Shown here one piece after another: positions 1 through 64,000 of a stretch of DNA of 64,000 nt. Position 1 is the first letter of the stretch; the number at the start of each line of letters is the position of its first letter. The position numbers were made by a program, and so were the translations under genes. The notes beneath the pieces are model-generated. The model saw only the letters and a list, made by a program, of their open reading frames with translations. It was not told the DNA's origin and made no database searches. Source of the DNA: Bacteroidota bacterium (GTDB lineage: Bacteria; Bacteroidota; Rhodothermia; Rhodothermales; JAHQVL01); the NCBI GenBank assembly GCA_039111535.1, contig JBCCIM010000001.1, forward strand, positions 25,959 to 89,958. The letters are read 5' to 3'.

Positions 1-1524
1 TCAGATGCCGGCATTGTGATGATTGTCGCTGCAGGAAACCAGGCCATCAACGCATCCAAAGTAACACCGGCTCATGCCCGTGATGCCATTACTGTAGGGT
101 CGTATGATGTCAACGGTGTTTTTTCGACCTTCTCCAACTTTGGTCCGGCCATCGATATTCTTGCACCGGGTGAAGCAGTGATTTCGCTGGAAGCAAGTCA
201 GTCTGGCAATGGCCGACCCATGTCGATGACCGGTACCTCGATGGCAGCGCCACACGTAGCCGGCGCCGCAGCCCTTTACCTTGCCCATAATCCGTACGCA
301 ACACCAGGACAGGTTTTGGAAGCCCTGCTTGAAGATGCAAAAGACTACGTGGTCGGTACGCCGAACTCCACAACCAACAAATCGGTTTGGGTAGGCAATG
401 CATCTACAGAAATGTTCTCGGTTGCAATTAACAACGCCGCAGACGATGCTGAGCAGGGGACCACAAATGGCGTGTTCTATAACCAGAGCCCGGATCTGGA
501 GTTGGCAGACGACCCGCAAAACACCAGTGCCGGGCAAATGGTAGGATTGCGGTACAACGGGATCAACATCCCGCAAGGCGCAACCATTACCAATGCCTAC
601 ATCCAGTTCACGGCTGACCGCGAATCGGAAAGTAACACGTCACTGGTTATCAAGGGTGAAGCTTCAGCAAATGCCGGGTACTTTGCCTATACAGACTACT
701 CGCTAACAAACCGTCCGCTCACCAATGCGTCTGCAACCTGGACGCCAGGCGAATGGGATGATGAAGGCGACAGTGGGATTGCCCAGCGTACAAGTGACAT
801 CGCAGAAGTTGTGCAGGAAATTGTCAGCCAGCAGGGTTGGCAGGCCGGCAATAGCCTCGCCATTATGCTTACGGGTTCAGGTAGCCATGCAGCCGTATCG
901 TATGATGCCAACCCTTCTGCAGCGCCAGTCTTGCACATTGAGTGGTTGAACACAGGCTTCACGCCGGCACCTTCAACAGGTGGAAGTGGTGGCAATAGTG
1001 CTACCGCTGCGATCAGCAGTCCGTCTGACGATGCAGAAGAAAGCCCTTCACGCGGCAGCATGTATCTGGGTTATGACGAGATTTATCTCGGAAATGGTAG
1101 CAGTGCATGGCACACCGGCCTCCGGTTCACCGATCTGAATATTCCGCAGGGTGCAACCATCACGGGTGCTTATATCCAGATGACGACGTATGCAGTCTCA
1201 AGCACGCACACCAACCTGACGATCTCAGGTATGGATGCGGATAATGCTGCGACCTTCTCGAATTCAAAACGGAATATTACTTCGAGAGCCGTCACGAATG
1301 CTTCGGCAAACTGGGTCCCAGCTGCCTGGAATACAGAAGGTGAAGCCGGGCCGGCGCAGCAAACACCTGACCTGTCTGCAATTGTCCAGGAGATTGTTAA
1401 TCGGCCAGGCTGGAACAGCAACAACGCGCTTGCTTTCAGGCTCTCAGGCACCGGATGGCGAAACTTTGCAGCCTACGAAAACGGGGCACAATCAGCTGCC
1501 GTACTGCACGTAACCTGGCAATAA
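1..1524 (+). CDS. Subtilisin-like serine peptidase (S8), 5'-truncated by the window edge, with two tandem C-terminal repeat domains
   Basis: The reading frame is open to position 1. It contains the AAGN and GTSMAAPHVAGAAALY subtilase Asn/Ser motifs. Two ~165-aa internal repeats follow (about nt 430-946 and 1020-1521), sharing DDAE..GLR[YF]..[IL]NIPQGATIT.AYIQ ... VQEIV..GW ... AAVLH[IV].W. Confidence 0.9.
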   Translation, partial: SDAGIVMIVAAGNQAINASKVTPAHARDAITVGSYDVNGVFSTFSNFGPAIDILAPGEAVISLEASQSGNGRPMSMTGTSMAAPHVAGAAALYLAHNPYATPGQVLEALLEDAKDYVVGTPNSTTNKSVWVGNASTEMFSVAINNAADDAEQGTTNGVFYNQSPDLELADDPQNTSAGQMVGLRYNGINIPQGATITNAYIQFTADRESESNTSLVIKGEASANAGYFAYTDYSLTNRPLTNASATWTPGEWDDEGDSGIAQRTSDIAEVVQEIVSQQGWQAGNSLAIMLTGSGSHAAVSYDANPSAAPVLHIEWLNTGFTPAPSTGGSGGNSATAAISSPSDDAEESPSRGSMYLGYDEIYLGNGSSAWHTGLRFTDLNIPQGATITGAYIQMTTYAVSSTHTNLTISGMDADNAATFSNSKRNITSRAVTNASANWVPAAWNTEGEAGPAQQTPDLSAIVQEIVNRPGWNSNNALAFRLSGTGWRNFAAYENGAQSAAVLHVTWQ

Positions 1525-1574
1525 ACAACACACCTTTTAACCCGATATAGACCAAGACAACCGAGTAAGCAATA

Positions 1575-1632
1575 AAGGTTGCCTGTTGCAAACACCGTAG
1601 GATCGAGGCGGTAGTTTGCAGCGGGCAACCTT
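1575..1632. terminator. Putative bidirectional hairpin between convergent genes
   Basis: AAGGTTGCC (1575-1583) pairs with GGCAACCTT (1624-1632), with inner GCAAAC/GTTTGC pairing. It lies between the stops at 1524 (+) and 1651 (-). Confidence 0.4.
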
Positions 1633-1650
1633 CTTGTTTATCCAAGCTGT

Positions 1651-2922
1651 CTATACGAGAGCACCAAGGGCATAACTCGGCGCGGCTACAGATTCAGCTA
1701 CAGGAATTTTAAACCAGAATGCAGCGCCTTCTCCCAATACACTTTCCACACCCACCTGGCCACCATGCTGCTCGATGAATTGCTTTACAATGTAGAGGCC
1801 ATATCCGGAAGAGTGCTCGCCGGCGGTTGGTTGGGCCGATAACCGTTGCTGCTTGCCAAACACAAGTTGCAAATCTTCGTCTGTTAATCCGGGACCTTCA
1901 TCGCGTACGCTTACCCATACATCCTTCTCCTGCGTCAACATTTCAACCCAGATACGACCGTGCATTGCACTGTATTTAATTGCATTTGAAAGCAGATTGT
2001 CCAGCACACGCTGCATCGCAGTCACATCTACCCGAACGGCTACTTTTTCTTGCTGACCACTAAAGAAGATTTTCAGGCCTTTGTTTTTTGCATGTACACG
2101 ATTCCATTTCAGCGTGGTAACGATGATGTCATTGAGAAACACTTCCTCTTTCTGAAGCGGCCCTTTTGCACCATGCCCGTGCCTGTCCAGCATCCCTTCA
2201 ACATTAAGCAACATCTGCTTGGCAGCCTGGTGTACAAGGCCGACATTTTCCTGCACATCCGGCATACGTTCGTGGTTCGGCATATACGCGAGGTCTTCCT
2301 GGATTATTTCGGATATGCCCAGCACGCCGCCAAGCGGGTTTTTGAGATCGTGTACGGTAACCCCTAAAATTTCCCGATTTTGCTCCAGGGCAAAATTCAA
2401 TTCTGCCGTGCGCATTTCAAGCGAACGGTTGGTATGCGACAACTGGCTATTCGCCCAGTTGAGGCGATCATTAGCGCGCTCCAACAAGTCGTTTGTGTCA
2501 AGCAGGGCACCATTGGTAGCCGCGAGCGCATTGATTACATCGCTGTGCGCCTGGTTGATTCGGTTAACTTCATCCGTACGAAGAGAAACGACGTGCTCCA
2601 GTTCGTCTGCGCGCTTGTGGAGGTGTCGCATCTGGTATAGATGTATGCCGTATGCACCACCAAAAATGAGCGCAATGACAAGCGATACAAAAAGAAGGGT
2701 GCCCCACACAGAGCGCGACCAGGCCGGCTGCTCGGGTGGGTTCATGGAACGTTCGACCATTGCTACCTCATGCACGGTGGCATCCTGCTGCACAAGGTGG
2801 TCAGTTGTCCGGTTATCAACCGGAAAAGAAAAGATCAGGGCGAAAATAAGGGATACCCAAAACATGCTTCTGCTATTCAAATGCTGAGTCCAGATTTGAT
2901 TTGCAGTATCGGTTACATTCAA
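1651..2922 (-). CDS. Membrane sensor histidine kinase (HisKA + HATPase_c)
   Basis: Two N-terminal TM segments and a coiled-coil linker. H-box VHDLKNPLGG, G1 DEGPGL, G2 GYGLYIVKQFIEQHGG. Confidence 0.9.
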   Translation of the reverse strand: MNVTDTANQIWTQHLNSRSMFWVSLIFALIFSFPVDNRTTDHLVQQDATVHEVAMVERSMNPPEQPAWSRSVWGTLLFVSLVIALIFGGAYGIHLYQMRHLHKRADELEHVVSLRTDEVNRINQAHSDVINALAATNGALLDTNDLLERANDRLNWANSQLSHTNRSLEMRTAELNFALEQNREILGVTVHDLKNPLGGVLGISEIIQEDLAYMPNHERMPDVQENVGLVHQAAKQMLLNVEGMLDRHGHGAKGPLQKEEVFLNDIIVTTLKWNRVHAKNKGLKIFFSGQQEKVAVRVDVTAMQRVLDNLLSNAIKYSAMHGRIWVEMLTQEKDVWVSVRDEGPGLTDEDLQLVFGKQQRLSAQPTAGEHSSGYGLYIVKQFIEQHGGQVGVESVLGEGAAFWFKIPVAESVAAPSYALGALV

Positions 2923-3007
2923 GCAACCTCAAGGCACCCAGTATAGCGCGGCACTAATCAACTACACAACGAAACAGTTGACTTCAGTACTATAACCCCG
3001 TAGCGCG

Positions 3008-3574
3008 CTATTCTTCTTTCAGAATCGCTGATAGGCGATAGCGCAAGACAATGGCTTGCTCGTCCCGGCCATATACCCGCCGTAAATTGCGCATTGCAAC
3101 AGTCGCGTCCATATCATCAAAGAAAGCAACAGCATCAGCGTCCTGCATTTTGTATGCGGCAAGCCACGTTTCATGGGATAAGATGGCCTGTTCGAGTTGC
3201 TCGTACCGGGGTGTTTCACGTGAAAGTTGTGCAGCATCTTCTTCGGTCCAGCCAAAAGATACCATGCCTTCGCGCCCACGACGCAACCGCAACCTGTCGG
3301 GATCGGAGTTGAGGAGGTATTCAAATTGCAGTTGCCGGCGCCGCCATGTGTCGAGTACAAGTGCGGTATCACGGGCAACTATGGCCTGATAAGCCGGCGC
3401 TTCAGCAAGAATCAGATCAGCAATCGACTTTTGATGCGCCTCCTGAACGAGCAGCAATTCTGAAAAAGCCTTACGGGCATCATCATGGGTAGGACGCAAT
3501 TCACCACACCCCATGCCTAAGCATGAAGCCATGCTGAACAGAAACACTAATCCCACGATGGAACGGTAGTACAT
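3008..3574 (-). CDS. Hypothetical lipoprotein
   Basis: 188-aa ORF with a signal peptide and lipobox-like LFSMASC. I recognise no domain. Confidence 0.6.
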   Translation of the reverse strand: MYYRSIVGLVFLFSMASCLGMGCGELRPTHDDARKAFSELLLVQEAHQKSIADLILAEAPAYQAIVARDTALVLDTWRRRQLQFEYLLNSDPDRLRLRRGREGMVSFGWTEEDAAQLSRETPRYEQLEQAILSHETWLAAYKMQDADAVAFFDDMDATVAMRNLRRVYGRDEQAIVLRYRLSAILKEE

Positions 3575-3703
3575 ATGTACAAAATGCTGATCCTGATGAT
3601 ACCGGGGCGCAGGTGGATAAGCGCCTTCTATCCTACGCTCAACTCAACAGCAAGATGCCTGCATCCAACCAGTAGCCAGAACAAATTCCCAGCGATGTAC
3701 CAA

Positions 3704-4159
3704 CTACTTCTGCCGGCTCGCTTCGTAAATGCCGATCCACTTTTCTGGTGGCATCTTTCTGATCAACTCTGCGATCAGATCATACGGAATTGTTTTTATA
3801 TTTTTGAAGCGAATACAACTCTTGCCCATGTTGAGCTTGGTCTTGCTATGCTTCGGATATTCCCCCTCAAACCAGGCAAGCAACTCGCGATCTGCATAAA
3901 TGCCCATGTGATACAGGGCAATGAAATTCTTCTGCGAAGCGATATTGACAAATGGGAGCGGATCGCTTGGTTTGCAATGATAGCCATCCGGATACATCGA
4001 ATGGGGTACCACAAACGCTGGCATACCATACAGCATGGTTTCCGCAAAGCCTTCGGGGATATTTTCCTGAATAACTTCGAGCAACCTATTAAAGGCTGGC
4101 TTGCGTTCCTCGGGTATAGCTTCCAGGTATTCTGCTACAGATGATACTTCGTATTTCAT
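3704..4159 (-). CDS. DUF1801 (YdhG-like) domain protein
   Basis: 151 aa. SVAEYLEAIPEERKPAF..L..I and the later NFIALYHMG pattern are typical of the DUF1801 family. Confidence 0.8.
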   Translation of the reverse strand: MKYEVSSVAEYLEAIPEERKPAFNRLLEVIQENIPEGFAETMLYGMPAFVVPHSMYPDGYHCKPSDPLPFVNIASQKNFIALYHMGIYADRELLAWFEGEYPKHSKTKLNMGKSCIRFKNIKTIPYDLIAELIRKMPPEKWIGIYEASRQK

Positions 4160-4195
4160 AATAGGCTCTCAATTGGACTTCGAAGCGCTGCGCGT

Positions 4196-4669
4196 TCAAG
4201 CCCTTGTGTAAACTGTTTCAACGGCCTTCGCTTCCAACCCTTCCGGGGTGATATTGTAAGCAGTGATGACCAGCTTGTTTTCATTTTCGAGGGCATAGGT
4301 AGTGCGCCATCCCCAATCAGGAAATTCTGGCCCAACGCTGTACGTGCCCGCAACAGAGAATGCATTACTTTCGCTATCAGCGGCGGGGCCAACAGAAAAC
4401 ATGATAGCATAGTTCATATGAAAACTGTCGAACCATGACACTTCAAAATTTGATGTCGCTTTGTTGCATGTGATGGTCTCTTCGCCGGCCCTGGTTTTGC
4501 CCTGCATCTCACCGGTATAGGTGTGCCGTAAAAAAGGACCGTGCGGCAACATCTGCATTTCACCTTCCACAGCTGACTCATCAGCCAGTTTATTGGGCTC
4601 AAACCAGGTACGGCATGTCCCTTTCCAGTTTCCGACCATGGCTTTCAATAATGCAATTTGCGCTTCCAT
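4196..4669 (-). CDS. DUF1579 domain protein
   Basis: 157 aa. The N-terminal L.AMVGNWKG.. motif and overall size are typical of DUF1579. Confidence 0.75.
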   Translation of the reverse strand: MEAQIALLKAMVGNWKGTCRTWFEPNKLADESAVEGEMQMLPHGPFLRHTYTGEMQGKTRAGEETITCNKATSNFEVSWFDSFHMNYAIMFSVGPAADSESNAFSVAGTYSVGPEFPDWGWRTTYALENENKLVITAYNITPEGLEAKAVETVYTRA

Positions 4670-4716
4670 TGTTTTTCAGATTAAAAACGTTAAAGGAATT
4701 TAGACAGCAAAGAAAT

Positions 4717-5253
4717 TCAGGCAACGTTAGCCGGCAGAACTTTTGCATTTCTCAGTACAGCTGCAGAAATCAGAGACACCAACAAGCCTACAGGGAAAAT
4801 CTCGCTGAAGGTAATAAACAAACGGAATAACGGATTGCTGTAACGCGTTTTCAACTGGTCCATTTCTACAACAATTTGCTCCAGTTCTGCCCCGGTTACA
4901 CCGGCAGCTTCTTTGGCCGAAATAACGCCAGCAATGTAGGTATCAATAAACGCATAATCTGTAATTGCCAGGTGCGCCTCCCAGGCCAATACGTAAATCA
5001 GGCTTGCAACAAGAGAAATGCCCAATCCCATCAGCAGGGCCGTCCCAAACTTGATCACACCCCCCAATTCCTGATCGCGGTACCGCTTGATGGCCACAAA
5101 AATGACACTCAGCGCAACCAGCATGACCAGATAACCCAACCATTCAAGCGCTGCCATCGAAGTGTCTGCGTTTGAAGTCACCAAACTCAGGATGATACTG
5201 CTGATAATAATTGATCCTGAAATGACACCATAGAGAACAATATGCTTTTTCAT
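4717..5253 (-). CDS. DUF4199 family membrane protein
   Basis: 178 aa with four predicted TM helices. The MKKHIVLYGVISG start is typical of Bacteroidota DUF4199 proteins. Confidence 0.75.
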   Translation of the reverse strand: MKKHIVLYGVISGSIIISSIILSLVTSNADTSMAALEWLGYLVMLVALSVIFVAIKRYRDQELGGVIKFGTALLMGLGISLVASLIYVLAWEAHLAITDYAFIDTYIAGVISAKEAAGVTGAELEQIVVEMDQLKTRYSNPLFRLFITFSEIFPVGLLVSLISAAVLRNAKVLPANVA

Positions 5254-5359
5254 TTTACGCCTCGGTTTAGAAAATAACTGGCGATGAAACTAGCCGGCAG
5301 TGGTACGAATAGCATCACCCATGCGGGTGATTTTGCCCCATTCACCCATTTTAATGAGT

Positions 5360-5776
5360 TCAGGGAATCATCTGCAGCTCTTTCGCTTTGTTGATTGCCT
5401 GCTGCCGGCGAGACACTTCCAGTTTCTGGTATAAGTGGGCCAGGTGGGTTTTGATGGTGTTGGGGGAGACAAACAGGCGGTCTGCTATTTCTTTATTTGA
5501 CAAGCCTTCTGCCAATAACAATAGCACGTCATATTCTCTATCGCTGATACCCAAATATTCGAGGGCGCGCTGATTTCTTTCGAACGTGTCGGCTGCCTTG
5601 CGGTTACCGGTAAGCTTTAAGCCAACCCATATGCCGAGACAGGTAAAGGTGAGCGCAATGATCAGGGCATAAATTTCAGGCGAGAAAATGCGGACCGTGT
5701 ATTTATAGTTTAGCCAATGCAGCGAGAATGCAGCCAGCCCGATCACGGCACTATAAACCAAAATTGACCGCTTCAT
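5360..5776 (-). CDS. Membrane-anchored LuxR-family HTH regulator
   Basis: C-terminal GerE/LuxR HTH (LSDREYDVLLLLAEGLSNKEIADRLFVSPNTIKTHLAHLYQKL) preceded by two TM helices. I chose the start at MKRSIL (5776). The longer ORF to 5893 would overlap the upstream WYL gene. Confidence 0.8.
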   Translation of the reverse strand: MKRSILVYSAVIGLAAFSLHWLNYKYTVRIFSPEIYALIIALTFTCLGIWVGLKLTGNRKAADTFERNQRALEYLGISDREYDVLLLLAEGLSNKEIADRLFVSPNTIKTHLAHLYQKLEVSRRQQAINKAKELQMIP

Positions 5777-5870
5777 TTTATTTCTAAACGCTGAAAGGTA
5801 GCACGCAAAATACTTGACAAAGCCTGTAAAGAGGGGGGATGCGCAAGATAAGAAATTGCCACTAACCTGC

Positions 5871-6854
5871 TCAAGCGTTGTATTGTGCGACAATTTGCTC
5901 AGCCTTTGCCCTGAGCAGGTGTTTCAGCTGGTCTGGCTCCAGCACCTGCGCTGTTGGGCCATAACGCAGTAACCAGCCGGCGAGATAGTCCATGTTTTCG
6001 AATTCGAATCGAACCGTAACCGTGTCTTCAGCCTCCTCTTCAGCCTCAATAACAGCCGGTACGCTGCTACGCGCCCATCGGTACATGTACTTGTCGAACT
6101 GAATGGCTACTGGAATATTTTTGGGACTCTCACCGCGTTCTGCGAGATGCGCAGCCAGATCAAAACCTTCCGGACGCTCAAACTTCTCGAGCAACACGCG
6201 TAAAGACTGAATATTTTCGAGTCTAAAGCTCCGTATGTCGCTGCGCAACTGATCAAACGCAATCAGATTCCAGTGATCTGTATAATAAACCAGGCCAAGC
6301 GGATTCACCGTGCGCCGGGTAAGTTCGTTTCTGCTCACCACATGGTATTCCATCAGCACACTATACTGACGCGCGACAGCCTGGCTCAATTCATACCACC
6401 GTCCTTCTTCCGCATCCGTAATGTTGGGCTCATGGCGGTGCAGCCAATACGGATCCATGACGGTGTTTTCCTGCAGGCGTTCTACATAGTCCTGGATTTC
6501 CCGCGGTAACACCTGGTGTATTTTCATACCTACCAGATCTGCGTCTTTTGCAAGGGAAGCATCGGACTGCAGCTTCATAAACTCGGTACCCAGCAACAGC
6601 GTAGCAGCTTCCCTTGCCGTTAACATCAGTGGGGGGAGTTGGTAGCCTTCCAAAATTTCATAGCCACCGCCATCTGCATAAGTCAGGGGGACGCCCGACT
6701 CACCGAGTGCGCGCAGGTCACGAAAGATGGTGCGCCGGCTCACACTAAAGTGTTCAGCTAGATCCCGGGACGTCATATTGGGGCGGGTTTGTAACAACAG
6801 AACCAGGGCGAAAAGACGTTCGGTTCGGTTCAGGATGCGGTCAGCGCGAGCCAT
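5871..6854 (-). CDS. WYL-domain transcriptional regulator (HTH + WYL, YafY-like)
   Basis: N-terminal HTH (LLLLQTRPNMTSRDLAEHFSVSRRTIFRDLRAL) and a WYL-type core (YYTDHWNLIAFDQLRSDIRSFRLENI). Confidence 0.85.
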   Translation of the reverse strand: MARADRILNRTERLFALVLLLQTRPNMTSRDLAEHFSVSRRTIFRDLRALGESGVPLTYADGGGYEILEGYQLPPLMLTAREAATLLLGTEFMKLQSDASLAKDADLVGMKIHQVLPREIQDYVERLQENTVMDPYWLHRHEPNITDAEEGRWYELSQAVARQYSVLMEYHVVSRNELTRRTVNPLGLVYYTDHWNLIAFDQLRSDIRSFRLENIQSLRVLLEKFERPEGFDLAAHLAERGESPKNIPVAIQFDKYMYRWARSSVPAVIEAEEEAEDTVTVRFEFENMDYLAGWLLRYGPTAQVLEPDQLKHLLRAKAEQIVAQYNA

Positions 6855-6890
6855 AACAAGAACTGGTAACTGGAAATGTGGTGGATGCGA

Positions 6891-7541
6891 TCACTCTAAT
6901 GTATCACATATGTGCAAAATATACTTCTCTTTATAGAATGATGCACGTTCAATTGCGGCAATTGATGATTTTTCAACATTTAAAGACGGAAAACCCGCAT
7001 GTAAAGATGCAATTTCAGCATCCAGGTCGCCACCTTTCAAGCAAATAAGCCCTTGCGACCAGTTATGTGCGGCGTTTTGGCTGTATGTGTTGAAACAGCG
7101 TGTATGCCATGACCACAGCGTCGACAGGGGGGCGGTAGCGCGTGAAACCGAGTAGTGCAGCGTACCATCCCATTTTTCTGCTCGACCATGCCAGGTGCTA
7201 AGATTGGGCAATCCTATCGTACGCGCCATCGCGCGAATGGCCTGTAATTTTTTCTCTACCGCATCAACGCCAATGAACTGGACGTCGGGAAATACAATGG
7301 CAAGGGGAATAAGCGGCAAGCCGCCGCCGGTACCCCAATCAACCACCGTGCACCCTGCAGGAAAACCGCGGCGTGCAATCAGCAAGCAGTGTGCGATGTG
7401 CCGTTCCTGGATGAAGGGGATGGTTGTGGGAGAAATGAGATTGAGCTTGGTAGTGTACCGCGCGAGAAGCGCAGCATATTGATCAAGTTGTTCTTGTTGC
7501 GCGGGGGATAATACCGGCGCCTTGTCGTTGATGGACTGCAA
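6891..7541 (-). CDS. rsmG: 16S rRNA (guanine527-N7)-methyltransferase RsmG (GidB)
   Basis: 216 aa with SAM-binding VVDWGTGGGLPLIPLAI. Lies immediately downstream of mnmG. Confidence 0.93.
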   Translation of the reverse strand: MQSINDKAPVLSPAQQEQLDQYAALLARYTTKLNLISPTTIPFIQERHIAHCLLIARRGFPAGCTVVDWGTGGGLPLIPLAIVFPDVQFIGVDAVEKKLQAIRAMARTIGLPNLSTWHGRAEKWDGTLHYSVSRATAPLSTLWSWHTRCFNTYSQNAAHNWSQGLICLKGGDLDAEIASLHAGFPSLNVEKSSIAAIERASFYKEKYILHICDTLE

Positions 7542-7622
7542 GGAATTTCTAAAATGGTACGTGTAGCGGGCAAACCAGCTTTAACAAACCCTGCCAGCAG
7601 ACCCTGCAACGGCCTGCGTTTA

Positions 7623-9536
7623 TCAGGTTGCCTTGGCCGGCTTCTTGTATTTCTTCAACATAACCATCAATACGGATATATCCGCTGGGCTCACGCCACT
7701 AATCCGAGACGCCTGGCCGAGGTTATCTGGCTGAATTTTCCCTAATTTCTCTCGGGCTTCCATGGTTATGTTTTGCACCTGATGGAAATCAAAGTCACGC
7801 GGGATGGTCCATGCTTCCAGTTCGATCATTTTGTCGACCAGTTCGCTTTCGCGTTGCAGGTAGCCGGCATACTTCAGGTCTATTTCAACCAGCGTTGCGA
7901 TTTTCTCCAGTCCGGTATCATCAGCAGACACTTCCTGCTGCAACCCAGTGTGAGAAAGCAGGTCCGGCAAGGACACCTGGGGACGCACCGCAAGCTTGGC
8001 AATACGCTCTGGCTGCTTGATAGGGGAGGTCCCTATTTGCTCCAGGTAATCGTTAACCACGTCGGGCTTTACGTTTCTATCGCGAACCACTTTTTCCATC
8101 GCCTCCATCGCCGCTTTTTTAGCAAGCATGCGATCGTATCGTTCTTTGGTTGCCAGGCCTAGCGTATACCCCATTTCAGTGAGGCGCAGATCGGCATTGT
8201 CTTGCCGCAGTAGCAGCCTGTGCTCAGCGCGCGATGTAAACATGCGATAGGGCTCATCCGTCCCTTTTGCCACAAGGTCATCGATGAGCACCCCGATATA
8301 GGCTTCGGAACGCTTAAAGATTACCGGTGATTTGTCGCGCAGTTTCTGTACGGCATTAATGCCAGCAACCAATCCCTGGACTGCGGCTTCTTCATATCCG
8401 GTTGTGCCGTTTATCTGTCCGGCAAAGAATAAACCTTCGACAAGTTTGGTCTCGAGGCTGTATCGCACCTGGTAAGGCGGGAAGTAGTCGTATTCAATGG
8501 CATAGCCCGGGCGAAGCATGTGCACATTTTCAAGCCCCGGAATTTCGCGCAGGGCACGATACTGCACTTCCTCAGAAAGGCTCGTCGAAAATCCGTTTAC
8601 GTACCACTCATACGTCTCCCAGCCTTCAGGCTCAAGAAAAACCTGGTGGCTTTCCTTCTGCGCAAAACGGTCAATTTTATCTTCGATTGACGGACAGTAA
8701 CGCGGCCCACGGCCCTGGATACGCCCCTGAAACATGGGGCTATCCGCAAATCCTTCCCGCAAGATGTCATGCACAGCCGGCGTCGTTTCTGTCAGCCAGC
8801 AGCTCAATTGACTGTCCGGCAGCTTGTCAGTCATAAACGAAAACGGACTTGCCTCGGGGTCACCGGGTTGCTCTTTCAGCTTTGCAAAATCCACAGAGCG
8901 GCCATCGATACGGGGTGGGGTACCGGTTTTGAGTCGGCCGCTTTCAAAGCCGAGCTTTTGCAAACAGGCCGTCAATCCAACCGATGCACGCTCGCCGGCA
9001 CGGCCGCCACCATACTGCTTTTTACCAATATGAATGGTGCCATTCATAAAGGTGCCGCTGGTAAGAATTACACAACGCGTTTTGAAGTACTGCTCAGATT
9101 GCGTGTGCACCCCAACAATTTGCCCATCTTCAACTTCAACCGCTGTTGCCATGTCCATCCGCATAAACAAATTCGGTATGGACTCCAGGTCGCGCCGGAC
9201 AGCTTCCGCATACATCATGCGGTCATTCTGGGCACGCGGACTCCAAACAGCCGGTCCTTTTCGCTGGTTTAGCATACGAAACTGGATACCCGTAGCATCC
9301 GTAACGCGGCCCATGAGTCCGCCCAACGCGTCAATCTCGCGGACCAGTTGGCCTTTTCCGATCCCACCGATGGCCGGGTTGCACGACATCTGACCAATTG
9401 CCTGCAGGTTCATGGTAATCAGCAGGGTACGCGCACCCATCCGGGCTGCTGTGGCAGAAGCCTCAGCGCCAGCGTGCCCACCGCCAACAACAATGACATC
9501 GTATTCGAAATAATCAGCCATACTTCCTATAAACAA
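7623..9536 (-). CDS. mnmG: tRNA uridine 5-carboxymethylaminomethyl modification enzyme MnmG (GidA)
   Basis: 637 aa. FAD motif VVGGGHAGAEA, with GidA family sequence conserved throughout. Confidence 0.97.
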   Translation of the reverse strand: MFIGSMADYFEYDVIVVGGGHAGAEASATAARMGARTLLITMNLQAIGQMSCNPAIGGIGKGQLVREIDALGGLMGRVTDATGIQFRMLNQRKGPAVWSPRAQNDRMMYAEAVRRDLESIPNLFMRMDMATAVEVEDGQIVGVHTQSEQYFKTRCVILTSGTFMNGTIHIGKKQYGGGRAGERASVGLTACLQKLGFESGRLKTGTPPRIDGRSVDFAKLKEQPGDPEASPFSFMTDKLPDSQLSCWLTETTPAVHDILREGFADSPMFQGRIQGRGPRYCPSIEDKIDRFAQKESHQVFLEPEGWETYEWYVNGFSTSLSEEVQYRALREIPGLENVHMLRPGYAIEYDYFPPYQVRYSLETKLVEGLFFAGQINGTTGYEEAAVQGLVAGINAVQKLRDKSPVIFKRSEAYIGVLIDDLVAKGTDEPYRMFTSRAEHRLLLRQDNADLRLTEMGYTLGLATKERYDRMLAKKAAMEAMEKVVRDRNVKPDVVNDYLEQIGTSPIKQPERIAKLAVRPQVSLPDLLSHTGLQQEVSADDTGLEKIATLVEIDLKYAGYLQRESELVDKMIELEAWTIPRDFDFHQVQNITMEAREKLGKIQPDNLGQASRISGVSPADISVLMVMLKKYKKPAKAT

Positions 9537-9591
9537 ATAAGTGCTAGCCCGAAAACTATCAGCCTAGCACTTAAAGCGGAGTTTTGTTTCC

Positions 9592-10044
9592 TTAATCGGT
9601 AATAATAAGGGTCAAACCGTACCTAACGTCGTCAATGGACAGGTCTGCGTTATAGTGCGGGATATAATAAAGCGTGTCATTTTGCGAGTCGAGGTCTTCG
9701 ATACCGAAGGTTCGCAAACCGACTACGCTTTGATCACGTTCCAAATCCATGAATACAGCCTGACGCTCAGGTGAACGGTTGGAGCTGCTTTCAATACCAA
9801 TCTCAAACTGGCGTACGATAGACTTGCCTTTTTTAAGCGCTACTTCGTATTCCCCAAGGCTGCGACGAACACGCAAAGTCATAGGCGTAAATCCTTTGTC
9901 ACGTCCTTCTACAAAAACCTGAACAGATTCGCCTTCATACAAAGAGGACAGTGTTTTTCCTGTGCCATCTGTCTGGGAAGTTGCGCACCCGGCCACAGCT
10001 ACACTGGTCAATAGAATTAGCCCTGCATAGAAAATGTTCTTCAT
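9592..10044 (-). CDS. Lipoprotein with PEGA-like domain
   Basis: Start chosen at MKNIFYAGLILLTSVAVAGC (lipobox). VFVEGRDKGFTPMTLRV resembles a PEGA motif. The upstream extension to 10149 lacks signal-peptide logic. Confidence 0.65.
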   Translation of the reverse strand: MKNIFYAGLILLTSVAVAGCATSQTDGTGKTLSSLYEGESVQVFVEGRDKGFTPMTLRVRRSLGEYEVALKKGKSIVRQFEIGIESSSNRSPERQAVFMDLERDQSVVGLRTFGIEDLDSQNDTLYYIPHYNADLSIDDVRYGLTLIITD

Positions 10045-10289
10045 GTTATCTCGCCGACAATTTTTGATGGTGGTACGGAAGGGAAAACACTGTACCAATT
10101 GCAGGTATACACCGGCTGCATACGTGACAATTCTACAAGCGTAAACCACATGTAAATGTTACGCCCTCGTTATTTGTTATCAATTCCAGACGTATCTGTT
10201 CCTCTGCGACCGGCAGCGAAGCTTTACCAGATTAATATAATGCCGAAACTGTTACTGATAAAAAGCCTTTATTTTTCCACTACCTGCGC

Positions 10290-11078
10290 ATGTCGGCAGA
10301 CCCACAATTTCACGCAACGCTCGAAGCTGCTGCTGCTGCTTTCTCTGGCCATCTGGTGCAGCAGTTGGATTTGCTCGAAACAACTTGGCAGCACTTTCTC
10401 GAGAAAAGAGGGGAGGGAAGCATATCCCTGAACAGGTTAAACACCATTGCCCACAACCTGTACGGGCAAGGTACCTTTTTTGGCTACCCGGAAGTCACGC
10501 AGCTTGCCGGCAAACTCGTTGCCTCACTCAATATCTGTACACCAGAGCTAACGCCGCCAGCCCAGGAAATCCAGGCTTCCGTCGATCGCTACATCAACCA
10601 GTTAAAGCAGGCTGCGTTTGTTGACCAGGAGCAGCACAAGAACCTGTTCAGACAAGACACAATAACGGCAATAGAAAGCTATAAAGAATCGGTAGCGCCC
10701 AATGCATCGCCTCGGAAAATCCTGGTTATTGAAGATGCCGACCTGATGCGCCGGCACATAGTGTCGAGCTTTCAGCAAGCCGGCTTTTTGGTCTACGAAG
10801 CCGCTGGAGGTTTGCGTGGTATCGCGCTGGCCACCCAACATTTACCCGACCTGATTCTGCTGGACATCAAGATGCCCGAAGTGGACGGCTTTGCGGTCCA
10901 GCAAAAAATCCGAACCCATGACGACTTGTTCGATGTGCCGCTGATTTTTCTCACCTCACTGAGCCGCGTTACCATCGCACAAATCCAAACAGCCCTTGCG
11001 TACGGCGTAACCGATTACATCTCGAAACCATTCAACATGTCCCGACTCATCGAAAAAGTAAAATGCCACCTGACCTAA
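10290..11078 (+). CDS. Hpt-like domain fused to a response-regulator receiver domain
   Basis: The N-terminal ~110 aa carry an Hpt-like AHNLYGQGTFFGY (H-x-L-x-G) motif. The C-terminal REC domain has KILVIEDADLMRR and the phospho-acceptor context DLILLDIKMPEVDG. Confidence 0.8.
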   Translation: MSADPQFHATLEAAAAAFSGHLVQQLDLLETTWQHFLEKRGEGSISLNRLNTIAHNLYGQGTFFGYPEVTQLAGKLVASLNICTPELTPPAQEIQASVDRYINQLKQAAFVDQEQHKNLFRQDTITAIESYKESVAPNASPRKILVIEDADLMRRHIVSSFQQAGFLVYEAAGGLRGIALATQHLPDLILLDIKMPEVDGFAVQQKIRTHDDLFDVPLIFLTSLSRVTIAQIQTALAYGVTDYISKPFNMSRLIEKVKCHLT

Positions 11079-11748
11079 ATTAAAACAGGTGATGAGACCC
11101 TTCGTTTTGAAACCTACCGGTATCCCTTCAACCCTTACCTTGCGCAGTTTAACCGACCTCAATTCGCCTTCACTCGGGCAACGCAGCAATCACTTTCCTT
11201 ACCGCACAACCTTCCCTTTTTTGGATACCGGTCTACACACCGCAAAGACCTTCCACCCAAGCGCCACAACGCAACCAACCTCTTTATTGCCGCCCATGCG
11301 TTACGTGTTAGCGGGCATTAAGCGCTGTTTTAAAATGGAATGGGCCTGGCCAGTATCATCCTCGTTCCAAAACAGACACCCTCAAATACCTCCAAAAACG
11401 CCGTTTTACGGTAACCGTTACCAATTAAGCTACAGCAAAAGGGTCGCGAAAGGGGCTTTCAGGGCTGTTTGGATTTGAGCCGGCAGTTGTCTCAAATGCC
11501 GGCTTACGATAACGCGCATGTGATAGCGTACATCGAAACTGTGACGTTTCGGCCGGCGAAAACCAGGCACGTTGACCAAAGGCAACGGATCTTCAACTGT
11601 TTGGATTTATCCATTGCAAACCATAAGACCCACGACACCTGTCCGCGTCAATTTTTGTGACCAAAAATTGCCAGGTCATGGGGGCATGCAGCTGTTTGGA
11701 TTTCAGTCTGTTTGGATTTGAAGGTAACTGGTTTTGTAACCGATCACA

Positions 11749-13617
11749 CTAAACCTGGGTAGCAACAACACGGACCAATTCTTCGATAGACGTCTCGCCA
11801 AGCTTGACGTATTCGCGCGCAGAATCCTGAAGGGTCATCATGCCTTCTTCAACGGCAGTCTTGACAATGGCGGCTTCATTGATGTTCTCTTTGGAGTCTA
11901 CAATGATGCTCCGAATGGCCGGCGAAAATGCCAGGGTCTCCGTGATCGCGCGCCGGCCTTTGTATCCTTTACCTTTGCACTTTTTACAATTTTTGTTGTT
12001 GCCAGTTTTGTAGAAGGTATTGTCCTGGATTTCGTCATCGGTGAAGCCGATGCTCTTGAGCAGTTTGTTTGTTTGGGTTTTGTCGGGCACCTTGCACTTC
12101 GAGCACAGCCGGCGGATCAATCGCTGTGCAACCACGAGGTTAATCGCGTAAGCAATCAGGAAGGGCTCAACGCCCATTTTATACAGACGGCTAACAGCGC
12201 TTGCGGCATCATTGGTATGCAGCGTGGAGAAACACAAGTGGCCCGTATTTGCAAGCTTGATCGCCAGGTCGGCTGTTGGCTTGTCACGCATCTCCCCCAC
12301 CATCACAATATCCGGGTCGTGTCGGAGGATCGCGCGGATGGCACCATTCAAATCCAGCTTGTGACTCAGCTTGATCTGGCGTACCCCGTTGATGATGTAC
12401 TCCACCGGATCCTCAACCGTAAGTACGTTTACCTTCGGTGTCACCACCTGGTGCAAACAGGCAAACAGGGTTGTCGTTTTACCTGACCCGGTCGGACCGG
12501 TCAGGATAACCATGCCGTTTGGCTGCCGGATTGCATTGTTGAATCGATCCAGCGCTTGCTCCAACAAACCAAGCTGCCGGAGGTCGGTAATTACGTTTCG
12601 ATCATCAAGCACTCGAATAACGATGCTCTCAGATCTCACATCCTGCGAGGCGTTTGCAATGGGCAACACCGAGACACGAAATCGAATGAGCGTATCATCT
12701 ATCACGCGCTGAATAAATCCATCCTGTGCCGACTCGCGCTCGAAACGGTCGACGTTGAGCGAGTTGTCTTTTACAACAGCGAGAAAGGCTTCTGCATCAA
12801 ACCGCTTCTCCACATACCAGCAATCAAGCTGACCGTCAACGCGGAAATGGATTTCAATTTTGCGGTCTTTGTTAGGGAAGATGTGAATATCCGATACCCC
12901 TTTCCTAACAGCTTCCAGAATGGTCGCTTCAAAAAGGTTGATGAGCGACGAGCGTCCAATTTCTGCTTCGAGGGCGTCTTCATCGATGAGCCCGGTTGAC
13001 TTGGCAGCTTCAAACGAGGTCCCCAGGTCTAGTGCAGCATCTTCTCCATTTTCAACACGGTCCAGGTACTCGTTTTTCTCAATTACCGGGAAGCCCTCCT
13101 GGATCAGCGTAACAATATCTGATTCAGGGACAAACCGCAGTTCGTAATTCTTGATGCCACAGCCGCGCAGGATGCGAGAGACTTTGTTGTTTGTCGGATC
13201 GTGTGTAGCAAAGAGCCATGTATTCCCCTGCCGGCCGATGGGTGCCATGTGATGGTCGCGAAACATCTTCCAGGCTGTCTCAGAGAATGCCTCTTTTTGC
13301 TGCTGCACAAACCCGTACGTTTCAGCAGAAATCTTCCCTTCATCGAACGCATAGACCTCAGCTGCACAGGCATAGATTTCGTCTTTGTTGAGATCAGGAT
13401 CTTTTGCCAATACGCGCCACAAGGTATCCGCGGATGCAATCTCTCCCCCCTCTTTCCACTGCCTCCAGGCGTGCTCGATTTTCTCGATAGACACCAGTTG
13501 CTTGAAACTCATCATGATCACAACGCGATCACGCAATTCAAGCAAAGAAAATTCTTCGGCAGGTTGTTCTTCGGGAGCTGGTTTGGTTGCCTGCGTAACG
13601 GAACGGGCTAATTTCAT
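11749..13617 (-). CDS. GspE/PilB-family secretion/pilus ATPase
   Basis: Walker A GPTGSGKTTT, Walker B DPDIVMVGEMRD, His box GHLCFSTLHTNDA, tetracysteine CSKC..CKKC, and an N-terminal T2SSE_N-like domain. Confidence 0.9.
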   Translation of the reverse strand: MKLARSVTQATKPAPEEQPAEEFSLLELRDRVVIMMSFKQLVSIEKIEHAWRQWKEGGEIASADTLWRVLAKDPDLNKDEIYACAAEVYAFDEGKISAETYGFVQQQKEAFSETAWKMFRDHHMAPIGRQGNTWLFATHDPTNNKVSRILRGCGIKNYELRFVPESDIVTLIQEGFPVIEKNEYLDRVENGEDAALDLGTSFEAAKSTGLIDEDALEAEIGRSSLINLFEATILEAVRKGVSDIHIFPNKDRKIEIHFRVDGQLDCWYVEKRFDAEAFLAVVKDNSLNVDRFERESAQDGFIQRVIDDTLIRFRVSVLPIANASQDVRSESIVIRVLDDRNVITDLRQLGLLEQALDRFNNAIRQPNGMVILTGPTGSGKTTTLFACLHQVVTPKVNVLTVEDPVEYIINGVRQIKLSHKLDLNGAIRAILRHDPDIVMVGEMRDKPTADLAIKLANTGHLCFSTLHTNDAASAVSRLYKMGVEPFLIAYAINLVVAQRLIRRLCSKCKVPDKTQTNKLLKSIGFTDDEIQDNTFYKTGNNKNCKKCKGKGYKGRRAITETLAFSPAIRSIIVDSKENINEAAIVKTAVEEGMMTLQDSAREYVKLGETSIEELVRVVATQV

Positions 13618-13752
13618 AATCAGAAAGTCCTGGCACTCAGATGGTCGATTTCAACAGGCCGTTTACAGATGGATCGATGTGAATCGGCCTCTTAAAAGGA
13701 TCGGCTGAGGTACCCGGATCTATAGCCCTGTACCATAGGAATTCGCCCTCCC

Positions 13753-15132
13753 CTACTTTCCAATACAGAAACGGGAAAAGATTTGATCTAACACGTCTTC
13801 GTTGGTGATTTCGCCCGTTATGTGTCCCAACTCATGCAGTGCAACGCGCAGGTCGAGGGCAAGCGTATCTCCCGTTGCATCCATTGCCATTGCCTGCTGC
13901 GCAGAACGCACGGCGCCGAGCGCGTTTTCAAGGTGTGCCTGGTGTCGCTGATTCATCACGACAGGCGATGCTTCTATATTTTTCAGATCAGTGCCGGCAA
14001 TGGCGAGCATCTGGTCGATGAGGGGTTGTAGCAAGGATGCATCGTGCCGGCCCTTCTCAGACGAAAGCATCTGGTGCTCGGGGGTGGTTGCTGGTTTTGA
14101 TTTGCTTTCAGGCCACGCATCGAGCTTGTTGCCGATCAGAATAATGGGCAGATGCTCCTGGGATGCACGCATCGAAGTCAGCCACGCTTCCTCTTCCGCA
14201 TCGAGTCCGGTATTTATATCGTAGACGTAGAGCAGCAAGTCTGCTGATTCAATGGAGCGCTGCGCGCGGCGTACACCTTCTGCCTCAATCACATCCTGCG
14301 CATCGCGGAGGCCGGCGGTATCAACAAACCGAAACCGCAGGCCTTCTATTTCAACTTCCGCTTCAATTTCATCGCGGGTGGTACCCGGAATATTGCTCAC
14401 GATGGCCCTATCGCGTCCGGCCAGCGCATTGAGCAAGGTAGACTTCCCGGCATTTGGCCGGCCGCCTATTACAACCCGCACACCATCGCGCACCAGAACG
14501 CCCAATTGATAGGAACCAACCAGTGCTTCCAACAACACACGAATCTGCTCCAGCAAGGCTGTCAGGCGGTCCCGATCGACGAAGTCTACGTCCTCTTCTG
14601 AAAAATCCAGTTCCAGTTCAATGAAAGCGCACAGAGAAAGCAGTTCTTCTCGCAAGCCGGCCAACTGTTCAGCATACCTTCCCTGGATGTGGTGCAGCGA
14701 AACGCGGTGGGCCATCGTTGAAGAAGCATGGATGAGATCAGCAACGGCTTCTGCCTGCGTCAAATCCATTTTTCCGTTTAGGAAAGCCCGTTGCGTGAAT
14801 TCACCAGGATTGGCAAGGCGCGCACCGTGGTCTACCAGGGTCTTGAGGATAAACTGCGAGGCAAAGTCACCGCCATGGCAAGAGATTTCTACAACGTCTT
14901 CGCCAGTGACACTGCGGGGAGATTTGAACACGACCACGACAACCTGGTCAATATCAGTGCCAGCAGCATCCTGAATGTACCCAACGTGGGCGGTGTGGGA
15001 AGGGACCGTTTTGAGATCTTTGCCACGAAAACAGGCCCCGGCAATGGTACAGGCCTCGGGGCCCGACAGGCGAACAATGGCAAGGGCAGCCTCACCACGG
15101 GCCGTAGCAATTGCAGCGATGGTGTCGGACAT
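13753..15132 (-). CDS. mnmE: tRNA modification GTPase MnmE (TrmE)
   Basis: 459 aa. G1 GRPNAGKSTLLN, DTAGLR, NKLD, and the C-terminal FCIGK motif. Confidence 0.97.
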   Translation of the reverse strand: MSDTIAAIATARGEAALAIVRLSGPEACTIAGACFRGKDLKTVPSHTAHVGYIQDAAGTDIDQVVVVVFKSPRSVTGEDVVEISCHGGDFASQFILKTLVDHGARLANPGEFTQRAFLNGKMDLTQAEAVADLIHASSTMAHRVSLHHIQGRYAEQLAGLREELLSLCAFIELELDFSEEDVDFVDRDRLTALLEQIRVLLEALVGSYQLGVLVRDGVRVVIGGRPNAGKSTLLNALAGRDRAIVSNIPGTTRDEIEAEVEIEGLRFRFVDTAGLRDAQDVIEAEGVRRAQRSIESADLLLYVYDINTGLDAEEEAWLTSMRASQEHLPIILIGNKLDAWPESKSKPATTPEHQMLSSEKGRHDASLLQPLIDQMLAIAGTDLKNIEASPVVMNQRHQAHLENALGAVRSAQQAMAMDATGDTLALDLRVALHELGHITGEITNEDVLDQIFSRFCIGK

Positions 15133-15155
15133 ACGCGTTTGGGTTTGTCCGCTGT

Positions 15156-17009
15156 TTATCGCTTCACGCGAGGCGACTTGCCTTTTTGCCGGCCATTGGA
15201 GCGCCCGTTTTTCGAGCGACCATTTGTTTTGGATTTTGTAGCAGCTTTGCCTTTTGCGTTTTTGCGTGGCCCACCCTGCTCTTCTTCAAGCTTCTTCTCA
15301 GCTTCGATCGACTTGTTGATAAACTTCTGCTGAATCGCTGTAATTACGTTATAGCAGAGATAGTACAGGTTCAGACCAGATGCCCATTTGTTGAAGATGA
15401 AGAAAATCATCGCCGGCATCAGGTACATAATCATTTTCGCCTGCGGATTGGTCGACGGCGATGCCTGGATGCGCATCTGGATGATCATCGAAATACCCAT
15501 CAACATACAGAAACCAGCTACAAAGTCACCGTAAAGTGGTATTTCAAACGGCAAGCTCAGGATTTTGTCTGGTGCAGACAGGTCATTTGCCCAAAGGAAA
15601 CCCTGCTGGCGGATTTCGATCGACTGCGGCAAGAACTGCCACAACGCGATAATGATGGGGTACTGGAACAGCATCGGCATACAGCCCCCGAGCGGATTCA
15701 CACCGGAATCCCGGTAAAGCTTCATCGTCGCTTCCTGCTGCTTCTGAGGGTTATCCCCATACTTCTCCTTGAGCGCTTCGAGCTTCGGCTGCAGCTCACG
15801 CATTTGCGCCATGCTGCGGTAAGACTTCTTCGTAAGCGGGTATACGGCTCCTTTTATCAGGAAAGCCATGATAATGATGATGATACCGTAGCTTGGGATG
15901 TAATTATCCAGGAAGTTGAATACCGGGATAAAGACAAACTTGGCGATAGGCCGGGTCAGAAATTCGAAGAAGTCCCACCCGTAATCCACCATATCATACA
16001 GGCCAAGGTCGTAGGCAGATATGCGGCTGTATTCCATGGGGCCCAGGTAGAGGCGAAATTCGTCTACGTCGCCGGTAGCAGCCGGCATTTGCAGGCGGGC
16101 CTCGTAATCTTCCCGCATATCCGGATCTTCAAGCTCGCCAAAGCGCTCGCCAATGAGCTCGGCCCCGCGTGTATCGCCGGAAGGAATCACAATCGCGGCA
16201 AAATACTGGTTCTTTACGCCAATCCAGGAAACCGAGCCCCGGACGTCTTCTTCTTCGTAGTTCTCGCCGTCGAGGGTAATGCCAACAACATCTTTGCCGG
16301 CGCGGGCATAGCTGGCGGTTTTGATGGCTTCCGTTTCGTGGTCACCTTCAGAGAACGGCACCCCGCCATCCCAAAAGAGATCGTATCCTTCGCGGGTAGA
16401 GAATGAGAGGGCATCTTCCTGTTGAAGGGAAAGGCCAACTTCATAGCTGCCCGGGGTGAACGTATACGTCTGTATAATGCGCCCCTCCCCTACCTGTACA
16501 GCAAACTGCAGGGTTGCCGGGTCGTCACCTTCATCCAGGCGAATAACATCGCCGTTTAAGTCAGTTTCAAAAAAGAAAGACCGCGTATCAACATTGCGGC
16601 TCGATGGGGTTGTAAAGAACAGACCAAGTGAGCCTACTTTAGTGGTATCAACGATATTGATTGGCGTTTCCTGGTCAAACTGTTTGAAGTTTTTCAGTTC
16701 AAAAGAAACCAGGGTGGCGCCTTTTGTGGAGAATTGGGCTTCGTAGAGGTCAGTTTCTACGGTAATAATGCGTGCTTCACCAGTTTGCGCGGCGGCAGTT
16801 GTAGAATCAACGACAACGGGTGGCGCTGCTTGCAGCGTGGGCTCCTGGGCACGCTCTTCTTCGGCCTGGAGTGGGATTTGTTCAGTAACGAGGGTAGAAT
16901 CAGCACCTGGGCCTTCACCGGGAGGCGGCAAAGGCGGGGTGATGAAATAGAACCATACCAGCAGAATCAGGGTGATGAGTACGGTTGCAGTGACTACGTT
17001 GCGATCCAA
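15156..17009 (-). CDS. yidC: Membrane protein insertase YidC
   Basis: 617 aa. Large periplasmic N-domain, 60KD_IMP core (GGCMPMLFQYPIIIALWQF) and a basic C-terminal tail. Synteny is rpmH-rnpA-yidC-mnmE. Confidence 0.96.
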   Translation of the reverse strand: MDRNVVTATVLITLILLVWFYFITPPLPPPGEGPGADSTLVTEQIPLQAEEERAQEPTLQAAPPVVVDSTTAAAQTGEARIITVETDLYEAQFSTKGATLVSFELKNFKQFDQETPINIVDTTKVGSLGLFFTTPSSRNVDTRSFFFETDLNGDVIRLDEGDDPATLQFAVQVGEGRIIQTYTFTPGSYEVGLSLQQEDALSFSTREGYDLFWDGGVPFSEGDHETEAIKTASYARAGKDVVGITLDGENYEEEDVRGSVSWIGVKNQYFAAIVIPSGDTRGAELIGERFGELEDPDMREDYEARLQMPAATGDVDEFRLYLGPMEYSRISAYDLGLYDMVDYGWDFFEFLTRPIAKFVFIPVFNFLDNYIPSYGIIIIIMAFLIKGAVYPLTKKSYRSMAQMRELQPKLEALKEKYGDNPQKQQEATMKLYRDSGVNPLGGCMPMLFQYPIIIALWQFLPQSIEIRQQGFLWANDLSAPDKILSLPFEIPLYGDFVAGFCMLMGISMIIQMRIQASPSTNPQAKMIMYLMPAMIFFIFNKWASGLNLYYLCYNVITAIQQKFINKSIEAEKKLEEEQGGPRKNAKGKAATKSKTNGRSKNGRSNGRQKGKSPRVKR

Positions 17010-17088
17010 AGTCTTGTCCTTTTTAGTCCACGCGGCCTTGTAAATGGGCCGTAAGTCGTTGTTCTACCTGTAGTTTAAGGAGAAAGGT

Positions 17089-17529
17089 TCAATCGGGCGT
17101 GTAGCCTTCTTGAATTTTCCTGACAAGCGACGAAAAAGCGGTGGGTATATGCCGGGGGATTTGCTGCGCAGCAGCGTCGAGGCTCCCCCTGAAAATAACC
17201 ATGATGGTCAATGTGGTACCAGGCTGGCTTGCGCATGCATCGAGCAGCATATGCTGGTTGCGCCTGAAAGCCTCGCGCATGTGCCGCTTCAGGGCATTGC
17301 GGTCGACGGCTCGTTTGATACCTCTGCCGGTGGTAAATCCAATTTGCAGGGGTACCGAAGCTGCAAGCTCATCCGGGGCTACTTGTCTGAATACAAGGCG
17401 GATGCAGCCGGCAGTAACGGTTTGGACGTCCTGTCTGTGTCGATCAAAAAGGGGACGAATGAGGCGTTTCCGCTTGAGGCGAAAGCCAGGGGGGAACGAT
17501 AGTCGACGAACTGACGGGTCCTGTGCCAC
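17089..17529 (-). CDS. rnpA: Ribonuclease P protein component
   Basis: Basic 146-aa protein located between rpmH and yidC. FRLKRKRLIRPLF is the typical RnpA N-terminal region. The exact start is uncertain. Confidence 0.85.
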   Translation of the reverse strand: MAQDPSVRRLSFPPGFRLKRKRLIRPLFDRHRQDVQTVTAGCIRLVFRQVAPDELAASVPLQIGFTTGRGIKRAVDRNALKRHMREAFRRNQHMLLDACASQPGTTLTIMVIFRGSLDAAAQQIPRHIPTAFSSLVRKIQEGYTPD

Positions 17530-17543
17530 ACCGGGCGCCGGGC

Positions 17544-17699
17544 TTATTTACCGCTGCGAGTATCGCTAACAGTGAGAACTTTACGACCTTTTGCACGCCG
17601 GCGGGCGAGCAGTTTGCGTCCGTTTTTTGTAGCCATACGAGAGCGGAAGCCATGTTTGTTGGCGCGCTTGCGTCGGCTGGGCTGGTAAGTGCGTTTCAT
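17544..17699 (-). CDS. rpmH: 50S ribosomal protein L34
   Basis: Absent from the ORF track because it is only 51 aa. My own translation is [51 protein letters not shown], the canonical L34 sequence. Confidence 0.95.
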
Positions 17700-17882
17700 T
17701 GATCTAAATTCAGCTGAATGATCCTGCTTCTTAAAAAGAGAGCAGGGTTTAATGCACTGCCCCCCGCCGGGTTTCGCCCTTCTCCCCTGTTTAACGAATT
17801 CTCAGGATTTGGAAACTTTTATTGTAAAGGTTAAGTTTATCGCCCTCTTTCAAAGGTATGCTGACATTGCCTTTTGATATTG

Positions 17883-17956
17883 GGGCGATTAGCTCAGCTG
17901 GTTAGAGCGCCTGCCTTACAAGCAGGAGGTCACTGGTTCGAATCCAGTATCGCCCA
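17883..17956 (+). tRNA. tRNA-Val (anticodon TAC)
   Basis: Hand-folded cloverleaf. Acceptor GGGCGAT/ATCGCCC, D arm GCTC..GAGC, anticodon stem CCTGC/GCAGG with loop CTTACAA, T arm ACTGG-TTCGAAT-CCAGT. No CCA is encoded. Confidence 0.93.
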
Positions 17957-17960
17957 CTTG

Positions 17961-17998
17961 AAGCCTTGCAAACACCGTTTGTGAGGCTTTTTTGTTTT
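17961..17998 (+). terminator. Rho-independent terminator after tRNA-Val
   Basis: AAGCCTTGCAAAC-ACC-GTTTGTGAGGCTT hairpin followed by TTTTTGTTTT. Confidence 0.7.
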
Positions 17999-18095
17999 CA
18001 ATCGGATCACACAGCATCTCTCGCCCACAGATCCTCACCCGCCAAGGGTAACGACCGTTCAACAGTTCACCCTAACCATTGTATAATCGGCATGC

Positions 18096-18566
18096 TTAAT
18101 CATGCCCTTGCGCGTGACTTCCATGATCAGAAAGTTGTGCATCGAACCAATGATGAATCGCTTCTACCAGCACGGTTTCCTCGCTCGTATAGAGAATTTG
18201 ACCGCCATTCTCGATTTCACTGTACGATATATCGAGTTGCTCGTGCCCCATCGCCAGTGCATGAAGACCCGGCATGTTGTGGCCGTGGATCATGGCGGGT
18301 TCGTGGAAATCCCCCGCAGCAAACTTGCCGGCAATTTCCTGCAAATGGGCGCGGATCAGTGCAACCTCTGAAGCATCGCCGTCATCCGAGTATACTTGCT
18401 GCAAACCACCATCTTCCCGTTTGTCGAATACGTGGGTGGAACGGTCCAGCTCGAATGGCATCACTTCCGCTCCGCGTTCAGCAACAGCTTCTTGGCGGGC
18501 AGGATCAGGTGCTTTCTGACAACCCGCAGTCAGCATCAAAAAAAGCAGCATCACAATTCTAGCCAT
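18096..18566 (-). CDS. Hypothetical His-rich lipoprotein
   Basis: Start chosen at MARIVMLLFLMLTAGC (lipobox). His-rich segments include HGHNMPGLHALAMGH and the C-terminal HGSHAQGHD. I do not recognise the family. Confidence 0.65.
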   Translation of the reverse strand: MARIVMLLFLMLTAGCQKAPDPARQEAVAERGAEVMPFELDRSTHVFDKREDGGLQQVYSDDGDASEVALIRAHLQEIAGKFAAGDFHEPAMIHGHNMPGLHALAMGHEQLDISYSEIENGGQILYTSEETVLVEAIHHWFDAQLSDHGSHAQGHD

Positions 18567-18840
18567 TGTTGCCTGGTTGTGGTTTGTTTTTTGTTGGCCG
18601 AATGAACCAGCTCGCAGGACTGCACCATCAGACTGCAATACTGCACTTTTCTTCCAGAGATATTAAAGGCATTACGATCCTTCACACAGCACTATCCGTG
18701 TGCGTGCTCATCCTCAACGCCAGGCTTCTCCTCGAAAGGTTCACCATTTTTGCCCAACAAGTGGTAGTACACTTGACAACACAAGCGAAATCGCCAACAA
18801 ACGGTAAATTTATCGATATGCTCTGCCTTTGCGAAGCAAT

Positions 18841-18993
18841 CTACTTCCGTTTTGTACGCTCAATAAAAGAAATAGCAGACAGTTTCTTGTCGTCAGCCAG
18901 CATTTTCTCCACAACTTTCTTTCGCGTCATTATCGTAACCAGCCGCCGGAAAACCTCAAGGGCTTCAGTGTATTGGCGATCGGGGCGATTCAT
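18841..18993 (-). CDS. Possible small protein (50 aa)
   Basis: Hand-translated ORF below the track cutoff: MNRPDRQYTEALEVFRRLVTIMTRKKVVEKMLADDKKLSAISFIERTKRK. Same strand as its neighbours. No homology recognised. Confidence 0.25.
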   Translation of the reverse strand: MNRPDRQYTEALEVFRRLVTIMTRKKVVEKMLADDKKLSAISFIERTKRK

Positions 18994-19141
18994 TTGGGTA
19001 GGGGTTTAGTTTGAATGCCGAGTTTCGAATGCCGAATGGGGATTGTACAATATCGGGTTATGCCAAGGAAACATCAAAATTTTCAATCCGATTTAGGCAC
19101 TGCGCTCAATTCTTAACGCATTCAGCCTGGAAAACGGGCTG

Positions 19142-19993
19142 TCAAACGTCAGTTTTGGAATCAGCGGCACCAAAAATACCAAATCGTTTTTTGTGCTTGC
19201 CTTCAGCCGGCCGTTTTTTGAACAGCCATGAAATGGGTGACAACCGGTCGGATTTACGGCGAGGCTTTGGCAATTCTCCGGGTACAGCTTTTTCATCCGG
19301 GTTGCCTTCTTTGGCAACTTCCACGGGCCAGGGGCGAAACTCGGGGAAAGCCGGAATCTCTCTGGAAACAGGGACATAGGTGCGCGGCTGCGCCGGCTGC
19401 TCCCTGTTTACTGCGCCGAGAAAGACCTGGGCCTTCTCCTTCATCCAGGCGTCGTGGTCAACGCCAAGAAAATCTGCTGTCAACTGGTGTTGCACAACAT
19501 TGGCCGGCAAGAAGCGCTGTGCCTCTTCAGGTTCAGCCTGCTTGTAAAAACGGATACCCTGTTCAGTATAGAGCCACTGCACAAACCGATCAAGTGTGGC
19601 TTTTTCGTGCCGGCGCACCGCCAGTTTGCACTGTATGGGTTCGGTGTGCGGGTCAACCCCGTATTGTTTTTCCAGATAGTGGTAAACCCAACGTTTACCC
19701 TGGGTCACAGCTTCTGCAACGATGGTTTTTGATGGAAACACAAAAAAGAATCCCGCATCATCGTTGTGGCTAGAGGCTTCCAGTACAAGTTTATAGTGAC
19801 CGGTTGCCCGTACGGTAGCAACAATACCATACCCAAATCCGTGCCCGCCCAATTTGGAGAGGCTACGTAATTCAACAGTGGCAAATACATCATTCAACAG
19901 CAAAATCGAGTGATCTCCCTTCTCAGGTACAATCACAACCATGCCGTTCTGGCGCGCTGTATCTCGATCCAGTGCGTTTTGATTCGCATACAT
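19142..19993 (-). CDS. Hypothetical protein (283 aa)
   Basis: Long ORF with protein-like composition and a basic, disordered C-terminal tail. No domain recognised. Confidence 0.65.
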   Translation of the reverse strand: MYANQNALDRDTARQNGMVVIVPEKGDHSILLLNDVFATVELRSLSKLGGHGFGYGIVATVRATGHYKLVLEASSHNDDAGFFFVFPSKTIVAEAVTQGKRWVYHYLEKQYGVDPHTEPIQCKLAVRRHEKATLDRFVQWLYTEQGIRFYKQAEPEEAQRFLPANVVQHQLTADFLGVDHDAWMKEKAQVFLGAVNREQPAQPRTYVPVSREIPAFPEFRPWPVEVAKEGNPDEKAVPGELPKPRRKSDRLSPISWLFKKRPAEGKHKKRFGIFGAADSKTDV

Positions 19994-20221
19994 TTAGCTA
20001 CACCAAGGTGTTAGGTACGGGTAGAGCTAAACAGACATGTGGGTCCTGGACATGTACTTATTAGTCATCCCTGAGCGCATGAAGTGCTGATTTGAAGTGT
20101 CTTTTCAGGTGTCCCATAACAAATGCCAGCACAATTTATCATTGCCTTAACATCCAGCCGGGGAGCTGATGCCTATGATATGCAGGCATTCGTAGTTTGT
20201 TTTTTACAACACTTGATTATT

Positions 20222-20827
20222 GTGGAAATTTACCCCGGATTATCAACCTACATCGCGTCCCTGATCCATAGTTTCGATCAGATTCCGGCTGCACGGAAGG
20301 TTGCCCTCGAACAATTGGCTGCTTATATAAATACACAGCCACAACCAGCTAAGCTGAATTTTATCTGTACCCATAATTCGCGACGCAGCCATATCAGCCA
20401 GATATGGGCCGCTACAGCAGCACACTATTATAATATAGCGGCCACCTGTTACTCCGGCGGTACCGAAGCAACAGCGTTTAACCCGCGGGCAGTAGCAGCT
20501 ATGGAGCGGGCCGGGTTCATGATTCACAATCCCGGCGGTATCAATCCGCAGTACCTGGTAAGCTTTGCAAAAAACGCGCCGGCGCTAACCTGTTTTTCCA
20601 AAACCTATGACGATCCGGTTAACCCATCAACGGGATTTGCAGCAGTCATGACCTGCAATCATGCAGACGCCCATTGCCCCTTCATCCCCGGCGCTACACG
20701 CATTGCCTTGACTTACAAAGACCCAAAAGAAGCTGACGACACCCCAGAGGAAACCGCACGCTACGATGAACGTGTACGGCAAATTGGCACCGAACTCTTC
20801 TACGCCATGCACAGTGCTGCGCGTTAA
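20222..20827 (+). CDS. Low-molecular-weight phosphatase family protein (ArsC/LMW-PTP-like)
   Basis: CX5R(S/T) P-loop FICTHNSRRSH, plus YSGGTEAT and MTCNHADAHCPF. Homologues begin about 45 aa before the P-loop (M.YP.L..YI), which favours the GTG at 20222. The ATG at 20123 is the longest alternative. Confidence 0.8.
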   Translation: MEIYPGLSTYIASLIHSFDQIPAARKVALEQLAAYINTQPQPAKLNFICTHNSRRSHISQIWAATAAHYYNIAATCYSGGTEATAFNPRAVAAMERAGFMIHNPGGINPQYLVSFAKNAPALTCFSKTYDDPVNPSTGFAAVMTCNHADAHCPFIPGATRIALTYKDPKEADDTPEETARYDERVRQIGTELFYAMHSAAR

Positions 20828-20854
20828 CGCTGCCCTGCCTTCAGACGGTATAAC

Positions 20855-21400
20855 ATGTTAAAACGTTGGAAAAAACTCGGCCAAACCGTTCGATTTGTAA
20901 ATCCATGGTGGACGTACAAAGTTGATACCTTTCAAATTCCCGATGGCGTAAGCGGAGAATATCATTTTGTTTATACACGCGGTTCCAGTGCCGTGGTACC
21001 AGTAACAGCTGCCGGCAAAATTTTACTGGTTAAGCAGTATAGATATTTGTGCGACCGCGAAAGCCTTGAATTCCCTTGTGGCAGCATTAATGAAGGCAGC
21101 GACCATAAAGAAACAGCACACCATGAACTGGCTGAAGAAGCCGGCTTTGAAGCCGGCACCCTCGTTGATGTTGGCCACTTCAACCCGTACAACGGCGTCA
21201 CCAGTGAGATTTGCCACGTATACGTAGGATCAGACCTCACGCCAACGGAAGCAAAACCAGATCTGACCGAAGAGTTTGAAATACACCAGTACAGCATTCA
21301 CGAAGTTGATGCCCTCATCCGTGAGAATACCATTTGGGACGGCATGACACTCGCCGCCTGGATGTTAGCGCGCCCCAGGGTATTGGCCCTGTTAGGCTAG
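20855..21400 (+). CDS. NUDIX hydrolase
   Basis: Nudix box GSINEGSDHKETAHHELAEEAGF (G-x5-E-x7-R/H-E-x2-E-E-x-G). Confidence 0.88.
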   Translation: MLKRWKKLGQTVRFVNPWWTYKVDTFQIPDGVSGEYHFVYTRGSSAVVPVTAAGKILLVKQYRYLCDRESLEFPCGSINEGSDHKETAHHELAEEAGFEAGTLVDVGHFNPYNGVTSEICHVYVGSDLTPTEAKPDLTEEFEIHQYSIHEVDALIRENTIWDGMTLAAWMLARPRVLALLG

Positions 21401-21576
21401 ACTATTTGCCCTTTCAGTACGGTCAATTTTGAGCGAGTCAACCCAACGTTTGGCTAAAACAGTTGAGAAACGTCTGGAATAGTTCTAACTTGGCACGAAA
21501 TCATGAGGTAGTTTCAGGCATCAGATACCAATCTCATAACTACCCCCTCAGCCTGAAACCCTAACTTTATCTTCCA

Positions 21577-23373
21577 ATGCCTACGATAGAAGCCCAACTA
21601 TCAGCAGAAAAAAAGAAGCTGGCGCTTGTAAAAGAAGTCGGGCGCGCGCTTTCCTCTGCGATGGACCTTGAGTCTTTGCTCAAGCTCATCGTGGAGAATA
21701 TTACGCTGTTGATGGAGGCAGACCGGTCTACGTTATATCTGCTCTCGGAAGACGGGCAGTTTTTATGGTCGCGGCTCGCCCAGGGCAACGAAGAGGTAGA
21801 GATACATCTCAAAATTGGAGAAGGCCTCGCCGGCTGGGTTGCCTCTTCGGGAGAAACCATCAACATCCCCGATGCCTACAGCGACGATCGGTTTCAGCCG
21901 GCGTACGACCAGAAAACGGGCTACCGCACCCAATCGATTTTATGCATCCCGATGCGCAACCACGTCGGGAATATCATTGGGGCCGTTCAGGTACTCAATA
22001 AAAAAGCCGGCCCGTTTATGCAGGACGACGAAGAGCTCCTTGCAGCCCTCGCCAGCCTCGCAGCCAGTGCCATCGAGAATACCAAACTCTACCAGTCGGT
22101 TGTTACAAAGAACGAAGAGCTCTACGAAACCCAGGAAGAGCTCAAACAGCGTGGCTTCGAACTAAACGTGCTCTATGATATAGAGCGCGAAATGAACTCG
22201 CTGCACGATCTCGATGAGTTGCTCGAACGCATTTTGCGTCGGTCCATCGAAATTGTTGGCGCTACAGCCGGCTCCATTGCGTTGATTTCAAAACGCATGG
22301 GCGACCTGCGTTTCCATACCACAGCCGGACAGCACGGCGACAGCGTTCTCAAACACAGGCTACAACTTGGTAAAGGCGTCATCGGCTGGGTTGCAGCAAA
22401 TGGCAAACCGGCCATCGTCAACAACCCAGACGCAGATCCGCGTCACGCTGCTGAAATTGCTGACCGGATCGGACTGAACCCCAATCATATTCTGTGCGCG
22501 CCGCTTGTTTATGGCGGCGAAACGCTTGGCGCCATCGAGATCATTGACAAGCTTGGCCCGTCAACACGGGGCGATTCCCCTGTTTTTGATGAAGATGATT
22601 TACGCCTGCTCGAATTGATTGCCGGCCAGGTTTCTCGCGCGGTGCAGCTTGCCCGTGCAAATGTAGAACGCGAAAATGAAAATCGCCTTGCCACCATCGG
22701 CCAGATGATGGCCGGCGTGATGCACGACCTCAAAACGCCGATGACCGTCGTTTCCTGGTATGCAGATATGATGGCGGAGATAGAAAATGAGGACGAGCGG
22801 AAATCCTACACAGAACTGATCAAACGCCAGTTCGACATGATGGATGGGATGACGCGCGAAGTACTCGCATTTGCACGCGGAGAATCCCATCTCATTATCC
22901 GAAAGGTATACCTCTCGCGTTTTCTGGATGACATGGTCAAACAGCTCGAACACGAGCTTGCCGACAAAAACGTGCAGATCAAGCTTGAAGCAGCATATAA
23001 TGGTGTAGCGCATTTCGACGAAAACAAAATCATGCGCGTTATCCATAACCTGGCGCGCAACGCGATGCAGGCCATGCCCGATGGCGGCGAGTTCAGGATT
23101 CGAACCAGCACAACTGACGACAGCCTCATCTTTGAATTCAAAGACAACGGACCGGGCATCCCCACAGAAATGCAGGGCCGGCTCTTTGAACCTTTTACCA
23201 CTGCCGGCAAGGCAGAAGGCACCGGCCTTGGTCTCGCCATCGTAAAGAAGGTTGTCGAAGACCACGAAGGCAAAATCGCCTTCTCCTCCACACCCGACAA
23301 AGGCACCTGCTTCCGCGTTACCCTACCCAAACGCGAAGAAGAAATGGCAGATGAAACGGCGCTGCCTGGTTGA
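21577..23373 (+). CDS. Cytoplasmic GAF-GAF sensor histidine kinase
   Basis: Two GAF domains, H-box MHDLKTPMT, N box HNLARNAMQA, G boxes DNGPGI and GTGLGLAIVKKVVEDHEG. No TM segment. Confidence 0.92.
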   Translation: MPTIEAQLSAEKKKLALVKEVGRALSSAMDLESLLKLIVENITLLMEADRSTLYLLSEDGQFLWSRLAQGNEEVEIHLKIGEGLAGWVASSGETINIPDAYSDDRFQPAYDQKTGYRTQSILCIPMRNHVGNIIGAVQVLNKKAGPFMQDDEELLAALASLAASAIENTKLYQSVVTKNEELYETQEELKQRGFELNVLYDIEREMNSLHDLDELLERILRRSIEIVGATAGSIALISKRMGDLRFHTTAGQHGDSVLKHRLQLGKGVIGWVAANGKPAIVNNPDADPRHAAEIADRIGLNPNHILCAPLVYGGETLGAIEIIDKLGPSTRGDSPVFDEDDLRLLELIAGQVSRAVQLARANVERENENRLATIGQMMAGVMHDLKTPMTVVSWYADMMAEIENEDERKSYTELIKRQFDMMDGMTREVLAFARGESHLIIRKVYLSRFLDDMVKQLEHELADKNVQIKLEAAYNGVAHFDENKIMRVIHNLARNAMQAMPDGGEFRIRTSTTDDSLIFEFKDNGPGIPTEMQGRLFEPFTTAGKAEGTGLGLAIVKKVVEDHEGKIAFSSTPDKGTCFRVTLPKREEEMADETALPG

Positions 23374-23671
23374 GCGTCAATAGCTCACCAGGAAAAGGGC
23401 CGTCATCTACGTTAGCGGCGACCTATTTAATCTTGATGGGTCTTTTCTATTACGCACTACTTCCTGATCCAGCACACTGTCATCCTCAGCTTGACGGGGG
23501 ATCCACAGGCATGATGCTCTACAGGGATGTTTAATGCTATCCGGGTGGATAACCAATCAAGTTGGGGATGACGGTCAACGGGGCAACATGGCGATCAAAG
23601 TGTCAACCTATAATGGACGGTCTCAGGTTAACCGCCAAGCCCTTCATCATTTGCAAATTGCCAATACTGAT

Positions 23672-24706
23672 ATGATCAGGTCTGCATCAACTACATTTTC
23701 GATAAGAACCCTTCTGCTGTGGCTATTTGTTGCCGTTCTCCCCACCATCACTGAGGCACAACCCGCAGATAAATTTGCACCCCTCCTCGATCGCGCGGAC
23801 GAACTCGCGCCGCTTAACAGCCTGATCATCTACCAGAAAGGAGAAATTGTAGCTGAGCGGTATTATCGCGGGATGAAAGCAGACAAAGCGGTAAACATGA
23901 AGTCCGTTTCTAAAACACTGCTTTCTCCACTTGTTGGTATTGCAATGCGAGATGGGTTACTGGAAGGTCCTGATCAGAAAATTGCTGACTTTCTCCCCGA
24001 ATATTATGCAGAAATAGACGATGCCCATCGAAATCAAATCACATTGCGCGATGTGCTTTCGATGACAACCGGACTCGAAGGCACAAGCTTTGGGACCTAT
24101 GGCGCATGGGTCGCTTCGAAGGACTGGGTCAAGTATGCGCTTGACCGGGATATTGCTTGTGAGATTGGTGCGTGCATGACGTACAGCACGGGCAACACGC
24201 ATTTGATTTCAGTGATCCTTTCACGCGCCAGTGGTAAAAACCTGCGTTCTTATGCGCGCGAGGCATTTTTCAGGAAACTGGGCATCCCGATGCACAAGTG
24301 GGACCAGGATCCGCAGGGGTACTACCTCGGCGGCAACAACATGGCGCTGCGTCCCCGCGACATGTTGCGGTTCGGGCAGGTGTTTTTGAACAAGGGGCGC
24401 TACAAAGGTGAGCAACTGGTGCCGGCGGAGTGGATAGAAATTTCCTGGGAGCCGCGTACCATCTCCCCCTGGAATGGGCACCGCTATGGCTACCTGTGGT
24501 GGTCCCGGGTGTTTGGTGGTGAGCAAACCTATTTTGCCTGGGGATACGGCGGGCAATACATTTTCATTTTACCCGAGCTTGAATCGATTGTAATAGTCAC
24601 TTCATCGCTGCGAAATCGGCCACGCGGTGTTGATCACAACCAGGCAGTGCAGCAATTTTTGTCTGAAGAGATTATCCCCACCCTCAGGGCGAGCGGCGAC
24701 AGGTAA
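23672..24706 (+). CDS. Serine hydrolase, beta-lactamase/transpeptidase-like family
   Basis: S-x-x-K (SVSKT) and Y-x-N (YSTGN) motifs. Start chosen at MIRSAS.. ahead of the signal/TM segment. The longer ORF from 23534 runs through a REP-like repeat. Confidence 0.85.
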   Translation: MIRSASTTFSIRTLLLWLFVAVLPTITEAQPADKFAPLLDRADELAPLNSLIIYQKGEIVAERYYRGMKADKAVNMKSVSKTLLSPLVGIAMRDGLLEGPDQKIADFLPEYYAEIDDAHRNQITLRDVLSMTTGLEGTSFGTYGAWVASKDWVKYALDRDIACEIGACMTYSTGNTHLISVILSRASGKNLRSYAREAFFRKLGIPMHKWDQDPQGYYLGGNNMALRPRDMLRFGQVFLNKGRYKGEQLVPAEWIEISWEPRTISPWNGHRYGYLWWSRVFGGEQTYFAWGYGGQYIFILPELESIVIVTSSLRNRPRGVDHNQAVQQFLSEEIIPTLRASGDR

Positions 24707-24736
24707 ACGAGATAAAGTGCTACGCCAGGCCTCAAC

Positions 24737-25138
24737 TTAAACACTCGCCCCAATCGTTTGTAATCCAAAAACTTCTACAAACGGCAGAAAGTCTTTGTCG
24801 GAGAAAAGCAATGCGTGTTTTTTTACAATACAGAACGTAGCGATGATCACATCTGCCGACTTTCGGATGGTTATCCCCTGCTTTCTTAGTGTTCGAAAAA
24901 ATGCTGCACTTTTGATAGCGTTCTCCCTGCCAAGCAGCTCAAAAATTGTCAGGGAAGACAACAACTGCTTTGCCTGCTGATAGTCTTTATCAGACCGAAA
25001 TCCCTGAAGGATTTCAAGAAGGATTAAATCACCAATTGCGACAGGCTCGTTTCCCAGCAGTCGATCGAGCGTATTTGTTTGTGGCGTGTCTCTTCCATTG
25101 AAGAAATCGATCCAAACACTTGTGTCGACGATGATCAT
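24737..25138 (-). CDS. vapC: PIN-domain toxin VapC
   Basis: MIIVDTSVWIDFF start with the conserved acidic residues (D5, LLEILQG, SDKDF). Its start overlaps the vapB stop by 4 nt. Confidence 0.9.
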   Translation of the reverse strand: MIIVDTSVWIDFFNGRDTPQTNTLDRLLGNEPVAIGDLILLEILQGFRSDKDYQQAKQLLSSLTIFELLGRENAIKSAAFFRTLRKQGITIRKSADVIIATFCIVKKHALLFSDKDFLPFVEVFGLQTIGASV

Positions 25139-25329
25139 GAGTCCGTTCGCATTTGGTCGAGATCTCCTTCCCAACGAACCTTGCCGCGGAGTTGCTTTAT
25201 CTTTTCTTGTCGCGCAAGTCGAACAACTGTTTTCAATCCAAACTCAACGGCTTCTCGCTTCGTTTTCAAACCCGTAAGCTTGAGTACTTCGCTCATCAAG
25301 TGATCATCAATAACTATGTTGGTGCGCAT
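25135..25329 (-). CDS. vapB: VapB-family antitoxin
   Basis: 64 aa. MRTNIVIDDHLMSEVLKLTGLKTKREAVEFGL is the typical VapB (DUF2191-type) N-terminus. Translationally coupled to vapC. Confidence 0.88.
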   Translation of the reverse strand: MRTNIVIDDHLMSEVLKLTGLKTKREAVEFGLKTVVRLARQEKIKQLRGKVRWEGDLDQMRTDS

Positions 25330-25574
25330 ATCCAAAACCCAATGTGTATATATCCCAAACATCATACACATCCCAACTCAACCGAGTTTCCTGGCAAATC
25401 AAGTACAACCGGGTTGGGCTCGAAGAAAAGAATCACCATTCCACGTGCACTAAATAGACGCTATTCCTGCGCCATACATACCTCCTTTTTCACGCAACCC
25501 TTTACAATCAACAAAAAAGCACTTTTCTTAATGCAACCCACCCGTTTGTTCTACCAGAACATATTGCACGTGAT

Positions 25575-26972
25575 ATGGCAAAGCTTGGAAGCGCTGCATC
25601 CCCCCTTCGTGTTGCAATCATCGGCGCCGGCCCTGCTGGATTTTACGCCGCAGCCCACCTGCTGAAGCAATCCGAACACACCATCCATGTCGACTTGTTC
25701 GACAAACTGCCGACACCTTTTGGCCTCGTCCGCGGAGGCGTTGCCCCGGATCACCAGAAAATTAAGTCGGTCACACGGCAGTACGACAAAACAGCCAGCC
25801 ACGAGAATTTCCGTTTCTTCGGTAACGTTACACTGGGTGAACACGTCTCGGTGGAAGACCTCCGCAAGTATTACCACCAGATTTGTTATACCACGGGCAC
25901 CCAGACCGACCGCAACCTGGGCATCCCGGGCGAAGGCCTGAACCGTAGCCATTCCGCTACAGAATTTGTTGCCTGGTACAACGGCCATCCTGAATACAAA
26001 CACCTTTCGTTTGATCTTTCACAGGAAAGCGTTGCTGTGATCGGTGTGGGCAATGTAGCAGTAGACGTTGCGCGGATTCTGTGCCGTACAGCTGACGAAC
26101 TGGCAAAAACTGATATTGCAGACTACGCATTAGAAGTGCTGAGCAACAGCAACGTGAAAGAAGTGCACATGCTTGGCCGGCGCGGGCCGGCACAGGCTGC
26201 GTTTACCAATCCGGAAGTAAAAGAGCTTGGCGAAATGGAAGACGCCGACGCGTTTGTCCTGCCAGAAGAAGCCGCACTGGACCCGCTAAGCCAGGCCAAC
26301 CTGGAAGCCAGTCCGGATCGTAAAATATCACGCAAGCTTGAAATCATGCAGGGCATGACCAGCACACCTGTGTCTGGAAAATCAAAAAAGCTGGTTATCC
26401 GCTTCCTGGTTTCTCCAACAGAAATTATTGATGATGGGACGGGGAGTGTTGGCGGCATGAAGCTCGTCAAAAATGAGCTCTACCTGAACGACAAAGGCGT
26501 CTTACGGCCGCGGTCAACCGAGACCACAGAAATACTCAACGCCGGCCTCGTTTTCCGCTCTGTTGGATACCGTGGCCTGCCCCTGCCGGGTGTGCCTTTC
26601 AACAGCGACTGGAATCTGATCCTCAACGAGCAGGGCCGCGTGTTGCGCGAAGATACCCGGGCACCCCAAACCGGCGAATACACCGCCGGCTGGATCAAAC
26701 GTGGCCCAAGCGGGGTGATCGGCACCAACAAAGCAGATGCTGTTGAAACAGCCAACTGCATGCTCGAAGATTATATGGCCGGCAAAACACTAGAGCCCGC
26801 CCATACCAATCCGGAAGCCATTGTGAACTTACTCAAAGAGCGGCAACCGGATTATTTCAGCTATGCTGAGTGGCAACAACTGGATGCGCTCGAAACAAGC
26901 AATGGAGTAGCACTTGGCCGGCCCCGACTCAAGTTTACTGACATTCCCTCGATGGTTGCTGCTGTCAAATAA
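25575..26972 (+). CDS. FprA-type NADPH:ferredoxin (adrenodoxin-like) reductase
   Basis: 465 aa. FAD motif VAIIGAGPAGFYAA and a second Rossmann motif VAVIGVGNVAVDVARIL. The overall pattern matches FprA/adrenodoxin reductase. Confidence 0.88.
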   Translation: MAKLGSAASPLRVAIIGAGPAGFYAAAHLLKQSEHTIHVDLFDKLPTPFGLVRGGVAPDHQKIKSVTRQYDKTASHENFRFFGNVTLGEHVSVEDLRKYYHQICYTTGTQTDRNLGIPGEGLNRSHSATEFVAWYNGHPEYKHLSFDLSQESVAVIGVGNVAVDVARILCRTADELAKTDIADYALEVLSNSNVKEVHMLGRRGPAQAAFTNPEVKELGEMEDADAFVLPEEAALDPLSQANLEASPDRKISRKLEIMQGMTSTPVSGKSKKLVIRFLVSPTEIIDDGTGSVGGMKLVKNELYLNDKGVLRPRSTETTEILNAGLVFRSVGYRGLPLPGVPFNSDWNLILNEQGRVLREDTRAPQTGEYTAGWIKRGPSGVIGTNKADAVETANCMLEDYMAGKTLEPAHTNPEAIVNLLKERQPDYFSYAEWQQLDALETSNGVALGRPRLKFTDIPSMVAAVK

Positions 26973-26999
26973 ATTTATCCTGCCAAACCCTACAATAAT

Positions 27000-28487
27000 A
27001 TGATGCGCCTGATTGCTGTACTCGTGCTGGGTACATTGGCCCTGAGTTGCGACACCCCTGTAATCTCTGTTGCAGAACCCGGGCAATCCGACAAACCCAA
27101 TATTCTGTGGTTGGTTGGCGAAAACATGAACCTCGACCTGGGTGTGTACGGTATGCCGAACGTCCACACACCGCATCTCGATTCACTTGCCGAAAACGGG
27201 CTCCGCTACACCCACGTGTTTGCAACTTCCCCCGTTTGCGCCCCGAGCCGGTCTGCGTTTATGGTTGGTATGTACCAGACCACCACCGACATGCATCACA
27301 TGCGCTCGCACCGGGATGATGACTATCGGCTGCCCGAAGGCGTCCGCCCGCTCACGCACCGCTTGCAAGATGCCGGCTACTTTACCGCCAACATCAAGTA
27401 CATCGATTCGCTCGAAGTAGGCACCGCTAAACTCGATCTCAACTTTGTCAATGAAGGTCCGGTTTATCAATCCAATGACTGGTCGCAGCTGCAATCCAGC
27501 CAACCGTTTTTTGCGCAGATCAACATGCCGGAAAGCGAATACGACATTTACGACCGCCAGACGTGGAAGCATCCCCGCGTAAAATGGTACGGCGAAGAGC
27601 AACACCCACAAATTGCCACTGCAGAGAATGTAAATCCACCACCCTACTACCCGGATCACCCAATTGTACGGGAAGAGTGGGCGCGGTACTTGAATTCTAC
27701 TTCGGGCATGGACATCCGGATTGGCTGGATTCTCGAACGGCTGCGGGAAGAAGAATTGGCGGACAACACCATCATCGTATTTTTTGGCGACAACGGCCGC
27801 ATGGAGCCACGCGGCATCCACTGGCCCTGGGATACAGGCCTGCACGTACCGATGATCATTTATTATCCGCCGGGCATGGATACGCCTCCGCAATATGAAG
27901 TGGGTGGCGTTAATGACGATGTGATCAGCTTGCTCGATCTTACAGCCACAACCCTGGAAATGGCCGGCCTCGAAAAACCGCGCGGTATGCAAAGCCGGCG
28001 CATTATCGGCGAAAAAGCAGATCCTCCCCGCACATATGCTTTCAGCGCACGCGACCGAATCGACGAAACAGAACTGCGCATGCGGTCGGTGCGGGGCAAA
28101 AAGTACCACTACATCCGCAATTACAGCGAAGGCGAAGGATTTGCCACGTTGAATCGCTACAAAGAGAAGTGCTTCATGATCAAGCCGTTGATGCGCGAGT
28201 TAATGGCGGAAGGCAAACTCACTGGCCCTGCACTCGATCTCATGCAGCCGATGCCATACGAATCGTTGTACGACACCGAAGCTGATCCACACGAAATCAA
28301 CAACATCGCAACATCAACCAACCCCGAACACCGGGAAGCCCTGCTCAGTATGCGGGCTGCGCTTGATACCTGGATTGCTGAAACCGGTGATCTGGGTGAA
28401 TGGCCAGAGGCTAGAGAAATTGTCGCCCCGTTCGAAAAAGAAATGCACGACTGGTTTGGCACCCCCGACTGGGTCGACAGTGACTGA
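27000..28487 (+). CDS. Sulfatase (formylglycine-dependent)
   Basis: Signal peptide/lipobox (LALSC), C-x-P-x-R motif SPVCAPSRSAF, and sulfatase family features throughout. Confidence 0.92.
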   Translation: MMRLIAVLVLGTLALSCDTPVISVAEPGQSDKPNILWLVGENMNLDLGVYGMPNVHTPHLDSLAENGLRYTHVFATSPVCAPSRSAFMVGMYQTTTDMHHMRSHRDDDYRLPEGVRPLTHRLQDAGYFTANIKYIDSLEVGTAKLDLNFVNEGPVYQSNDWSQLQSSQPFFAQINMPESEYDIYDRQTWKHPRVKWYGEEQHPQIATAENVNPPPYYPDHPIVREEWARYLNSTSGMDIRIGWILERLREEELADNTIIVFFGDNGRMEPRGIHWPWDTGLHVPMIIYYPPGMDTPPQYEVGGVNDDVISLLDLTATTLEMAGLEKPRGMQSRRIIGEKADPPRTYAFSARDRIDETELRMRSVRGKKYHYIRNYSEGEGFATLNRYKEKCFMIKPLMRELMAEGKLTGPALDLMQPMPYESLYDTEADPHEINNIATSTNPEHREALLSMRAALDTWIAETGDLGEWPEAREIVAPFEKEMHDWFGTPDWVDSD

Positions 28488-28488
28488 G

Positions 28489-28509
28489 GCAAACGAATGG
28501 TTCGTTTGC
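28489..28509. terminator. Hairpin directly after the sulfatase stop
   Basis: GCAAACGAA-TGG-TTCGTTTGC, a perfect 9-bp stem between convergent genes. It shares the GGCAAACGAA module with the hairpin at 43722. Confidence 0.5.
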
Positions 28510-28555
28510 TGTTGAAGGTTGAAAGTTGCAGGTTATTTTCCTTTGGGCTTGTAGC

Positions 28556-30334
28556 TTAGGGGGTGAAGACTATGGTTTGGCGGATTGTCTCATTACCGGC
28601 TTGGAATAAGGTAACGTAAACGCCGGCTGGTACTTTTATGCCGGCTGTGTTTCTTCCATCCCAGGCTAGCGTGTACCTGCCGGGGGCCTGGGCGCCTGTA
28701 TTGATACGCCGTACCTGTTGGCCCAGTTGATTATAGATTGCTACACTTACCACGGCTTCTTTTTCCAGCTGGTAGTCGAAGGTTGTTTGTGTACTGAAAG
28801 GATTGGGATAGAGCGCATTCAGGCTAAACGCAGTGGGCTGTGTTTCTTCCTCCACTGCCGTGGCTGTTGAAATGTTATCAAAAAGGAAAATGCGGTCAGC
28901 AAGTTCATCGATGGCGGTGATATCGAGGTCACCGTCGTTATCGCGGTCGTGCAGGATCGTACAGGAGGCTGCGGTTGTGGCCGGCAGCGTGAGCCGGTGG
29001 ATGTAAGCACCGTCGCCGGTATTTTCCAGTACCGTGTAGTCGTTGCTGGAGAAGTTGCTGGTAACCAGATCGAGATCACCATCGCCATCCAAATCTCCCA
29101 AATCTAGCGCCAACGGGAAAACGCCGGTTTCATAGTTTGCAGCCTCTTGCAGCGTCCCGTCTCCGTTACCAAGGACTACAGAAACTGTGGCATTGCCTGT
29201 ATTAGACGAAACCACATCGGCAAATCCGTCGCCATTCACGTCGCCGGCGGCCAGCATCCACGGGCGTGCCCCTACCGATACTTTTTCGGAAAACACGACA
29301 TTGCCCTGTCCGTCACCCAGGTACAAAAGCAGTTCATTGCCGGTGTAGGTGCCTATAAAAACATCCAGGATGCCATCGTTGTTTGCATCCGCCGAAGCGC
29401 AAGCCGTTTCGCCAGAACTTCCCGTTTCGATGTTAACTGGCGCAGTAAATGAGCCACTGCCGTTGTTGCGCAGCAGCGATATTGTGCCGGTACCCCGGAC
29501 GCCGCTTCTGTTGGTAGTCACAATATCCATCATCGTGTCGCCATCCAGGTCGAGGGTACAAAGGCCGCGTACTTCAGTGTCTGCTTGCGCATTTTGTTCG
29601 TGACTAACCGAGCCATTTGCCTGCCCCATCCACACACTAATTTTATCGCTTTGGGTGTTGCCAACAGCAAAGTCAATCATCCCATCGCGGTTGAAATCCG
29701 AACCCTCAATCGGGCTGGGGGTGTCGCCTTCCGGGATTGGATACACATCAAAATCACTGTAGCCGCCGGCGCCATCGTTTAGAAATATGCGTATGTCATT
29801 GACGTCTTCGTTGGGAATCATGAGGTCGCTGTACCCGTCCCGGTTCAGGTCGCCGGCATACGCACCGTATGAACGGACACGCCCTTCATTAGCAAAGCGA
29901 GTAGAGATATCGTCTATCTGAGAGAAATCAAAGCCAGCTGGCGCAGATCGGGTCCAAAAATTCCAGGTGTAGCCGTGGGCCATTGGTTCGCCAGCCATGC
30001 TCTGGATGCTGCGGGCCAGAGACACCGTTACCCATTCGCCGGCCATAAACGGTTTGTTCGGCACAAACCGAAGCACAGTATTATCGCTTTCCAGCGAGAT
30101 TGCCCCCTCCCGCACACCAGACCATCGCCCAAACACAAAAATGGCAGATGCATCAACCGAGATGGGGTCTACAGGGAGATCAAATGTAAGCATAAGCTCA
30201 GTAGTCGCGGCTGCTGTAACAGTTTGCGATGCCGGAAACAAAGAAGTAACAGTCGGGGCCTGTCCGAGTGCCAGCGGCGTGCACAGCATGACATAAATAG
30301 GAATCACCCAGCCCAGTGCATATTTTTTTCTCAT
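28556..30334 (-). CDS. FG-GAP/VCBS repeat protein with T9SS C-terminal sorting domain
   Basis: Signal peptide and an N-terminal Ig-like domain. Seven D-x-[DN]-x-DG-x-x-D loops (GDLNRDGYSD ... HDRDNDGDLD). C-terminal ALYPNPFSTQTTF..VAIYNQLGQQV..AGVY type-A CTD. Confidence 0.9.
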   Translation of the reverse strand: MRKKYALGWVIPIYVMLCTPLALGQAPTVTSLFPASQTVTAAATTELMLTFDLPVDPISVDASAIFVFGRWSGVREGAISLESDNTVLRFVPNKPFMAGEWVTVSLARSIQSMAGEPMAHGYTWNFWTRSAPAGFDFSQIDDISTRFANEGRVRSYGAYAGDLNRDGYSDLMIPNEDVNDIRIFLNDGAGGYSDFDVYPIPEGDTPSPIEGSDFNRDGMIDFAVGNTQSDKISVWMGQANGSVSHEQNAQADTEVRGLCTLDLDGDTMMDIVTTNRSGVRGTGTISLLRNNGSGSFTAPVNIETGSSGETACASADANNDGILDVFIGTYTGNELLLYLGDGQGNVVFSEKVSVGARPWMLAAGDVNGDGFADVVSSNTGNATVSVVLGNGDGTLQEAANYETGVFPLALDLGDLDGDGDLDLVTSNFSSNDYTVLENTGDGAYIHRLTLPATTAASCTILHDRDNDGDLDITAIDELADRIFLFDNISTATAVEEETQPTAFSLNALYPNPFSTQTTFDYQLEKEAVVSVAIYNQLGQQVRRINTGAQAPGRYTLAWDGRNTAGIKVPAGVYVTLFQAGNETIRQTIVFTP

Positions 30335-30465
30335 AATCCCGTTTGTTTTCGCTGGTTTGTTTTCGCTTTCTTTATTACCGGCAGCCAGGTCGCACTATCT
30401 ACACAACCACATCACAATACAGTTGAATAAAGACCTGCGATACCCTTTTAAATGAACGATACACC

Positions 30466-31599
30466 ATGAAATGGTTTCTAAGGGCAATTGCTTTTGCGCT
30501 TTTCCTCATTGTTGTACTCGCCATCCTGCTGCGCGTCCGCTACGGCGGTGGCGAATACTACCCCGATCTGAGTACTCCACCGCTTTGGGGTCCAGATTCT
30601 CTTGAGGTTGCTGCCACACTCGAACAACCGCCAGGTAACCTCGCGGTCTCTGCAGATAACCGGCTGTTTTTCAACTACCACCCCGAGTCCAAACCCGTCG
30701 GAGGTAGCACAGTGTTTGAATGGGTAGACGGCGCCCCGGTACCCTACCCGAGTCAGGATTTTCAATCGAACTTCATAGCCGTGCTTGGCATGTTCATCGA
30801 CCAGCAAAACCGGTTGTGGACCCTCGACACAGGTAACCAGGGTCTGGAGCCAGTCCGCCTGTTGGCGTTCGATCTGCACACCAACGCCGTCGTTCACGAC
30901 CACACCTTCCCCAAAGATATTGCGGAGTCGCTTTCTTTTATGAATGACTTGCAGGTCTCTTCAGATGGTCAAACAATTTACATTGCTGATGTGAGTTTCT
31001 GGCGACAAAATCCGGCCCTGGTGGTCTATGACATAGAAAGCAAGGAAGCCCGCCGGCTTCTCGAAGGCCACGAATCGGTAGTCGCGCAAGACTGGATTGT
31101 GCGCACTGATATCAAAGACATGGTGTTTGTTGGCGGCCTCGTTGCACTTAAGCCCGGCGTCGATGGCCTGGCTCTCAGCAAAGACGACGCGTGGTTGTAC
31201 TACGGCGCCATGACACACGACGGCCTGTACCGGGTACGCACTGCCGACTTGCTCGATCAAACCCTCGATGCAGCAACGTTGGGGAGCCGAGTGGAACGCG
31301 TGGGTACCAAGCCCCTCAACGATGGCCTTACCATTGACGTTGACAATAATGTGTACATCACAGCCGTTGAACACAATGGGGTCATTCGCATGAACCCCGA
31401 CGGCAACCTCGAGTCCCTGATTGACGACGATCGCGTACGTTGGGCTGACGGGATCAGTTATGGCGGGGATGGATACATATACTTTACCGACAGCGCAATC
31501 CCCGACCTGATGCTGCAATCCAGGGCACACATTGATGCGCGGGCGCCGTTTTACATCTATCGGTTCCGGGCTGATGTGGAAGGAGTGCCGGGAGGGTAG
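30466..31599 (+). CDS. MRJP/yellow-family beta-propeller protein
   Basis: N-terminal TM/signal segment. DQQNRLWTLDTG and DGLALSKDDAWLYYGAMTHDGLYRV match major royal jelly/yellow (PF03022-like) signatures. Confidence 0.65.
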   Translation: MKWFLRAIAFALFLIVVLAILLRVRYGGGEYYPDLSTPPLWGPDSLEVAATLEQPPGNLAVSADNRLFFNYHPESKPVGGSTVFEWVDGAPVPYPSQDFQSNFIAVLGMFIDQQNRLWTLDTGNQGLEPVRLLAFDLHTNAVVHDHTFPKDIAESLSFMNDLQVSSDGQTIYIADVSFWRQNPALVVYDIESKEARRLLEGHESVVAQDWIVRTDIKDMVFVGGLVALKPGVDGLALSKDDAWLYYGAMTHDGLYRVRTADLLDQTLDAATLGSRVERVGTKPLNDGLTIDVDNNVYITAVEHNGVIRMNPDGNLESLIDDDRVRWADGISYGGDGYIYFTDSAIPDLMLQSRAHIDARAPFYIYRFRADVEGVPGG

Positions 31600-31661
31600 A
31601 TGAATGCCGATTGTCGAATGCCGATTGTCGAGTGGTTGTTGGTTAACGCAGTACCATCTCC

Positions 31662-31694
31662 ACACGTCATGCCGGACTTGATCCGGTATCCAGA
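31662..31694 (+). repeat. REP-like hairpin element, intergenic copy
   Basis: ACACGTCATGCCGGACTTGATCCGGTATCCAGA (CCGGA/TCCGG stem). Identical over 33 nt to the in-CDS copies at 38362 and 40652. Confidence 0.9.
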
Positions 31695-31743
31695 TAGGAT
31701 TGCCGCGTTTCGAGTGGGTGAGGAATGGTACCATTCTTCGCCG

Positions 31744-31774
31744 ATGTCATCCTGAGCCGTGCGAAGGATCTCTG
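31744..31774 (+). repeat. GTCATCCTGAGC-family REP, copy A
   Basis: ATGTCATCCTGAGCCGTGCGAAGGATCTCTG, 31 nt identical to 31842-31872. Confidence 0.9.
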
Positions 31775-31841
31775 CGGGACTTGCAGGCCCTTGATTGCTG
31801 AATGCGGATTGGTGATTGCAGAATGTTGATCTGTTTCAACC

Positions 31842-31872
31842 ATGTCATCCTGAGCCGTGCGAAGGATCTCTG
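31842..31872 (+). repeat. GTCATCCTGAGC-family REP, copy B
   Basis: 31-nt direct repeat of 31744-31774, 98 nt downstream. Confidence 0.9.
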
Positions 31873-31989
31873 GCAGCATGGCACATGTATCCTGGGGAAG
31901 CGCGTCGAACAATTATACATCAACTAACTGCAACAACACGAATCGAAATCCCGAAAAAACGAGAGCACATAATCACGAGTACCTCGATC

Positions 31990-32571
31990 ATGAACAGAAT
32001 GAAAACTACTTCTTGTTTGGCACTGCTTGCTTTGTTGTTTATCGCCATCCCCGTGAGCGCGCAGGAGGTTGATTTTGATGTGCCGACTGAAATCAACATT
32101 ATCCAGGGCCGGCTTTCGGTAGTCTTTAATGAAGGCATCGGCGCGGCAGATGCAGAGGTGTTAATGAAGAGCCTGGGCTACCCCATCTTACAAAAACACT
32201 TTTATGAATGGACTTCGCGGGCACACGCAGACCAAATGCTTACCGAAGAAGAGGTGCGGGATATCAAAGCACAAGCCGGTGTGGTGAATGTATCCCAAAC
32301 GGCCCTCGACAATGTACATTCAACAAACGCACCCGACGATTCTGGCTCCCTCGGCTACCTGGTGATTGTTACTTTTGCAAGCCACATTACGCGCCAAGCA
32401 GCAGCCGATATCCTCGAGCCGTTTTCAGCATTCGATTTCACCGCTGTTGCCTCACCGCCAAACGAAGTGATTATCGAGGTGGGCGACAAAGATGATGTAG
32501 CCATGGCTGTGCTGCAAAACCAGGAGCAAGTGCGGTGGGTGACTTACGTGGGTATCGGAAGCGGCGGCTAA
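31990..32571 (+). CDS. Hypothetical secreted protein
   Basis: Start chosen at MNRMKTTSCLALLALLFIAIPVSAQE (signal peptide). The longer ORF from 31816 would read through REP repeats. No domain recognised. Confidence 0.65.
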   Translation: MNRMKTTSCLALLALLFIAIPVSAQEVDFDVPTEINIIQGRLSVVFNEGIGAADAEVLMKSLGYPILQKHFYEWTSRAHADQMLTEEEVRDIKAQAGVVNVSQTALDNVHSTNAPDDSGSLGYLVIVTFASHITRQAAADILEPFSAFDFTAVASPPNEVIIEVGDKDDVAMAVLQNQEQVRWVTYVGIGSGG

Positions 32572-32581
32572 ATATATTCAC

Positions 32582-35473
32582 CTAGACGCCGGCGCACTGA
32601 GTACGTAACTGTTGTACACCGGCAAGTTTCGGGTGTGAGGTGGACAGGTACCGATAGATGCTGGTTGCTTCATCAAGGAGCTTCAATGCCTCCGCACATT
32701 GCCTTTGCGTAACGCGCAATGTACCAATTCCGGTTAAGGTTCGGGCCAGCGTTGAATTTGTTGAGGCCAGCTTTTCGCGCTGTAGTTCGAGTGCAAGAAG
32801 ATACAACGAGTCGGCTGCGGGTGCGTCCCCTAATGCGTCCTGAATACTGGCATGTACAGCCCAGGCAGCCCCCCAACGTGGGTGCCCGGTATCAAGTCCT
32901 ATTTCATAGGCGTTTAGTGCTTTGTTAGAAAACGCAAGCGCTTCATCAGGCTGATTTCTCGCTAATAAAATACGCGCCTTCCAGCTGAAACTTGCGGCTG
33001 TTGAACGATGCTCGTTCCCGACCAGCTTCATCAACATTGCAGTCGCACGATCCGAATACGCAAGCGCCAATTCTGTTTTTCCTTGCTCGAGAAGCGCCTG
33101 ACCTAGATAATCCAGGTTAAGGGCAATATAGACGTGTTCTTCGCCAAGCGTTTTTCTATCGATTTCCATCACACTCCGATACATGCGCTCCGCCCCCGCA
33201 TAATCGCCGTATACCATACGCAGTCGGGCCATGTTGTACATGGTACTGCCTACACGGGAGTCCACCTCGCCAAAGATTACTTTTTGGATTTCCAAAGCCG
33301 TTGCAAACAACGAATCTGCCTCCAGATAGGCCCCCAGCGATTGTTTAGCAACCGCTTTGCGTACCATTACAGAAGCCGATTCGGCATGATTAAAACCATA
33401 ATTATGGATATAGACCTCTAGCGCCTCGCCAAAGAGCGAGTCAGCAATTTCATATTCAGCCTGATCGAGTTTTTGTGCGCCCAGATTGGCGAGACTGAGC
33501 GCAAAGTGTGGATGTTGCTCCCCGAGCGTAACGCGCCGACTTTCTAACACTTCGGTATACAGCGACTCAGCTAGTTGAACATTATCGGTGGCTGAGTACA
33601 TGGTGGCCAGGTTGTTCTGCAAAGTCAGTACGTCGGAATGATTCGGATCATCATATTCCTCATCATAAATGGCCAGGGCTTCATTGTAGTACGATATGGC
33701 AGTATCGTATGCTGCTCGGTCATTATGAAGGATCCCTAAACCAAGCGCGCTTTCTGCCACATCCAGATGTTTTGGTCCAAACAGCCGAACCCGCATATCG
33801 TAAGATCGGCGATACAAAGAATCAGCTTCGTCAAATTCCTCTGTAAGTCGCTTCAGCCAGGCAAGGTTGTACAAACTTGTGGCAATATCGGGATGATCAG
33901 GGCCATTCACTTCCTCGCGGACCTTTAACGCCTGAAACAGTAGCGAATCTGCTTTTTCAAAACTGCCTAATTCTCTATAAACCCTTCCCAAGGTGGCCAA
34001 CATTTCACCCTTTACCTCTGGTTGATCCTGCAGCTCCTCATTGATGCGCCCTACGCCCTGATCGAGTAATTCTCGAACCTGTATGGAATCACCTTGCGCC
34101 TGTAACATGGGGTTAGATGCTTCAAACAAGCTGATGGTGAACTCCTTTACACGGTCTGCTTTTGCCGCTTCGCTGGCAGCTTCTCTCGCCTGCCACAGGG
34201 TAGTAAACAAGCCGGCAAAAAGGCTCATTACCAACAGTGATGCCAACGCCACAGCACTCCGATGCCGGCGCACAAACTTACCTGCCCGGTACCCAAACGT
34301 ATCCGAACGGGCAAGCACGGGTAACCCTTCGAGGTGACGCCGAATATCTTCAAAAAATGCCTCCGCTGATGCATAGCGGCGATCGGGCTCTTTGCGCAGG
34401 GCCTTGAGCACAATCGTATCCAGGTCGCCGGCCAACCGCCGCTGCAAACGGTCTGGGTGTGTACTTCGCTGCTGACTCACAGTGACGGGGTCCGTGCCCG
34501 TCTTGTCCTGGACGGCTACAGAAGGCCGGCTTGGTGCTGATGCCGCGATTGCCTCGCTGATGTGTTTGGGTGACGCGTTATCCGCTACAAACGGCCGACG
34601 ACCAACAAGCAGTTCATACAAAACCACGCCCAGCGCATACACATCCGTGGCCGTGGTTACGGGTTCGCCGCTGAATTGCTCGGGTGCAGCGTATTCCGGC
34701 GTCATCGGGGTACTGCCCATCTGAGTTAACGTTTGCCCGGGTGTGGTATCGGGAGTGAGGAGTTTGGCGATCCCGAAGTCGAGCAGCTTGAGCTCGTCAG
34801 CCGAGGTTACAAGCATGTTGGACGGCTTGAGGTCGCGGTGTACCGTCAGATTTTGATGCGCGTACTGCACTGCCTTGCATACGTGCTGAAAAAGCTGGAG
34901 CCGGGCGTCGATATCGAGTGTATGCTCGTTGCAATACTTGATCAGTGACGTGCCGGCAACGTATTCCATAACGATGTAGGGCCGACCGGCTTCGTCTACG
35001 CCGCCATCAAGCAACCGGGAAATGTTGGGGTGCCGCAGCTGTGCAAGGATTTGCCGCTCACGCAAAAACCGCTCGCGCACCTGTGCCGTATCGATGCCCT
35101 GCTTCATGAGCTTGAGTGCTACCTGCTGCTCAAACTGCCCATCGGCCCGTTCAGCAAGGTAGACGACGCCCATGCCACCACGACCAATTTCTCGTATGAG
35201 TTGGTAAGAGCCAACCCGGGTGCCGGCTTCAGCTATGGAGCCCTGATGAGTTTCCTGCAACAGCACGGCGGCATTCGATCCGTCTATAACATCCAGATAA
35301 CTGGCAGCTTTTTCATGAGCCTCGCAGAGTGCTTCTACATGGGCACGCAAGTGGGGCTGCGTTTCACACGCGTTTTCCAAAAAGACAGCGCGTTCCACTC
35401 CAGACAAAGTGATGGCCTCGGCAAACAAGGCTTCGATTTGTTGCCAGTGCTGGCGTTCAAACTCGCTTTTCAT
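32582..35473 (-). CDS. Ser/Thr protein kinase with one TM helix and a large TPR array
   Basis: Hanks motifs GRGGMGVVY, VALK, HRDLKPSN, DFG and APE. TM helix AVALASLLVMSLFAGLFTTLW, followed by ~540 aa of TPR-like repeats. Confidence 0.93.
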   Translation of the reverse strand: MKSEFERQHWQQIEALFAEAITLSGVERAVFLENACETQPHLRAHVEALCEAHEKAASYLDVIDGSNAAVLLQETHQGSIAEAGTRVGSYQLIREIGRGGMGVVYLAERADGQFEQQVALKLMKQGIDTAQVRERFLRERQILAQLRHPNISRLLDGGVDEAGRPYIVMEYVAGTSLIKYCNEHTLDIDARLQLFQHVCKAVQYAHQNLTVHRDLKPSNMLVTSADELKLLDFGIAKLLTPDTTPGQTLTQMGSTPMTPEYAAPEQFSGEPVTTATDVYALGVVLYELLVGRRPFVADNASPKHISEAIAASAPSRPSVAVQDKTGTDPVTVSQQRSTHPDRLQRRLAGDLDTIVLKALRKEPDRRYASAEAFFEDIRRHLEGLPVLARSDTFGYRAGKFVRRHRSAVALASLLVMSLFAGLFTTLWQAREAASEAAKADRVKEFTISLFEASNPMLQAQGDSIQVRELLDQGVGRINEELQDQPEVKGEMLATLGRVYRELGSFEKADSLLFQALKVREEVNGPDHPDIATSLYNLAWLKRLTEEFDEADSLYRRSYDMRVRLFGPKHLDVAESALGLGILHNDRAAYDTAISYYNEALAIYDEEYDDPNHSDVLTLQNNLATMYSATDNVQLAESLYTEVLESRRVTLGEQHPHFALSLANLGAQKLDQAEYEIADSLFGEALEVYIHNYGFNHAESASVMVRKAVAKQSLGAYLEADSLFATALEIQKVIFGEVDSRVGSTMYNMARLRMVYGDYAGAERMYRSVMEIDRKTLGEEHVYIALNLDYLGQALLEQGKTELALAYSDRATAMLMKLVGNEHRSTAASFSWKARILLARNQPDEALAFSNKALNAYEIGLDTGHPRWGAAWAVHASIQDALGDAPAADSLYLLALELQREKLASTNSTLARTLTGIGTLRVTQRQCAEALKLLDEATSIYRYLSTSHPKLAGVQQLRTQCAGV

Positions 35474-35561
35474 AGACGTTATGTGAGATACCTGACAGTC
35501 GACACGTCTTAATCTGCGTTTTTAACAGAAAAAAACTGACAGACAGTAGATGGTACTTGAC

Positions 35562-36131
35562 TTACTGTTCTTCCAACTGGATAAACAACCACGCCTTAGC
35601 CAACTGCCAGTCGCGCAAAGCGGTACGCTCAGAAATTTCCAGCACCTGGGCGATTTCGTCCATTTTCAACCCACCAAAAAACCGGCACTCAACCACTTTC
35701 GCCTGACGCGGACTGCGGTCGGCTAACAATTGCAAGGCTTCATCAAGATCCACGAGATGAGAGGCAAATGCCTCTACCGCGATGTGTTGTTCATCCAGCG
35801 ACAACGCGCGTTCTTTGCCGCCCCGTTTGAGCCGGGTGCGACGGCGCGCGTGGTCTACCAGGATTTGCCGCATAGCCCGGGCAGCAGCACCGAAAAAATA
35901 CGCACGGCCTTTTGCAGTCACCTGGGTTTGATCCACCAGCTTCAGATAAGCTTCGTGTACCAGCGCGGTGGTGTTGAGCGTGTGGTGTTGGCGCTCCTGT
36001 AAGAGGTATTTATGCGCCATACCCCGCAGTTCGTCATACACCGCGCTAACCACGGCATCAGCGTTCACGCTTGCATCCACAGATACGCGATTGAGCAAGA
36101 CGGTCACAGCCTGGGAAGTCGTGCCGGCCAT
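35562..36131 (-). CDS. ECF sigma factor (PF07638/TIGR02999-like)
   Basis: Start chosen at MAGTTSQAVTVLL. HTLNTTALVHEAYLKLVDQ is the signature of this ECF type. Region 4 HTH is MDEIAQVLEISERTALRDWQLAKAWL. Confidence 0.9.
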   Translation of the reverse strand: MAGTTSQAVTVLLNRVSVDASVNADAVVSAVYDELRGMAHKYLLQERQHHTLNTTALVHEAYLKLVDQTQVTAKGRAYFFGAAARAMRQILVDHARRRTRLKRGGKERALSLDEQHIAVEAFASHLVDLDEALQLLADRSPRQAKVVECRFFGGLKMDEIAQVLEISERTALRDWQLAKAWLFIQLEEQ

Positions 36132-36402
36132 TTGTACAGGAGTGGGGTGAAGATAATAATGACAGCGCGCTGCCAAAACAGCATATGTAGTATAGCAACT
36201 TTTAAGGCCAATCTCGACCAAGTGACGCTACCCTCCATTTTCCTCACATCAGGTGGTGTTTAGAAAAAACTGACTGGGCATGGCAGTTTTTCTGAAGGAC
36301 TGTCGCAGGACAAAACACAGGCGCATCGTACAGCTCGTCAGCAGTGCATCTCAGCCTCGGTTACATGCGCCGGCTATTACGCTCACATAAACCCACAACA
36401 CC

Positions 36403-38658
36403 ATGCGAACCACACTTTTCCTCACGCTTCTCTGTTTGCTCGTACAGCCAGTTTTTGGTCAGCAATATGGGCATCACCTGGACTGGCTCAATGCAGTCAC
36501 AGATGACACATTCATCAACGACGTAGCCCTCGACGCAGACGAATTAGTTTATATCGTTGGGTCTGGCCTTGACAATATAGATTTTGACGGACCAACGATA
36601 ACAGGACAGGGCGGAGAGGCTTCCGTCGATGGTGCTACGATGTTCTTTGCTGCCTATTCCCCTGATGGTCAACTGGTCATGTCGCGCATAATCTCAGCCA
36701 GCATTTTTAGCGAAGGATACGGCATAGCCATTGGCAAATCGGGTGATATTTATGTAGCCGGCATCGTGCGGGGTATTGCTGATTTTGATGGCCCCAATAG
36801 TACCGATAAGGGAGGAGAGGTCCTCACCGAAAAACCCGAGCTTTTCATTGCCCGATACACCGCATCCAACAACCTGGTATGGGTAACAACAACAAATACC
36901 TTTGAAGGAGATGGCTTTCAGTATCCGGACGCATCTGACTACGAGGACCGCATCAAACTTGAAGTCAGTCTGCAGGGAAATGTCTACGTGTCCGCTGAGT
37001 ATTTGCAGGAAGGGCCTGTCGACTTTGACGGCCCCCACACTAAAGGACAAGGGGGAGAGATCCATCTGAATATCGATTCATTTGTCGCCAAGTATGACGC
37101 GCAAGGTGCCCTGTTGTGGGTCAATCATATTCTGACTGAGACCGCCTATTCAGGAATTGTTGACCTGGACGTTAATCATAACGATGAGGTCTTCATTGTC
37201 GGAGGCTTTGATGCGCGCATCGATCTGGATGGCCTTGAAACCAATGCGCAGGGAGGCGAACTGATCACGCCCCAGCACAAAATGTTTTTGGCCAAATATG
37301 ATGTGAATGGCATCTTGCAATGGGCAACAACACCAACCGGTGCATCAACAAAAGGATTTGGCGTCGAGATAACGCCTAAAGGGAATATTTATGCCGCCGG
37401 CAATTTTAAAGGCAGCGTAGATTTTGACGGCCCCTTTACAACAGGACAAGGAGGAGAACTGGTATCAACCGGGGCATACAGAGACTATTTTCTTGCCCGG
37501 TATCAACCAAACGGGGTACTGGATTGGGTCAACCTGATCGATACAAAATCCACGTGTTGTGATGAAAGCCGCGGCCCAGATATAGCAACAGGATTTTCCG
37601 GGGTGTACGCGATCGGACAATTTGAGCGTGAAGTTGATTTTGATGGCCCTAAAGCACACGGTGATGGCAGCAGATTTTTTATCCCGGACGCCCAAAGCTC
37701 GTTTATTGCCAAGTACAACCATGCCGGCGACTTCTTATGGGCCAAACCAGGTACAAGTGCCGGCAATTATAGCAGAGCCTCTTCCATTTCGGTGTTTGGG
37801 TCAGATGAGCACATCGCCATGACTGGACATTTTGTAGAAAGCTTCTCATTCGAAGGATCTACGATTACAGGTACACCGGGTGCCCCCCAATTCTGGGATT
37901 ATTTTGTTGCCAAACTCAATCCCAACGTTTTTGGTCAGGCACCACAACCGCCTTATTCAATAAAGCCTTTTACCTTCTTCGAAGCTGAGTCCCACGTCTT
38001 CATCCACCCCGAAGACATCGTTGCCAGCCTGGTTGATTCACAAGGTGATGAGATGCCCGTCGAATCAGCTATCTTCACCGCCGTCACAGCAGACGAAGAA
38101 CTCCAACACGAGTTGCTCATCGACGGCTGCCAGTTCCTCGGCCTGCCGGCTTTGCTTGATGAAGAAACCAACGGCCACGTCTACACCATCCACATGGCAG
38201 CGACCGACCGCTACGGCGTAACCGGTGAATGGCAGGTGCCGGTACACATCATACGCGAAGGCATGGAAGAAGCTGAGCAAGACGAGACTGTGTTTGAGGC
38301 CGTCGTCTGCTCAGAAAACGAAACCGGCCAGGCCCAAAGCAGCAAGGACCAGCTACACCTTACACGTCATGCCGGACTTGATCCGGTATCCAGAAAAGAG
38401 CCAACACTCACCGCCTACCCAAACCCATTCAATCCACAGACAACCCTGTCGCTATCGCTCCCAGTCGCCCAGCACGTCCGCGTCGCAGTCTACGACATGC
38501 TGGGCCGGCAGGTAGCGCTCATCCACGACGGATTGCTGGATGCCAACCAATCCCACAGCTTCACCTTCGATGCCGCGAAGCTCCCAAGCGGCGCTTATCT
38601 GGTGCGGGTGCAGGGTGAGGGCTTTGTCCAGAGCCGGCGCATCAGCCTGGTGAAGTAA
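36403..38658 (+). CDS. T9SS-secreted seven-bladed beta-propeller repeat protein, paralog 1
   Basis: Signal peptide, then seven blades (..VY..G...DFDGP..TGQGGE....F.AKY...G.L.W), an acidic ~115-aa domain, and the YPNPFNPQTT..VAVYDMLGRQV..SGAYLV CTD. Confidence 0.9.
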   Translation: MRTTLFLTLLCLLVQPVFGQQYGHHLDWLNAVTDDTFINDVALDADELVYIVGSGLDNIDFDGPTITGQGGEASVDGATMFFAAYSPDGQLVMSRIISASIFSEGYGIAIGKSGDIYVAGIVRGIADFDGPNSTDKGGEVLTEKPELFIARYTASNNLVWVTTTNTFEGDGFQYPDASDYEDRIKLEVSLQGNVYVSAEYLQEGPVDFDGPHTKGQGGEIHLNIDSFVAKYDAQGALLWVNHILTETAYSGIVDLDVNHNDEVFIVGGFDARIDLDGLETNAQGGELITPQHKMFLAKYDVNGILQWATTPTGASTKGFGVEITPKGNIYAAGNFKGSVDFDGPFTTGQGGELVSTGAYRDYFLARYQPNGVLDWVNLIDTKSTCCDESRGPDIATGFSGVYAIGQFEREVDFDGPKAHGDGSRFFIPDAQSSFIAKYNHAGDFLWAKPGTSAGNYSRASSISVFGSDEHIAMTGHFVESFSFEGSTITGTPGAPQFWDYFVAKLNPNVFGQAPQPPYSIKPFTFFEAESHVFIHPEDIVASLVDSQGDEMPVESAIFTAVTADEELQHELLIDGCQFLGLPALLDEETNGHVYTIHMAATDRYGVTGEWQVPVHIIREGMEEAEQDETVFEAVVCSENETGQAQSSKDQLHLTRHAGLDPVSRKEPTLTAYPNPFNPQTTLSLSLPVAQHVRVAVYDMLGRQVALIHDGLLDANQSHSFTFDAAKLPSGAYLVRVQGEGFVQSRRISLVK

Positions 38659-38712
38659 GCCTCCTCACTCCTAACTCACTACTGAAAACCATACCATCAT
38701 GAAATACCTACG
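37981..38712 (+). repeat. Conserved 3' cassette, copy 1 (C-terminal module + spacer + next start)
   Basis: Aligns by eye at roughly 90% nt identity with 40271-41006 and 42508-43185. Similarity continues through the stop, the spacer and ATGAAATACCTACG. Confidence 0.9.
38362..38394 (+). repeat. REP-like hairpin element embedded in-frame in paralog 1
   Basis: Same 33-mer as the intergenic copy at 31662-31694. It is translated as TRHAGLDPVSR. Confidence 0.9.
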
Positions 38713-40948
38713 CCCTATTCTTGCTACTACTTTACTTTTTGTCCTGGTAGAGTCGGCTACAGCCCAGCAATTTGGTCATCACCTTGATTGGCTTAAAGGG
38801 CCTTTAGATAATGTCACTATTCGCGAGAGTGTCATTGGAATGGATGAATCAGTTTACATATGGGGATCAGGCAAAGGAGCGATTGACCTTGATGGCCCTG
38901 CCAGTTCAGGACAAGGTGGTGAACAGTTCTTAACCGAATGGAAAACCATCTTGGCTAAATATGACAAACATGGAAAATTGACATGGTTCAAGATCATCTA
39001 CCATACGGCTGACTTATGGCATTTAAACGGCGTACACAGTATGGCTATCGGGCCACACGGTGATCTTTATCTCGTTGGAAAAGGAGAGGATTCCTTTGAC
39101 TTTGATGGGCCGAATATAACAGGCCAAGGGGGTGAAATCTACTTTGAAAGGGATGAAATATTCATTGCTAAATACAATGCACAGGGTTGGCTCTCATGGG
39201 TCATACAAACCACATCAACCGAAGGAATTGGCGTCGATAATAGTAAAAACCTAAAAATCCAAACAGGTCCATACGATGACGTCTTTGTTTTCGGAGGACT
39301 GGGAAAAGGTACCGTTGATTTCGATGGCACCACGAAAACCGGCCAGGGAGGTGAATTAACAATTCCAACAGGCGGTTTCTATACATTTCTAGCAAAATAC
39401 AATGGGATTAGCGCACTGCAATGGGTCAAGCGCATTCGAATAAACGATCTCTTTAACTATCAAGAATTAAGCGTTAGCAACAATAATGAACCGTTCATTG
39501 CAAGTAAACAATCAGGACCGATAGACCTGGATGGTCCACACATAACTGGCCAAGGTGGTGAAATGATCTTAGACTACGATCAACTGATATTGGCGAAGTT
39601 TGATACTTATGGCAGTTTTTTGTGGGCCCGAAAAACCGCTTCATCCTCAGGATTTGTTAATGTACTTAGTGTTGACGCAAGTCCAGATGGAGCGGTATAT
39701 GTAGTAGCAGATATCTTAGAATGGATAGATTTTGACGGCCCCTTAACGACCGGCCAAGGCGGTGAAATCCAGGGTGGAGAAGACTTTGCTGACATCTGGA
39801 CCTATTCTATCCTCGCCAGATACGAGGCAGATGGGACGTTCGGTTGGGTTAAGTTAATAAAATTAAATTTGGGTGACAGCATACCATCTATTCAAGCAGG
39901 CAGCTCAGGTGTTTACATAGCAGGGGATTTTCGTGAAACCATGGATCTTGACGGCCCAGATCTAGACCATCCAGGTAGTAGTGCAACCACTAGCATAGGG
40001 ACCTCCAGCGCATTTGTAGCCAAATATCTACACGATGGATCCTTCAATTGGGCCATGGTAGGTTCTGAAATGAGCACCTCCCGTTCGCTGGCGCTTACCG
40101 AACCCACAGAACACCTAGTATACAATGGTATTTTTAAAAACAGCTTCTTGTTTGAAGGATCAACGGTGGGTAGTCAAGACGACAATTGGGAACAGTTTAT
40201 CGCAAAAATAGACCCTACCACATTAGTAGGCCCTGGCCCACCTTACAGCCTTACCCCAATCCCACTCTACGAAGCTGAATCCCACGTCTTCATCCACCCC
40301 GAAGACATCGTTGCCAGCCTGGTTGATTCACAAGGTGATGAGATGCCTGTCGAATCAGCCATCTTCACCGCCGTCACCGCTGACGAAGAACTGGAAGACG
40401 AGCTGCTCATGGATGGCTGCCAGTTCCTCGGCCTGCCGGCTTTGCTTGATGAAGAAACCAACGGCCGCGTCTACACCATCCATATGGCTGTGACTGATCG
40501 CTATGGTGAAATCGGCGAGTGGCAAGTGCCGGTACACATCATACGCGAAGGCATGGAAGAAGCTGAGCAGGACGAGACAGCTTTCGAAGCAGTTGTCTGC
40601 TCAGAAAACGAAACCGGCAAAGCCCAAAGCAAAGACGATCAACTCAACCTTACACGTCATGCCGGACTTGATCCGGTATCCAGAAAAGAGCCAGCGCTCA
40701 CCGCCTACCCGAATCCGTTCAATCCACAGACAACCGTGTCGCTATCGCTCCCATCCACCCAGCACGTCCGCGTGGCGGTCTACGACATGCTCGGCCGGCA
40801 GGTAGCGCTCATCCACAACGGGATGCTGGATGCCAACCAATCCCACAGCTTCACTTTTGATGCCGCAAAGCTCCGAAGCGGCGCTTACCTGGTGCGTGTG
40901 CAAGGTGAGAGCTTTGTCCAGAGCCGGCGCATCAGCCTCGTGAAGTAA
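38699..40948 (+). CDS. T9SS-secreted seven-bladed beta-propeller repeat protein, paralog 2
   Basis: Same architecture as paralog 1. The N-terminal 520 aa are strongly diverged and AT-richer, while the C-terminal 226 aa are nearly identical. Confidence 0.9.
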   Translation: MKYLRPILATTLLFVLVESATAQQFGHHLDWLKGPLDNVTIRESVIGMDESVYIWGSGKGAIDLDGPASSGQGGEQFLTEWKTILAKYDKHGKLTWFKIIYHTADLWHLNGVHSMAIGPHGDLYLVGKGEDSFDFDGPNITGQGGEIYFERDEIFIAKYNAQGWLSWVIQTTSTEGIGVDNSKNLKIQTGPYDDVFVFGGLGKGTVDFDGTTKTGQGGELTIPTGGFYTFLAKYNGISALQWVKRIRINDLFNYQELSVSNNNEPFIASKQSGPIDLDGPHITGQGGEMILDYDQLILAKFDTYGSFLWARKTASSSGFVNVLSVDASPDGAVYVVADILEWIDFDGPLTTGQGGEIQGGEDFADIWTYSILARYEADGTFGWVKLIKLNLGDSIPSIQAGSSGVYIAGDFRETMDLDGPDLDHPGSSATTSIGTSSAFVAKYLHDGSFNWAMVGSEMSTSRSLALTEPTEHLVYNGIFKNSFLFEGSTVGSQDDNWEQFIAKIDPTTLVGPGPPYSLTPIPLYEAESHVFIHPEDIVASLVDSQGDEMPVESAIFTAVTADEELEDELLMDGCQFLGLPALLDEETNGRVYTIHMAVTDRYGEIGEWQVPVHIIREGMEEAEQDETAFEAVVCSENETGKAQSKDDQLNLTRHAGLDPVSRKEPALTAYPNPFNPQTTVSLSLPSTQHVRVAVYDMLGRQVALIHNGMLDANQSHSFTFDAAKLRSGAYLVRVQGESFVQSRRISLVK

Positions 40949-41006
40949 GGCTCCTCACTCCTATCTCCTAACTCACTACTCAAAACACCATCATGAAATA
41001 CCTACG
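40271..41006 (+). repeat. Conserved 3' cassette, copy 2
   Basis: See 37981-38712. The spacer differs by a short indel. Confidence 0.9.
40652..40684 (+). repeat. REP-like hairpin element embedded in-frame in paralog 2
   Basis: Identical 33-mer ACACGTCATGCCGGACTTGATCCGGTATCCAGA. Confidence 0.9.
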
Positions 41007-43185
41007 TCTAGCTCTCACAATCGCCGTACTTTGTATCTGCGTTCCAGCTTCCGCACAATTCCCAACTGAATTACAATGGCTGTATGGCATAACAGGGGAC
41101 TATTACCCCAGGGACATGGTCATTAGTCCTGATGGGGATATTTACACGGTTGGCGTCATTTCTAGCGCGGCCGATTTGAACGGGCCGGCAATACCCGGAG
41201 GTGAAATACAGGTAAAAGGGACGCATCAAATGATCGTCAAATACAGCGCAAGCGGAGATATTCTGTGGACACGGCTGCTCAAGCAAGACGGATCGATTTA
41301 TATCAAGCTTGGCCCTGCGCAAGAAGTGTACTTGACTGGCACAGTTGCCGGCTGGATAGACCTGGATGGCCCCTCCCTCACAGGCCAGGGCGGAGAACGC
41401 TACATGGGCGAATCCCGAGCAATTTTTATCGCGCAGTACACATCAGACAATACATTCAACTGGGTAAAAAAGATAAACGCCCACTCAATTTACGGAAATG
41501 AGTTTGATGTCAGTCCGGATGGCAGCCTGTATCTAAGGGGACATTTCTGGGACGTCGTTGATTTTGACGGGCAGCTGAATACGGGCCAAGGTGGGGAGTT
41601 GTATGCAGATGACATGGGCTATTTTGTAGCCAAGTTTTCATCAAACGGATCATTTTTGTGGACCAAACAGATTGTACCCGAGACCAATGGCAGCTCGCAT
41701 GTAACCAAGGGTATTCGCGCCGGCACGAACAATGAACTCTATATCCTCTACCACTCAAGAGGTTATATAGATCTTGATGGCCCAACAATCACAGACCAGG
41801 GTGGGGAATGGGATGTACCGAGCGATGAGTTACTTCTCGCAAAATACGCTGCAACCGGTAACCTGGAATGGGTCACGCACACCGTGTCACCTAAAGGCAA
41901 TTTCTGGGTCGAAGATTTGGATGTTGGTCCTGATGGATATGTCTATGTTGCCGGGTCCGTACGAGGCCGTATTGATTTTGATGGCCCATACAAAACAGGA
42001 CAGGGCGGAGAGTTTACAGCCGTAGCGTTTAGCGATATGTTTATAGCAAAGTTTACGGCGCACGGAGATTTTGAAAGAGTAATCACAGCCACCGGCCCAG
42101 ACTTTGATCAAGCAAAGGACGTATCCGTAAGTGCCTCAGCTATTTACCTTACCGGATATTTTCAGGAAGCTATCGATTTTGATGGCCCCAACACCCAGGC
42201 GGCAGGTGGTGAAGTCACGGGACAAATACTGCAAAACCTGTTTCTGGTAAGCTATACCCACGACGGTGATTTCTTATGGGTCAAAACTTCAGAGGGAGGG
42301 TTTGGTGAAAATATCGGATACTACCTTGATGCCAACGAAAATGACCAGCTTGCCTTTTATGGTCATGTTATCGACCCGGCTTCTTTTGAAGGTGCTGAAA
42401 TCATAAACACCTTTCAGTTTATCTCCTTGCTCGACAAAGCCGGACTAACAGAATACGAAGAACCCACACCGCCTTATCATATCGACCCGGTTGTGTTTTA
42501 TGAAGTCGAAGCTGAATCCCACGTCTTCATCCACCCCGAAGACATCGTCACCAGTCTGGTTGATTCACAGGGCGGTGAAATGCCCGTCGAGTCCGCCATC
42601 TTCACCGCCGTCACAGCGGACGAGGAGTTGGAAGATGAACTACTCATGGACGGCTGCCAGTTCCTCGGCCTGCCAGCTTTGCTTGATGAAGAAACCAACG
42701 GCCGCGTCTACACCGTCCACATGGCAGCCACCGACCGCTACGGCGTAACTGGTGAATGGCAGGTCCCAGTACACATCATCCGCGAAGGCATGGAAGAAGC
42801 TGAGCAAGACGAGACAGCCTTCGAAGCCGTCGTCTGCTCAGAAAACGAAACCGGCCAGGCCCAAAGCAAAGACGATCAACTCAACCTGACACGTCATGCC
42901 GGACTTGATCCAGTATCCAGAAAAGAGCCGACGCTCACCGCCTACCCAAATCCATTTAACCCGCAGACAACCCTGTCGCTATCGCTCCCAGTCACCCAGC
43001 ACGTCCGCGTCGCCGTCTACGACATGCTCGGCCGGCAGGTAGCGCTCATCCACGACGGATTGCTGTATGCCAACCAATCCCACAGCTTCACCTTCGATGC
43101 CACAAAGCTCCCAAGCGGTGCTTATCTCGTGAGGGCGCAAGGCGAGGGTTTTGTCCAGAGCCGGCGCATTAGCCTGGTGAAGTAG
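40993..43185 (+). CDS. T9SS-secreted seven-bladed beta-propeller repeat protein, paralog 3
   Basis: Same architecture: signal peptide MKYLRLALTIAVLCICVPASAQ, seven blades, conserved cassette and CTD. Confidence 0.9.
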   Translation: MKYLRLALTIAVLCICVPASAQFPTELQWLYGITGDYYPRDMVISPDGDIYTVGVISSAADLNGPAIPGGEIQVKGTHQMIVKYSASGDILWTRLLKQDGSIYIKLGPAQEVYLTGTVAGWIDLDGPSLTGQGGERYMGESRAIFIAQYTSDNTFNWVKKINAHSIYGNEFDVSPDGSLYLRGHFWDVVDFDGQLNTGQGGELYADDMGYFVAKFSSNGSFLWTKQIVPETNGSSHVTKGIRAGTNNELYILYHSRGYIDLDGPTITDQGGEWDVPSDELLLAKYAATGNLEWVTHTVSPKGNFWVEDLDVGPDGYVYVAGSVRGRIDFDGPYKTGQGGEFTAVAFSDMFIAKFTAHGDFERVITATGPDFDQAKDVSVSASAIYLTGYFQEAIDFDGPNTQAAGGEVTGQILQNLFLVSYTHDGDFLWVKTSEGGFGENIGYYLDANENDQLAFYGHVIDPASFEGAEIINTFQFISLLDKAGLTEYEEPTPPYHIDPVVFYEVEAESHVFIHPEDIVTSLVDSQGGEMPVESAIFTAVTADEELEDELLMDGCQFLGLPALLDEETNGRVYTVHMAATDRYGVTGEWQVPVHIIREGMEEAEQDETAFEAVVCSENETGQAQSKDDQLNLTRHAGLDPVSRKEPTLTAYPNPFNPQTTLSLSLPVTQHVRVAVYDMLGRQVALIHDGLLYANQSHSFTFDATKLPSGAYLVRAQGEGFVQSRRISLVK
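42508..43185 (+). repeat. Conserved 3' cassette, copy 3
   Basis: See 37981-38712. Similarity ends at the stop codon, and the downstream sequence is unrelated. Confidence 0.9.
42889..42921 (+). repeat. REP-like hairpin element embedded in-frame in paralog 3
   Basis: Same element with one stem-breaking substitution (TCCAGT instead of TCCGGT). Confidence 0.85.
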
Positions 43186-43268
43186 CGCCGGCAAATCGTA
43201 TCTACAGTTTCTTTAGCGCGGATTCTCTATTTGGGGGCATCTATCCGTTCCACCGAACCTTAAACTCC

Positions 43269-43718
43269 ATGCGATTTCTGTCCATCTTGATTCTAGGCGG
43301 CGTACTCCTGACCGGTCTGCTTTTTTTCCAAATGAAGAAGTCTGAGACTGAAGCTGCCACCCTTGCTAAAGAAGTAGAAATGGAAATGTCAGCCCCCGAT
43401 ATGTCTGAAGCTGTACGCCATGTTGTTGTTTTCAAGTATAAACCCGAAGCCACCGAAGCACAGATCCAGGAAATCACTGATGCTTTTAAAGCACTGGAAG
43501 ACCAGATTCCCGGCATCATTGGTTTTGAGCATGGGGTAAACAACAGCCCGGAAGGGTTGAACCAGGACTTCACCCACGTGTACCTGATGACCTTCGAAAA
43601 CGAAGAAGCCCGCGACACCTACCTGCCCCACCCCAAACATGCCGCCTTTGGCGAGATCCTGATGGGGTCGGGGATTTTTGATGGTGCGTTTGTGGTGGAC
43701 TATACGATTGCAGACTAA
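43269..43718 (+). CDS. Dabb (stress-responsive A/B-barrel) domain protein with N-terminal signal/anchor
   Basis: TM/signal segment MRFLSILILGGVLLTGLLFF, then a Dabb core VRHVVVFKYKPEAT...FTHVYLMTFENEEARDTYLPHPKH. Confidence 0.85.
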   Translation: MRFLSILILGGVLLTGLLFFQMKKSETEAATLAKEVEMEMSAPDMSEAVRHVVVFKYKPEATEAQIQEITDAFKALEDQIPGIIGFEHGVNNSPEGLNQDFTHVYLMTFENEEARDTYLPHPKHAAFGEILMGSGIFDGAFVVDYTIAD

Positions 43719-43721
43719 GGC

Positions 43722-43744
43722 AAACGAACCGGATCGGTTCGTTT
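43722..43744 (+). terminator. Strong hairpin directly after the Dabb stop
   Basis: AAACGAACCG-GAT-CGGTTCGTTT (10-bp stem) followed by ATTGTCGATTTTCG. It is the first convincing hairpin downstream of the paralog array. Confidence 0.6.
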
Positions 43745-43746
43745 AT

Positions 43747-43892
43747 TGTCGATTTTCGATTGCCGAGTGTCGATTTATGTTTTTCATTTAAAACAATCGG
43801 CATTCGGCATTCCTTTCTGGATACCGGATCAAGTCCGGCATGACGTGATAAAGAAGCTATGCGTTAGCCCCAAAGCCAATCGAAAATCGACA
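43747..43892. repeat. MITE-like composite repeat bounded by 16-bp perfect inverted repeats
   Basis: TGTCGATTTTCGATTG (43747-43762) is the exact reverse complement of CAATCGAAAATCGACA (43877-43892). The interior carries a GAATGCCGA module and a REP hairpin copy. Confidence 0.6.
43816..43847 (-). repeat. REP-like hairpin element, intergenic copy in reverse orientation
   Basis: Reverse complement reads CACGTCATGCCGGACTTGATCCGGTATCCAGA. Confidence 0.9.
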
Positions 43893-43914
43893 TTCGAAAA
43901 TCGAAAATCCTCCC

Positions 43915-44343
43915 CTATCGGTCGCTGCGCTGTTTCAGCTTCTTCCTAAAGTCCTTCAGCGCAATGAGGGCAACTCCACTCGTTATTACGGCACCGATGC
44001 CAAATACCCACTTCCCTATGATACCGTTGGTGGTTTGATCGAGGAAAGGCAGGCCCCCAGAGATGTTTTCCGGGTCACCATTGAATGCAATCCAAAAGCC
44101 CATAATGGCCATGGGTATCAAAATCAAAACCGCCATGCCGGCGCGCATGGGAGTGTCCTCATCAAAACCAAGCGCACCGCCACAGGCCATTAACACAAAC
44201 CCCACCAGACCAAGAATCCAGCGGGGTGCATTAAACGAATCAGGGGGAGCTGGAATGAAACCAGCAGCTGTTGCGGTGATAAATGCGCCAAGCAGGATGC
44301 AGAACAAAGCAAGCCAACCCGGCACACGCGTATTTGCCATCAC
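43915..44343 (-). CDS. Hypothetical four-TM membrane protein
   Basis: 142-aa hydrophobic ORF ending with a basic tail. Lies immediately downstream of the helicase gene on the same strand. Confidence 0.65.
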   Translation of the reverse strand: MMANTRVPGWLALFCILLGAFITATAAGFIPAPPDSFNAPRWILGLVGFVLMACGGALGFDEDTPMRAGMAVLILIPMAIMGFWIAFNGDPENISGGLPFLDQTTNGIIGKWVFGIGAVITSGVALIALKDFRKKLKQRSDR

Positions 44344-44361
44344 ATTATTAATGAGCCAGGA

Positions 44362-45954
44362 TTAGCGGTGCCGAGAATGGCGCTGTTTGCTGGAACGCTT
44401 TTTATTTTTATCATTGCGTCCTCCACCTCCCCGGCGATCTTCGGAACGCTTGGGCTCAGGCATCGGCTCGGAAGCCAGTGACTCGTTCCTTTTCTGGTAG
44501 ACTTCATCAACCAGCATGGCCAGCAACTCCGGCTCTTCTTCGACCAGTTCTTCGATCATGCCGACAAACTGGTTCAAGCGTTCGCGCTCCAAATTCGATT
44601 TGTCTCGAAAGCGCTGCTGCAACATCATTGTTGCGTGCTCCGCCATCTTTTCTTCAACCGCTTCTGCGCTCGGAATTTCACACGCTTTGATATCGATGTC
44701 GAACTTCCGGGTAATCCGAAGAAGCAAGGTCTTTTCAGTTGGTGTGGTTAGTACAATGTTGGTCCCGTTTTTACCTGCACGGGCTGTGCGGCCGGCGCGG
44801 TGTACGAAGTACTCCGGATCCTGCGGCACGTCGAACATGAACACGTGGCTCAGGTCAGAAATATCAATGCCGCGCGCTGCAACGTCTGTTGCTACGAGGA
44901 AACGCAGTTCACCTTTCCGGATACGGTCCATCACGCGCTCGCGGGCTTTCTGGTCGAGATCGCCGGAAATTTCGCTGGCGTCGAAACCGTAGTTGCGCAG
45001 AAACTTGGCGAGGTACTCTACATCACGCTTGGTGTTTACAAAGATGATGGCTGACTCGGGGCTTTCCATTTCAAAAAGCTTGACGAGCGTCCGGTCTTTG
45101 TCCATTTGATCAACCTGATAGTACCGGTGATCAATAGCATCTACACTCACCTGGCCAACGCTAAGCGACAGGAAGCCTGGCTCGTTGAGGAATTCCTCTG
45201 CGAGGGTGCGTACGCGCGGCGGCATTGTTGCGCTGAACATGAGCGATTGCCGTTTGCGCGGCAAGAACTTTTTCATTTCGCGCATCGCCGGCAAAAAGCC
45301 CATCGAGAGCATTTCGTCCGCCTCATCAAAAATGAGTGCTTCCAGCTTGTGCAGCGAAAAACTCTTGCGATACAGGTGGTCGATAATACGTCCGGGTGTA
45401 CCAATCACAACGTGTGCGCCTTGCTTGAAGGCAGAGAGTTGGGATTTGTATCGCACCCCGCCATAAACGAGCGCTGCACGTAGGCCATCTTCGGTGGCTT
45501 CGCCGCCGGCCATTTTGGTAAACTCCTCGTGTATTTGCCGGGCCAGTTCGCGGGTCGGGCAAAGTATAAGTGCCTGCGTCTCGGGAATGGTTGGGTCAAT
45601 TTTATCGAAAAGCGGCAGCAGGAAAGCACCCGTTTTACCGCTACCCGTGCGCGACTGTACAATAAGGTCGCGGCCTTCGAGTGCGTAAGGGATTGCTTTT
45701 TCCTGGACCGCCATGAGCGAATCCCATCCCGCGGTATCAACAGCCTTTCGAATGGTTGGCGGTAGTTCATCAATAGTGATATCCGGCAGGGGCGGGTCCG
45801 GTTCACTAAAAGAGGATACAACGCGATCCTGCCGGGCAGTTTGCTGCGCTTTGGCAGTGAGATCAATTACAGTGGTAAACCTTTGTCTACCAGAATCATC
45901 AGATGACATGAAGTTATTAGAACAAAATTCAGTTTTAGAGAGAGATGCCGGCAC
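44362..45954 (-). CDS. DEAD-box ATP-dependent RNA helicase
   Basis: Motif I SRTGSGKT, DEAD (IFDEADEM), SAT, motif VI HRAGRTARAG, and a basic C-terminal tail. An alternative start lies at 45909 (MSSDDSG). Confidence 0.93.
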   Translation of the reverse strand: MPASLSKTEFCSNNFMSSDDSGRQRFTTVIDLTAKAQQTARQDRVVSSFSEPDPPLPDITIDELPPTIRKAVDTAGWDSLMAVQEKAIPYALEGRDLIVQSRTGSGKTGAFLLPLFDKIDPTIPETQALILCPTRELARQIHEEFTKMAGGEATEDGLRAALVYGGVRYKSQLSAFKQGAHVVIGTPGRIIDHLYRKSFSLHKLEALIFDEADEMLSMGFLPAMREMKKFLPRKRQSLMFSATMPPRVRTLAEEFLNEPGFLSLSVGQVSVDAIDHRYYQVDQMDKDRTLVKLFEMESPESAIIFVNTKRDVEYLAKFLRNYGFDASEISGDLDQKARERVMDRIRKGELRFLVATDVAARGIDISDLSHVFMFDVPQDPEYFVHRAGRTARAGKNGTNIVLTTPTEKTLLLRITRKFDIDIKACEIPSAEAVEEKMAEHATMMLQQRFRDKSNLERERLNQFVGMIEELVEEEPELLAMLVDEVYQKRNESLASEPMPEPKRSEDRRGGGGRNDKNKKRSSKQRHSRHR

Positions 45955-45998
45955 TGCAATTATTTATACGATGCAGTGGGAATGCTATGCAGCACATG

Positions 45999-46748
45999 CT
46001 ACATAGCAAGACCTCCATCAACATGGAGCACATGGCCTGTTATGTAGTCAGCAGCGGGAGATGCGAGAAACAGTACACTATTCGCTACATCTTCGGGGGA
46101 TGCCGGACGACCAAGGGGTACAGCCCCTAGCATAGCTTCCTGCGCTTTATCAGAAAGCGCAGCGGTCATGTCCGTTGCAACGTATCCTGGGGCTACAACA
46201 TTCACCGTGACACCACGGCTGCCCAATTCTTTTGCAAGGCTCTTCGAAAATCCAATGATGCCGGCTTTTGATGCCGCATAATTAGCCTGTCCCGGATTGC
46301 CCATTACGCCTACTACTGACGATATATTAATAATTTTACCGCCGCGCTGTTTCATCATCGGGCGATAAGCTGCTTTAGAGAAGTTAAAAACACTTTTAAG
46401 GTTGGTCCCAATTACGGTGTCCCAATCCTCTTCGCTCATGCGGATCATCAAGCCATCACGGGTTACGCCGGCGTTGTTTACGACAACGTCGATGCTTCCC
46501 CAGGTGTCAGTAATCGACTTGATGGTTTCCTGCGCGCCTTCGAAGGAAGCTGCATCTCCCTGGAAGCTCAGTACTTCCGTGCCTTTTGCTTCAAGCTCAG
46601 CTTTGAGTGCTTCAGCAGTTTCGGTAGAAGAGCGGTATGTAAAGGCAACCCGTGCACCTGCTGCTGCAAATGCTTCAACCATTGCGCGGCCAATGCCCCG
46701 CGTTCCTCCAGTTACCAGGGTACTTTTACCCGTTAAATCCAGCTTCAT
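45999..46748 (-). CDS. fabG: 3-oxoacyl-[ACP] reductase FabG
   Basis: SDR motifs TGGTRGIGRA, NNAG and YAASKAG. Lies downstream of fabH. Confidence 0.93.
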   Translation of the reverse strand: MKLDLTGKSTLVTGGTRGIGRAMVEAFAAAGARVAFTYRSSTETAEALKAELEAKGTEVLSFQGDAASFEGAQETIKSITDTWGSIDVVVNNAGVTRDGLMIRMSEEDWDTVIGTNLKSVFNFSKAAYRPMMKQRGGKIINISSVVGVMGNPGQANYAASKAGIIGFSKSLAKELGSRGVTVNVVAPGYVATDMTAALSDKAQEAMLGAVPLGRPASPEDVANSVLFLASPAADYITGHVLHVDGGLAM

Positions 46749-46791
46749 TTCAAAATACTGTATAATTGATCAATAAGTTACGGTGCCGGCT

Positions 46792-47838
46792 TCAGGAAGC
46801 CTGTCCGTTTTGCGCGGCAACGCCAGCGGCTGACTTCTTCGCCACCTCTGAACCATCGTAAGCCCACTTGAGAAGCGTAGCGCCCCAGGTGAACCCACCG
46901 CCAAATGCGGTGAGCACAAGGTTATCACCCTTGCGCAACTCACTTTCCCAATCGCTAAGGCAAAGCGGGATCGTTCCCGCAGTTGTATTGCCGTAGCGCT
47001 CAATATTCAACATGACCTTGTCCATGGTCACACCCATCCGGCGCGCCGTGGCATCAATAATGCGCAAGTTGGCCTGATGCGGCACCAGGTAGCGTACGTC
47101 ATCACCGGTTAGCGAATTACGCTCCATGATTTCAGCGGCAACATCAGCCATACCCTTTACGGCATTTTTGAAGACCGTTTTGCCATCCTGTTTGACATAG
47201 TGCAGCCGTGCATCCACCGTCTCATGCGTTGCCGGGTGCAAACTTCCGCCACCAGCCATGCAAAGGGCGTTGACGTTCGACCCATCGGTATATTCGAGGG
47301 AATCAAGTACGCCATACCCATCTTCACCGGGCTCCAGGAGGACAGCGCCGGCGCCATCACCAAAGAGCACACACGTGGTGCGGTCGGTGTAATCGATGAT
47401 TGCAGACATTTTATCTGCACCGATCACCAGCACTTTATCGTGCTTGCCAGAGGCAATAAACTGTGCACCAGATGACAGGGCAAAAAGGAAGCCGCTGCAC
47501 GCAGCAGACAGGTCGTAACCCCAGGCATTGGTTGCGCCCAGCTGCGCCTGAACGAGGCACGCTGTTGCCGGGAAAACCATATCAGGCGTAACCGTAGCAA
47601 CAATAATGAGGTCAATTTCTTCAGCCGAGATCCCACGTTTTTGCAGCAATTCCTCAGCAGCCTTGGTTGCCATATAGGATGTTGCTTTATCAGGATCTTT
47701 TAAAATCCGGCGTTCGCTGATACCCGTTCGCGTCCTAATCCATTCATCATTGGTATCAACAATCGTTTCAAGCTCAGCGTTGGTCAACCGGTATTCAGGA
47801 AGGAAATGACCAACGGCAGTAATAGCAGCACTTCGCAT
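46792..47838 (-). CDS. fabH: 3-oxoacyl-[ACP] synthase III FabH
   Basis: Active-site context [12 protein letters not shown], and [10 protein letters not shown]. Carries a short C-terminal extension. Confidence 0.94.
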
Positions 47839-47904
47839 AAAAAAGAGTCAGTAGTGAAACGCACTGGGGAAGTAGGGGTGGGGATAAAATAAGACCTGGC
47901 GGGG

Positions 47905-48915
47905 TCAATCACCGAGAACTTCTGTGATAGCTTCGGGAATATTGTGGCCTACAACACGCGTAGCCGTCAAAATAAGCTGGGTGATTGCACGGGCGGAAGA
48001 GCTGCCGTGGCCAATCAATACGTTGCCGTTTACACCCAAGAGTGGTGCACCGCCGTATTCTTCGTAGTTAAAGCGTTTGGAAATAGAACCAAGCAACGTT
48101 TTAACCAGGGTTTTCTGGGCATCATCAAACTGCAAGCGCTCCATTTCTTCCATAACAAGCTGGCGCAATACGGTTGTCATACAGCTTTCGCCAAACTTGA
48201 GAACGATGTTGCCCACAAAGCCATCGAAGACGATGACATCAGCCGCGTAAAAAAGCAGGTCCCGGCCTTCGATGTTGCCCACAAAATTTACATCGTCGCG
48301 CGCTTCGAGCAGGTTAAACGTAGCTTTGATTTGCTCATTCCCTTTGCCGGGCTCCTCACCGATGTTCATCAGCGCGATGGAAGGATTGGTGCGGTCGAGC
48401 ATGCGCTCAGCAAAGATGGCACCCATCTGTGCAAATTGAACGAGGTGCTCGGGTTTACAATCGACGTTGCTCCCCATATCCACACTGATACTATGGTTTC
48501 CCTTGGTGGTAGGGATAAAACCAATCAGCGTGGGGCGCGCTACTTTGGGCAGCCTGCCAAGCGTAAACAAAGAAGCCGCCATCACAGCTCCTGTGTTGCC
48601 GGCACTGATGAATGCGTCTGCATCACCATTCTTATGCGCACCCAATCCGATATGGATTGACGACTTGGTCTTGTTTTTTACAGCCGAAGCGGGTGACTCG
48701 GCCATCCCGATAACTTCAGGTGCATCTACAAGATGCAGGCCTTTAGGAGTCGCCTCGCCATGTTTCGCGAGTTCTGCGCGCAGCTCAGTTTCGGGTCCAA
48801 CCAGCAAGACCTCCAGATCTTCGCCGGCTTTAGCAAGGGCTGCGAGTGCACCCTCAACCACAACTCCAGGGGCATGATCTCCCCCCATCGCATCCACAGC
48901 AACTCGGATAGGCAT
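47905..48915 (-). CDS. plsX: Phosphate acyltransferase PlsX
   Basis: MPIRVAVDAMGGDHAP start typical of PlsX. Synteny is rpmF-plsX-fabH. Confidence 0.95.
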   Translation of the reverse strand: MPIRVAVDAMGGDHAPGVVVEGALAALAKAGEDLEVLLVGPETELRAELAKHGEATPKGLHLVDAPEVIGMAESPASAVKNKTKSSIHIGLGAHKNGDADAFISAGNTGAVMAASLFTLGRLPKVARPTLIGFIPTTKGNHSISVDMGSNVDCKPEHLVQFAQMGAIFAERMLDRTNPSIALMNIGEEPGKGNEQIKATFNLLEARDDVNFVGNIEGRDLLFYAADVIVFDGFVGNIVLKFGESCMTTVLRQLVMEEMERLQFDDAQKTLVKTLLGSISKRFNYEEYGGAPLLGVNGNVLIGHGSSSARAITQLILTATRVVGHNIPEAITEVLGD

Positions 48916-49021
48916 AGGTAATCAGTTTGTATTGTTAAATCGCTGAAGATTACACATCCAAAACGGATGTATCAACCCCAGTGATTTAAACATAGCATAG
49001 ATTTAAACTATGACGATTAAA

Positions 49022-49213
49022 CTATGCGTAATCGGCGCCATCCGCGATTTTACGACCACGGTAGTATCCACAATGTGGACAGGCACGATGACGGAGTTTT
49101 GTGTTTCCGCAGTTGGTGCACTCCATGGTCTGGGGGCGGCTCAGGCTACCGTAATAAACGGACCGGCGAGACCTTGTACGTGCTTTTGAGTTTTTTCGCT
49201 TTGGATTAGCCAT
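49022..49213 (-). CDS. rpmF: 50S ribosomal protein L32
   Basis: MANPKRKNSKARTRSRRS with zinc ribbon CTNCG...CPHCG. Confidence 0.95.
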   Translation of the reverse strand: MANPKRKNSKARTRSRRSVYYGSLSRPQTMECTNCGNTKLRHRACPHCGYYRGRKIADGADYA

Positions 49214-49355
49214 TGTTCACTCTTTACAGCTTCTAGAACCAGATAAAATTTAGCCAAAGGCGGTAGTGTACTCCGATCCTTGCGTCCTGGTTCTCTCTTT
49301 TTTCAGGATACGGGCACTATTTTGCCGATGCCTCGCAAATAAATGATGAAGCCGG

Positions 49356-49865
49356 CTATTCTTCGGCCGCTTCCTCACCCCCATCTGAGCTCAATTTTCG
49401 CAATGCCTCCCAACGCGGATCAATCCCGGCCTCACTACCAGCCGGCGCCCCAAACTCCAATGGGATCTCTTCCATGTCTGCCCCGGGCGCAATTTTTCGG
49501 GCAGGAATGGAGAGGATGAATGTATCCCGAACAAAGGCAGTCAGATCAATCTCTTCATCAGCATGCCCAATGCGCTGCACCTCATCATCTACCGACTCTC
49601 CGTCAACCGAGGGCGTGGCTGAATAAAGCACCTGGTGTTCGCCTTCCACAAGTTGCGTGAACGAAGCGAGCGTCCGGTCGCACTTCAGGTGGGCCTCTGC
49701 CTCAGTCTCCAACACAACAAAAATTCGGTTCGGATGAAAATCCACCCGGGCACCTACGTGCAGTTCTTGAAAAACATCCGGATCCAGGCCAAGTGCTTCT
49801 GGCGATGGCTGCCATTCAAAATCATGGATTCCGGGCTTGAGCGATTTAATGTCGACTTGGATCAT
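49356..49865 (-). CDS. YceD/DUF177 family protein
   Basis: Acidic 169-aa protein immediately upstream of rpmF, the conserved yceD-rpmF arrangement. Confidence 0.85.
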   Translation of the reverse strand: MIQVDIKSLKPGIHDFEWQPSPEALGLDPDVFQELHVGARVDFHPNRIFVVLETEAEAHLKCDRTLASFTQLVEGEHQVLYSATPSVDGESVDDEVQRIGHADEEIDLTAFVRDTFILSIPARKIAPGADMEEIPLEFGAPAGSEAGIDPRWEALRKLSSDGGEEAAEE

Positions 49866-50258
49866 TACAAAACAATATGTTAACCATGCCGCAGCATAAA
49901 GAACGCCGGCGACATGTGGCAGGGTTGGCCGTGACCGCGCGCATTTTCACAACGCTTTATCAACCGAGCCAGGCCCGGTTTAGAGACAAAATTAAGCGCG
50001 GTTGCAATATCGTTACTCTTCAGGACAAAATTTCTCGGGGTAACTGCTTGATGTTATTCAGCAGAATGTTTACAATTCTTCTCCCGATTTGAGGGAAGGC
50101 GTCAGGATGCAAGAAGCATCGGCTCTGTCACTGTAAAGTCCGTCACTGTAAAGTAAGCGTGTTTTTCTTACCAGAAGTCTGCACACCAGGATCCAGCAAC
50201 ACCACATTCTAATGAACAATTGTGCCCAGACCTAACCTGCACCGCAGGGGCACATTAG

Positions 50259-50267
50259 TGTGAATAA
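50259..50267 (-). promoter_or_regulatory. DnaA box (TTATTCACA)
   Basis: The + strand reads TGTGAATAA, one mismatch from TGTGGATAA. Confidence 0.55.
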
Positions 50268-50419
50268 CTTGTTCATATTGACCCATAGTACACCAGATAG
50301 CGGATCCAGATTGACCACTGCATTGTTTACTTTTTGTCCGAGCGTATTTTTCTGTAGACAGTCCTACTAGAAAACTCGCAAATCAGGCTCAAATACGCAT
50401 ATTGCACTTGTTGAAAACT

Positions 50420-50428
50420 TGTGTATAA
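50420..50428 (-). promoter_or_regulatory. DnaA box (TTATACACA)
   Basis: The + strand reads TGTGTATAA, one mismatch from consensus. Confidence 0.55.
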
Positions 50429-50454
50429 CAATGAGCCTTTTGTAAGGATTGTAC

Positions 50455-50463
50455 TGTGGATAA
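50455..50463 (-). promoter_or_regulatory. DnaA box (TTATCCACA, perfect)
   Basis: The + strand reads TGTGGATAA, the exact reverse complement of the consensus TTATCCACA. Confidence 0.7.
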
Positions 50464-50483
50464 CTATGAGCGTAATCCAGGGA

Positions 50484-50492
50484 TGTGAATAA
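50484..50492 (-). promoter_or_regulatory. DnaA box (TTATTCACA)
   Basis: The + strand reads TGTGAATAA, one mismatch from consensus. Confidence 0.55.
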
Positions 50493-50674
50493 CAAGTGCA
50501 TATCCCCTGTACACAAAACGGACTACAGGCTATCAGGCAATCGTTTGCTTTTATAAAGTAAGACGAAGCTTGCACTTCCAACGCCATTCCAATTGGTCCA
50601 TTTGTTTCCCTTTCATTGACGACACGCTTACCCTGCTCGACGTGAGTGTGCCCAATTTTTGATGCCCTTACAAC

Positions 50675-52249
50675 ATGGAGCTATCGGCAGACGCGGTATG
50701 GCAAGAGTGCCTGCAAATCATCCGTGACAACATTAGCAGGCAGAGCTTCAAAACCTGGTTTGAGCCACTCACGGCTGAGAAACTGGTTGAAGAAGACGAC
50801 GAGACAAGGCTTACGGTAAAATTGCCCAGCAGATTTTATTACGAGTGGCTCGAAGAGCATTACTTTGGTCTGTTAAGCAAAACCATTATGAAAGTGCTGG
50901 GTCCCCAGGGCCGGCTCTTCTATAATATTGTCATTGAAAAAGATGACACCGAGAGCGGCTACGAAGGATCGTCTATGCACCTGCCCTCTCGCAAGCCGGC
51001 CAACGAGCAACCCCCGGTGCAACGACATCATGGTACCCCCCCAGTCGGTCAGCAGCCCTCCGGACAGCAATGGCAACCGCATACGCAGCGCAACATTCCC
51101 CCGGAACCTCCGCGCCCGCATTACAACAACCAGGGGTTTGCACACCAGGCGCCCCCCGCACCACAGTCTCCATTTGCCAATCCATTTGTGATCCCTGGCC
51201 TTAAGCCGGCCAAAATCGAGCACAACCTCAATACGTCTTATACTTTTGATCGCTTCATTGAAGGCGATTGTAATCGCCTTGCACGGAGTGCTTCGCTCGC
51301 CATTGCACAGCAGCCTGGTGCAACCAGCTTCAATCCTTTCCTTATTTATGGCGGCGTGGGGCTCGGCAAAACGCACATGATCCAGGCCATTGGTAACCAT
51401 GTACTGGCCAACAACAGCAACCAAACGGTCCTGTATATTTCAAGCGAGCGCTTTACCACTGAATTTGTGCAAGCAATTCAGAACAACCGGGTCAGTGATT
51501 TTTCGATGTTTTATCGGCAAATCGACTTGCTGATCGTGGATGACGTGCAATTTTTTGGGGGCAAAGAAAAAACCCAGGAAGAGTTCTTCCACATTTTCAA
51601 CAGCCTGCACCAGGCTGGCAAACAGATTATTCTTTCAGCAGATCGTCCGCCAAGAGACATCTCTGGAATTGAAGAACGGCTGCTGTCCCGTTTCCAATGG
51701 GGCCTCACCGCAGATGTACAGGCACCTGAGTTTGAAACGCGCATTGCAATCCTGCAACGCCAGGCTGAAGATGATGGCATTCGGATTTCGCGTGATGTAA
51801 TCGAATTTGTTGCGCATCACATCAAGAGCAACATCAGAGAGCTCGAAGGCGCCCTGATTCGGCTACTGGCACATGCAACGCTGCACAAGCGGGAGATTGA
51901 TCTCAACATGGCCAAAGAGGTACTGCGCGACCTGATCAAGGATACGCGCGTCAACCTCACCATCGACGAGATTCAGCGGATCGCCTGTGAGTACTTCAAC
52001 ATCCCAGAAGACCTTGTTCGTGGTAAAACCCGCAAGCGCGAAGTTGTACAGGCCAGACAGGTAGCCATGTACTTCTCCAAACAGCTCACGCAGCATTCGC
52101 TGAAAACAATCGGACTGCATTTTGGCGGACGCGACCACTCTACCGTGATCCATGCCAACCAAAGCGTAGAAGATCAAATCGACACAGATCCAAAGTTTTC
52201 TGATACAATTGAGGAAATTCGGCAGCGGCTCGAACTCCGTAGTCGCTAA
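50675..52249 (+). CDS. dnaA: Chromosomal replication initiator DnaA
   Basis: 524 aa. N-terminal WQECLQIIRDNISRQSFKTWF, a Pro/Gln-rich linker, AAA+ Walker A GGVGLGKTH, and C-terminal DNA-binding GGRDHSTVIHA. Confidence 0.97.
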   Translation: MELSADAVWQECLQIIRDNISRQSFKTWFEPLTAEKLVEEDDETRLTVKLPSRFYYEWLEEHYFGLLSKTIMKVLGPQGRLFYNIVIEKDDTESGYEGSSMHLPSRKPANEQPPVQRHHGTPPVGQQPSGQQWQPHTQRNIPPEPPRPHYNNQGFAHQAPPAPQSPFANPFVIPGLKPAKIEHNLNTSYTFDRFIEGDCNRLARSASLAIAQQPGATSFNPFLIYGGVGLGKTHMIQAIGNHVLANNSNQTVLYISSERFTTEFVQAIQNNRVSDFSMFYRQIDLLIVDDVQFFGGKEKTQEEFFHIFNSLHQAGKQIILSADRPPRDISGIEERLLSRFQWGLTADVQAPEFETRIAILQRQAEDDGIRISRDVIEFVAHHIKSNIRELEGALIRLLAHATLHKREIDLNMAKEVLRDLIKDTRVNLTIDEIQRIACEYFNIPEDLVRGKTRKREVVQARQVAMYFSKQLTQHSLKTIGLHFGGRDHSTVIHANQSVEDQIDTDPKFSDTIEEIRQRLELRSR

Positions 52250-52481
52250 AGAAGTCGATTTAAAAAACTTGGACCTAAAATTTTTACGCTCAAAAATTTG
52301 CAGTAAAGTATTGTTTAAGCGAACTTTACTGCTACCATTTAATTAAAGAGTGGCTATAATAAGATCAGCCTGAATCGATGCTGGTCCTCACTTCTTGTTG
52401 TTTGCTTCGGGTTTCTGCACATACAACCCACGTAGCCCACAACCGGAAACCCGTAACCCAAAACTTGATCTGGTCAAATCC

Positions 52482-53612
52482 ATGAAGTTCTCCGCATCCA
52501 GTGCTGAACTCCTTCGGGCCTTAAACACCGTCGCCGGCGCTGTTCCTTCCAAAAGCACGTTGCCGATTCTCGAGTGTGTGCTGTTTGAACACGATGGTGA
52601 TGTACTACGGTTGAGCGCTACTGACCTGGAGATTTCTATTATCCAGTCGCTGCAGGTGCAGTTTGAAAGCAACGGCAGCCCCCGGGGCAACCGCGTTGCC
52701 GTACCAGCCAAGCGCCTGCTCGATACGCTGCGCGCCTTACCCAACCTGCCCATTTCTTTTGCTACAGATGATGAGTTCAACATCACGCTGCAAACAGATA
52801 TGGGTAAGTACAAAATGGTAGGACAGGATGGGGCAGACTTTCCAGCGCTGCCAGAGATTGCCGGCCAGTCCGGTTTCCAGACCAACGGCGAAATTCTCCG
52901 CCGCGCTATTCAGAAAACAAGTTTTGCAGTAAGCAAAGACGCCCTGCGGCCGGCAATGATGGGGATCTATTTCCAGATTGCAGCTGACCGCGGACGCATG
53001 GTAGCCACCGACGGCCACCGGCTTGTGCGCCTTACCATGGAATCGGTCACCAGCGAACTGCCGTCCAACTACATCGTGCCTGAAAAAGCCATGACCCTGG
53101 CAGCACGCGTAGCATCTGATGCAGATTGCGCCGTGATGGTTGACGGTAGCTACGCCAGCTTTGATTTTGGTGCTTGCCGGGTGCTGGCCCGCCTGATCGA
53201 CGAGAACTACCCTAACTACGAAGCGGTTATTCCGGTAGAAAATGACAAGCGTCTTTCGGTAAATCGCGAAGCTATGCTTGCCGCTGTAAAACGTGTAGGC
53301 CTGTATTCTTCCAGTATGACCAACCAGATCCGGCTTGAGATCTCCAATAACCAGGTCAAAATCTCTGCAGAAGATATCGAGCGGTCCAGCAAAGCCCACG
53401 AAATGGTTGCTGCCGAATACGACAGCGAAGACATGGTGATCGGGTTTAACGCCGCGTACCTGACCGAGGTATTGGGGCACCTGGATTCAGAAGAGATTGT
53501 ATTTGAACTGAGCTCACCCAACCGCGCCGGCATCGTCACACCGCTGGAGCAACAGGAAGGAGAAGAACTGCTGATGCTGATTATGCCCGTTATGCTTAAC
53601 ACCTACGCATAA
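52482..53612 (+). CDS. dnaN: DNA polymerase III beta sliding clamp DnaN
   Basis: Start chosen at MKFSASSAELLRALNTV (376 aa, typical clamp length). The track ORF begins 29 codons earlier. The C-terminal LIMPVML motif is typical. Confidence 0.95.
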   Translation: MKFSASSAELLRALNTVAGAVPSKSTLPILECVLFEHDGDVLRLSATDLEISIIQSLQVQFESNGSPRGNRVAVPAKRLLDTLRALPNLPISFATDDEFNITLQTDMGKYKMVGQDGADFPALPEIAGQSGFQTNGEILRRAIQKTSFAVSKDALRPAMMGIYFQIAADRGRMVATDGHRLVRLTMESVTSELPSNYIVPEKAMTLAARVASDADCAVMVDGSYASFDFGACRVLARLIDENYPNYEAVIPVENDKRLSVNREAMLAAVKRVGLYSSSMTNQIRLEISNNQVKISAEDIERSSKAHEMVAAEYDSEDMVIGFNAAYLTEVLGHLDSEEIVFELSSPNRAGIVTPLEQQEGEELLMLIMPVMLNTYA

Positions 53613-53633
53613 ACCCGAGACTTTCGTCAGCTT

Positions 53634-54608
53634 TTACATTTTATCAAGCAATTTGCTTGCTACACCGGACTTGAAGCCCGCGTGCTGTTGTACCTTTAAC
53701 AACTGATCGCGGGCTTCTTCTGTTTTCCCACCCGCCAGATAGACCTTGGCAAGCAGGTACCTGATTTCAAGAAGTAGCTCCGGCGACATCGCATCTGCAC
53801 CAACAAGACCTTCCAATTCTCGTTCAGCCTGCATCAAAACGGCGTCATTATATATATAGTGTAAGAAAAACCAGCGTTGCTGCGACCGCGCATAGCGTTG
53901 CGCAACGTCAGAAAATGCCATCAAATAAGACTCATCTCTTGCCATCGACTCCGGCGTACGTACTTCAGCATTAGACCAAATCATGCTCCGCAAATGTGAA
54001 GGGTGAGTAGCGTTAAGTTCTGAAGTAGTCAGATAGCCAAGGCGTGCAGTCCCGTTGCTAGAAAATACTACAAAAAGAACCATGGACAGGGTGGCTACAC
54101 TACCCCACAACTTCCACTTACCCTGAGATGTAGCAAGGACAGTTTTTATACCTGGACGTGGCAGCCGATCTTTACGACGAACGGGTTTCGCCTGTTCTAG
54201 CTTATACCCCGCCAGCGCTTCAAACTGCGCAACTGGATCCTGCTGATCAAGCAGTAACGCCATTTGTGCCCTGACTTGTGTATAGCGCTGTGCAACGTCA
54301 GGATCCGAGCCAAGCAGTCGCTGCAATGCTCCGTGATCAGATTCGACATCAGTTTCTGTATCCAGAACTGCAATCCCTTGCGGCAGGCTCTTTATGCCAA
54401 GTAATTCCTGGGCGGCGAGGTAAGCCATCAACTCATCTTTATGCCCGGGGGTAGATGTATCTGCTTCAGCTATCAATTGGTACAATGCCTTTACATCGTC
54501 AAACAGGGATGTATAGCGCGGATGCGCCGCTACATCAAGATGCAGTGCGCGTTGCTCTTCAGTCGAGAGCAGGCCGTATTGCAAAATCTTTTCTTCCAGT
54601 GTATTCAT
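53634..54608 (-). CDS. Putative anti-sigma-like membrane protein (single TM, TPR-like C-terminus)
   Basis: Lies immediately downstream of a sigma gene. Cytoplasmic N-terminal ~170 aa, TM helix WGSVATLSMVLFVVFS, and an extracytoplasmic helical repeat region. The function is inferred from context only. Confidence 0.55.
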   Translation of the reverse strand: MNTLEEKILQYGLLSTEEQRALHLDVAAHPRYTSLFDDVKALYQLIAEADTSTPGHKDELMAYLAAQELLGIKSLPQGIAVLDTETDVESDHGALQRLLGSDPDVAQRYTQVRAQMALLLDQQDPVAQFEALAGYKLEQAKPVRRKDRLPRPGIKTVLATSQGKWKLWGSVATLSMVLFVVFSSNGTARLGYLTTSELNATHPSHLRSMIWSNAEVRTPESMARDESYLMAFSDVAQRYARSQQRWFFLHYIYNDAVLMQAERELEGLVGADAMSPELLLEIRYLLAKVYLAGGKTEEARDQLLKVQQHAGFKSGVASKLLDKM

Positions 54609-54677
54609 AACAATCTTGTGCGGCAAAACGATTTTAGGTATTTCCTTTTAAGACAAACGCCTGTAGGCAGGCATACC

Positions 54678-55334
54678 TTACCGGTCGATATCTTCACGAA
54701 AATCTCTTTTTATTAGCCGGCGCAACAGCCGGTCTTCCCGTAGACGCTTAACAGCTTTGTTCACATAGGAGCGGATTACCTCAACACTTTTCCCCGTAAG
54801 GGTACTGATTTCGTCATACGACTTATGCTGAAACAACCGCATCTCAACCACTGACTGCAGGTATCTGGGCAATCGGGCAATAGCACTTTGTAGCACCTGG
54901 TGCAATACCATCAGGTCGTCATCAAACGCAACAGGTTCATCGGTGGCACATGTAAAGTCTGCCGGGTTTGTAACTGAACTTTTTTTGTGGGCCCGCAAGT
55001 GGTTCACAAAGAAATTGCGACAGATAACGCTGACCCAGCTGGCGTAACGCGAATTATCCCGTATGGTATGCCGGCGATCGACGATGCGTTCAAATACCCG
55101 CGCAACAAGCATATCAAAATCAGCGTTATCCAGATCAGAGCTCCGGGAGAACTTGGTGATGAGATTGCGCCAGACATAACAGTACGTCCAGATGTCAACC
55201 GCCACGCGATCCTGGTGCCGGCCATGGGCAACCCAGTTCTGAAATGTCGCGTTGGCAGATTGCACGTCATCCAGTTCAAAAGGCAGCCGTGCCAGCAACG
55301 CCTCAAGCTTTGCTAAGTGTGTCGTGGATCTCAT
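54678..55334 (-). CDS. Sigma-70 family (ECF-like) RNA polymerase sigma factor
   Basis: Start chosen at MRSTTHL. Region 2-like WVSVICRNFFVNHLR and region 4 HTH SYDEISTLTGKSVEVIRSYVNKAVKRLRE. Confidence 0.8.
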   Translation of the reverse strand: MRSTTHLAKLEALLARLPFELDDVQSANATFQNWVAHGRHQDRVAVDIWTYCYVWRNLITKFSRSSDLDNADFDMLVARVFERIVDRRHTIRDNSRYASWVSVICRNFFVNHLRAHKKSSVTNPADFTCATDEPVAFDDDLMVLHQVLQSAIARLPRYLQSVVEMRLFQHKSYDEISTLTGKSVEVIRSYVNKAVKRLREDRLLRRLIKRDFREDIDR

Positions 55335-55642
55335 ATGGGGGCAAGGTATGGGCCTGGCGCGTGCAGCAGCCGGCAAGCCCTTATGGTCAGAGAGTGGCGA
55401 TCGGGCCAGGGAGGGATTGGCGCCGATGCCCCAATAAAGCATAGCTAACGGAAACGTATTCCGTCAATATTGTGGGAAGATTTATGTGTAATAAAACTAT
55501 ATCAAGGTAACAGCGTGTCAGTGCACCCGATTTTTCGGGATCCCCGTTACACTTTGCTGGTTAAAGGCTGGCTCTACAAAGCTGCGGCTTTAACATTTTG
55601 TCGTCTATAGTATCTATAGACTGAGTCTTTTGCAGGAAACCC

Positions 55643-56086
55643 ATGAATGTAAATAGCTTCAAAACCTTCAGCGCCAAACCGACCGATATCGAGCGGGAAT
55701 GGCACGTGGTAGACGCCGAGAATCAAATCGTCGGTCGTCTGGCTTCAAAAGTAGCATCGATTTTGCGCGGCAAGCACAAGCCGAGCTACACCCCGCACAT
55801 GGATACCGGGGACCACGTAATCATTATCAATGCGGACAAAGTAAAGTTCAGCGGCAATAAAGAGTCTGACAAAGAGTACTTTCGCCACACAGGATACCCG
55901 GGCGGCGGCAGAACCCGCACACCAAAAGAGGTTCGCCAGAAAAAGCCTGAATTCATCTTACACAACGCTGTAAAAGGTATGCTTCCCAAAGGGCCGCTTG
56001 GCCGGCATATGCTGAAAAAGCTCAAGGTTTACGCTGGTGCAGAACATCCGCACGAAGCACAGAACCCCAAAGCTTTAGCTGTATAA
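55643..56086 (+). CDS. rplM: 50S ribosomal protein L13
   Basis: [30 protein letters not shown] is the canonical L13 sequence. Confidence 0.97.
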
Positions 56087-56164
56087 CTTTGGTTATCTAA
56101 ACAGCCCTTTTCCTGGGTACCTGCTATATAGACGCATTTGAACGAATAAGTTAACCTTATAATT

Positions 56165-56560
56165 ATGTCTTCACCCGTACAATATGCTGCAATTGGCCGA
56201 CGCAAGACGTCGGTTGCGCGTGTATACTTGCGCAGTGGCAACGGCAAAATCGTTGTCAACAAACGCGCTATCGAGGATTACTTTCCCCTCGCATGGCGCC
56301 GCAAGCAGATCCTGAAACCGCTGGACATCACAGAAAACTCCGGCAACTTCGATCTGGTCATCAACGCACGTGGTGGTGGTTCAACCGGACAGGCAGAAGC
56401 AATCCAGCTTGGTATTGCTCGCGCGCTGATCCAGTTCAACGAAGAATTTCGTAAACCACTCCGCGACGCCGACATGGTTACACGCGATCCGCGCATGGTT
56501 GAACGTAAAAAATACGGACAGCCAAAAGCACGTAAACGTTTCCAGTTCAGCAAGCGCTAG
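56165..56560 (+). CDS. rpsI: 30S ribosomal protein S9
   Basis: GRRKTSVARVYL start and C-terminal RKKYGQPKARKRFQFSKR. Confidence 0.97.
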   Translation: MSSPVQYAAIGRRKTSVARVYLRSGNGKIVVNKRAIEDYFPLAWRRKQILKPLDITENSGNFDLVINARGGGSTGQAEAIQLGIARALIQFNEEFRKPLRDADMVTRDPRMVERKKYGQPKARKRFQFSKR

Positions 56561-56713
56561 CGCTGTTTGGGCACTATATATGCAGCCTTGCCCACCTGCA
56601 ACATATTACTAATCAATCATACAGTTGGATACCGGAACGGGTGGCCTGGCACAAGCAGTGCAGAGGTCTGTTCGGGTAAATGAAAACTGTAGGTGCAAAA
56701 ACCCGATAACATC

Positions 56714-57679
56714 ATGAGTGAAGTATCGCAAGGCACAAACCGTGTCTCTGTAGAACAACTGCTTAAAGCAGGTACGCATTTTGGTCACCTGACCCGTCGC
56801 TGGAATCCTAAGATGAAGCCTTTCATCTTCATGGAGCGCAACGGGATCCACATCATCGACCTGATGCAAACACAGTCCGCACTGGACCAGGCAGCAGAAG
56901 CAGCTGCACGGTTCAGTAAAATGGGACGCAAAATTCTCTTCGTAGGCACAAAGAAGCAGGCGCGCGACATTGTCCGCAAACACGCTGAGTCCTGCGGATC
57001 TCCCTTCACGGTTGAGCGCTGGCTTGGTGGCACGCTTACCAACTTCCAGACAATCCGGAAAAGCATTCGGCGTATGGAAGGGATCCAGAAGATGCAAGAA
57101 GACGGCACCCTGGATCAGCTGAAGAAGAAAGAACGCCTCATGAAATCCCGTGAGCGCGACAAGCTTGACAAAGTCCTCGGTGGGATCGCCAAAATGGCCA
57201 AGCTTCCTGGCGCAGTATTTATTGTGGATATCAACCGCGAACACATCGCTGTAAAAGAAGCCCGGAAACTTGGTATTCCCATTATCGCAATTGTTGATAC
57301 CAACTGCGACCCGGATCTGGTAGACTTTGCTGTACCGGCCAACGACGATGCCCTGAAGTCAATCGACCTTATCACTTCCGTAATTGCTGCTGCATGCGCT
57401 GAAGGCTCCAAATCAAGAGAAATTGAGGAAGCCTCCAGAAAAGCTGAAAAAGAAAAACGCAAAATGGACGAAGGTGAAGGCGACAAGCCGGCTGAGAAAA
57501 AGAAAACCAGAAAAACCAAAAAAGCCGCGCCTAAAGCAAAAGCCGCAAAAGAAGAAGCACCCAAAGCCGAAGCCGCAAAAGAAGAAGCGCCCAAAGCTGA
57601 AGCTGCTAAAGAAGAAGCGCCCAAAGCTGAAGCCGCTGAGGAAAAACCTGCAGCAGCTGAAGAAGCCGCTAAAGAATAG
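56714..57679 (+). CDS. rpsB: 30S ribosomal protein S2 with Lys/Glu/Ala-rich repeat tail
   Basis: LLKAGTHFGH..RRWNPKM core. Start chosen at MSEVSQG. The ~75-aa C-terminal extension contains three KAEAAKEEAP repeats. Confidence 0.95.
   Translation: MSEVSQGTNRVSVEQLLKAGTHFGHLTRRWNPKMKPFIFMERNGIHIIDLMQTQSALDQAAEAAARFSKMGRKILFVGTKKQARDIVRKHAESCGSPFTVERWLGGTLTNFQTIRKSIRRMEGIQKMQEDGTLDQLKKKERLMKSRERDKLDKVLGGIAKMAKLPGAVFIVDINREHIAVKEARKLGIPIIAIVDTNCDPDLVDFAVPANDDALKSIDLITSVIAAACAEGSKSREIEEASRKAEKEKRKMDEGEGDKPAEKKKTRKTKKAAPKAKAAKEEAPKAEAAKEEAPKAEAAKEEAPKAEAAEEKPAAAEEAAKE
57542..57640 (+). repeat. 30-nt tandem repeat (about 3.3 copies) inside the rpsB 3' end
   Basis: GCCGCAAAAGAAGAAGCACCCAAAGCCGAA is repeated head-to-tail with a few synonymous changes. 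Confidence 0.85.
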
Positions 57680-57802
57680 CACCAGCCGCAATTTACAACT
57701 TGTAAATGCGCAAACCCTGCCGGCAATATAGCAGGAATAAAAGGTGCTTGGCCGGCATGCCTCCTTTGGAAAAACGAACGCTTAAAAACGTAACGCTAGA
57801 CA

Positions 57803-58630
57803 ATGTCGATCTCCGCAAAAGATGTAAAGCGACTCCGGGATACAACCGGGGTGGGCATGATGGACTGCAAAAAAGCACTGGTTGAAACCAACGGTGATTT
57901 TGATGCAGCAATAGATCTCCTTAGAAAAAAAGGACAGAAAGTAGCCGCTAAAAGAGCTGAAAAAGAAGCCAAAGAAGGCCTCATTGTCACAGCTGTTAGC
58001 TCAGACTCAAAAATTGGCGTCATCGCCGAAGTCAACTGCGAAACAGACTTTGTTGCGCGTGGTGATGACTTCTCTGGTTTTGCTAAAAAAGTAGCCGAAA
58101 TTGCGCTCAGCGAAAAGCCGGCAGATATCAACGCACTCCACGCTGCCACCTATGATGGCAACGATTCTGTGCAAGATGCAATGCTCTCGCTTACCGGGCG
58201 CGTTGGCGAGAAGGTAGATATTCGTCGCTTCGCAGTGAGTAGCTCTGCAGGCACTATCGTTCCTTACATTCACCCGGGCTCGCGCCTTGGCGTTCTCGTT
58301 GAAATGTCAGGGGACGGCAATGCCGCAGAAGCCGGCCGCGACGTAGCCATGCAGGTTGCAGCACTTAACCCCGTAGCAACACGCAGCGAAGAGGTCTCTG
58401 ACGACATCAAGGAAAAAGAGATGGAAATCGCCCGTGAAGCAGCACGCAACGAAGGCAAACCAGACAACATCATCGATCGGATTGCAGAAGGCAAACTCAA
58501 GCGCTTCTACAAAGACAACGTGCTGATCGAGCAGCCTTTTGTAAAAGACTCATCTGTTACCGTGAAAGAAATGCTGAAGCAAGCAGACGTAGACGTCACC
58601 GGCTTCCTTCGGTTTGCTCTCGGAGATTGA
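57803..58630 (+). CDS. tsf: Translation elongation factor Ts
   Basis: [26 protein letters not shown] start (UBA-like domain), followed by EF-Ts core motifs. Confidence 0.97.
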
Positions 58631-58651
58631 TTTAACCAACCGTTGTACAGG

Positions 58652-58672
58652 CCCGGCACTCGCCGGGTTTGT
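58652..58672 (+). terminator. Hairpin after tsf
   Basis: CCCGGC-ACTC-GCCGGG followed by TTTGTG. May act as a terminator or attenuator between tsf and pyrH. Confidence 0.45.
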
Positions 58673-58701
58673 GCATTACGGGTGTTGACATAGGCGTGAA
58701 T

Positions 58702-59448
58702 ATGGCAGAGGCAGACAGCGTAACACAAACACTCAAATACAAACGTATCTTACTCAAACTCAGTGGCGAAGCCCTGTTGGGAGATAAGCCTTTCGGCATC
58801 GACCATAAAGTATTGAGCAAATACGCAAAAGCAATTCGGGAGGCCGTAGATCTTGGCCTGGAACTCGCCATAGTCATTGGCGGTGGCAATATTTTCAGGG
58901 GAATCGACGCAACAGATGGCATGAAGCGGGCCCATGCTGATTATATGGGTATGTTGGCCACGATGATGAACGCAATGGCCCTGCAAGATGCGCTGGAGCA
59001 AAACGGATTACGTACCCGTCTACAGTCCAGCATTCATATGCAGGAAATTGCTGAACCCTTCATCCGCCGGCGCGCGATTCGGCACCTCGAAAAGGGCCGT
59101 ATTGTTATTTTTGGAGGTGGTACCGGGAATCCATACTTTACCACCGATACTGCAGCATCCCTGCGCGCCCTTGAAATTGACGCAGACGTCATCCTCAAAG
59201 GCACTCGCGTAGATGGTATTTTTACTGCAGACCCTGAAAAAGACCCATCAGCAACACGCTTTAAAGAAATTGACGGCAGTGAAGTCATCAAAAAAGACTT
59301 GCGCGTGATGGACATGACCGCTTTTACGCTCTGCAAAGAATCAAATAAGCCGATTATTGTATTCAATATGAATAAACCCGGCAACCTGGTTCGTGTAGTA
59401 AAAGGCGAAGAAATCGGGACGCTTGTCCACTGGAACGGACAAAATTAA
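58702..59448 (+). CDS. pyrH: UMP kinase PyrH
   Basis: Start chosen at [27 protein letters not shown] and [13 protein letters not shown] motifs. Confidence 0.96.
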
Positions 59449-59498
59449 CGACACCAACTTATTTCGGGATTTTTACCCCGAAAACATGAGGGAGCAAC

Positions 59499-60068
59499 AT
59501 GCTTGACGAAATGATCCAGATGATCCTTGACGATGCTAAGGAACGTATGGAAAAAGCGCTTGATCACTTGCACCGAGAACTTACAAGTATTCGGGCCGGC
59601 CGCGCGTCGCCGGCGATGCTTGAAAACATCAAGGTTGATTATTACGGTTCTATTACACCGCTCAACCAGATGGCAAGTGTATCCGCGCCCCAGGCAGACT
59701 TGCTGGTTATTCAACCCTGGGATGCAAGTGCATTGGGCGAAATTGAAAAAGCCATTATTTCCTCGAATTTGGGCGTAAACCCGTCCAACGACGGTTCACT
59801 GATCCGCGTCCCTATTCCGCCACTTTCAGGAGAGCGCCGTACCGAGCTGGTCAAAACAGCAAAAAGCCGGGTTGAAGACGGGCGCATTTCGATTAGAAAT
59901 ATCCGCCGGCAATTGAAAGACGAAATCAAGTCTATCCAGCAGTCGGAAAATCTGCCGGAAGACATGCGGTATGAAGGGGAAGAGCAGCTACAGAAGCTGA
60001 CCGACGCCTACGTTAAGAAAACTGACGAGCATTTGAGCCGCAAAGAAAAAGAAATCATGGAGGTTTAA
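59499..60068 (+). CDS. frr: Ribosome recycling factor
   Basis: 189 aa. LTSIRAGRASPAMLENIKVDYYG and PIPPLSGERR motifs. Confidence 0.97.
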   Translation: MLDEMIQMILDDAKERMEKALDHLHRELTSIRAGRASPAMLENIKVDYYGSITPLNQMASVSAPQADLLVIQPWDASALGEIEKAIISSNLGVNPSNDGSLIRVPIPPLSGERRTELVKTAKSRVEDGRISIRNIRRQLKDEIKSIQQSENLPEDMRYEGEEQLQKLTDAYVKKTDEHLSRKEKEIMEV

Positions 60069-60142
60069 CCCCGCATTTCTTAAGTACGCACATTTATCCA
60101 ACCAGGATACTTACTGGCATTCGCACAATTTCAGTTCAACAT

Positions 60143-60232
60143 GGAGAGGTGACCGAGTGGTTGAAGGTGCACGCCTGGAAAGCGTGTGTGCCCTAACGGG
60201 TACCGAGGGTTCGAATCCCTCTCTCTCCGCCA
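60143..60232 (+). tRNA. tRNA-Ser (anticodon GGA)
   Basis: Hand fold: acceptor GGAGAGG/TCTCTCC, anticodon stem CACGC/GCGTG with loop CTGGAAA, a long variable arm, T arm GAGGG-TTCGAAT-CCCTC, and an encoded CCA. Confidence 0.92.
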
Positions 60233-60249
60233 CATGCCAGTGTATCCTG

Positions 60250-60281
60250 GCCGGGTAGCGCATAAGCCACCCGGCTTTTCT
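60250..60281 (+). terminator. Rho-independent terminator after tRNA-Ser
   Basis: GCCGGGT-(12 nt)-ACCCGGC followed by TTTTCT. Confidence 0.6.
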
Positions 60282-60303
60282 ATATACAAATACTTCTTAG
60301 CCT

Positions 60304-61185
60304 ATGATTGCTAGTATGACAGGGTTTGGGCGCGGTCAGGCGCAAACCGACAGTCTGGTTGTTACTGTAGAGTTGCGATCTGTGAACAGCAGATACTGTG
60401 AAGTTAGTGCCCGACTCCCCCGTCAACTGGCCGAATACGAAAACAACATCCAAAACCTGGTCAAACAATCCGTCACCCGTGGTCGGATTAATTTGCAGTT
60501 CCAGATCGAAAGCGCAGAAGATACCGGCGCACCCATGCAGGTGCACAAGGAAACGGTGTCTGCCTATCTGAAGCTTCTAAACCAGGTAAGAGATATTGCT
60601 GGCATCGAAGCGCCGGTATCCCTCGCACATCTGCTTACGTTTCCAGACATCATCAAATCCCTCGATGATTCAGCAGAAGCCAATGAAGTGCTCTGGAAAG
60701 CCGTTAAGGCTGCTGTGCAAAATGGACTTGAGAACCTCAAGGCCATGCGCATCAAAGAAGGCAGTGCACTCAAGAAAGATCTCGAAGAGCGCCTTAACAT
60801 TATTGAAGACCGGCTCAAAAAGGTTGAGGTACGGGCACCTGAACGCGTCGAGGAGTCTCGCGCCAAACTAAAGGACCGGCTCCGAGAAATTTTTGAAGAC
60901 GATCGCATCGACCGTGACCGCATTGAGCTTGAAATCACATTGCTTGCTGACCGACTCGATGTTACCGAAGAATGTGTACGCCTGCATTCGCACCTCCAGT
61001 TGTTTCGCGATGCCTTACAATCATCTGATCCTGTTGGCCGCAAACTGAACTTCATCACGCAAGAGATCAATCGTGAGATCAATACGATAGGATCCAAAGC
61101 AAATGACAAGCGTGTTGCACATATTGTTGTTGAAATGAAAGAGGAGTTGGAGAAAATCCGCGAGCAGATTCAAAACCTTGAATGA
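60304..61185 (+). CDS. YicC-family stress-induced protein (endoribonuclease-like)
   Basis: MIASMTGFGRG start, NSRY, and C-terminal NFITQEINREINTIGSKA are YicC N- and C-terminal signatures. Confidence 0.9.
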   Translation: MIASMTGFGRGQAQTDSLVVTVELRSVNSRYCEVSARLPRQLAEYENNIQNLVKQSVTRGRINLQFQIESAEDTGAPMQVHKETVSAYLKLLNQVRDIAGIEAPVSLAHLLTFPDIIKSLDDSAEANEVLWKAVKAAVQNGLENLKAMRIKEGSALKKDLEERLNIIEDRLKKVEVRAPERVEESRAKLKDRLREIFEDDRIDRDRIELEITLLADRLDVTEECVRLHSHLQLFRDALQSSDPVGRKLNFITQEINREINTIGSKANDKRVAHIVVEMKEELEKIREQIQNLE

Positions 61186-61784
61186 CACAAATAGAGCTCA
61201 AATACGGCGCTATTGTACTCACAGCACCTAGCGGATCGGGCAAGTCAACCATTGCCCGGCATCTGGAAGAAGCCATATCCGGCTTGCGTTTTTCAGTGTC
61301 TGCAACAACACGCCCCCCCCGAGAAGGCGAAGCTGATGGGGTGCATTACCACTTCCTATCTGAAGAAAATTTCCGGAAAGCTATAGATGCCGGTGAATTC
61401 CTCGAATATGAAGAAGTATACCCCGGCAGGTTTTATGGCACCCTGTTTGAAGAAATAAAACGCATAGATGAAGAAGGGCCCGTGTTGCTGGATATTGACG
61501 TAAATGGCGCCATGCGCATGAAGTCATTTGCCGGCAATTCTGCACTGGTACTTTTCATCCACCCGATGTCGATCGAGGAACTGAGCAAACGCCTCCAAAA
61601 TCGAGGTACGGAGTCGCCAGATTGGCTCGCTGAACGGATAAAGCGCGCCGAAATGGAGTTAACGTTTGCAGAAAAATGTGATCATGTCATCTACAATGAT
61701 GTCCTCGAGGATGCGGTAACGGAAACATTGCAAGTTGTTAATCAGTTCTTGAAGGCCAAACAAGAACAAATGGCGCGCACCTGA
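61182..61784 (+). CDS. gmk: Guanylate kinase
   Basis: P-loop APSGSGKST, SATTRPPREGE..G..YHF. Start overlaps the yicC stop (ATGA). Confidence 0.95.
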   Translation: MTQIELKYGAIVLTAPSGSGKSTIARHLEEAISGLRFSVSATTRPPREGEADGVHYHFLSEENFRKAIDAGEFLEYEEVYPGRFYGTLFEEIKRIDEEGPVLLDIDVNGAMRMKSFAGNSALVLFIHPMSIEELSKRLQNRGTESPDWLAERIKRAEMELTFAEKCDHVIYNDVLEDAVTETLQVVNQFLKAKQEQMART

Positions 61785-61836
61785 CGCTTCGGTAGACGCG
61801 CTTGTTCTCAGAAAACCAACCCAATCTTTTATACCT

Positions 61837-62136
61837 ATGGCGATCAAAACAATCGACGTAACCACGCTCGCAGCTGATACCGGTGGCATTTACGAAGCTG
61901 TAGCCATCATCGCCAAACGTGCCCGTCAGGTATCTTCTAAAATGAAAACGGACCTGGACGAAAAACTTTCTTACTACGAAGGTTTTGGCCCGGAAATGGA
62001 AGACGCCCGCATGACGGAAGAGCAGATTCGTACGTCTATCGAATACGAGAAAAAATCCAAGCCAACGGAAGTTGCCATCGATGAAATGATGGAGCACGAA
62101 GTATATTTCCGTAATCCAAACGAAGAAGGCGCATAA
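61837..62136 (+). CDS. rpoZ: DNA-directed RNA polymerase subunit omega
   Basis: 99 aa. YEAVAIIAKRARQV motif, in the conserved gmk-rpoZ-coaBC order. Confidence 0.88.
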   Translation: MAIKTIDVTTLAADTGGIYEAVAIIAKRARQVSSKMKTDLDEKLSYYEGFGPEMEDARMTEEQIRTSIEYEKKSKPTEVAIDEMMEHEVYFRNPNEEGA

Positions 62137-62164
62137 CCCGTCTGCTGCGCACTTAACTTCTTCT

Positions 62165-63388
62165 ATGACTACCTCCCTCAGCGGCAGCAAACTGGTGCTC
62201 GGTGTATCCGGCAGCATTGCTGCGTACAAGGCAGCAGAACTTGTCCGGCTGCTCAAAAAAGCCGGCGCCGAGGTTCAGGTAATCATGACGGCTGATGCAG
62301 AACGCTTTATTCCTGCGCTAACGCTTAGCACCCTATCTGGCAAAAACACCCTCGTCGAAATTTTCCCCGAACAGGCGGAAGGTACCTGGACCCAACATAT
62401 TGAACTGGGCCTTTGGGCGGATCTATTTGTTGTCGCACCAGCAACTGCGCAAACGATTGCAAAACTGGCACACGGTTTTTGTGACAATATGCTCACGGCC
62501 GTAGCCCTTGCAGCGCGTTGCCCCATGCTTGTTTGTCCGGCCATGGATCACGACATGTACGTGCACCCGGCTACGCAAGCGAACCTGAAAACCCTCGACG
62601 CACATGGCTACCATATAAAGCCGCCAGAGCATGGCGAGCTAGCCAGCGGCCTGATTGGCACCGGCCGGCTACCAGCACCAACAGCAATTGTCGACGAAAT
62701 TGCAAAAACGATTGCGCTTCAGCAAAGTACAGCGTCATTGCAAGGCCAGCACGTATTGGTGACTGCAGGTCCAACACAAGAATCCCTCGACCCTGTTCGC
62801 TTTATTTCCAACCATTCAACAGGCACAATGGGGTATGCCCTGGCAGCGGCAGCCCAACAACGCGGAGCCACGGTCACGCTCATAAGCGGACCAACCGATC
62901 TGGAAACTCCAGCCGGTGTACAGCGCATTGATGTACTCTCAGCCGCAGACATGGCCGGCGCTGTTGCAAAACATGACGATGCCCACATGGTGATCATGAC
63001 CGCAGCGGTTGCTGATTACACGCCGGCGGAAAAAGCACAGCGCAAAATCAAAAAAGGCGCCGGCGACCTCAATCTTACGCTTACCCGTACCCAGGATATC
63101 CTGGCCGGCCTCGGTGCCAACAAAAAGCCCGGTCAAGTACTGGTTGGCTTCGCACTCGAAACTGACAACCTCGAAGAAAACGCACGAAGGAAGCTCGAAA
63201 AGAAAAACCTGGACTGGATTGTGCTCAACAGCCCCAACAACGCAGGTGAAGGCTTTGGCACAACAACCAACCGGGTAACCCTTTTCAGCGCTACAGGTAC
63301 ACAAAAATCACTGCCGCTCATGGATAAAGCACAGGTAGCTGTAGCCATTCTCGACGAGATTGAAGCTTCAACGAAGCATTCGCTGTAA
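62165..63388 (+). CDS. coaBC: Bifunctional phosphopantothenoylcysteine decarboxylase / phosphopantothenate-cysteine ligase
   Basis: 407 aa. Flavoprotein N-domain GVSGSIAAYKA, PAMDHDMY, and C-terminal DFP domain ISNHSTGTMG. Confidence 0.95.
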   Translation: MTTSLSGSKLVLGVSGSIAAYKAAELVRLLKKAGAEVQVIMTADAERFIPALTLSTLSGKNTLVEIFPEQAEGTWTQHIELGLWADLFVVAPATAQTIAKLAHGFCDNMLTAVALAARCPMLVCPAMDHDMYVHPATQANLKTLDAHGYHIKPPEHGELASGLIGTGRLPAPTAIVDEIAKTIALQQSTASLQGQHVLVTAGPTQESLDPVRFISNHSTGTMGYALAAAAQQRGATVTLISGPTDLETPAGVQRIDVLSAADMAGAVAKHDDAHMVIMTAAVADYTPAEKAQRKIKKGAGDLNLTLTRTQDILAGLGANKKPGQVLVGFALETDNLEENARRKLEKKNLDWIVLNSPNNAGEGFGTTTNRVTLFSATGTQKSLPLMDKAQVAVAILDEIEASTKHSL

Positions 63389-63455
63389 GGCTGATTTTTC
63401 ATATCTTGCTGAAGAGTGCCGCTGCCCTGTTTATTCATTGCATCTCTGCTGGCTT

Positions 63456-64000
63456 ATGCAAGACATCATCAAAGAACTACGCAGTGCCCTTGAACTCCAA
63501 CATGCCATCCAGGGTACGCTCGTACCGCTTGGTAGTAGCGATGTACCCGAGGCACCCGTTGTAGCACATGAAGCATCAACTGACAAGGATACAGCAGATA
63601 AGGCAACTGTTGTGATCGCACCACCAGCAGATGCAAACCCGGCACCGGTTTCTTCTGCGCCAGTCGCTGTGGATCAAGCTCCAGATGCTTCGATTACTGA
63701 AAAACCAACCGTTGTTATCGCAGGCAATGCAGAAAAACAGACGGTGCCAGCGCCATCCGACGCGCCGACAGTTGTTAAAACACAGACGCCTCCTGCAACA
63801 GAGCACCCATCCAACGCAGATCTATTTGGTAATAAAACTGATCCAACGCGTGACAGTAGTTTGCCCCCAGCTGAGCGCATCGCAGCACTCATTCCAGCAG
63901 ATTCGCCGCTACACGCCATGCAAACCATGGAAGAAGTTGCGGCATACGTATCCAGCACCGTACTTATTCCATTGGATGCGAAGCGGATCAATCCTGTGTT
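63456..64000 (+). CDS. Hypothetical protein, 3'-truncated by the window edge (Pro/Ala/Thr-rich N-terminal region)
   Basis: Hand translation from ATG 63456 is open to the window end (MQDIIKELRSALELQ...MEEVAAYVSSTVLIPLDAKRINPV). The last ~25 aa weakly resemble the start of a UDG-superfamily domain but lack the Cys pair. Confidence 0.5.
   Translation, partial: MQDIIKELRSALELQHAIQGTLVPLGSSDVPEAPVVAHEASTDKDTADKATVVIAPPADANPAPVSSAPVAVDQAPDASITEKPTVVIAGNAEKQTVPAPSDAPTVVKTQTPPATEHPSNADLFGNKTDPTRDSSLPPAERIAALIPADSPLHAMQTMEEVAAYVSSTVLIPLDAKRINPV

Follow-up and report, generated by a model that had tools for sequence, protein, structure and literature searches.

The window analysed here, a 64,000-nucleotide stretch of DNA from a Rhodothermales-like bacterium of the FCB group, contains a pair of regulatory genes arranged divergently from a set of genes for secreted proteins, and our ORF coordinates for all of these genes agree with those of an earlier note on this DNA. 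The minus strand encodes a 963-aa Hanks-type Ser/Thr receptor kinase (32582-35473) and, across a spacer of 88 nt (35474-35561), a 189-aa ECF sigma factor (35562-36131), the ORF of which may reach further 5′ to a TTG at 36221. Beyond a divergent intergenic region of 271 bp (36132-36402), in which no Rfam family was found, the plus strand carries propeller 1 (36403-38658), propeller 2 (38699-40948), propeller 3 (40993-43185) and a signal-anchored Dabb protein (43269-43718; Pfam E-value 1e-25), separated by 40, 44 and 83 nt, respectively. On the left flank, a plus-strand gene convergent with the kinase gene (31990-32571, with the start read from the sequence) encodes a small secreted protein of a 230-aa family, for which no Pfam match was found.

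The sigma factor matches PF07638 in Pfam (E-value 4e-52; 177 bits, cut-off 21) and TIGR02999 in NCBIfam (201 bits, cut-off 126), in accordance with the PF07638-type assignment made previously. Its residues 50-61 read HTL-NTTA-LVHEA, so that NTTA (N53-T54-T55-A56; codons at 35964-35975, minus strand) occupies the sigma-2.2 position of the acidic DAED patch. In ECF43 sigmas, DAED is replaced by a patch with a phospho-acceptor Thr, the consensus being QTTA, with STTA in EcfP (PMC8999054, PMC13147305). Among 88 relatives of the window sigma the patch appears as QPTA (31), QTTA (14), NTTA (10) and STTA (4), and a kinase gene lies immediately downstream of sigma in 49 of 78 related loci; the sigmas of the two loci L141 and L004 are 57-62% identical to that of the window. 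The earlier note had correctly placed the sigma in a kinase-linked ECF class, and the NTTA patch now sharpens this to an ECF43-like type, an assignment which is based on profile, Thr patch and adjacent kinase. Membership in another kinase-linked group (ECF59-62, 217, 267 or 283; PMC7826278) is formally conceivable.

The kinase comprises (i) an N-terminal extension (aa 1-89), (ii) a kinase domain (aa 90-369; Pkinase E-value 2e-48 in Pfam), (iii) a single hydrophobic helix at aa ∼405-427 according to hydropathy, and (iv) a predicted periplasmic TPR region of ∼500 aa, with TPR_12 and TPR_10 matches from aa ∼490 onward. The features ascribed to it before, that is, HRDLKPSN (at 212), DFG (at 232), APE (at 263), one TM helix, TPR repeats and a gene 88 nt downstream of sigma, are all present, as are GRGGMG at 97 and VALK at 118. 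Its top match in the PDB is entry 9EED, PknS(1-364) (E-value 1e-59), with kinase residues 9-381 aligned to PknS residues 8-363; by sequence comparison, PknS is thus the closest among solved structures, with the N-terminal extension included. Kinases from 34 loci of the set, the window being counted in, were found to carry this extension. At the other end, 13 of 15 aligned homologues run ∼40-65 residues beyond the end of the window kinase.

Each of the three propellers possesses a signal peptide and matches the type A C-terminal domain (CTD) of type IX secretion (T9SS; Por_Secre_tail/TIGR04183 and PF18962) above cut-off, with 38-42 bits in NCBIfam (cut-off 23) and 35-40 in Pfam (cut-off 27), and is thus predicted to be exported as T9SS type A cargo. 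Propeller 1, the architecture of which recurs in propellers 2 and 3, consists of an SBBP-type propeller (aa ∼25-510), a middle domain (aa ∼520-640), a REP-derived linker and the CTD. Seven repeat units were counted in the propeller sequence, and the AlphaFold model of propeller 1 (pLDDT 79; propeller blocks mostly 80-97) is of high confidence for aa 30-510, with the CylK propeller as the best fold match in the PDB (E-value 1e-17). Profiles, signal peptides and fold therefore bear out the description of these proteins as three secreted seven-bladed propellers with T9SS CTDs. The cargo family, in turn, does have a described counterpart, contrary to what had been noted: an E-value limit of 1e-5 yields 404 homologues, the majority with a PF06739 annotation, and a 64-sequence alignment yields a common SBBP blade consensus (DFD..G...L.S.G..D.F.AKYD..G...W). 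The propellers are divergent SBBP seven-bladed propellers. With the SBBP (PF06739) T9SS-CTD proteins of Bacteroidota, hundreds of which combine PF06739 with PF18962 and are 24-33% identical, they share blade consensus and seven-bladed fold. They differ in that (i) they lie below the SBBP threshold, with no match to PF06739 at an E-value of 0.01 and only sub-threshold scores for NCBIfam SBBP/LipL53 (28-40 bits, cut-off 400), (ii) the motif D[FL]DGP..TGQGGE is confined to the three paralogues, the homologues P0003 and P0004, and L140, and (iii) they add the middle domain and the REP-derived linker.

The heads of the three propellers have strongly diverged, while the middle-domain-plus-CTD tails are nearly identical (88-90% at the nucleotide level) and free of frameshifts. 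The linker TRHAGLDPVSRK of propeller 1 is encoded by an in-frame REP-like hairpin repeat, CACGTCATGCCGGACTTGATCCGGTATCCAGA (38363-38397, plus strand), with equivalent copies at 40653-40687 and 42890-42924; the linker of P0003 is shorter and devoid of REP-derived sequence. As a result of this repeat, each propeller gene contains an internal 8-bp hairpin, which lacks a T-run and does not resemble a terminator. Hence, the statement that no hairpin precedes 43722 does not hold, although the hairpin reported 3′ of Dabb at 43722-43744 (plus strand; 10-bp stem, −14.9 kcal/mol, z −2.9) is real. T9SS cargo is common nearby, as an FG-GAP/CTD gene at 28556-30334 illustrates.

Comparison with the closest available genome, L136 (helicase 91% identical), defines the extent of the unit. 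L136 is collinear with the window on both flanks (80-88% identical) and lacks exactly 32636-43186 (blastn), with L136rc 8728/8730 joining window positions 32635 and 43187. This block of 10,551 bp holds the kinase gene minus its last 17-18 codons and stop, the sigma gene and propellers 1-3, and nothing else; its left junction corresponds to kinase residue 945/946, the remaining codons (32582-32635) being intergenic sequence in L136, and on the right the stop of propeller 3 ends one base before the junction. Close relatives thus either have kinase, sigma and three propellers as one block or lack them all, which is a new result, and since the closest genome is without exactly these five genes, they were gained or lost together. 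The block has no room for an anti-sigma gene, and the reported absence of one is confirmed. Dabb, in contrast to its placement in the earlier note as fourth gene of the target array, belongs to the backbone outside the module, since its orthologue (95% identical) remains in L136 directly after the 230-aa gene where the block is absent; Dabb also adjoins the helicase gene in L139 and L140. A four-gene unit including Dabb is thereby ruled out, and the hairpin at 43722-43744 is probably the terminator of this backbone gene. The small secreted protein on the left flank is likewise encoded by a backbone gene, being 82% identical to L136_230 and 35-36% identical to L139_199 and L137_191.

The truncated kinase, which has lost a C-terminal TPR unit when compared with the 15 homologues, the absence of the block from L136 and an in-frame stop in the propeller gene of L140 raise the question of whether we are looking at a decaying remnant that may no longer signal. 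This appears unlikely to us, considering that all five ORFs of the window are intact, that every catalytic motif of the kinase is present, and that the propeller tails have stayed frameshift-free at 88-90% nucleotide identity.

The presence or absence of the block as a unit suggests, short of proof, that the switch controls the propellers, and we give about even chances to a self-contained five-gene module in which receptor kinase, ECF43-like sigma and divergent propeller operon act in this order. In response to a cue from the periplasm or associated with the envelope, the membrane kinase would transfer phosphate to a threonine of the NTTA patch in the partner sigma. Without this modification, the sigma would fail to associate with core RNA polymerase; once activated, it would direct transcription of the three-gene operon from a promoter within the 271-bp region, and the three SBBP-type propellers would be exported by the type IX system. 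The divergent arrangement, the gaps of only 40 and 44 nt inside the propeller array and the lack of any other regulator gene in the block are in favour of this model. However, joint deletion is expected of any contiguous genes, and the block is dispensable in the sister genome; the missing C-terminal end of the kinase also counts against the model.

Such wiring had been thought to be without a described match, but a close precedent exists in Xanthomonas citri, where PknS phosphorylates EcfK and activates a T6SS whose genes lie in that part of the genome (PMC13147305, PMC8999054). Both systems combine adjacent genes for a sigma and a Hanks-type kinase with the absence of an anti-sigma gene, an N-terminal kinase extension of ∼85 aa, a single TM helix, periplasmic TPRs and a Thr patch in sigma-2.2, and the presumed output is in either case a nearby secretion-related gene cluster. 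The window system, as predicted from its genes, differs in that its TPR region spans ∼500 aa (three TPRs in PknS), its kinase is truncated at the C-terminus, its presumed targets are T9SS cargo rather than a secretion machine, and its host belongs to the FCB group and not, like Xanthomonas, to the gammaproteobacteria. In the ECF43 pair EcfP/PknT of Vibrio parahaemolyticus, the sigma is activated by Thr phosphorylation in its STTA patch (PMC8999054). There, too, DAED is replaced by xTTA and a Ser/Thr kinase gene takes the place of an anti-sigma gene; EcfP, however, controls a polymyxin-resistance regulon, and no secreted-propeller cassette has been described for it.

Within the superphylum of the window host, an ECF sigma is tied to type IX secretion in Porphyromonas gingivalis, where the two-component system PorXY stabilises SigP and the targets are genes of the T9SS machinery. 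The window system differs in that a Ser/Thr kinase serves as switch and cargo genes are the presumed targets.

The proposed regulatory link can also be viewed across the family, and here the expectation that PF07638 sigma/TPR kinase pairs recurrently neighbour such propellers mostly fails. For 61 related sigma genes, the genes located upstream matched 94 different Pfam families, with no SBBP among them, and of 82 loci just two (L074 and L002) have an SBBP gene next to the pair. No sigma/kinase pair was found beside P0003, the closest propeller homologue whose gene neighbourhood can be read, and signal-peptide proteins are only weakly enriched upstream (45% versus 31%; P = 0.03). Since family-wide synteny is absent, regulation of the propeller operon is plausible but unproven, and the notion of a sigma/kinase switch for the propellers, which the single indel block and a cargo-facing motif support, stands only in part. 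Adjacency might instead have no regulatory meaning, the pair controlling a dispersed regulon (as described for Vibrio EcfP/PknT), the propellers being regulated separately and joint deletion reflecting mere contiguity in a rearrangement-prone stretch. The heterogeneous neighbours speak for this reading, as do the abundance of T9SS cargo nearby and the very large size of the family (at least 597 relatives of sigma in species-representative genomes; all 8000 scored kinase candidates passing an E-value of 1e-20). The corresponding variable region of L137, moreover, is occupied by a sigma/kinase pair that is not orthologous to that of the window (31% and 34% identity) and is without propellers, and in L143 an AraC regulator and a peroxiredoxin lie divergent from the pair. 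We nevertheless regard a fortuitous adjacency as a serious but somewhat doubtful alternative, because the block boundaries enclose exactly the pair and the propellers, arrays of surface proteins are repeatedly found opposite the closest relatives (the pair is divergent from secreted or T9SS surface proteins in the closest loci L004 and L141, and likewise in L003, L007, L079 and L064), and a cargo-facing motif is common to the three closest sigma loci.

This motif, the 9-nt TG[TA]CGCAGG, occurs in cargo-facing orientation in the window, L004 and L141 and is absent from all 86 other loci; its background is 0.007 per region, and the pattern, which was found post hoc, a point against the model, was reached in 27 of 3000 shuffles (P about 0.01). 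In the window it is represented by TGTCGCAGGA (36301-36310, plus strand), located 93-102 nt before the ATG of propeller 1 and facing this gene, which makes it a candidate for a promoter/operator element specific to the sigma subfamily. No consistent −10 element was found 3′ of the motif in the loci that bear it, nor a group-wide promoter dyad upstream of the sigma genes, and both results likewise count against the model.

The two SBBP genes of L074 and L002, the sole SBBP-profile matches among 940 genes of the 82 sigma loci, both lie right beside the kinase gene. It is thus conceivable that the propellers are sensor partners instead of, or besides, being the output, binding the TPR region of the kinase, be it as exported proteins or as periplasmic intermediates, and conveying feedback on T9SS cargo load. 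We consider this very improbable, given that related pairs are flanked by a wide variety of unrelated cargo. As to the regulatory pair itself, the sigma/kinase spacer contains GTCAGTTTTTTTCT, which has a single exact copy within the window, a count not above chance, and reappears, shorter by one T, upstream of sigma at ∼36264-36276.

All coordinates that the earlier note had given for this locus were reproduced by the ORF list and translations. On the minus strand, the ECF sigma gene (35562-36131) encodes a protein of 189 aa matching PF07638 (E 4e-52) and TIGR02999 (201 bits; cut-off 126), and 88 nt downstream of it, on the same strand, lies the kinase gene (32582-35473), whose 963-aa product matches Pkinase (E 2e-48) and, strongly, TPR_12 and TPR_10. 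A divergent gap of 271 bp separates the start of the sigma gene from the first of three plus-strand propeller genes (36403-38658, 38699-40948 and 40993-43185), which encode proteins of 751, 749 and 730 aa, each with a T9SS type A sorting domain (CTD) above cut-off. The gaps on this strand are 40, 44 and then 83 nt, the last preceding a gene (43269-43718) for a signal-anchored protein of 149 aa with a Dabb domain (E 1e-25 in the profile search). The hairpin at 43722-43744 has a 10-bp stem and folds with -14.9 kcal/mol (z -2.9). The 271-bp divergent region has no match in Rfam, and a scan for sigma-70-type promoters and terminators returned counts at chance level. The source assembly is a metagenome-assembled genome, and a search with the neighbouring DEAD-box helicase identified Rhodothermales as its nearest relatives.

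The pair had been assigned to the class of ECF sigma factors linked to Ser/Thr kinases; this assignment is correct, and the pair can now be linked to a characterised one, PknS/EcfK. Group ECF43 is defined by an adjacent Hanks-type kinase, the lack of an anti-sigma factor, and a Thr-containing patch that replaces the acidic DAED of sigma-2.2, which reads STTA in Vibrio EcfP (the second Thr being phosphorylated) and QTTA in the ECF43 consensus (PMC8999054, PMC13147305). Translation of the sigma gene yields HTL-NTTA-LVHEA at this position, where 88 sigma relatives have QPTA (31), QTTA (14), NTTA (10) or STTA (4). The sigma factor found no match among PDB sequences. The kinase possesses the full set of Hanks motifs and, according to a motif and hydropathy scan, a single hydrophobic helix at about residues 405-427; since this one helix divides the TPR part (∼500 aa) from the kinase domain, the former is predicted to be extracytoplasmic. 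Its best match among solved structures is PDB 9EED (E 1e-59, 205 bits, compared with ∼140 bits for PknB), that is, residues 1-364 of PknS from Xanthomonas citri (PMC13147305). The alignment starts at residue 9 and therefore covers the N-terminal extension, which is conserved in Xanthomonadaceae homologues (PMC13147305). PknS is a transmembrane kinase with periplasmic TPRs that phosphorylates EcfK and turns on the T6SS of the same region (PMC13147305). An ECF43 sigma factor and TPR kinase controlling a secretion-related cluster of their own region are thus already known, and the view that the proposed wiring matches no described system was overstated.

The family of such pairs is very large. 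At least 8000 kinase candidates were scored, all passing E 1e-20, and a scan for close relatives in species-representative genomes revealed no close orthologue of the kinase. Relatives of the sigma factor number at least 597 in such genomes, from Acidobacteriota, Rhodothermales, Gemmatimonadota, Planctomycetota and others, and a kinase gene directly follows the sigma gene in 49 of 78 related loci. One Longimicrobiales locus (L022, 2013-13519) contains two tandem sigma and TPR-kinase pairs with two opposite-strand genes for signal-peptide proteins between them.

The nearest genomes, located via the DEAD-box helicase, indicate which genes belong together. The closest of these, L136 (helicase 91% identical; 608-kb contig), keeps collinearity with the window on either side (80-88% DNA identity) and lacks exactly 32636-43186, a block of 10.55 kb comprising the sigma gene, the three propeller genes and the kinase gene without its final 17 codons and stop; the right end of the block is located one base past the stop of the third propeller gene. 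In L136, Dabb (95% identical) comes immediately after the gene for a small secreted protein, the counterpart of 31816-32571 (82% identical), and the same adjacency is found in the more distant L139 (helicase 79% identical). Dabb, which the earlier note had counted as the fourth member of the target array, is therefore retained where the block is missing and is part of the backbone; the hairpin 3' of it probably is as well. Hence, on this comparison, sigma factor, kinase and three propellers are acquired or lost as a single unit that carries no other genes.

Evidence as to which of the two occurred points in both directions. Loss in L136 is favoured because a third relative, L140 (GCA_024449835.1; helicase 83% identical), carries a propeller-middle-CTD gene of the DFDGP type immediately upstream of Dabb, and because the block shows no anomaly in composition. 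Gain in the lineage of the window is favoured because the kinase is short at its C-terminus, lacking 45-65 residues of its homologues, with the indel junction at residue 945/946. The 54 nucleotides that encode its end (32582-32635; last 17 codons and stop) correspond to intergenic sequence in L136 (12812-12860). Similar short strings, GGTGTGAG and GGTGAAGTAG, flank the 10.55-kb indel, with CCGGCAA near each. In L139 and L140, the intergenic sequence has diverged too far for alignment at the indel. Inverted REP-like repeats (31602-31716 and 43791-43847) were considered as the mobile-element cause of the indel and rejected, as they are located outside the junctions and are present in L136, too. 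The L140 propeller gene (5563-7226, minus strand) is interrupted by an in-frame stop, has its middle domain in duplicate, and runs off the end of its contig.

L137, which is more distantly related, contains another sigma/kinase pair (12826-16518) in the same helicase-to-sulfatase interval, without propellers. With its PF07638 sigma factor 31% and its TPR kinase 34% identical to those of the window, this pair is not orthologous, which marks the interval as a plasticity zone; it seems to be a hotspot for sigma/kinase modules and rearrangement.

In the propellers, Pfam detects the sorting domain alone. A homologue search nevertheless returned 404 proteins at E <=1e-5, most of them with PF06739 (SBBP) plus PF18962, at 24-33% identity, and a 64-sequence alignment recovered the standard SBBP blade consensus, with the local D[FL]DGP..TGQGGE as a variant confined to the three paralogues, the homologues P0003 and P0004, and one L140 gene. 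The cargo is thus identifiable as a divergent SBBP propeller, and to regard the family as unmatched to any described system went too far. The AlphaFold model of propeller 1 has a mean pLDDT of 79, with mostly 80-97 in the propeller blocks, ∼97 in the CTD and low confidence in the middle domain; the best PDB match of the propeller model is the CylK propeller (E 1e-17).

The paralogues are sharply mosaic. Between the heads, identity is 35-41% at the protein level and 46-52% at the nucleotide level, where third codon positions have reached saturation; beyond a sharp boundary at EAESHVF, it rises to 91-93% (protein) and 88-90% (DNA) over the last 224 residues. This structure (36403-43185) suggests that gene conversion has kept the tail of middle domain plus CTD constant under diverging heads. 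A metagenome scan with the propeller alignment retrieved mostly proteins having middle domain and CTD in common and nothing else; the sole full-length match, L085, is located near a canonical ECF/zf-HC2 anti-sigma pair, which is not of the ECF43 type. The middle domain (motif [TG]NG[RH]VYT) with T9SS CTD occurs without propeller in about 50 unrelated metagenome proteins (L086-L135), matched no Pfam family, and may represent an undescribed T9SS-cargo domain.

Intergenic copies of a REP-like hairpin repeat, CACGTCATGCCGGACTTGATCCGGTATCCAGA, flank the locus on either side (31663-31694 and, inverted, 43816-43847) and are present in L136 (12158-12193 and 20264-20298). The repeat is also found in frame within all three propeller genes (38363-38397, 40653-40687 and 42890-42924), where it encodes the linker TRHAGLDPVSRK at the junction of middle domain and CTD; P0003 is devoid of it. 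It looks as if an intergenic repeat had been captured into coding sequence. Other repeats are present nearby: (i) two tandem copies (31714-31774 and 31812-31872; core GTCATCCTGAGCCGTGCGAAGGATCTCTG; 77% identical over 61 nt) that precede the gene for the small secreted protein and resemble a widespread intergenic repeat often mis-called as short ORFs, (ii) inverted CGATTTTCGA-type repeats around the REP-like element in the spacer that follows Dabb (43745-43909), including a perfect 16-nt pair (43747-43762 / 43877-43892), and (iii) similar GATTGTCGAATGCCGATTGTCGA units at 31602-31637.

That the pair regulates the propeller operon, as the earlier note proposed, is plausible, with the case evenly balanced: co-inheritance of the block and a modest motif signal speak for the link, and conserved synteny gives it no support. 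The motif, TG[TA]CGCAGG, faces the cargo within the divergent spacers of three loci, in the window (36301-36309; candidate element TGTCGCAGGA, 36301-36310), L004 and L141, exactly those whose sigma factors are 57-62% identical to each other, and is absent from the 86 other sigma upstream regions. For this post hoc motif, which has no clear -10 partner, the background is 0.007 per region, and the observed pattern was reached in 27 of 3000 dinucleotide shuffles. When 5+4 dyads were enumerated across the regions upstream of 88 sigma genes, no autoregulatory or group-wide promoter emerged, the signals reflecting GC composition only, with the reverse-complement control equally good; pairwise comparison of intergenic dyads in the window and L004 gave only noise. 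Two candidates were discarded: GTACCGTA, which precedes the sigma genes of both L004 and L141 and is absent from the window, and GTCAG-T(6/7)-CT upstream of sigma and kinase genes, the copies of which differ by an indel and are not above chance in the window.

Gene neighbourhoods count on both sides. In favour are the block structure and divergent layout, the secreted or surface proteins (Kelch propeller, Peptidase_S74 fibre-like and CTD proteins) encoded divergently in L004 and L141, and, in L079 and L064, FG-GAP propeller proteins of the T9SS cargo type encoded opposite the pair. Against the link, the upstream neighbours of 61 sigma genes represent 94 Pfam families, none of them SBBP and none common to more than four members; signal-peptide enrichment upstream of sigma genes is weak (45% versus 31%, P 0.03); P0003, the closest homologue of the propellers whose gene context is readable, adjoins no sigma/kinase pair; and L143 has an AraC regulator opposite its pair. 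The expected synteny in related genomes thus fails across the family and holds in two of 82 sigma loci, where the only SBBP-profile matches among 940 genes (L074, strong; L002, weak) directly follow the kinase, which counts for the link.

Peptidase_S74 (endosialidase chaperone) proteins recur in arrays divergent from the pairs most like that of the window (L003, 5966-9103; L004, 2785-4671; L141, 326-1462), which hints, at the level of gene content, that fibre-like surface proteins are a common neighbour of such pairs.

Sigma factors under Ser/Thr-kinase control are plentiful in Acidobacteriota, Planctomycetota, Rhodothermales and related groups; experimental characterisation covers only a few of them (three in the cited literature), and targets are known for a minority. 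The main value of the locus is that of a compact experimental system: five genes in a sharply bounded block, a presumed three-gene output and a candidate promoter element, for which L136 provides a natural 'deletion mutant'. If the link were true, the logic of PknS/EcfK would apply to T9SS cargo as well as to a secretion machine (T6SS), and would suggest a way in which bacteria of the FCB group control portions of their very large T9SS surface proteomes. A broader and distinctly speculative proposal, which we consider improbable at present, is that kinase-gated ECF pairs in T9SS bacteria are private on-switches for small exchangeable surface-protein cassettes, gained and lost whole. The cassette would here be the three propellers, with ligand-binding heads diverged to saturation and an anchoring and secretion tail kept nearly identical by gene conversion, and the modular unit would sense one cue and display a chosen set of binders.

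At about 50600-53700, the window is collinear with L136 genes having DnaA and DNA polymerase III beta Pfam matches; with dnaA/dnaN only ∼7-10 kb from the module, a replication origin is probably near.

Follow-up and report, generated by a model that had tools for sequence, protein, structure and literature searches.

Duplicated genes in bacteria can evolve in concert, as tufA/tufB and the rRNA operons do by RecA-dependent short-tract conversion; a 2005 review by Santoyo and Romero is said to cover this concerted evolution of duplicated bacterial genes. Homogenization can also be confined to part of a gene: in Helicobacter pylori, babA/babB and homA/homB are outer-membrane-protein paralogs whose 3' segments are reported to evolve in concert via intragenomic gene conversion (Pride & Blaser 2002, as discussed in PMC2795765). 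In Porphyromonas gingivalis, rgpA, kgp and hagA encode T9SS cargo with near-identical C-terminal adhesin and CTD modules behind different N-terminal parts, and gingipain and adhesin diversity arises via domain rearrangement and recombination (PMC5266723). Here we describe three tandem genes in a Bacteroidota genome with near-identical rear parts and divergent fronts, a pattern suggesting copying of the rear parts from gene to gene. We put at about three in four the chance that these T9SS cargo genes are an old tandem array in which patchy gene conversion has made one segment evolve in concert.

The window, the whole 64,000-nt stretch that was analyzed, carries three tandem plus-strand ORFs, each an exact match to an NCBI entry and with boundaries exactly as described in an earlier note made from the DNA: paralog 1 (p1; 36403-38658, 751 aa, MEM8483946.1), paralog 2 (p2; 38699-40948, 749 aa, MEM8483947.1) and paralog 3 (p3; 40993-43185, 730 aa, MEM8483948.1). 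Their products have a common layout of putative signal peptide, SBBP-like propeller head, Ig-like domain, linker and T9SS CTD. Read by eye, the N-termini are MRTTLFLTLLCLLVQPVFG followed by QQ, MKYLRPILATTLLFVLVESATA followed by QQ and MKYLRLALTIAVLCICVPASA followed by QF (putative signal peptides); the Gln after each presumed cleavage site fits the Bacteroidetes "Q-rule." The three genes may well form one operon. Divergent from p1, on the minus strand, lie an ECF sigma factor gene (35562-36221; PF07638 match) and a gene for a Ser/Thr kinase-TPR protein (32582-35473; Pkinase and TPR matches), a pair that possibly controls the array. The locus is present in one MAG, on a single contig; p1, p2 and p3 are each a singleton protein cluster, and a close relative was not found in GTDB genomes or JGI metagenomes.

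The last 678 nt of each gene, stop codon included (37981-38658, 40271-40948 and 42508-43185), form a common tail. Ungapped identity is 90.3% between copies 1 and 2, 90.1% between 1 and 3 and 88.5% between 2 and 3 (91%-93% at the amino acid level), and a repeat search recovered the same three-copy family. The left edge is sharp, with 30-nt windows going from 16%-50% identity straight to 96%-100% at GAAGCTGA. Within the tails, differences fall about every 10 nt and the longest identical runs are 41-68 nt. Beyond the tails, the similarity of copies 1 and 2 runs past the stop codons and through the spacers into ACCATC+ATGAAATACCTACG at the starts of p2 and p3. Segment 38659-38712, which comprises a CT-rich spacer of 40 nt and the opening 14 nt of p2 (repeat family D7), is homologous to 40949-41006, made up of a 44-nt spacer and the corresponding 14 nt of p3; allowing for a 7-nt duplication and a 3-nt deletion, the spacers align at about 35 of 37 positions. 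Those 14 nt are common to p2 and p3, although the closest heads are those of p1 and p2. In copy 3 homology is lost straight after its own TAG stop codon, and the region upstream of p1 is unrelated. Both the conserved 678-nt cassette and its extension across gene boundaries had been proposed in the earlier note, and both hold.

The tail carries the export signal. Its final part (tail aa 146-225; 38416-38655, 40706-40945 and 42943-43182) matches the T9SS type A C-terminal sorting domain in all three proteins, both by PF18962 (35.2-40.2 bits; cut-off 27) and by TIGR04183 (38.2-41.6 bits; cut-off 23). The tail is thus, as had been suggested before, the export or anchor module. A second CTD protein encoded in the window (28556-30334) suggests that a T9SS is in use in this genome. 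The first part of the tail (aa 1 to about 115; 37981-38340, 40271-40630 and 42508-42867) is a "mid" domain with two conserved Cys and no Pfam match; it is rare, with only 11 relatives among 1.84 billion representative proteins. AF2 with an alignment gives an all-beta model (pLDDT 84), and weak fold and sequence matches to Ig, Rib, cadherin and PKD domains point to an uncatalogued Ig-like beta-sandwich. In the linkers of all three copies sits a hairpin element of about 37 nt, (A)CACGTCATGCCGGACTTGATCCGGTATCCAGA.. (38362-38399, 40652-40689 and 42889-42926), read in frame as TRHAGLDPVSRK. Two identical copies lie between genes, at about 31662-31698 (plus strand) and 43811-43847 (minus strand), and the element is also intergenic in an unrelated metagenome contig. 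It is not in the linkers of the homologs P0123, P0124 and P0125, so we count its in-frame presence in favor of a shared derived character of the three tails.

Head 1 (36403-37980) has about seven blade repeats of roughly 67-80 aa with a DFDGP..GQGGE motif; head 2 (38699-40270) is 39% identical to it in amino acids and 51.5% in nucleotides, and head 3 (40993-42507) is 33%-34% identical in amino acids to both. Overall, these ~1.5-kb segments show pairwise identities of 46%-52% in a codon alignment and 33%-39% in protein, and blastn matches between them are limited to blade motifs of 25-47 nt, in keeping with what had been noted by eye; a repeat search registers the motif as a 15-copy family of 41 nt. 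A Pfam search gave no PF06739 SBBP match in p1-p3 at E<=0.1, and matches to NF047494 (28-40 bits; cut-off 400) and DUF5122 are partial and below threshold. Because most phmmer relatives of the heads nevertheless carry PF06739, we call them SBBP-like but divergent; this indirect homology suggests divergent SBBP-like propellers. In a head tree, the three form a group (85% bootstrap) that excludes every homolog sampled, with p1+p2 at 98.5%, and their branches are as long as those between species. The heads thus appear to be homologous, diverged seven-repeat paralogs and not unrelated modules.

A sharp contrast is seen at synonymous sites. pS is 0.78-0.81 in the heads and 0.27-0.37 in the tails; tail dS is 0.34-0.51, with dN/dS of 0.07-0.14, whereas head synonymous divergence is saturated. 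At four-fold sites in codons for identical amino acids, divergence is 0.67-0.70 (saturated) in the heads against 0.21-0.30 in the tails (Fisher p 1e-11 to 7e-8). A comparison of dS between cassette and heads had been proposed, and the two are not equal: the tails are about three-fold less diverged at synonymous and four-fold sites. If all parts of the genes were equally old, selection on protein or nucleotides might alone keep the tails alike, and the tail does hold a secretion signal and a structured domain and has a low dN/dS. The contrast at four-fold sites means, though, that purifying selection alone is insufficient, and the non-coding spacer is conserved as well. A related genome provides a further comparison. 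The genes in its syntenic locus (L084) run Dabb, DEAD helicase, FabG, FabH, PlsX and show 76%-90% amino acid identity, with dS saturated. The positional ortholog there, P0124, carries two Ig-like domains; its tail, from one ortholog on a truncated contig, is 36%-46% (about 40%) identical to the window tails, which are much more alike among themselves. Since housekeeping neighbors of that tail retain 76%-90%, slow evolution is not an inherent property of the tail, and the three copies share recent ancestry. In a mid-domain tree they group with 100% support, on branches of almost zero length. These data show that the tails are younger in common ancestry than the heads, and we regard selection alone as barely credible.

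The tails are also patchy. Numbered along copy 1, three patches stand out: 38022-38115, where site patterns and sliding identity set copy 3 apart from the agreeing copies 1 and 2; 38188-38240, where 1 and 3 agree and copy 2 departs from them at 12 of 43 nt; and 38289-38356, where 2 and 3 agree against 1 and which includes a compensated 3-nt indel pair. Patchiness had been claimed in the earlier note, and it is borne out with small adjustments: the 12 p2-specific differences lie at 38193-38235, 10 of them inside the 38200-38250 originally given, and in the QHELLID/EDELLMD and SSKDQLH/SKDDQLN patches p2 equals p3 against p1, the latter partly reflecting the indel pair. Tests for recombination give a signal of moderate strength. 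A runs test on site patterns yields p=0.003 (0.007 after indel correction), weakening to p=0.067 without the strongest patch; a six-segment chi-square yields p=0.012; and MaxChi places breaks near tail nt 207 for pair 1-3 (p=0.0014), in support of the second patch, and near nt 308 for pair 2-3 (p=0.0008), in support of the third. From three sequences, this moderate signal supports a mosaic structure of the tails. Because the source is a MAG, on a single contig, short-read path switching among three ~90% repeats or among co-existing strains might mimic such a mosaic, and path switching between copies whose branches differ in length could yield stretches of the "1," "2" and "3" site patterns. 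However, the longest identical runs fall short of the final k-mers that are usually employed, each of the three genes keeps its reading frame intact, with the low dN/dS given above, and the contrast of young tails with old heads is independent of the patches. An artefact of assembly is, in our judgement, quite improbable.

A different history would make the heads, rather than the tails, the mobile parts: after a recent triplication (dS about 0.4), heads would have been swapped for very divergent alleles of other strains or species, with the tail repeats, plus unique upstream DNA for head 1, as recombination arms, leaving young tails and imported heads. Direct repeats of ~0.7 kb do flank heads 2 and 3. 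The razor-sharp head/tail boundary, without an identity gradient, fits as well. Against conversion, a passive edge would predict identity falling toward the boundary, yet the first 41 nt are the best-conserved part of the tail. Base composition is a third point in favor of head import. Head GC3 is 0.40-0.48 (0.48 in head 1; 0.40 in head 2, the lowest in the window and the most deviant), lower than in other genes (0.56±0.04), and tail GC3 is 0.64-0.68 (0.68 in copy 1); the GC break that had been counted by hand in p2 is exact (38.3% in 39361-39480 versus 54.2% in 40271-40390). Single-copy homologs likewise have tails richer in GC3 than their heads, so low head GC3 is a family trait and the break in p2 is weak evidence for head import. 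By the same token, the raised tail GC3 would fit GC-biased conversion, but the trend is seen in single-copy homologs too. Moreover, the three heads group with each other against all sampled homologs, donor-like heads were not found in 5.8 billion proteins, and the tail mosaic requires exchange between tails anyway. We therefore consider imported heads unlikely.

Segmental concerted evolution accounts for these observations as follows. A gene for a type IX secretion cargo protein would have been triplicated in tandem long ago; the propeller heads would then have diverged to saturation, while the last 678 nt were repeatedly overwritten by non-reciprocal homologous recombination among the three copies, presumably RecA-type gene conversion. 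Between the first two units, overwriting would have extended through the spacer into the opening codons of the next gene. One or more earlier events may have homogenized the whole tail, with a common left end at the boundary of head and Ig domain, and subsequent pairwise exchanges in short tracts (~50-100 nt) would have left the three kinds of patch. The sharp boundary may have been kept because diverged heads cannot pair, because conversion into heads is selected against, or both. About 10% divergence has accumulated since, so exchange is now probably rare; with 88%-90% identity and such short identical runs, it looks old and infrequent, and ongoing conversion is doubtful. The concerted evolution of the tail that the earlier note had inferred is thus supported by the dS contrast, the mosaicism and the low identity to the P0124 tail. 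Its further suggestion, a cassette system with swapped heads, is not. Such programmed variation would shuffle heads at high frequency onto a constant export module; the constant C-terminal module, variable N-terminal parts and head-flanking repeats are what it predicts, the products are cell-surface or secreted proteins, and the adjoining ECF sigma/kinase pair could govern expression. Nevertheless, p1-p3 are all complete, each with a start codon, a putative signal peptide and a CTD, and the window holds no silent, truncated or promoterless cassettes and no additional pieces of heads or tails. A recombinase, invertase or reverse transcriptase was not found nearby, nor were inverted repeats or an invertible promoter noted. 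With repeat identity only 88%-90% and heads that are ordinary diverged, homologous paralogs, we think programmed shuffling very improbable. Overall, we take the locus for a clear, if unremarkable, example of gene conversion between paralogs in a bacterium. The pattern recurs: in an Ignavibacteriae MAG (L073), an adjacent pair of T9SS cargo genes has a 446-nt tail that is 80% identical and extends past the stop codons.

Two known kinds of system were rejected as models. One is the pilE/pilS, vlsE and msp2-type cassette system, since the window has three complete ORFs and no silent truncated donors; the other is the Rhs/CDI polymorphic-toxin array, since the variable parts are homologous propellers and the 40-44-nt spacers between p1-p3 hold no small immunity-like ORFs. 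In architecture, the proteins resemble the SBBP-repeat/T9SS type A proteins (PF06739 plus PF18962) of Bacteroidota, Rhodothermota and Ignavibacteriota, which combine propeller and CTD and include homologs so annotated; they differ in heads that fall below the Pfam SBBP threshold, in the distinctive DFDGP..GQGGE blade motif and in the added rare Ig-like domain. Like tufA/tufB and the rRNA operons, they are mosaic paralogs with low synonymous divergence, but there whole genes are homogenized, whereas here only the 3' 30% is, and the tract enters the next gene. With the P. gingivalis gingipains and HagA they share the arrangement of T9SS cargo with common C-terminal modules behind differing N-terminal parts. 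The P. gingivalis genes are dispersed, however, with proteases as N-terminal parts and haemagglutinin/cleaved-adhesin domains as shared modules, whereas the window has three tandem propeller paralogs sharing an Ig-like domain and a CTD. In H. pylori, babA/babB and homA/homB lie at dispersed loci and not in tandem, export there depends on an autotransporter-like beta-barrel instead of a T9SS CTD, and conversion is experimentally demonstrated and switches adhesin expression, whereas the exchange described here looks old. There as in our array, the 3' part is homogenized while the rest diverges, and the homogenized part is the one that serves export or membrane insertion.

The array consists of three co-oriented tandem genes, p1 (36403-38658), p2 (38699-40948) and p3 (40993-43185), whose ORFs of 751, 749 and 730 aa are separated by spacers of 40 and 44 nt. 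They correspond to NCBI MEM8483946-8 on a Bacteroidota MAG contig of 92,969 bp, where they are annotated as 'T9SS type A sorting domain-containing protein', and each is a singleton in a collection of 15 billion proteins. Read from the sequence, each protein has a signal-peptide-like N terminus and then a Gln. The next ~500 aa, the propeller head, comprise roughly seven repeats of ~67-80 aa with the motif DFDGP..GQGGE; at the DNA level this blade repeat is a 41-nt family of 15 copies. The C-terminal 225 aa of each protein form the tail, and direct repeats of ~0.7 kb (tail, spacer and next start) lie on both sides of heads 2 and 3.

Because the window holds dnaA, yidC, mnmE, mnmG, fabG, fabH and plsX, the array lies in the core chromosome, and it is near origin-associated genes: mnmG (gidA), a T2SS/T4P ATPase gene, mnmE, yidC and dnaA were found at 7623-17009 and 50675-52249. 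A GC-skew profile gave no origin signal and no clear switch in the window. Divergently upstream of p1, at 32582-36221 on the minus strand, are genes for an ECF sigma factor (PF07638) and a Ser/Thr kinase of 963 aa with many TPR repeats. Together they are candidate regulators of the array, and it is plausible that p1-p3 form an operon under their control. There are no terminator-like hairpins between the three genes; promoter- and terminator-like sites were not commoner than in shuffled sequence, with none in the spacers, and an Rfam search of 30000-46000 returned no match.

The last 678 nt of the three genes share 90.3%, 90.1% and 88.5% ungapped identity, with an abrupt left edge at the first codon of an Ig-like domain. 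Between units 1/2 and 2/3 the similarity continues past the stop codon, through the spacer (with two small indels) and 14 nt into the following gene; that of copy 3 ends at the stop codon, and p1 has an unrelated 5' end. In a codon alignment the heads reach 46-52% pairwise identity, and blastn detects only their blade motifs. The earlier note had described exactly this architecture of near-identical tails crossing gene boundaries and heads that align only at the blade motifs, and its patches and GC counts were right to within a few bases.

Synonymous divergence separates the two parts of the genes. By the Nei-Gojobori method, pS is 0.78-0.81 (saturated) in the heads and 0.27-0.37 in the tails, where dS is 0.34-0.51 and dN/dS is 0.07-0.14. 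Restricting the comparison to four-fold sites where both codons encode the same amino acid, a check that is independent of how divergent residues are aligned, gives differences at 0.67-0.70 in heads versus 0.21-0.30 in tails (p 1e-11 to 7e-8). The likeness of the tails therefore exceeds what purifying selection gives.

The most informative control is L084 (GCA_024449835.1), a contig from a relative with the same downstream order as the window (Dabb, DEAD-box helicase, FabG, FabH, PlsX). These downstream genes are 76-90% identical to those of the window at the amino acid level, with saturated dS. At the position of p3, L084 encodes a protein (P0124) that has two Ig-like domains and a tail 36-46% identical to the window tails. 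The tail thus evolves fast between lineages and yet is almost uniform across p1-p3, and this combination is the signature of concerted evolution. The partial head of P0124 is 31-34% identical to those of p1-p3, about the same distance as separates p1-p3 from one another. The contig end of L084 (JAANTA012619401.1) falls inside this gene, and an in-frame stop codon within L084:1-430, in the propeller part upstream of the called 412-aa product, could reflect a pseudogene, a sequencing error or a split gene.

Phylogenies agree with this picture. In the tail tree the three window tails form a clade with 100% support and negligible branches; in the head tree p1-p3 group together (85%), with p1 and p2 closest (98.5%), but their branches are of interspecies length. 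Heads of p1-p3 are 33-39% identical to one another in amino acids and fall below the Pfam SBBP threshold, but in a search of 5.8 billion proteins their relatives were overwhelmingly SBBP (PF06739) proteins, often with a T9SS CTD, the type A C-terminal sorting domain. We conclude that the heads are homologous paralogs and not unrelated modules.

The tails are also mosaic. Among their 104 variable sites the odd-one-out pattern is clustered: copy 3 is the outlier at tail nt ~41-135, copy 2 at ~207-260 (12 differences in 43 nt) and copy 1 at ~308-375. A runs test gave p=0.003, or 0.007 with a compensated indel pair counted as two events and 0.067 without that patch; a six-segment chi-square gave p=0.012, and the MaxChi p values were 0.0014 (pair 1-3) and 0.0008 (pair 2-3). 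This recombination signal is real and of moderate strength, resting on one assembled MAG. Concerted evolution of the tail, as originally proposed, is thus borne out by the head-tail contrast at synonymous and four-fold sites, the L084 control, the trees and the mosaic.

These observations suggest an old tandem triplication in which non-reciprocal homologous exchange would have maintained similarity across the 3' third of the units. In this reading the entire tail was homogenized at some stage, with a single left end common to all copies and the linker insertion shared, and the short pairwise tracts came afterward. Tracts between the first two units would have run across the spacer into the next gene, which would explain why p2 and p3 have their first codons in common though the closest heads are those of p1 and p2. 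The ~10% divergence of the tails, together with longest identical runs of only 41-68 nt, suggests that exchange is now rare. Identity at the left edge is the maximum for the tail, whereas a passive conversion boundary would predict decay. Tail GC3 is 0.64-0.68, compared with 0.40-0.48 in heads and 0.56±0.04 in other genes. We considered GC-biased gene conversion as the source of the high tail values and downgraded it; single-copy homologs show a contrast of the same sign, though smaller, so the bias is only suggestive.

The C-terminal ~80 aa of the tail exceed the curated cut-offs for a T9SS type A sorting domain in both Pfam and NCBIfam. The first ~115 aa, which we call an Ig-like spacer domain, matched no Pfam or NCBIfam family and found only 11 matches among 1.84 billion representative proteins, two of which were p2 and p3 themselves. 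In nearly all of six homologs (P0123-P0126, P0131 and P0133) this mid domain directly precedes the CTD, its usual place in T9SS cargo according to a description of gingipains (PMC5266723). The three of these long enough to show an N-terminal part (P0123, P0125 and P0133) have a propeller of the same kind as p1-p3; Neomarinimicrobiota proteins with the mid domain have a different N-terminal region. An AlphaFold model built with a homolog alignment is all-beta (pLDDT 84), and single-sequence AF2 of the tail modeled the domain poorly (pLDDT 51). The fold only weakly resembles those of Ig, Rib, cadherin and PKD domains, and Foldseek against the PDB returned nothing significant, only generic Ig-like folds. 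A GTDB scan with the tail gave almost exclusively CTD-only matches (best 55% amino acid identity) and no close relative, and a metagenome scan with a five-sequence mid-domain alignment matched 112 stretches, none of them a relative. The locus adds a rare, previously uncatalogued Ig-like domain family. Both P0123 (locus L081) and P0124 carry two tandem mid-domain copies before the CTD, with copy a of one protein grouping with copy a of the other and likewise for copy b (83% and 93.5% bootstrap), implying that the duplication is old and has not been homogenized. Another T9SS cargo gene in the window (28556-30334, minus strand; Big_5, six FG-GAP repeats and CTD) has a CTD only ~37% identical to that of the tails, so homogenization involves only the three tandem paralogs, not CTDs across this genome in general.

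The linkers of p1-p3 each contain an in-frame copy of a hairpin element of ~37 nt, (A)CACGTCATGCCGGACTTGATCCGGTATCCAGA, with an 8-bp stem (38362-38399, 40652-40689 and 42889-42926), giving TRHAGLDPVSRK just upstream of the CTD. Identical intergenic copies lie at 31662-31698 (plus strand) and 43811-43847 (minus strand), and another is intergenic in an unrelated metagenome contig (L083:776-807). The element is absent from the linkers of homologs. Its presence in all three linkers is a shared derived character and agrees with common tail ancestry; it looks like a REP/MITE-like insertion that a disordered linker took up prior to homogenization of the tails, an apparent instance of a dispersed intergenic repeat becoming part of a protein linker. 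The surrounding intergenic regions (31600-31860 and 43720-43910) are dense with other short repeats: GTCATCCTGAGCCGTGCGAAGGATCTC twice (31746 and 31845) and runs of aatgccgattgtcga and aatcgaaaatcga. From the end of Dabb (43718) to the DEAD-box helicase gene (44362-45954) there are ~640 nt, including a minus-strand ORF of 142 aa; in L084 this gap is only ~100 nt.

The earlier note went further, likening the locus to a cassette system in which heads diversify or are swapped. The ~0.7-kb direct repeats could serve as homology arms through which transformation or unequal crossing-over swaps, removes or duplicates whole heads within the population; if so, the locus would be the T9SS mirror image of polymorphic loci with constant N termini and variable C termini, joining a constant C-terminal export and anchor module to interchangeable N-terminal binding heads, in an array possibly switched on by the adjoining sigma factor and kinase. 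We consider this quite unlikely. The cassette part of the note's interpretation is not supported, as its defining features are missing: the window contains no silent or truncated cassettes and no recombinase, reverse transcriptase or invertase that would provide dedicated machinery, and the heads are homologous paralogs. The p2 head has low GC, a feature considered in connection with horizontal import. DGR-type diversification was rejected, since neither a reverse transcriptase nor a template repeat is present and head differences include indels and fall in every class of site.

Concerted evolution of the tails is an ordinary, known process of which this is a new instance; the locus reveals no new mechanism. 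Its value lies in being a clean, quantifiable case, in a poorly sampled Bacteroidota/Rhodothermota-like lineage, of segmental concerted evolution that stops precisely at a domain boundary and crosses a stop codon into the next gene. It indicates that the evolution of a T9SS export module (Ig-like spacer plus CTD) can be uncoupled from that of its cargo domain, the module evolving as one unit. This has consequences for phylogenies of cargo proteins, since heads and tails give conflicting trees, and for assembling loci of this sort in MAGs. The same kind of arrangement is present in at least one more of the loci compared, from a different family. In an Ignavibacteriae MAG (L073:763-5363), a pair of neighboring T9SS cargo genes, whose heads are BNR/Ycf48-like propellers (~25-34% amino acid identity), share a 446-nt tail that is 80% identical and spans the last ~250 coding nt and ~150-200 nt past the stop codons. 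The closest mechanistic analogs of the p1-p3 tails come from H. pylori babA/babB and homA/homB, whose 3' segments undergo concerted evolution through intragenomic conversion as the remaining segments diverge (PMC2795765). Among T9SS systems, P. gingivalis rgpA/kgp/hagA come nearest, having C-terminal adhesin and CTD modules in common (PMC5266723).

Follow-up and report, generated by a model that had tools for sequence, protein, structure and literature searches.

The closest described relatives of the repeat considered here are the NTS/SRM repeats with their Ssn nucleases (Chenal et al., Nat Commun 2025; PMC11893778), a system that includes dRS3 of Neisseria. The NTS of Neisseria is CGTCATTCCCGCGMAVGCGGGAATCYRG, and in other bacteria NTS/SRM repeats are the single-stranded DNA (ssDNA) binding and cleavage sites of small single-domain GIY-YIG nucleases (Ssn), typically bracketing the ssn gene; Ssn acts on ssDNA and not on double-stranded DNA or RNA (PMC11893778). 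The flanks of such repeats are defined as HGTCWY on the 5' side and RNCYNB on the 3' side, those of the NTS being CGTCAT ... ATCYRG, and the published search string HGTCWYN(0-2)YYVSBRHN(0-5)WNVSBRGN(0-2)RNCYNB is a hand-made heuristic drawn from 29 genomes, not a biological definition (PMC11893778).

In a 64-kb window (the whole stretch of DNA that was analysed), a 33-nucleotide repeat with this architecture is found both in non-coding DNA and in-frame within a continuous, intact open reading frame (ORF). The 33-mer has five copies at up to 3 mismatches, with 0 expected by chance; three are in-frame in tandem paralogs and two are truly intergenic. The sequence-only reading of this DNA had listed the same five copies with the same division between coding and non-coding DNA, and only the end that it gave for the reversed copy, 43847, has been corrected, to 43848. 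The genes, the C-terminal module that they share and the repeats are as follows.

36403..38658, + strand: paralog 1, 751 aa; its N-terminal part is SBBP-type and beta-propeller-like, and an 'NGxVYTIH' module, a linker and a T9SS C-terminal domain (CTD) follow
38699..40948, + strand: paralog 2, 749 aa
40993..43185, + strand: paralog 3, 730 aa
37981..38658 (paralog 1), 40271-40948 (paralog 2) and 42508-43185 (paralog 3), + strand: 678-nt C-terminal module
38362..38394, + strand: repeat in the coding sequence of paralog 1, 0 mismatches, read as TRHAGLDPVSR (residues 654-664)
40652..40684, + strand: repeat in the coding sequence of paralog 2, 0 mismatches
42889..42921, + strand: repeat in the coding sequence of paralog 3, 1 mismatch (G to A at 42912)
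31662..31694, + strand: intergenic repeat copy, 0 mismatches, 63 nt past the stop codon of an MRJP-like gene (30466-31599, + strand)
43816..43848, - strand: intergenic repeat copy, 1 mismatch (first base), 67 nt past the stop codon of an ORF (43915-44343, - strand)
23476..23508, + strand: diverged SRM-like module, GTCAT-CCTCAGC-TTGA-CGGGGG-ATCCACAG, in a doublet with the next
23544..23575, - strand: diverged SRM-like module, GTCAT-CCCCAA-CTTGA-TTGGTT-ATCCACC
31746..31772, + strand: repeat of a second type, GTCATCCTGAGCCGTGCGAAGGATCTC, belonging to the intergenic mosaic of the copy at 31662..31694, with another copy at 31844-31870

The copy in paralog 1 is a full match to the lineage consensus CAC-GTCATGCCGGACTTGATCCGGTATCC-AGA. 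Tandem motifs of the form GAATGCCGATTGTC precede the intergenic copy at 31662..31694, and the mosaic flanks of the other intergenic copy (43816..43848) are the same. The two diverged modules form a convergent doublet, and the one on the minus strand, which has the flanks and loop of the 33-mer, accounts for the diverged relative that had been proposed at 23537-23575. A module similar to the second repeat type (GTCATCCTGAGC...GAAGGATC, antisense 'VILSEAEGS') alternates with the main repeat type at another locus (L075). A relaxed scan of the window for GTCA[TC] hairpins was discarded as a source of copies, being too noisy (18 hits vs 10 expected). At the gathering threshold, Rfam recognises only two tRNAs in the whole window, and the repeat matches no family.

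The window itself, with only five copies of which three are coding, would be compatible with a view in which pieces of the paralog genes, or chance resemblance to them, account for the intergenic copies, so that no repeat family ever entered the gene. We consider this scarcely credible. None of 100 dinucleotide-preserving shuffles contains a match to the 33-mer, and the likeness between the intergenic copies and the paralog genes is confined to the repeat (~34-37 nt). A 26-nt core, GTCATGCCGGA-N5-TCCGGTATCC, is shared by at least 120 loci, nearly all of them non-coding, in many phyla (Rhodothermales, Desulfobacterales, Sphingomonadales, Binatia, Zetaproteobacteria, Chlorobium and others), and at least 27 copies of the repeat are present in the Rhodothermales MAG CBDHHF01, which is related to the source (its L047 has 81% nucleotide identity to 12950-17777 of the window, 4.9 kb) and where the repeat also brackets a GIY-YIG gene. 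The limited similarity of context, the multi-phylum core and this bracketing together refute the fragment or chance origin, and the copies in the related MAG and in other phyla uphold the earlier proposal of a dispersed repeat family, which is abundant and almost wholly non-coding. Among the matches listed, 85 of 131 copies have CTTGA as their loop; in 125 copies the preceding base is C in 78%, the following bases are A in 91% and G in 78%, and an inverted partner lies within 60 nt in 43. The 33/33 identity between coding and non-coding copies had been taken as a sign of recent mobility, a view that the comparison across phyla does not support: because different phyla have this core in identical form (34/34 with a locus of Desulfatitalea, for example), identity reflects the constraint of the family consensus and not recency.

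No convincing internal in-frame insertion was found elsewhere among the ~130 copies listed. Long open frames across the repeat at other loci all proved to be either upstream leaders or, in DNA of high GC content, nonsense rich in Arg, and an intragenic match at L098 was a chance match within a MacB/FtsX-type permease. The rarity of in-frame copies elsewhere fits the 2% of NTS that lie inside genes in N. meningitidis 8013 (PMC11893778).

The repeat is an oriented semi-palindrome, composed of C-GTCAT, then GCCGGA-CTTGA-TCCGGT, then ATCC-AG, with a predicted stem of 8 bp. Its flanks read CGTCAT ... ATCCAG, the same as those of the NTS of Neisseria and within the flank definitions of the class (PMC11893778). 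In 30 variants picked with no requirement for pairing, 95% of stem cells are paired vs 75.5% in shuffles (0 of 500 reach the observed value) and at most 47% in slid controls, and 6 of the 8 stem pairs have double-sided changes; comparison of variants thus shows a predicted hairpin that is maintained and covarying. By eye, the motif was also compared with a hammerhead and with a tRNA, and both readings were rejected, the core nucleotides being absent. The published SRM string has 0 strict matches in the window, the repeat needing 2 substitutions, and sister variants at locus L013 (for example, CGTCACCCCGGACTTGATCCGGGGTCCAC) match it.

Association with a nuclease gene is seen outside the window. 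In MAG CBDHHF01 (L081), an ORF of 96 aa (6122-6409, - strand) with a GIY-YIG domain (Pfam PF01541, E = 2e-16) has the repeat on both sides, one copy 60 nt upstream of its ATG and the other, inverted, 7 nt past its stop codon. A protein 66% identical to it (P0127) is encoded by a gene that the exact NTS consensus, CGTCATTCCCGCGAAAGCGGGAATCCAG, brackets in inverted orientation; this 66% identity served as proxy for membership of the Ssn clade, which is CDD cd10448. Another GIY-YIG homologue (P0239) has a near-variant of the window repeat on both sides. In a search of PDB sequences the nearest relative of the nuclease was the UPF0213 GIY-YIG protein 1zg2, the hits consisting only of UPF0213 proteins and a spurious WD40 match. 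Regular-expression and tblastn searches found no ssn gene within the 64-kb window. A GIY-YIG protein that is 75% identical and labelled '[Bacteroidota bacterium]' (MEM8485820.1) has an accession number 1,874 above those of window proteins MEM8483946/7, and this proximity makes it probable that the source genome itself encodes a homologue of the nuclease. By its sequence architecture and gene association, the 33-mer is shown to be an NTS/SRM-type repeat; the earlier label 'REP-like' was right as to a hairpin repeat and is refined to a type tied to a putative Ssn-family GIY-YIG nuclease.

The 678-nt module is ~90% identical in nucleotide sequence among the three paralogs, with no indels, and the parts upstream of it are ~35% identical in amino acid sequence. 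In paralog 1 the T9SS CTD (Pfam PF18962) begins at residue 672, 8 residues past TRHAGLDPVSR. An assembly chimera is unlikely, because the reading frame runs on unbroken and the sequence on either side of the repeat is homologous to contiguous homologues. The peptide is encoded in 0 of 22 homologues that share the module-plus-CTD architecture; their linkers are 18-45 aa long, hypervariable and not alignable, with no conservation. The embedding of a family member in-frame as a linker common to all three paralogs, as originally proposed, agrees with these observations. Of the two outcomes that the sequence-only reading had named as fatal to it, orthologues that encode the peptide and lack any REP family clearly do not appear among these homologues, and absence of the repeat elsewhere is contradicted by the related MAG and the other phyla.

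An AlphaFold2 model (low confidence, mean pLDDT 58) assigns pLDDT <50 to module residues 93-138, of which the peptide is 128-138, and predicts a short helix, then no secondary structure (~102-141), with the beta-sandwich of the CTD directly after. As modelled, the repeat thus occupies a structurally permissive linker, near the CTD boundary, variable in length and mostly low-pLDDT coil. A search of 5.8 billion proteins and metagenome contigs for close orthologues of the paralogs gave none closer than 33-35% identity and showed no empty site. Alignment with P0003 shows only a net replacement of +5 aa at the linker and no clean indel; a candidate relic of the repeat in the linker DNA of P0003 (shared ACACGT ... 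ATCCAG hexamers) was set aside as indistinguishable from chance. No target-site duplication or other footprint of insertion is visible at the coding copies, no SRM occurs across 12.8 kb of L121, and a metagenome scan for recurrent capture in T9SS linkers (the repeat, then a YPNPF-coding motif within 5-35 nt) gave 0 hits.

The explanation that we favour, at a probability of about 0.8, is that a copy of the lineage's NTS/SRM repeat lies in the T9SS linker, was spread by the shared module and is probably a neutral passenger. In an ancestral gene, one copy would have joined the linker that runs from the 'NGxVYTIH' module to the T9SS CTD and is hypervariable and probably disordered, passing from the non-coding family into the gene and by insertion, both the direction and the mode of this acquisition being what we infer. 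It would have been tolerated because four of the six reading frames of the repeat are open and the linker is under little structural constraint. The 678-nt module would then have spread to the tandem paralogs, or been homogenised among them, by duplication or gene conversion, and the three coding copies would therefore represent one event; a single acquisition followed by duplication or conversion is enough, since all three lie inside the shared ~90% identical module. TRHAGLDPVSR would most likely be a neutral passenger in the linker. On this explanation the case is neat but not out of the ordinary, with selfish repeat DNA being tolerated by a protein.

The single mismatch in paralog 3 bears on whether the hairpin itself has a role in these genes. 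It is a synonymous change (CCG to CCA), and the earlier statement that it breaks the stem is confirmed at both levels, the predicted minimum free energy going from -5.5 to -2.2 kcal/mol for DNA and from -10.5 to -5.3 kcal/mol for RNA, with the hairpin abolished. It had been suggested that an mRNA hairpin just before the CTD could affect translation or processing, by pausing ribosomes or as a processing or stability element. The sense orientation of the repeat in all three genes, the strength of the predicted 8-bp RNA hairpin in the intact copies and the likewise sense orientation of both intergenic copies in gene 3' regions are in keeping with such a role, but the RNA folds no better than expected (z = -1.3 to -1.4; 20-21 of 200 shuffles fold equally well), the stem in paralog 3 was destroyed with no compensating change, Rfam offers no family, and the characterised partner of NTS/SRM repeats does not interact with RNA (PMC11893778). 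We therefore regard an RNA-level function as very improbable.

Even as passengers, the coding copies may in single-stranded form be open to cleavage by the Ssn nuclease of the lineage. A rival explanation is that selection keeps these copies as functional Ssn sites, with single-strand cleavage modulating recombination, transformation or conversion at this array of surface-protein paralogs. Paralogs 1 and 2 retain a perfect copy in a module where 33% of third codon positions are variable, and the 12-kb block is bracketed and punctuated by four direct copies and one inverted copy; in Neisseria, surface-protein genes have NTS clustered around them, and NTS make the integration of transforming DNA less frequent (PMC11893778). 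NTS-gene-NTS configurations of Neisseria would be the parallel for such an effect at the paralog array. However, conservation of the repeat does not significantly exceed that of the other 33-nt windows of the module, 9.6% of which also have no more than one variable column, and the conservation of its third positions gives P ~0.08; moreover, paralog 3 lost its stem through a synonymous change, and the repeat sits within the homogenised tract and not at its boundary. Maintenance of the copies by selection is thus unlikely, and we are doubtful indeed of the more specific proposal that the 11-codon stretch would act both as linker and as an Ssn target on the coding strand, governing exchange of the C-terminal cassette among the paralogs or its replacement by incoming DNA.

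Several points follow for the study of such repeats. The Ssn/NTS-SRM system is extended to a Rhodothermales-like lineage, and the hairpin variant in the window escapes the published string, which probably leads the SRM censuses published so far to undercount its class. The paralogs provide a clean example of an NTS/SRM repeat translated in an intact protein, as the cargo-to-CTD linker of T9SS substrates. Coding constraint on both flanks bounds the conserved repeat unit to roughly 34 nt, and if the coding copies are Ssn sites, this length would delimit the autonomous mobile SRM unit. For annotation, a peptide such as RHAGLDPVSR, VMPDLIRYP or WIPDQVRHD in a predicted protein should usually be taken for a translated SRM repeat.

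Compared with known systems, the repeat resembles REP/BIME elements with RAYT, and REPIN doublets, in being a short extragenic palindrome with inverted doublets, mosaic clusters and a cognate nuclease gene flanked by repeats. It differs from them in having no GTAG-type head and in its partner, which is a GIY-YIG protein and not an HUH Y1 transposase; no RAYT (TnpA-REP, an IS200/IS605-type Y1 transposase) was seen. With Rickettsia palindromic elements (RPEs) and other intragenic MITE/REP insertions (PMC10969869) it shares a palindromic family that is both intergenic and in-frame, adding a peptide and leaving the protein undestroyed, but RPEs are ~100-150 bp, encode 30-50 aa and represent many independent insertions (PMC10969869), whereas the repeat here is ~33-37 nt, encodes 11-12 aa and appears to represent a single event, and the protein associated with it is a GIY-YIG nuclease. 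The agreement with NTS/SRM repeats includes the oriented semi-palindrome with CGTCAT ... ATCCAG flanks and a covarying stem of 6-8 bp, the hundreds of dispersed, mostly intergenic copies with some inside genes, the inverted copies around a gene of ~96 aa for a GIY-YIG protein, and the occurrence in doublets and in mosaics that contain hairpins of other types. The differences are that GCCGGA-CTTGA-TCCGGT misses the published string by two positions, that a Bacteroidota MAG of Rhodothermales-like affinity is the host, and that 3 of the 5 window copies are translated in-frame. No new kind of system is revealed; the paralogs of this window add a further case to a known class of repeat.

The 33-nucleotide hairpin element ACACGTCATGCCGGACTTGATCCGGTATCCAGA is present in five copies in the window when up to three mismatches are allowed, and in none of 100 dinucleotide-preserving shuffles, which confirms the five copies, three of them in-frame, that the sequence-only reading had reported.

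31662, + strand: exact copy, non-coding
38362, + strand: exact copy in paralog 1 (ORF 36403-38658)
40652, + strand: exact copy in paralog 2 (ORF 38699-40948)
42889, + strand: copy with one mismatch in paralog 3 (ORF 40993-43185)
43816-43848, - strand: copy with one mismatch, non-coding

The three paralogs are tandem T9SS-CTD genes in which the 33-mer is translated as TRHAGLDPVSR; in paralog 1 this peptide occupies residues 654-664, and the T9SS sorting domain (Pfam PF18962) starts at residue 672. Both non-coding copies lie approximately 65 nucleotides past a stop codon, where short repeats of the GAATGCCGATTGTC type form a mosaic. In an alignment of all five contexts, the similarity of coding to intergenic copies stops a few bases beyond the 33-mer, which rules out that the intergenic copies are fragments of paralog genes. 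The mosaics around both intergenic copies (31600-31640, 43795-43910) are formed by short tandem GAATGCCGATTGTC and CGATTTTCGAATG motifs, which also surround the element in a related Rhodothermales MAG (loci L081 5950-6620 and L037) in a BIME-like arrangement.

When one genome per species was scanned for the pattern GTCATGCCGGA-N5-TCCGGTATCC, the element appeared at 120 or more loci, with hosts among the matches listed that include Rhodothermales, Desulfobacterales, Sphingomonadales, Binatia, Zetaproteobacteria, Chlorobium, Bipolaricaulota and others. Among these listed matches, 85 of 131 copies have CTTGA as the unconstrained loop, and bases beyond the scan pattern are kept (a preceding C in 78%, a following AG in 91% and 78%); the unit is therefore C-GTCAT-hairpin-ATCC-AG. 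The Rhodothermales MAG CBDHHF01, which is related to the source organism (its locus L047 is 81% identical to window positions 12950-17777 over 4.9 kb), has at least 27 copies with the common invariant unit CAC-GTCATGCCGGACTTGATCCGGTATCC-AGA, and the coding copies in the window carry this whole unit. The 33/33 identity of coding and non-coding copies had been read as recent movement, an argument that does not hold because distant phyla share the identical core, for example at 34 of 34 positions in Desulfatitalea (L113).

No convincing internal in-frame insertion was found among approximately 130 copies at all listed loci, and long open frames over the element at other loci were dismissed as nonsense or leaders. 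One match within a genuine MacB/FtsX-type permease gene (L098 6082-6107; loop AGGCG, read as VMPEGVRYP) has all 21 specified pattern bases and was rejected as a chance match; therefore, pattern matches in coding DNA need checking. The IMG/VR collection of viral contigs has a single exact core copy, in IMGVR_UViG_2663763045_000003 (L122 2468-2493). The element forms a head-to-tail array with a period of 40 nucleotides in Chlorobium (L008 76-221), and its half-sites are duplicated in a stutter in Endobugula (L007 and L074), with GTCATGCCGGAC repeated upstream and GGTATCC downstream; the array and the duplications hint that replication slippage or the repair of nicks is at work at the hairpin.

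The hairpin was examined in 30 distinct variants chosen by flanks and loop only: 95% of cells are paired, versus 75.5% after shuffling (0 of 500 shuffles as high) and at most 47% in slid controls, and double-sided changes occur at six of eight pairs. More than 25 hairpin variants, all with the CTTGA loop and with stems that differ by compensating changes, accompany a GIY-YIG gene (3042-3338) in an 8-kb stretch of an unclassified MAG (L013 600-7800). The Neisseria repeat NTS, CGTCATTCCCGCGMAVGCGGGAATCYRG, and its generalised form, the Ssn-related motif (SRM), are likewise oriented hairpin repeats (PMC11893778), with which the element shares flanks and geometry although its stem differs. The published degenerate SRM string, a manual heuristic from 29 genomes, has no match in the window, where the element is two substitutions away, and thus misses this hairpin variant; sister variants that share the CTTGA loop are matched by it. 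The element belongs to the NTS/SRM-type repeats, a known kind, with a new stem variant and host lineage.

Two diverged SRM-like hairpins form a convergent doublet approximately 35 nucleotides apart at 23476-23575. This REPIN-like arrangement is similar to GTCAT[hp]ATCCAG-N-CTGGAT[hp]ATGAC doublets of other phyla, to which 43 of 125 copies belong among the matches listed. There is also a second module, GTCATCCTGAGCCGTGCGAAGGATCTC, with the GTCAT head and ATC tail of the main element and weak pairing, in two exact copies approximately 98 nucleotides apart.

31746-31772: GTCATCCTGAGCCGTGCGAAGGATCTC, exact copy
31844-31870: GTCATCCTGAGCCGTGCGAAGGATCTC, exact copy

At L075, the main element and a similar GTCATCCTGAGC...GAAGGATC-type module (antisense 'VILSEAEGS') occur alternately, in repeats of approximately 183 nucleotides. 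The second module may be the target of another type of nuclease.

Ssn proteins are small single-domain GIY-YIG nucleases that bind and cut NTS/SRM only as single-stranded DNA, and their genes typically have their own repeats on both sides (PMC11893778). CBDHHF01 encodes at L081 a 96-residue GIY-YIG protein (PF01541, E = 2e-16), with CACGTCATGCCGGACTTGATCCGGTATCCAGAAAA 60 nucleotides upstream of its ATG and an inverted copy, CTGGATACCGGATCAAGTCCGGTATGACGTG, 7 nucleotides past its stop. Among its homologues, P0127 (66% identity) has on both sides inverted copies that match the NTS consensus exactly (CGTCATTCCCGCGAAAGCGGGAATCCAG), P0239 is bracketed by TCGTCATGCCGGACTCCGATCCGGCATCCAGAC, and P0163 has NTS-like hairpins on both sides. 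No ssn gene is present in the 64-kb window. MEM8485820.1, a GIY-YIG protein of 75% identity, is labelled '[Bacteroidota bacterium]' like the window proteins MEM8483946.1 and MEM8483947.1, and its accession is 1,874 above theirs; on this basis it is probably, though not provably, from the same genome. Two of three sampled small GIY-YIG homologues with flanking hairpins sit inside type I restriction-modification operons (L143 1-3288; L146, L147 1-3288), one between hsdR and hsdM and the other between hsdM/RhuM and hsdS.

The three paralogs are approximately 35% identical over their N-terminal 525 or so residues, and their last 678 nucleotides are approximately 90% identical without indels, the step being abrupt at an EAESHVF motif (37981, 40271, 42508). 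This sharp jump suggests gene conversion or cassette exchange, i.e. concerted evolution. Since the 33-mer lies within the homogenised module, a single acquisition of the repeat, followed by duplication or gene conversion of the module across paralogs 1-3, would account for all three coding copies. An assembly chimera is an unlikely source of them, since contiguous homologues run collinear with the sequence on either side of the element. Directly upstream of the paralogs, and divergent from them, are an ECF sigma factor (PF07638) and a 963-residue, TPR-containing Ser/Thr kinase (32582-36221); these and the paralogs may together be a regulatory unit.

The closest outside homologue, P0003, has the same architecture and the linker QEKSSPNAPM at the position of TRHAGLDPVSRKEPT, and 20 remoter metagenome homologues also have the module-linker-CTD layout, with linkers of 18-45 residues that have no common sequence and lack the element in 20 of 20 cases. 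Thus, the peptide is not ancestral to the protein family, in which even the nearest homologue of the paralogs, at 33% identity, is too distant to show a clean empty site. Together with the spread of the core over many phyla, this upholds the sequence-only reading of a dispersed hairpin repeat embedded in-frame as a linker. The element has four of six reading frames open, as read directly from its sequence. In an AF2 model (shallow alignment, mean pLDDT 58), TRHAGLDPVSR forms module residues 128-138, just before the CTD beta-sandwich, and residues 93-138 have pLDDT below 50 and no secondary structure past a short helix, which weakly suggests an unstructured linker around the peptide.

The proposed effect at the RNA level finds nothing in its favour: the hairpin of the 33-mer is modest (DNA -5.5 kcal/mol, RNA -10.5 kcal/mol; z of approximately -1.3 versus shuffles), and the paralog-3 substitution, correctly noted as breaking the stem, replaces CCG by the synonymous CCA (G to A) and abolishes it. 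Variable positions make up 15% of all columns and 33% of third positions in the module; the 33-mer has one variable column, as do 9.6% of 33-nucleotide windows, and so shows no significant extra nucleotide-level constraint. The coding copies are most likely a tolerated passenger. By analogy, they may be cut by the putative Ssn of this lineage when the coding strand is single-stranded. In Neisseria, NTS near surface-protein genes reduce integration of transforming DNA (PMC11893778), a precedent by which a function for the coding copies is conceivable and quite improbable.

Palindromic repeats are found in-frame in proteins as Rickettsia RPEs and other MITEs (PMC10969869), like the element in the paralogs. 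Intragenic residence is also on record for NTS, which are seldom intragenic (2% in strain 8013; PMC11893778), and the paralogs provide a well-delimited example of an NTS/SRM-type repeat in protein-coding genes.
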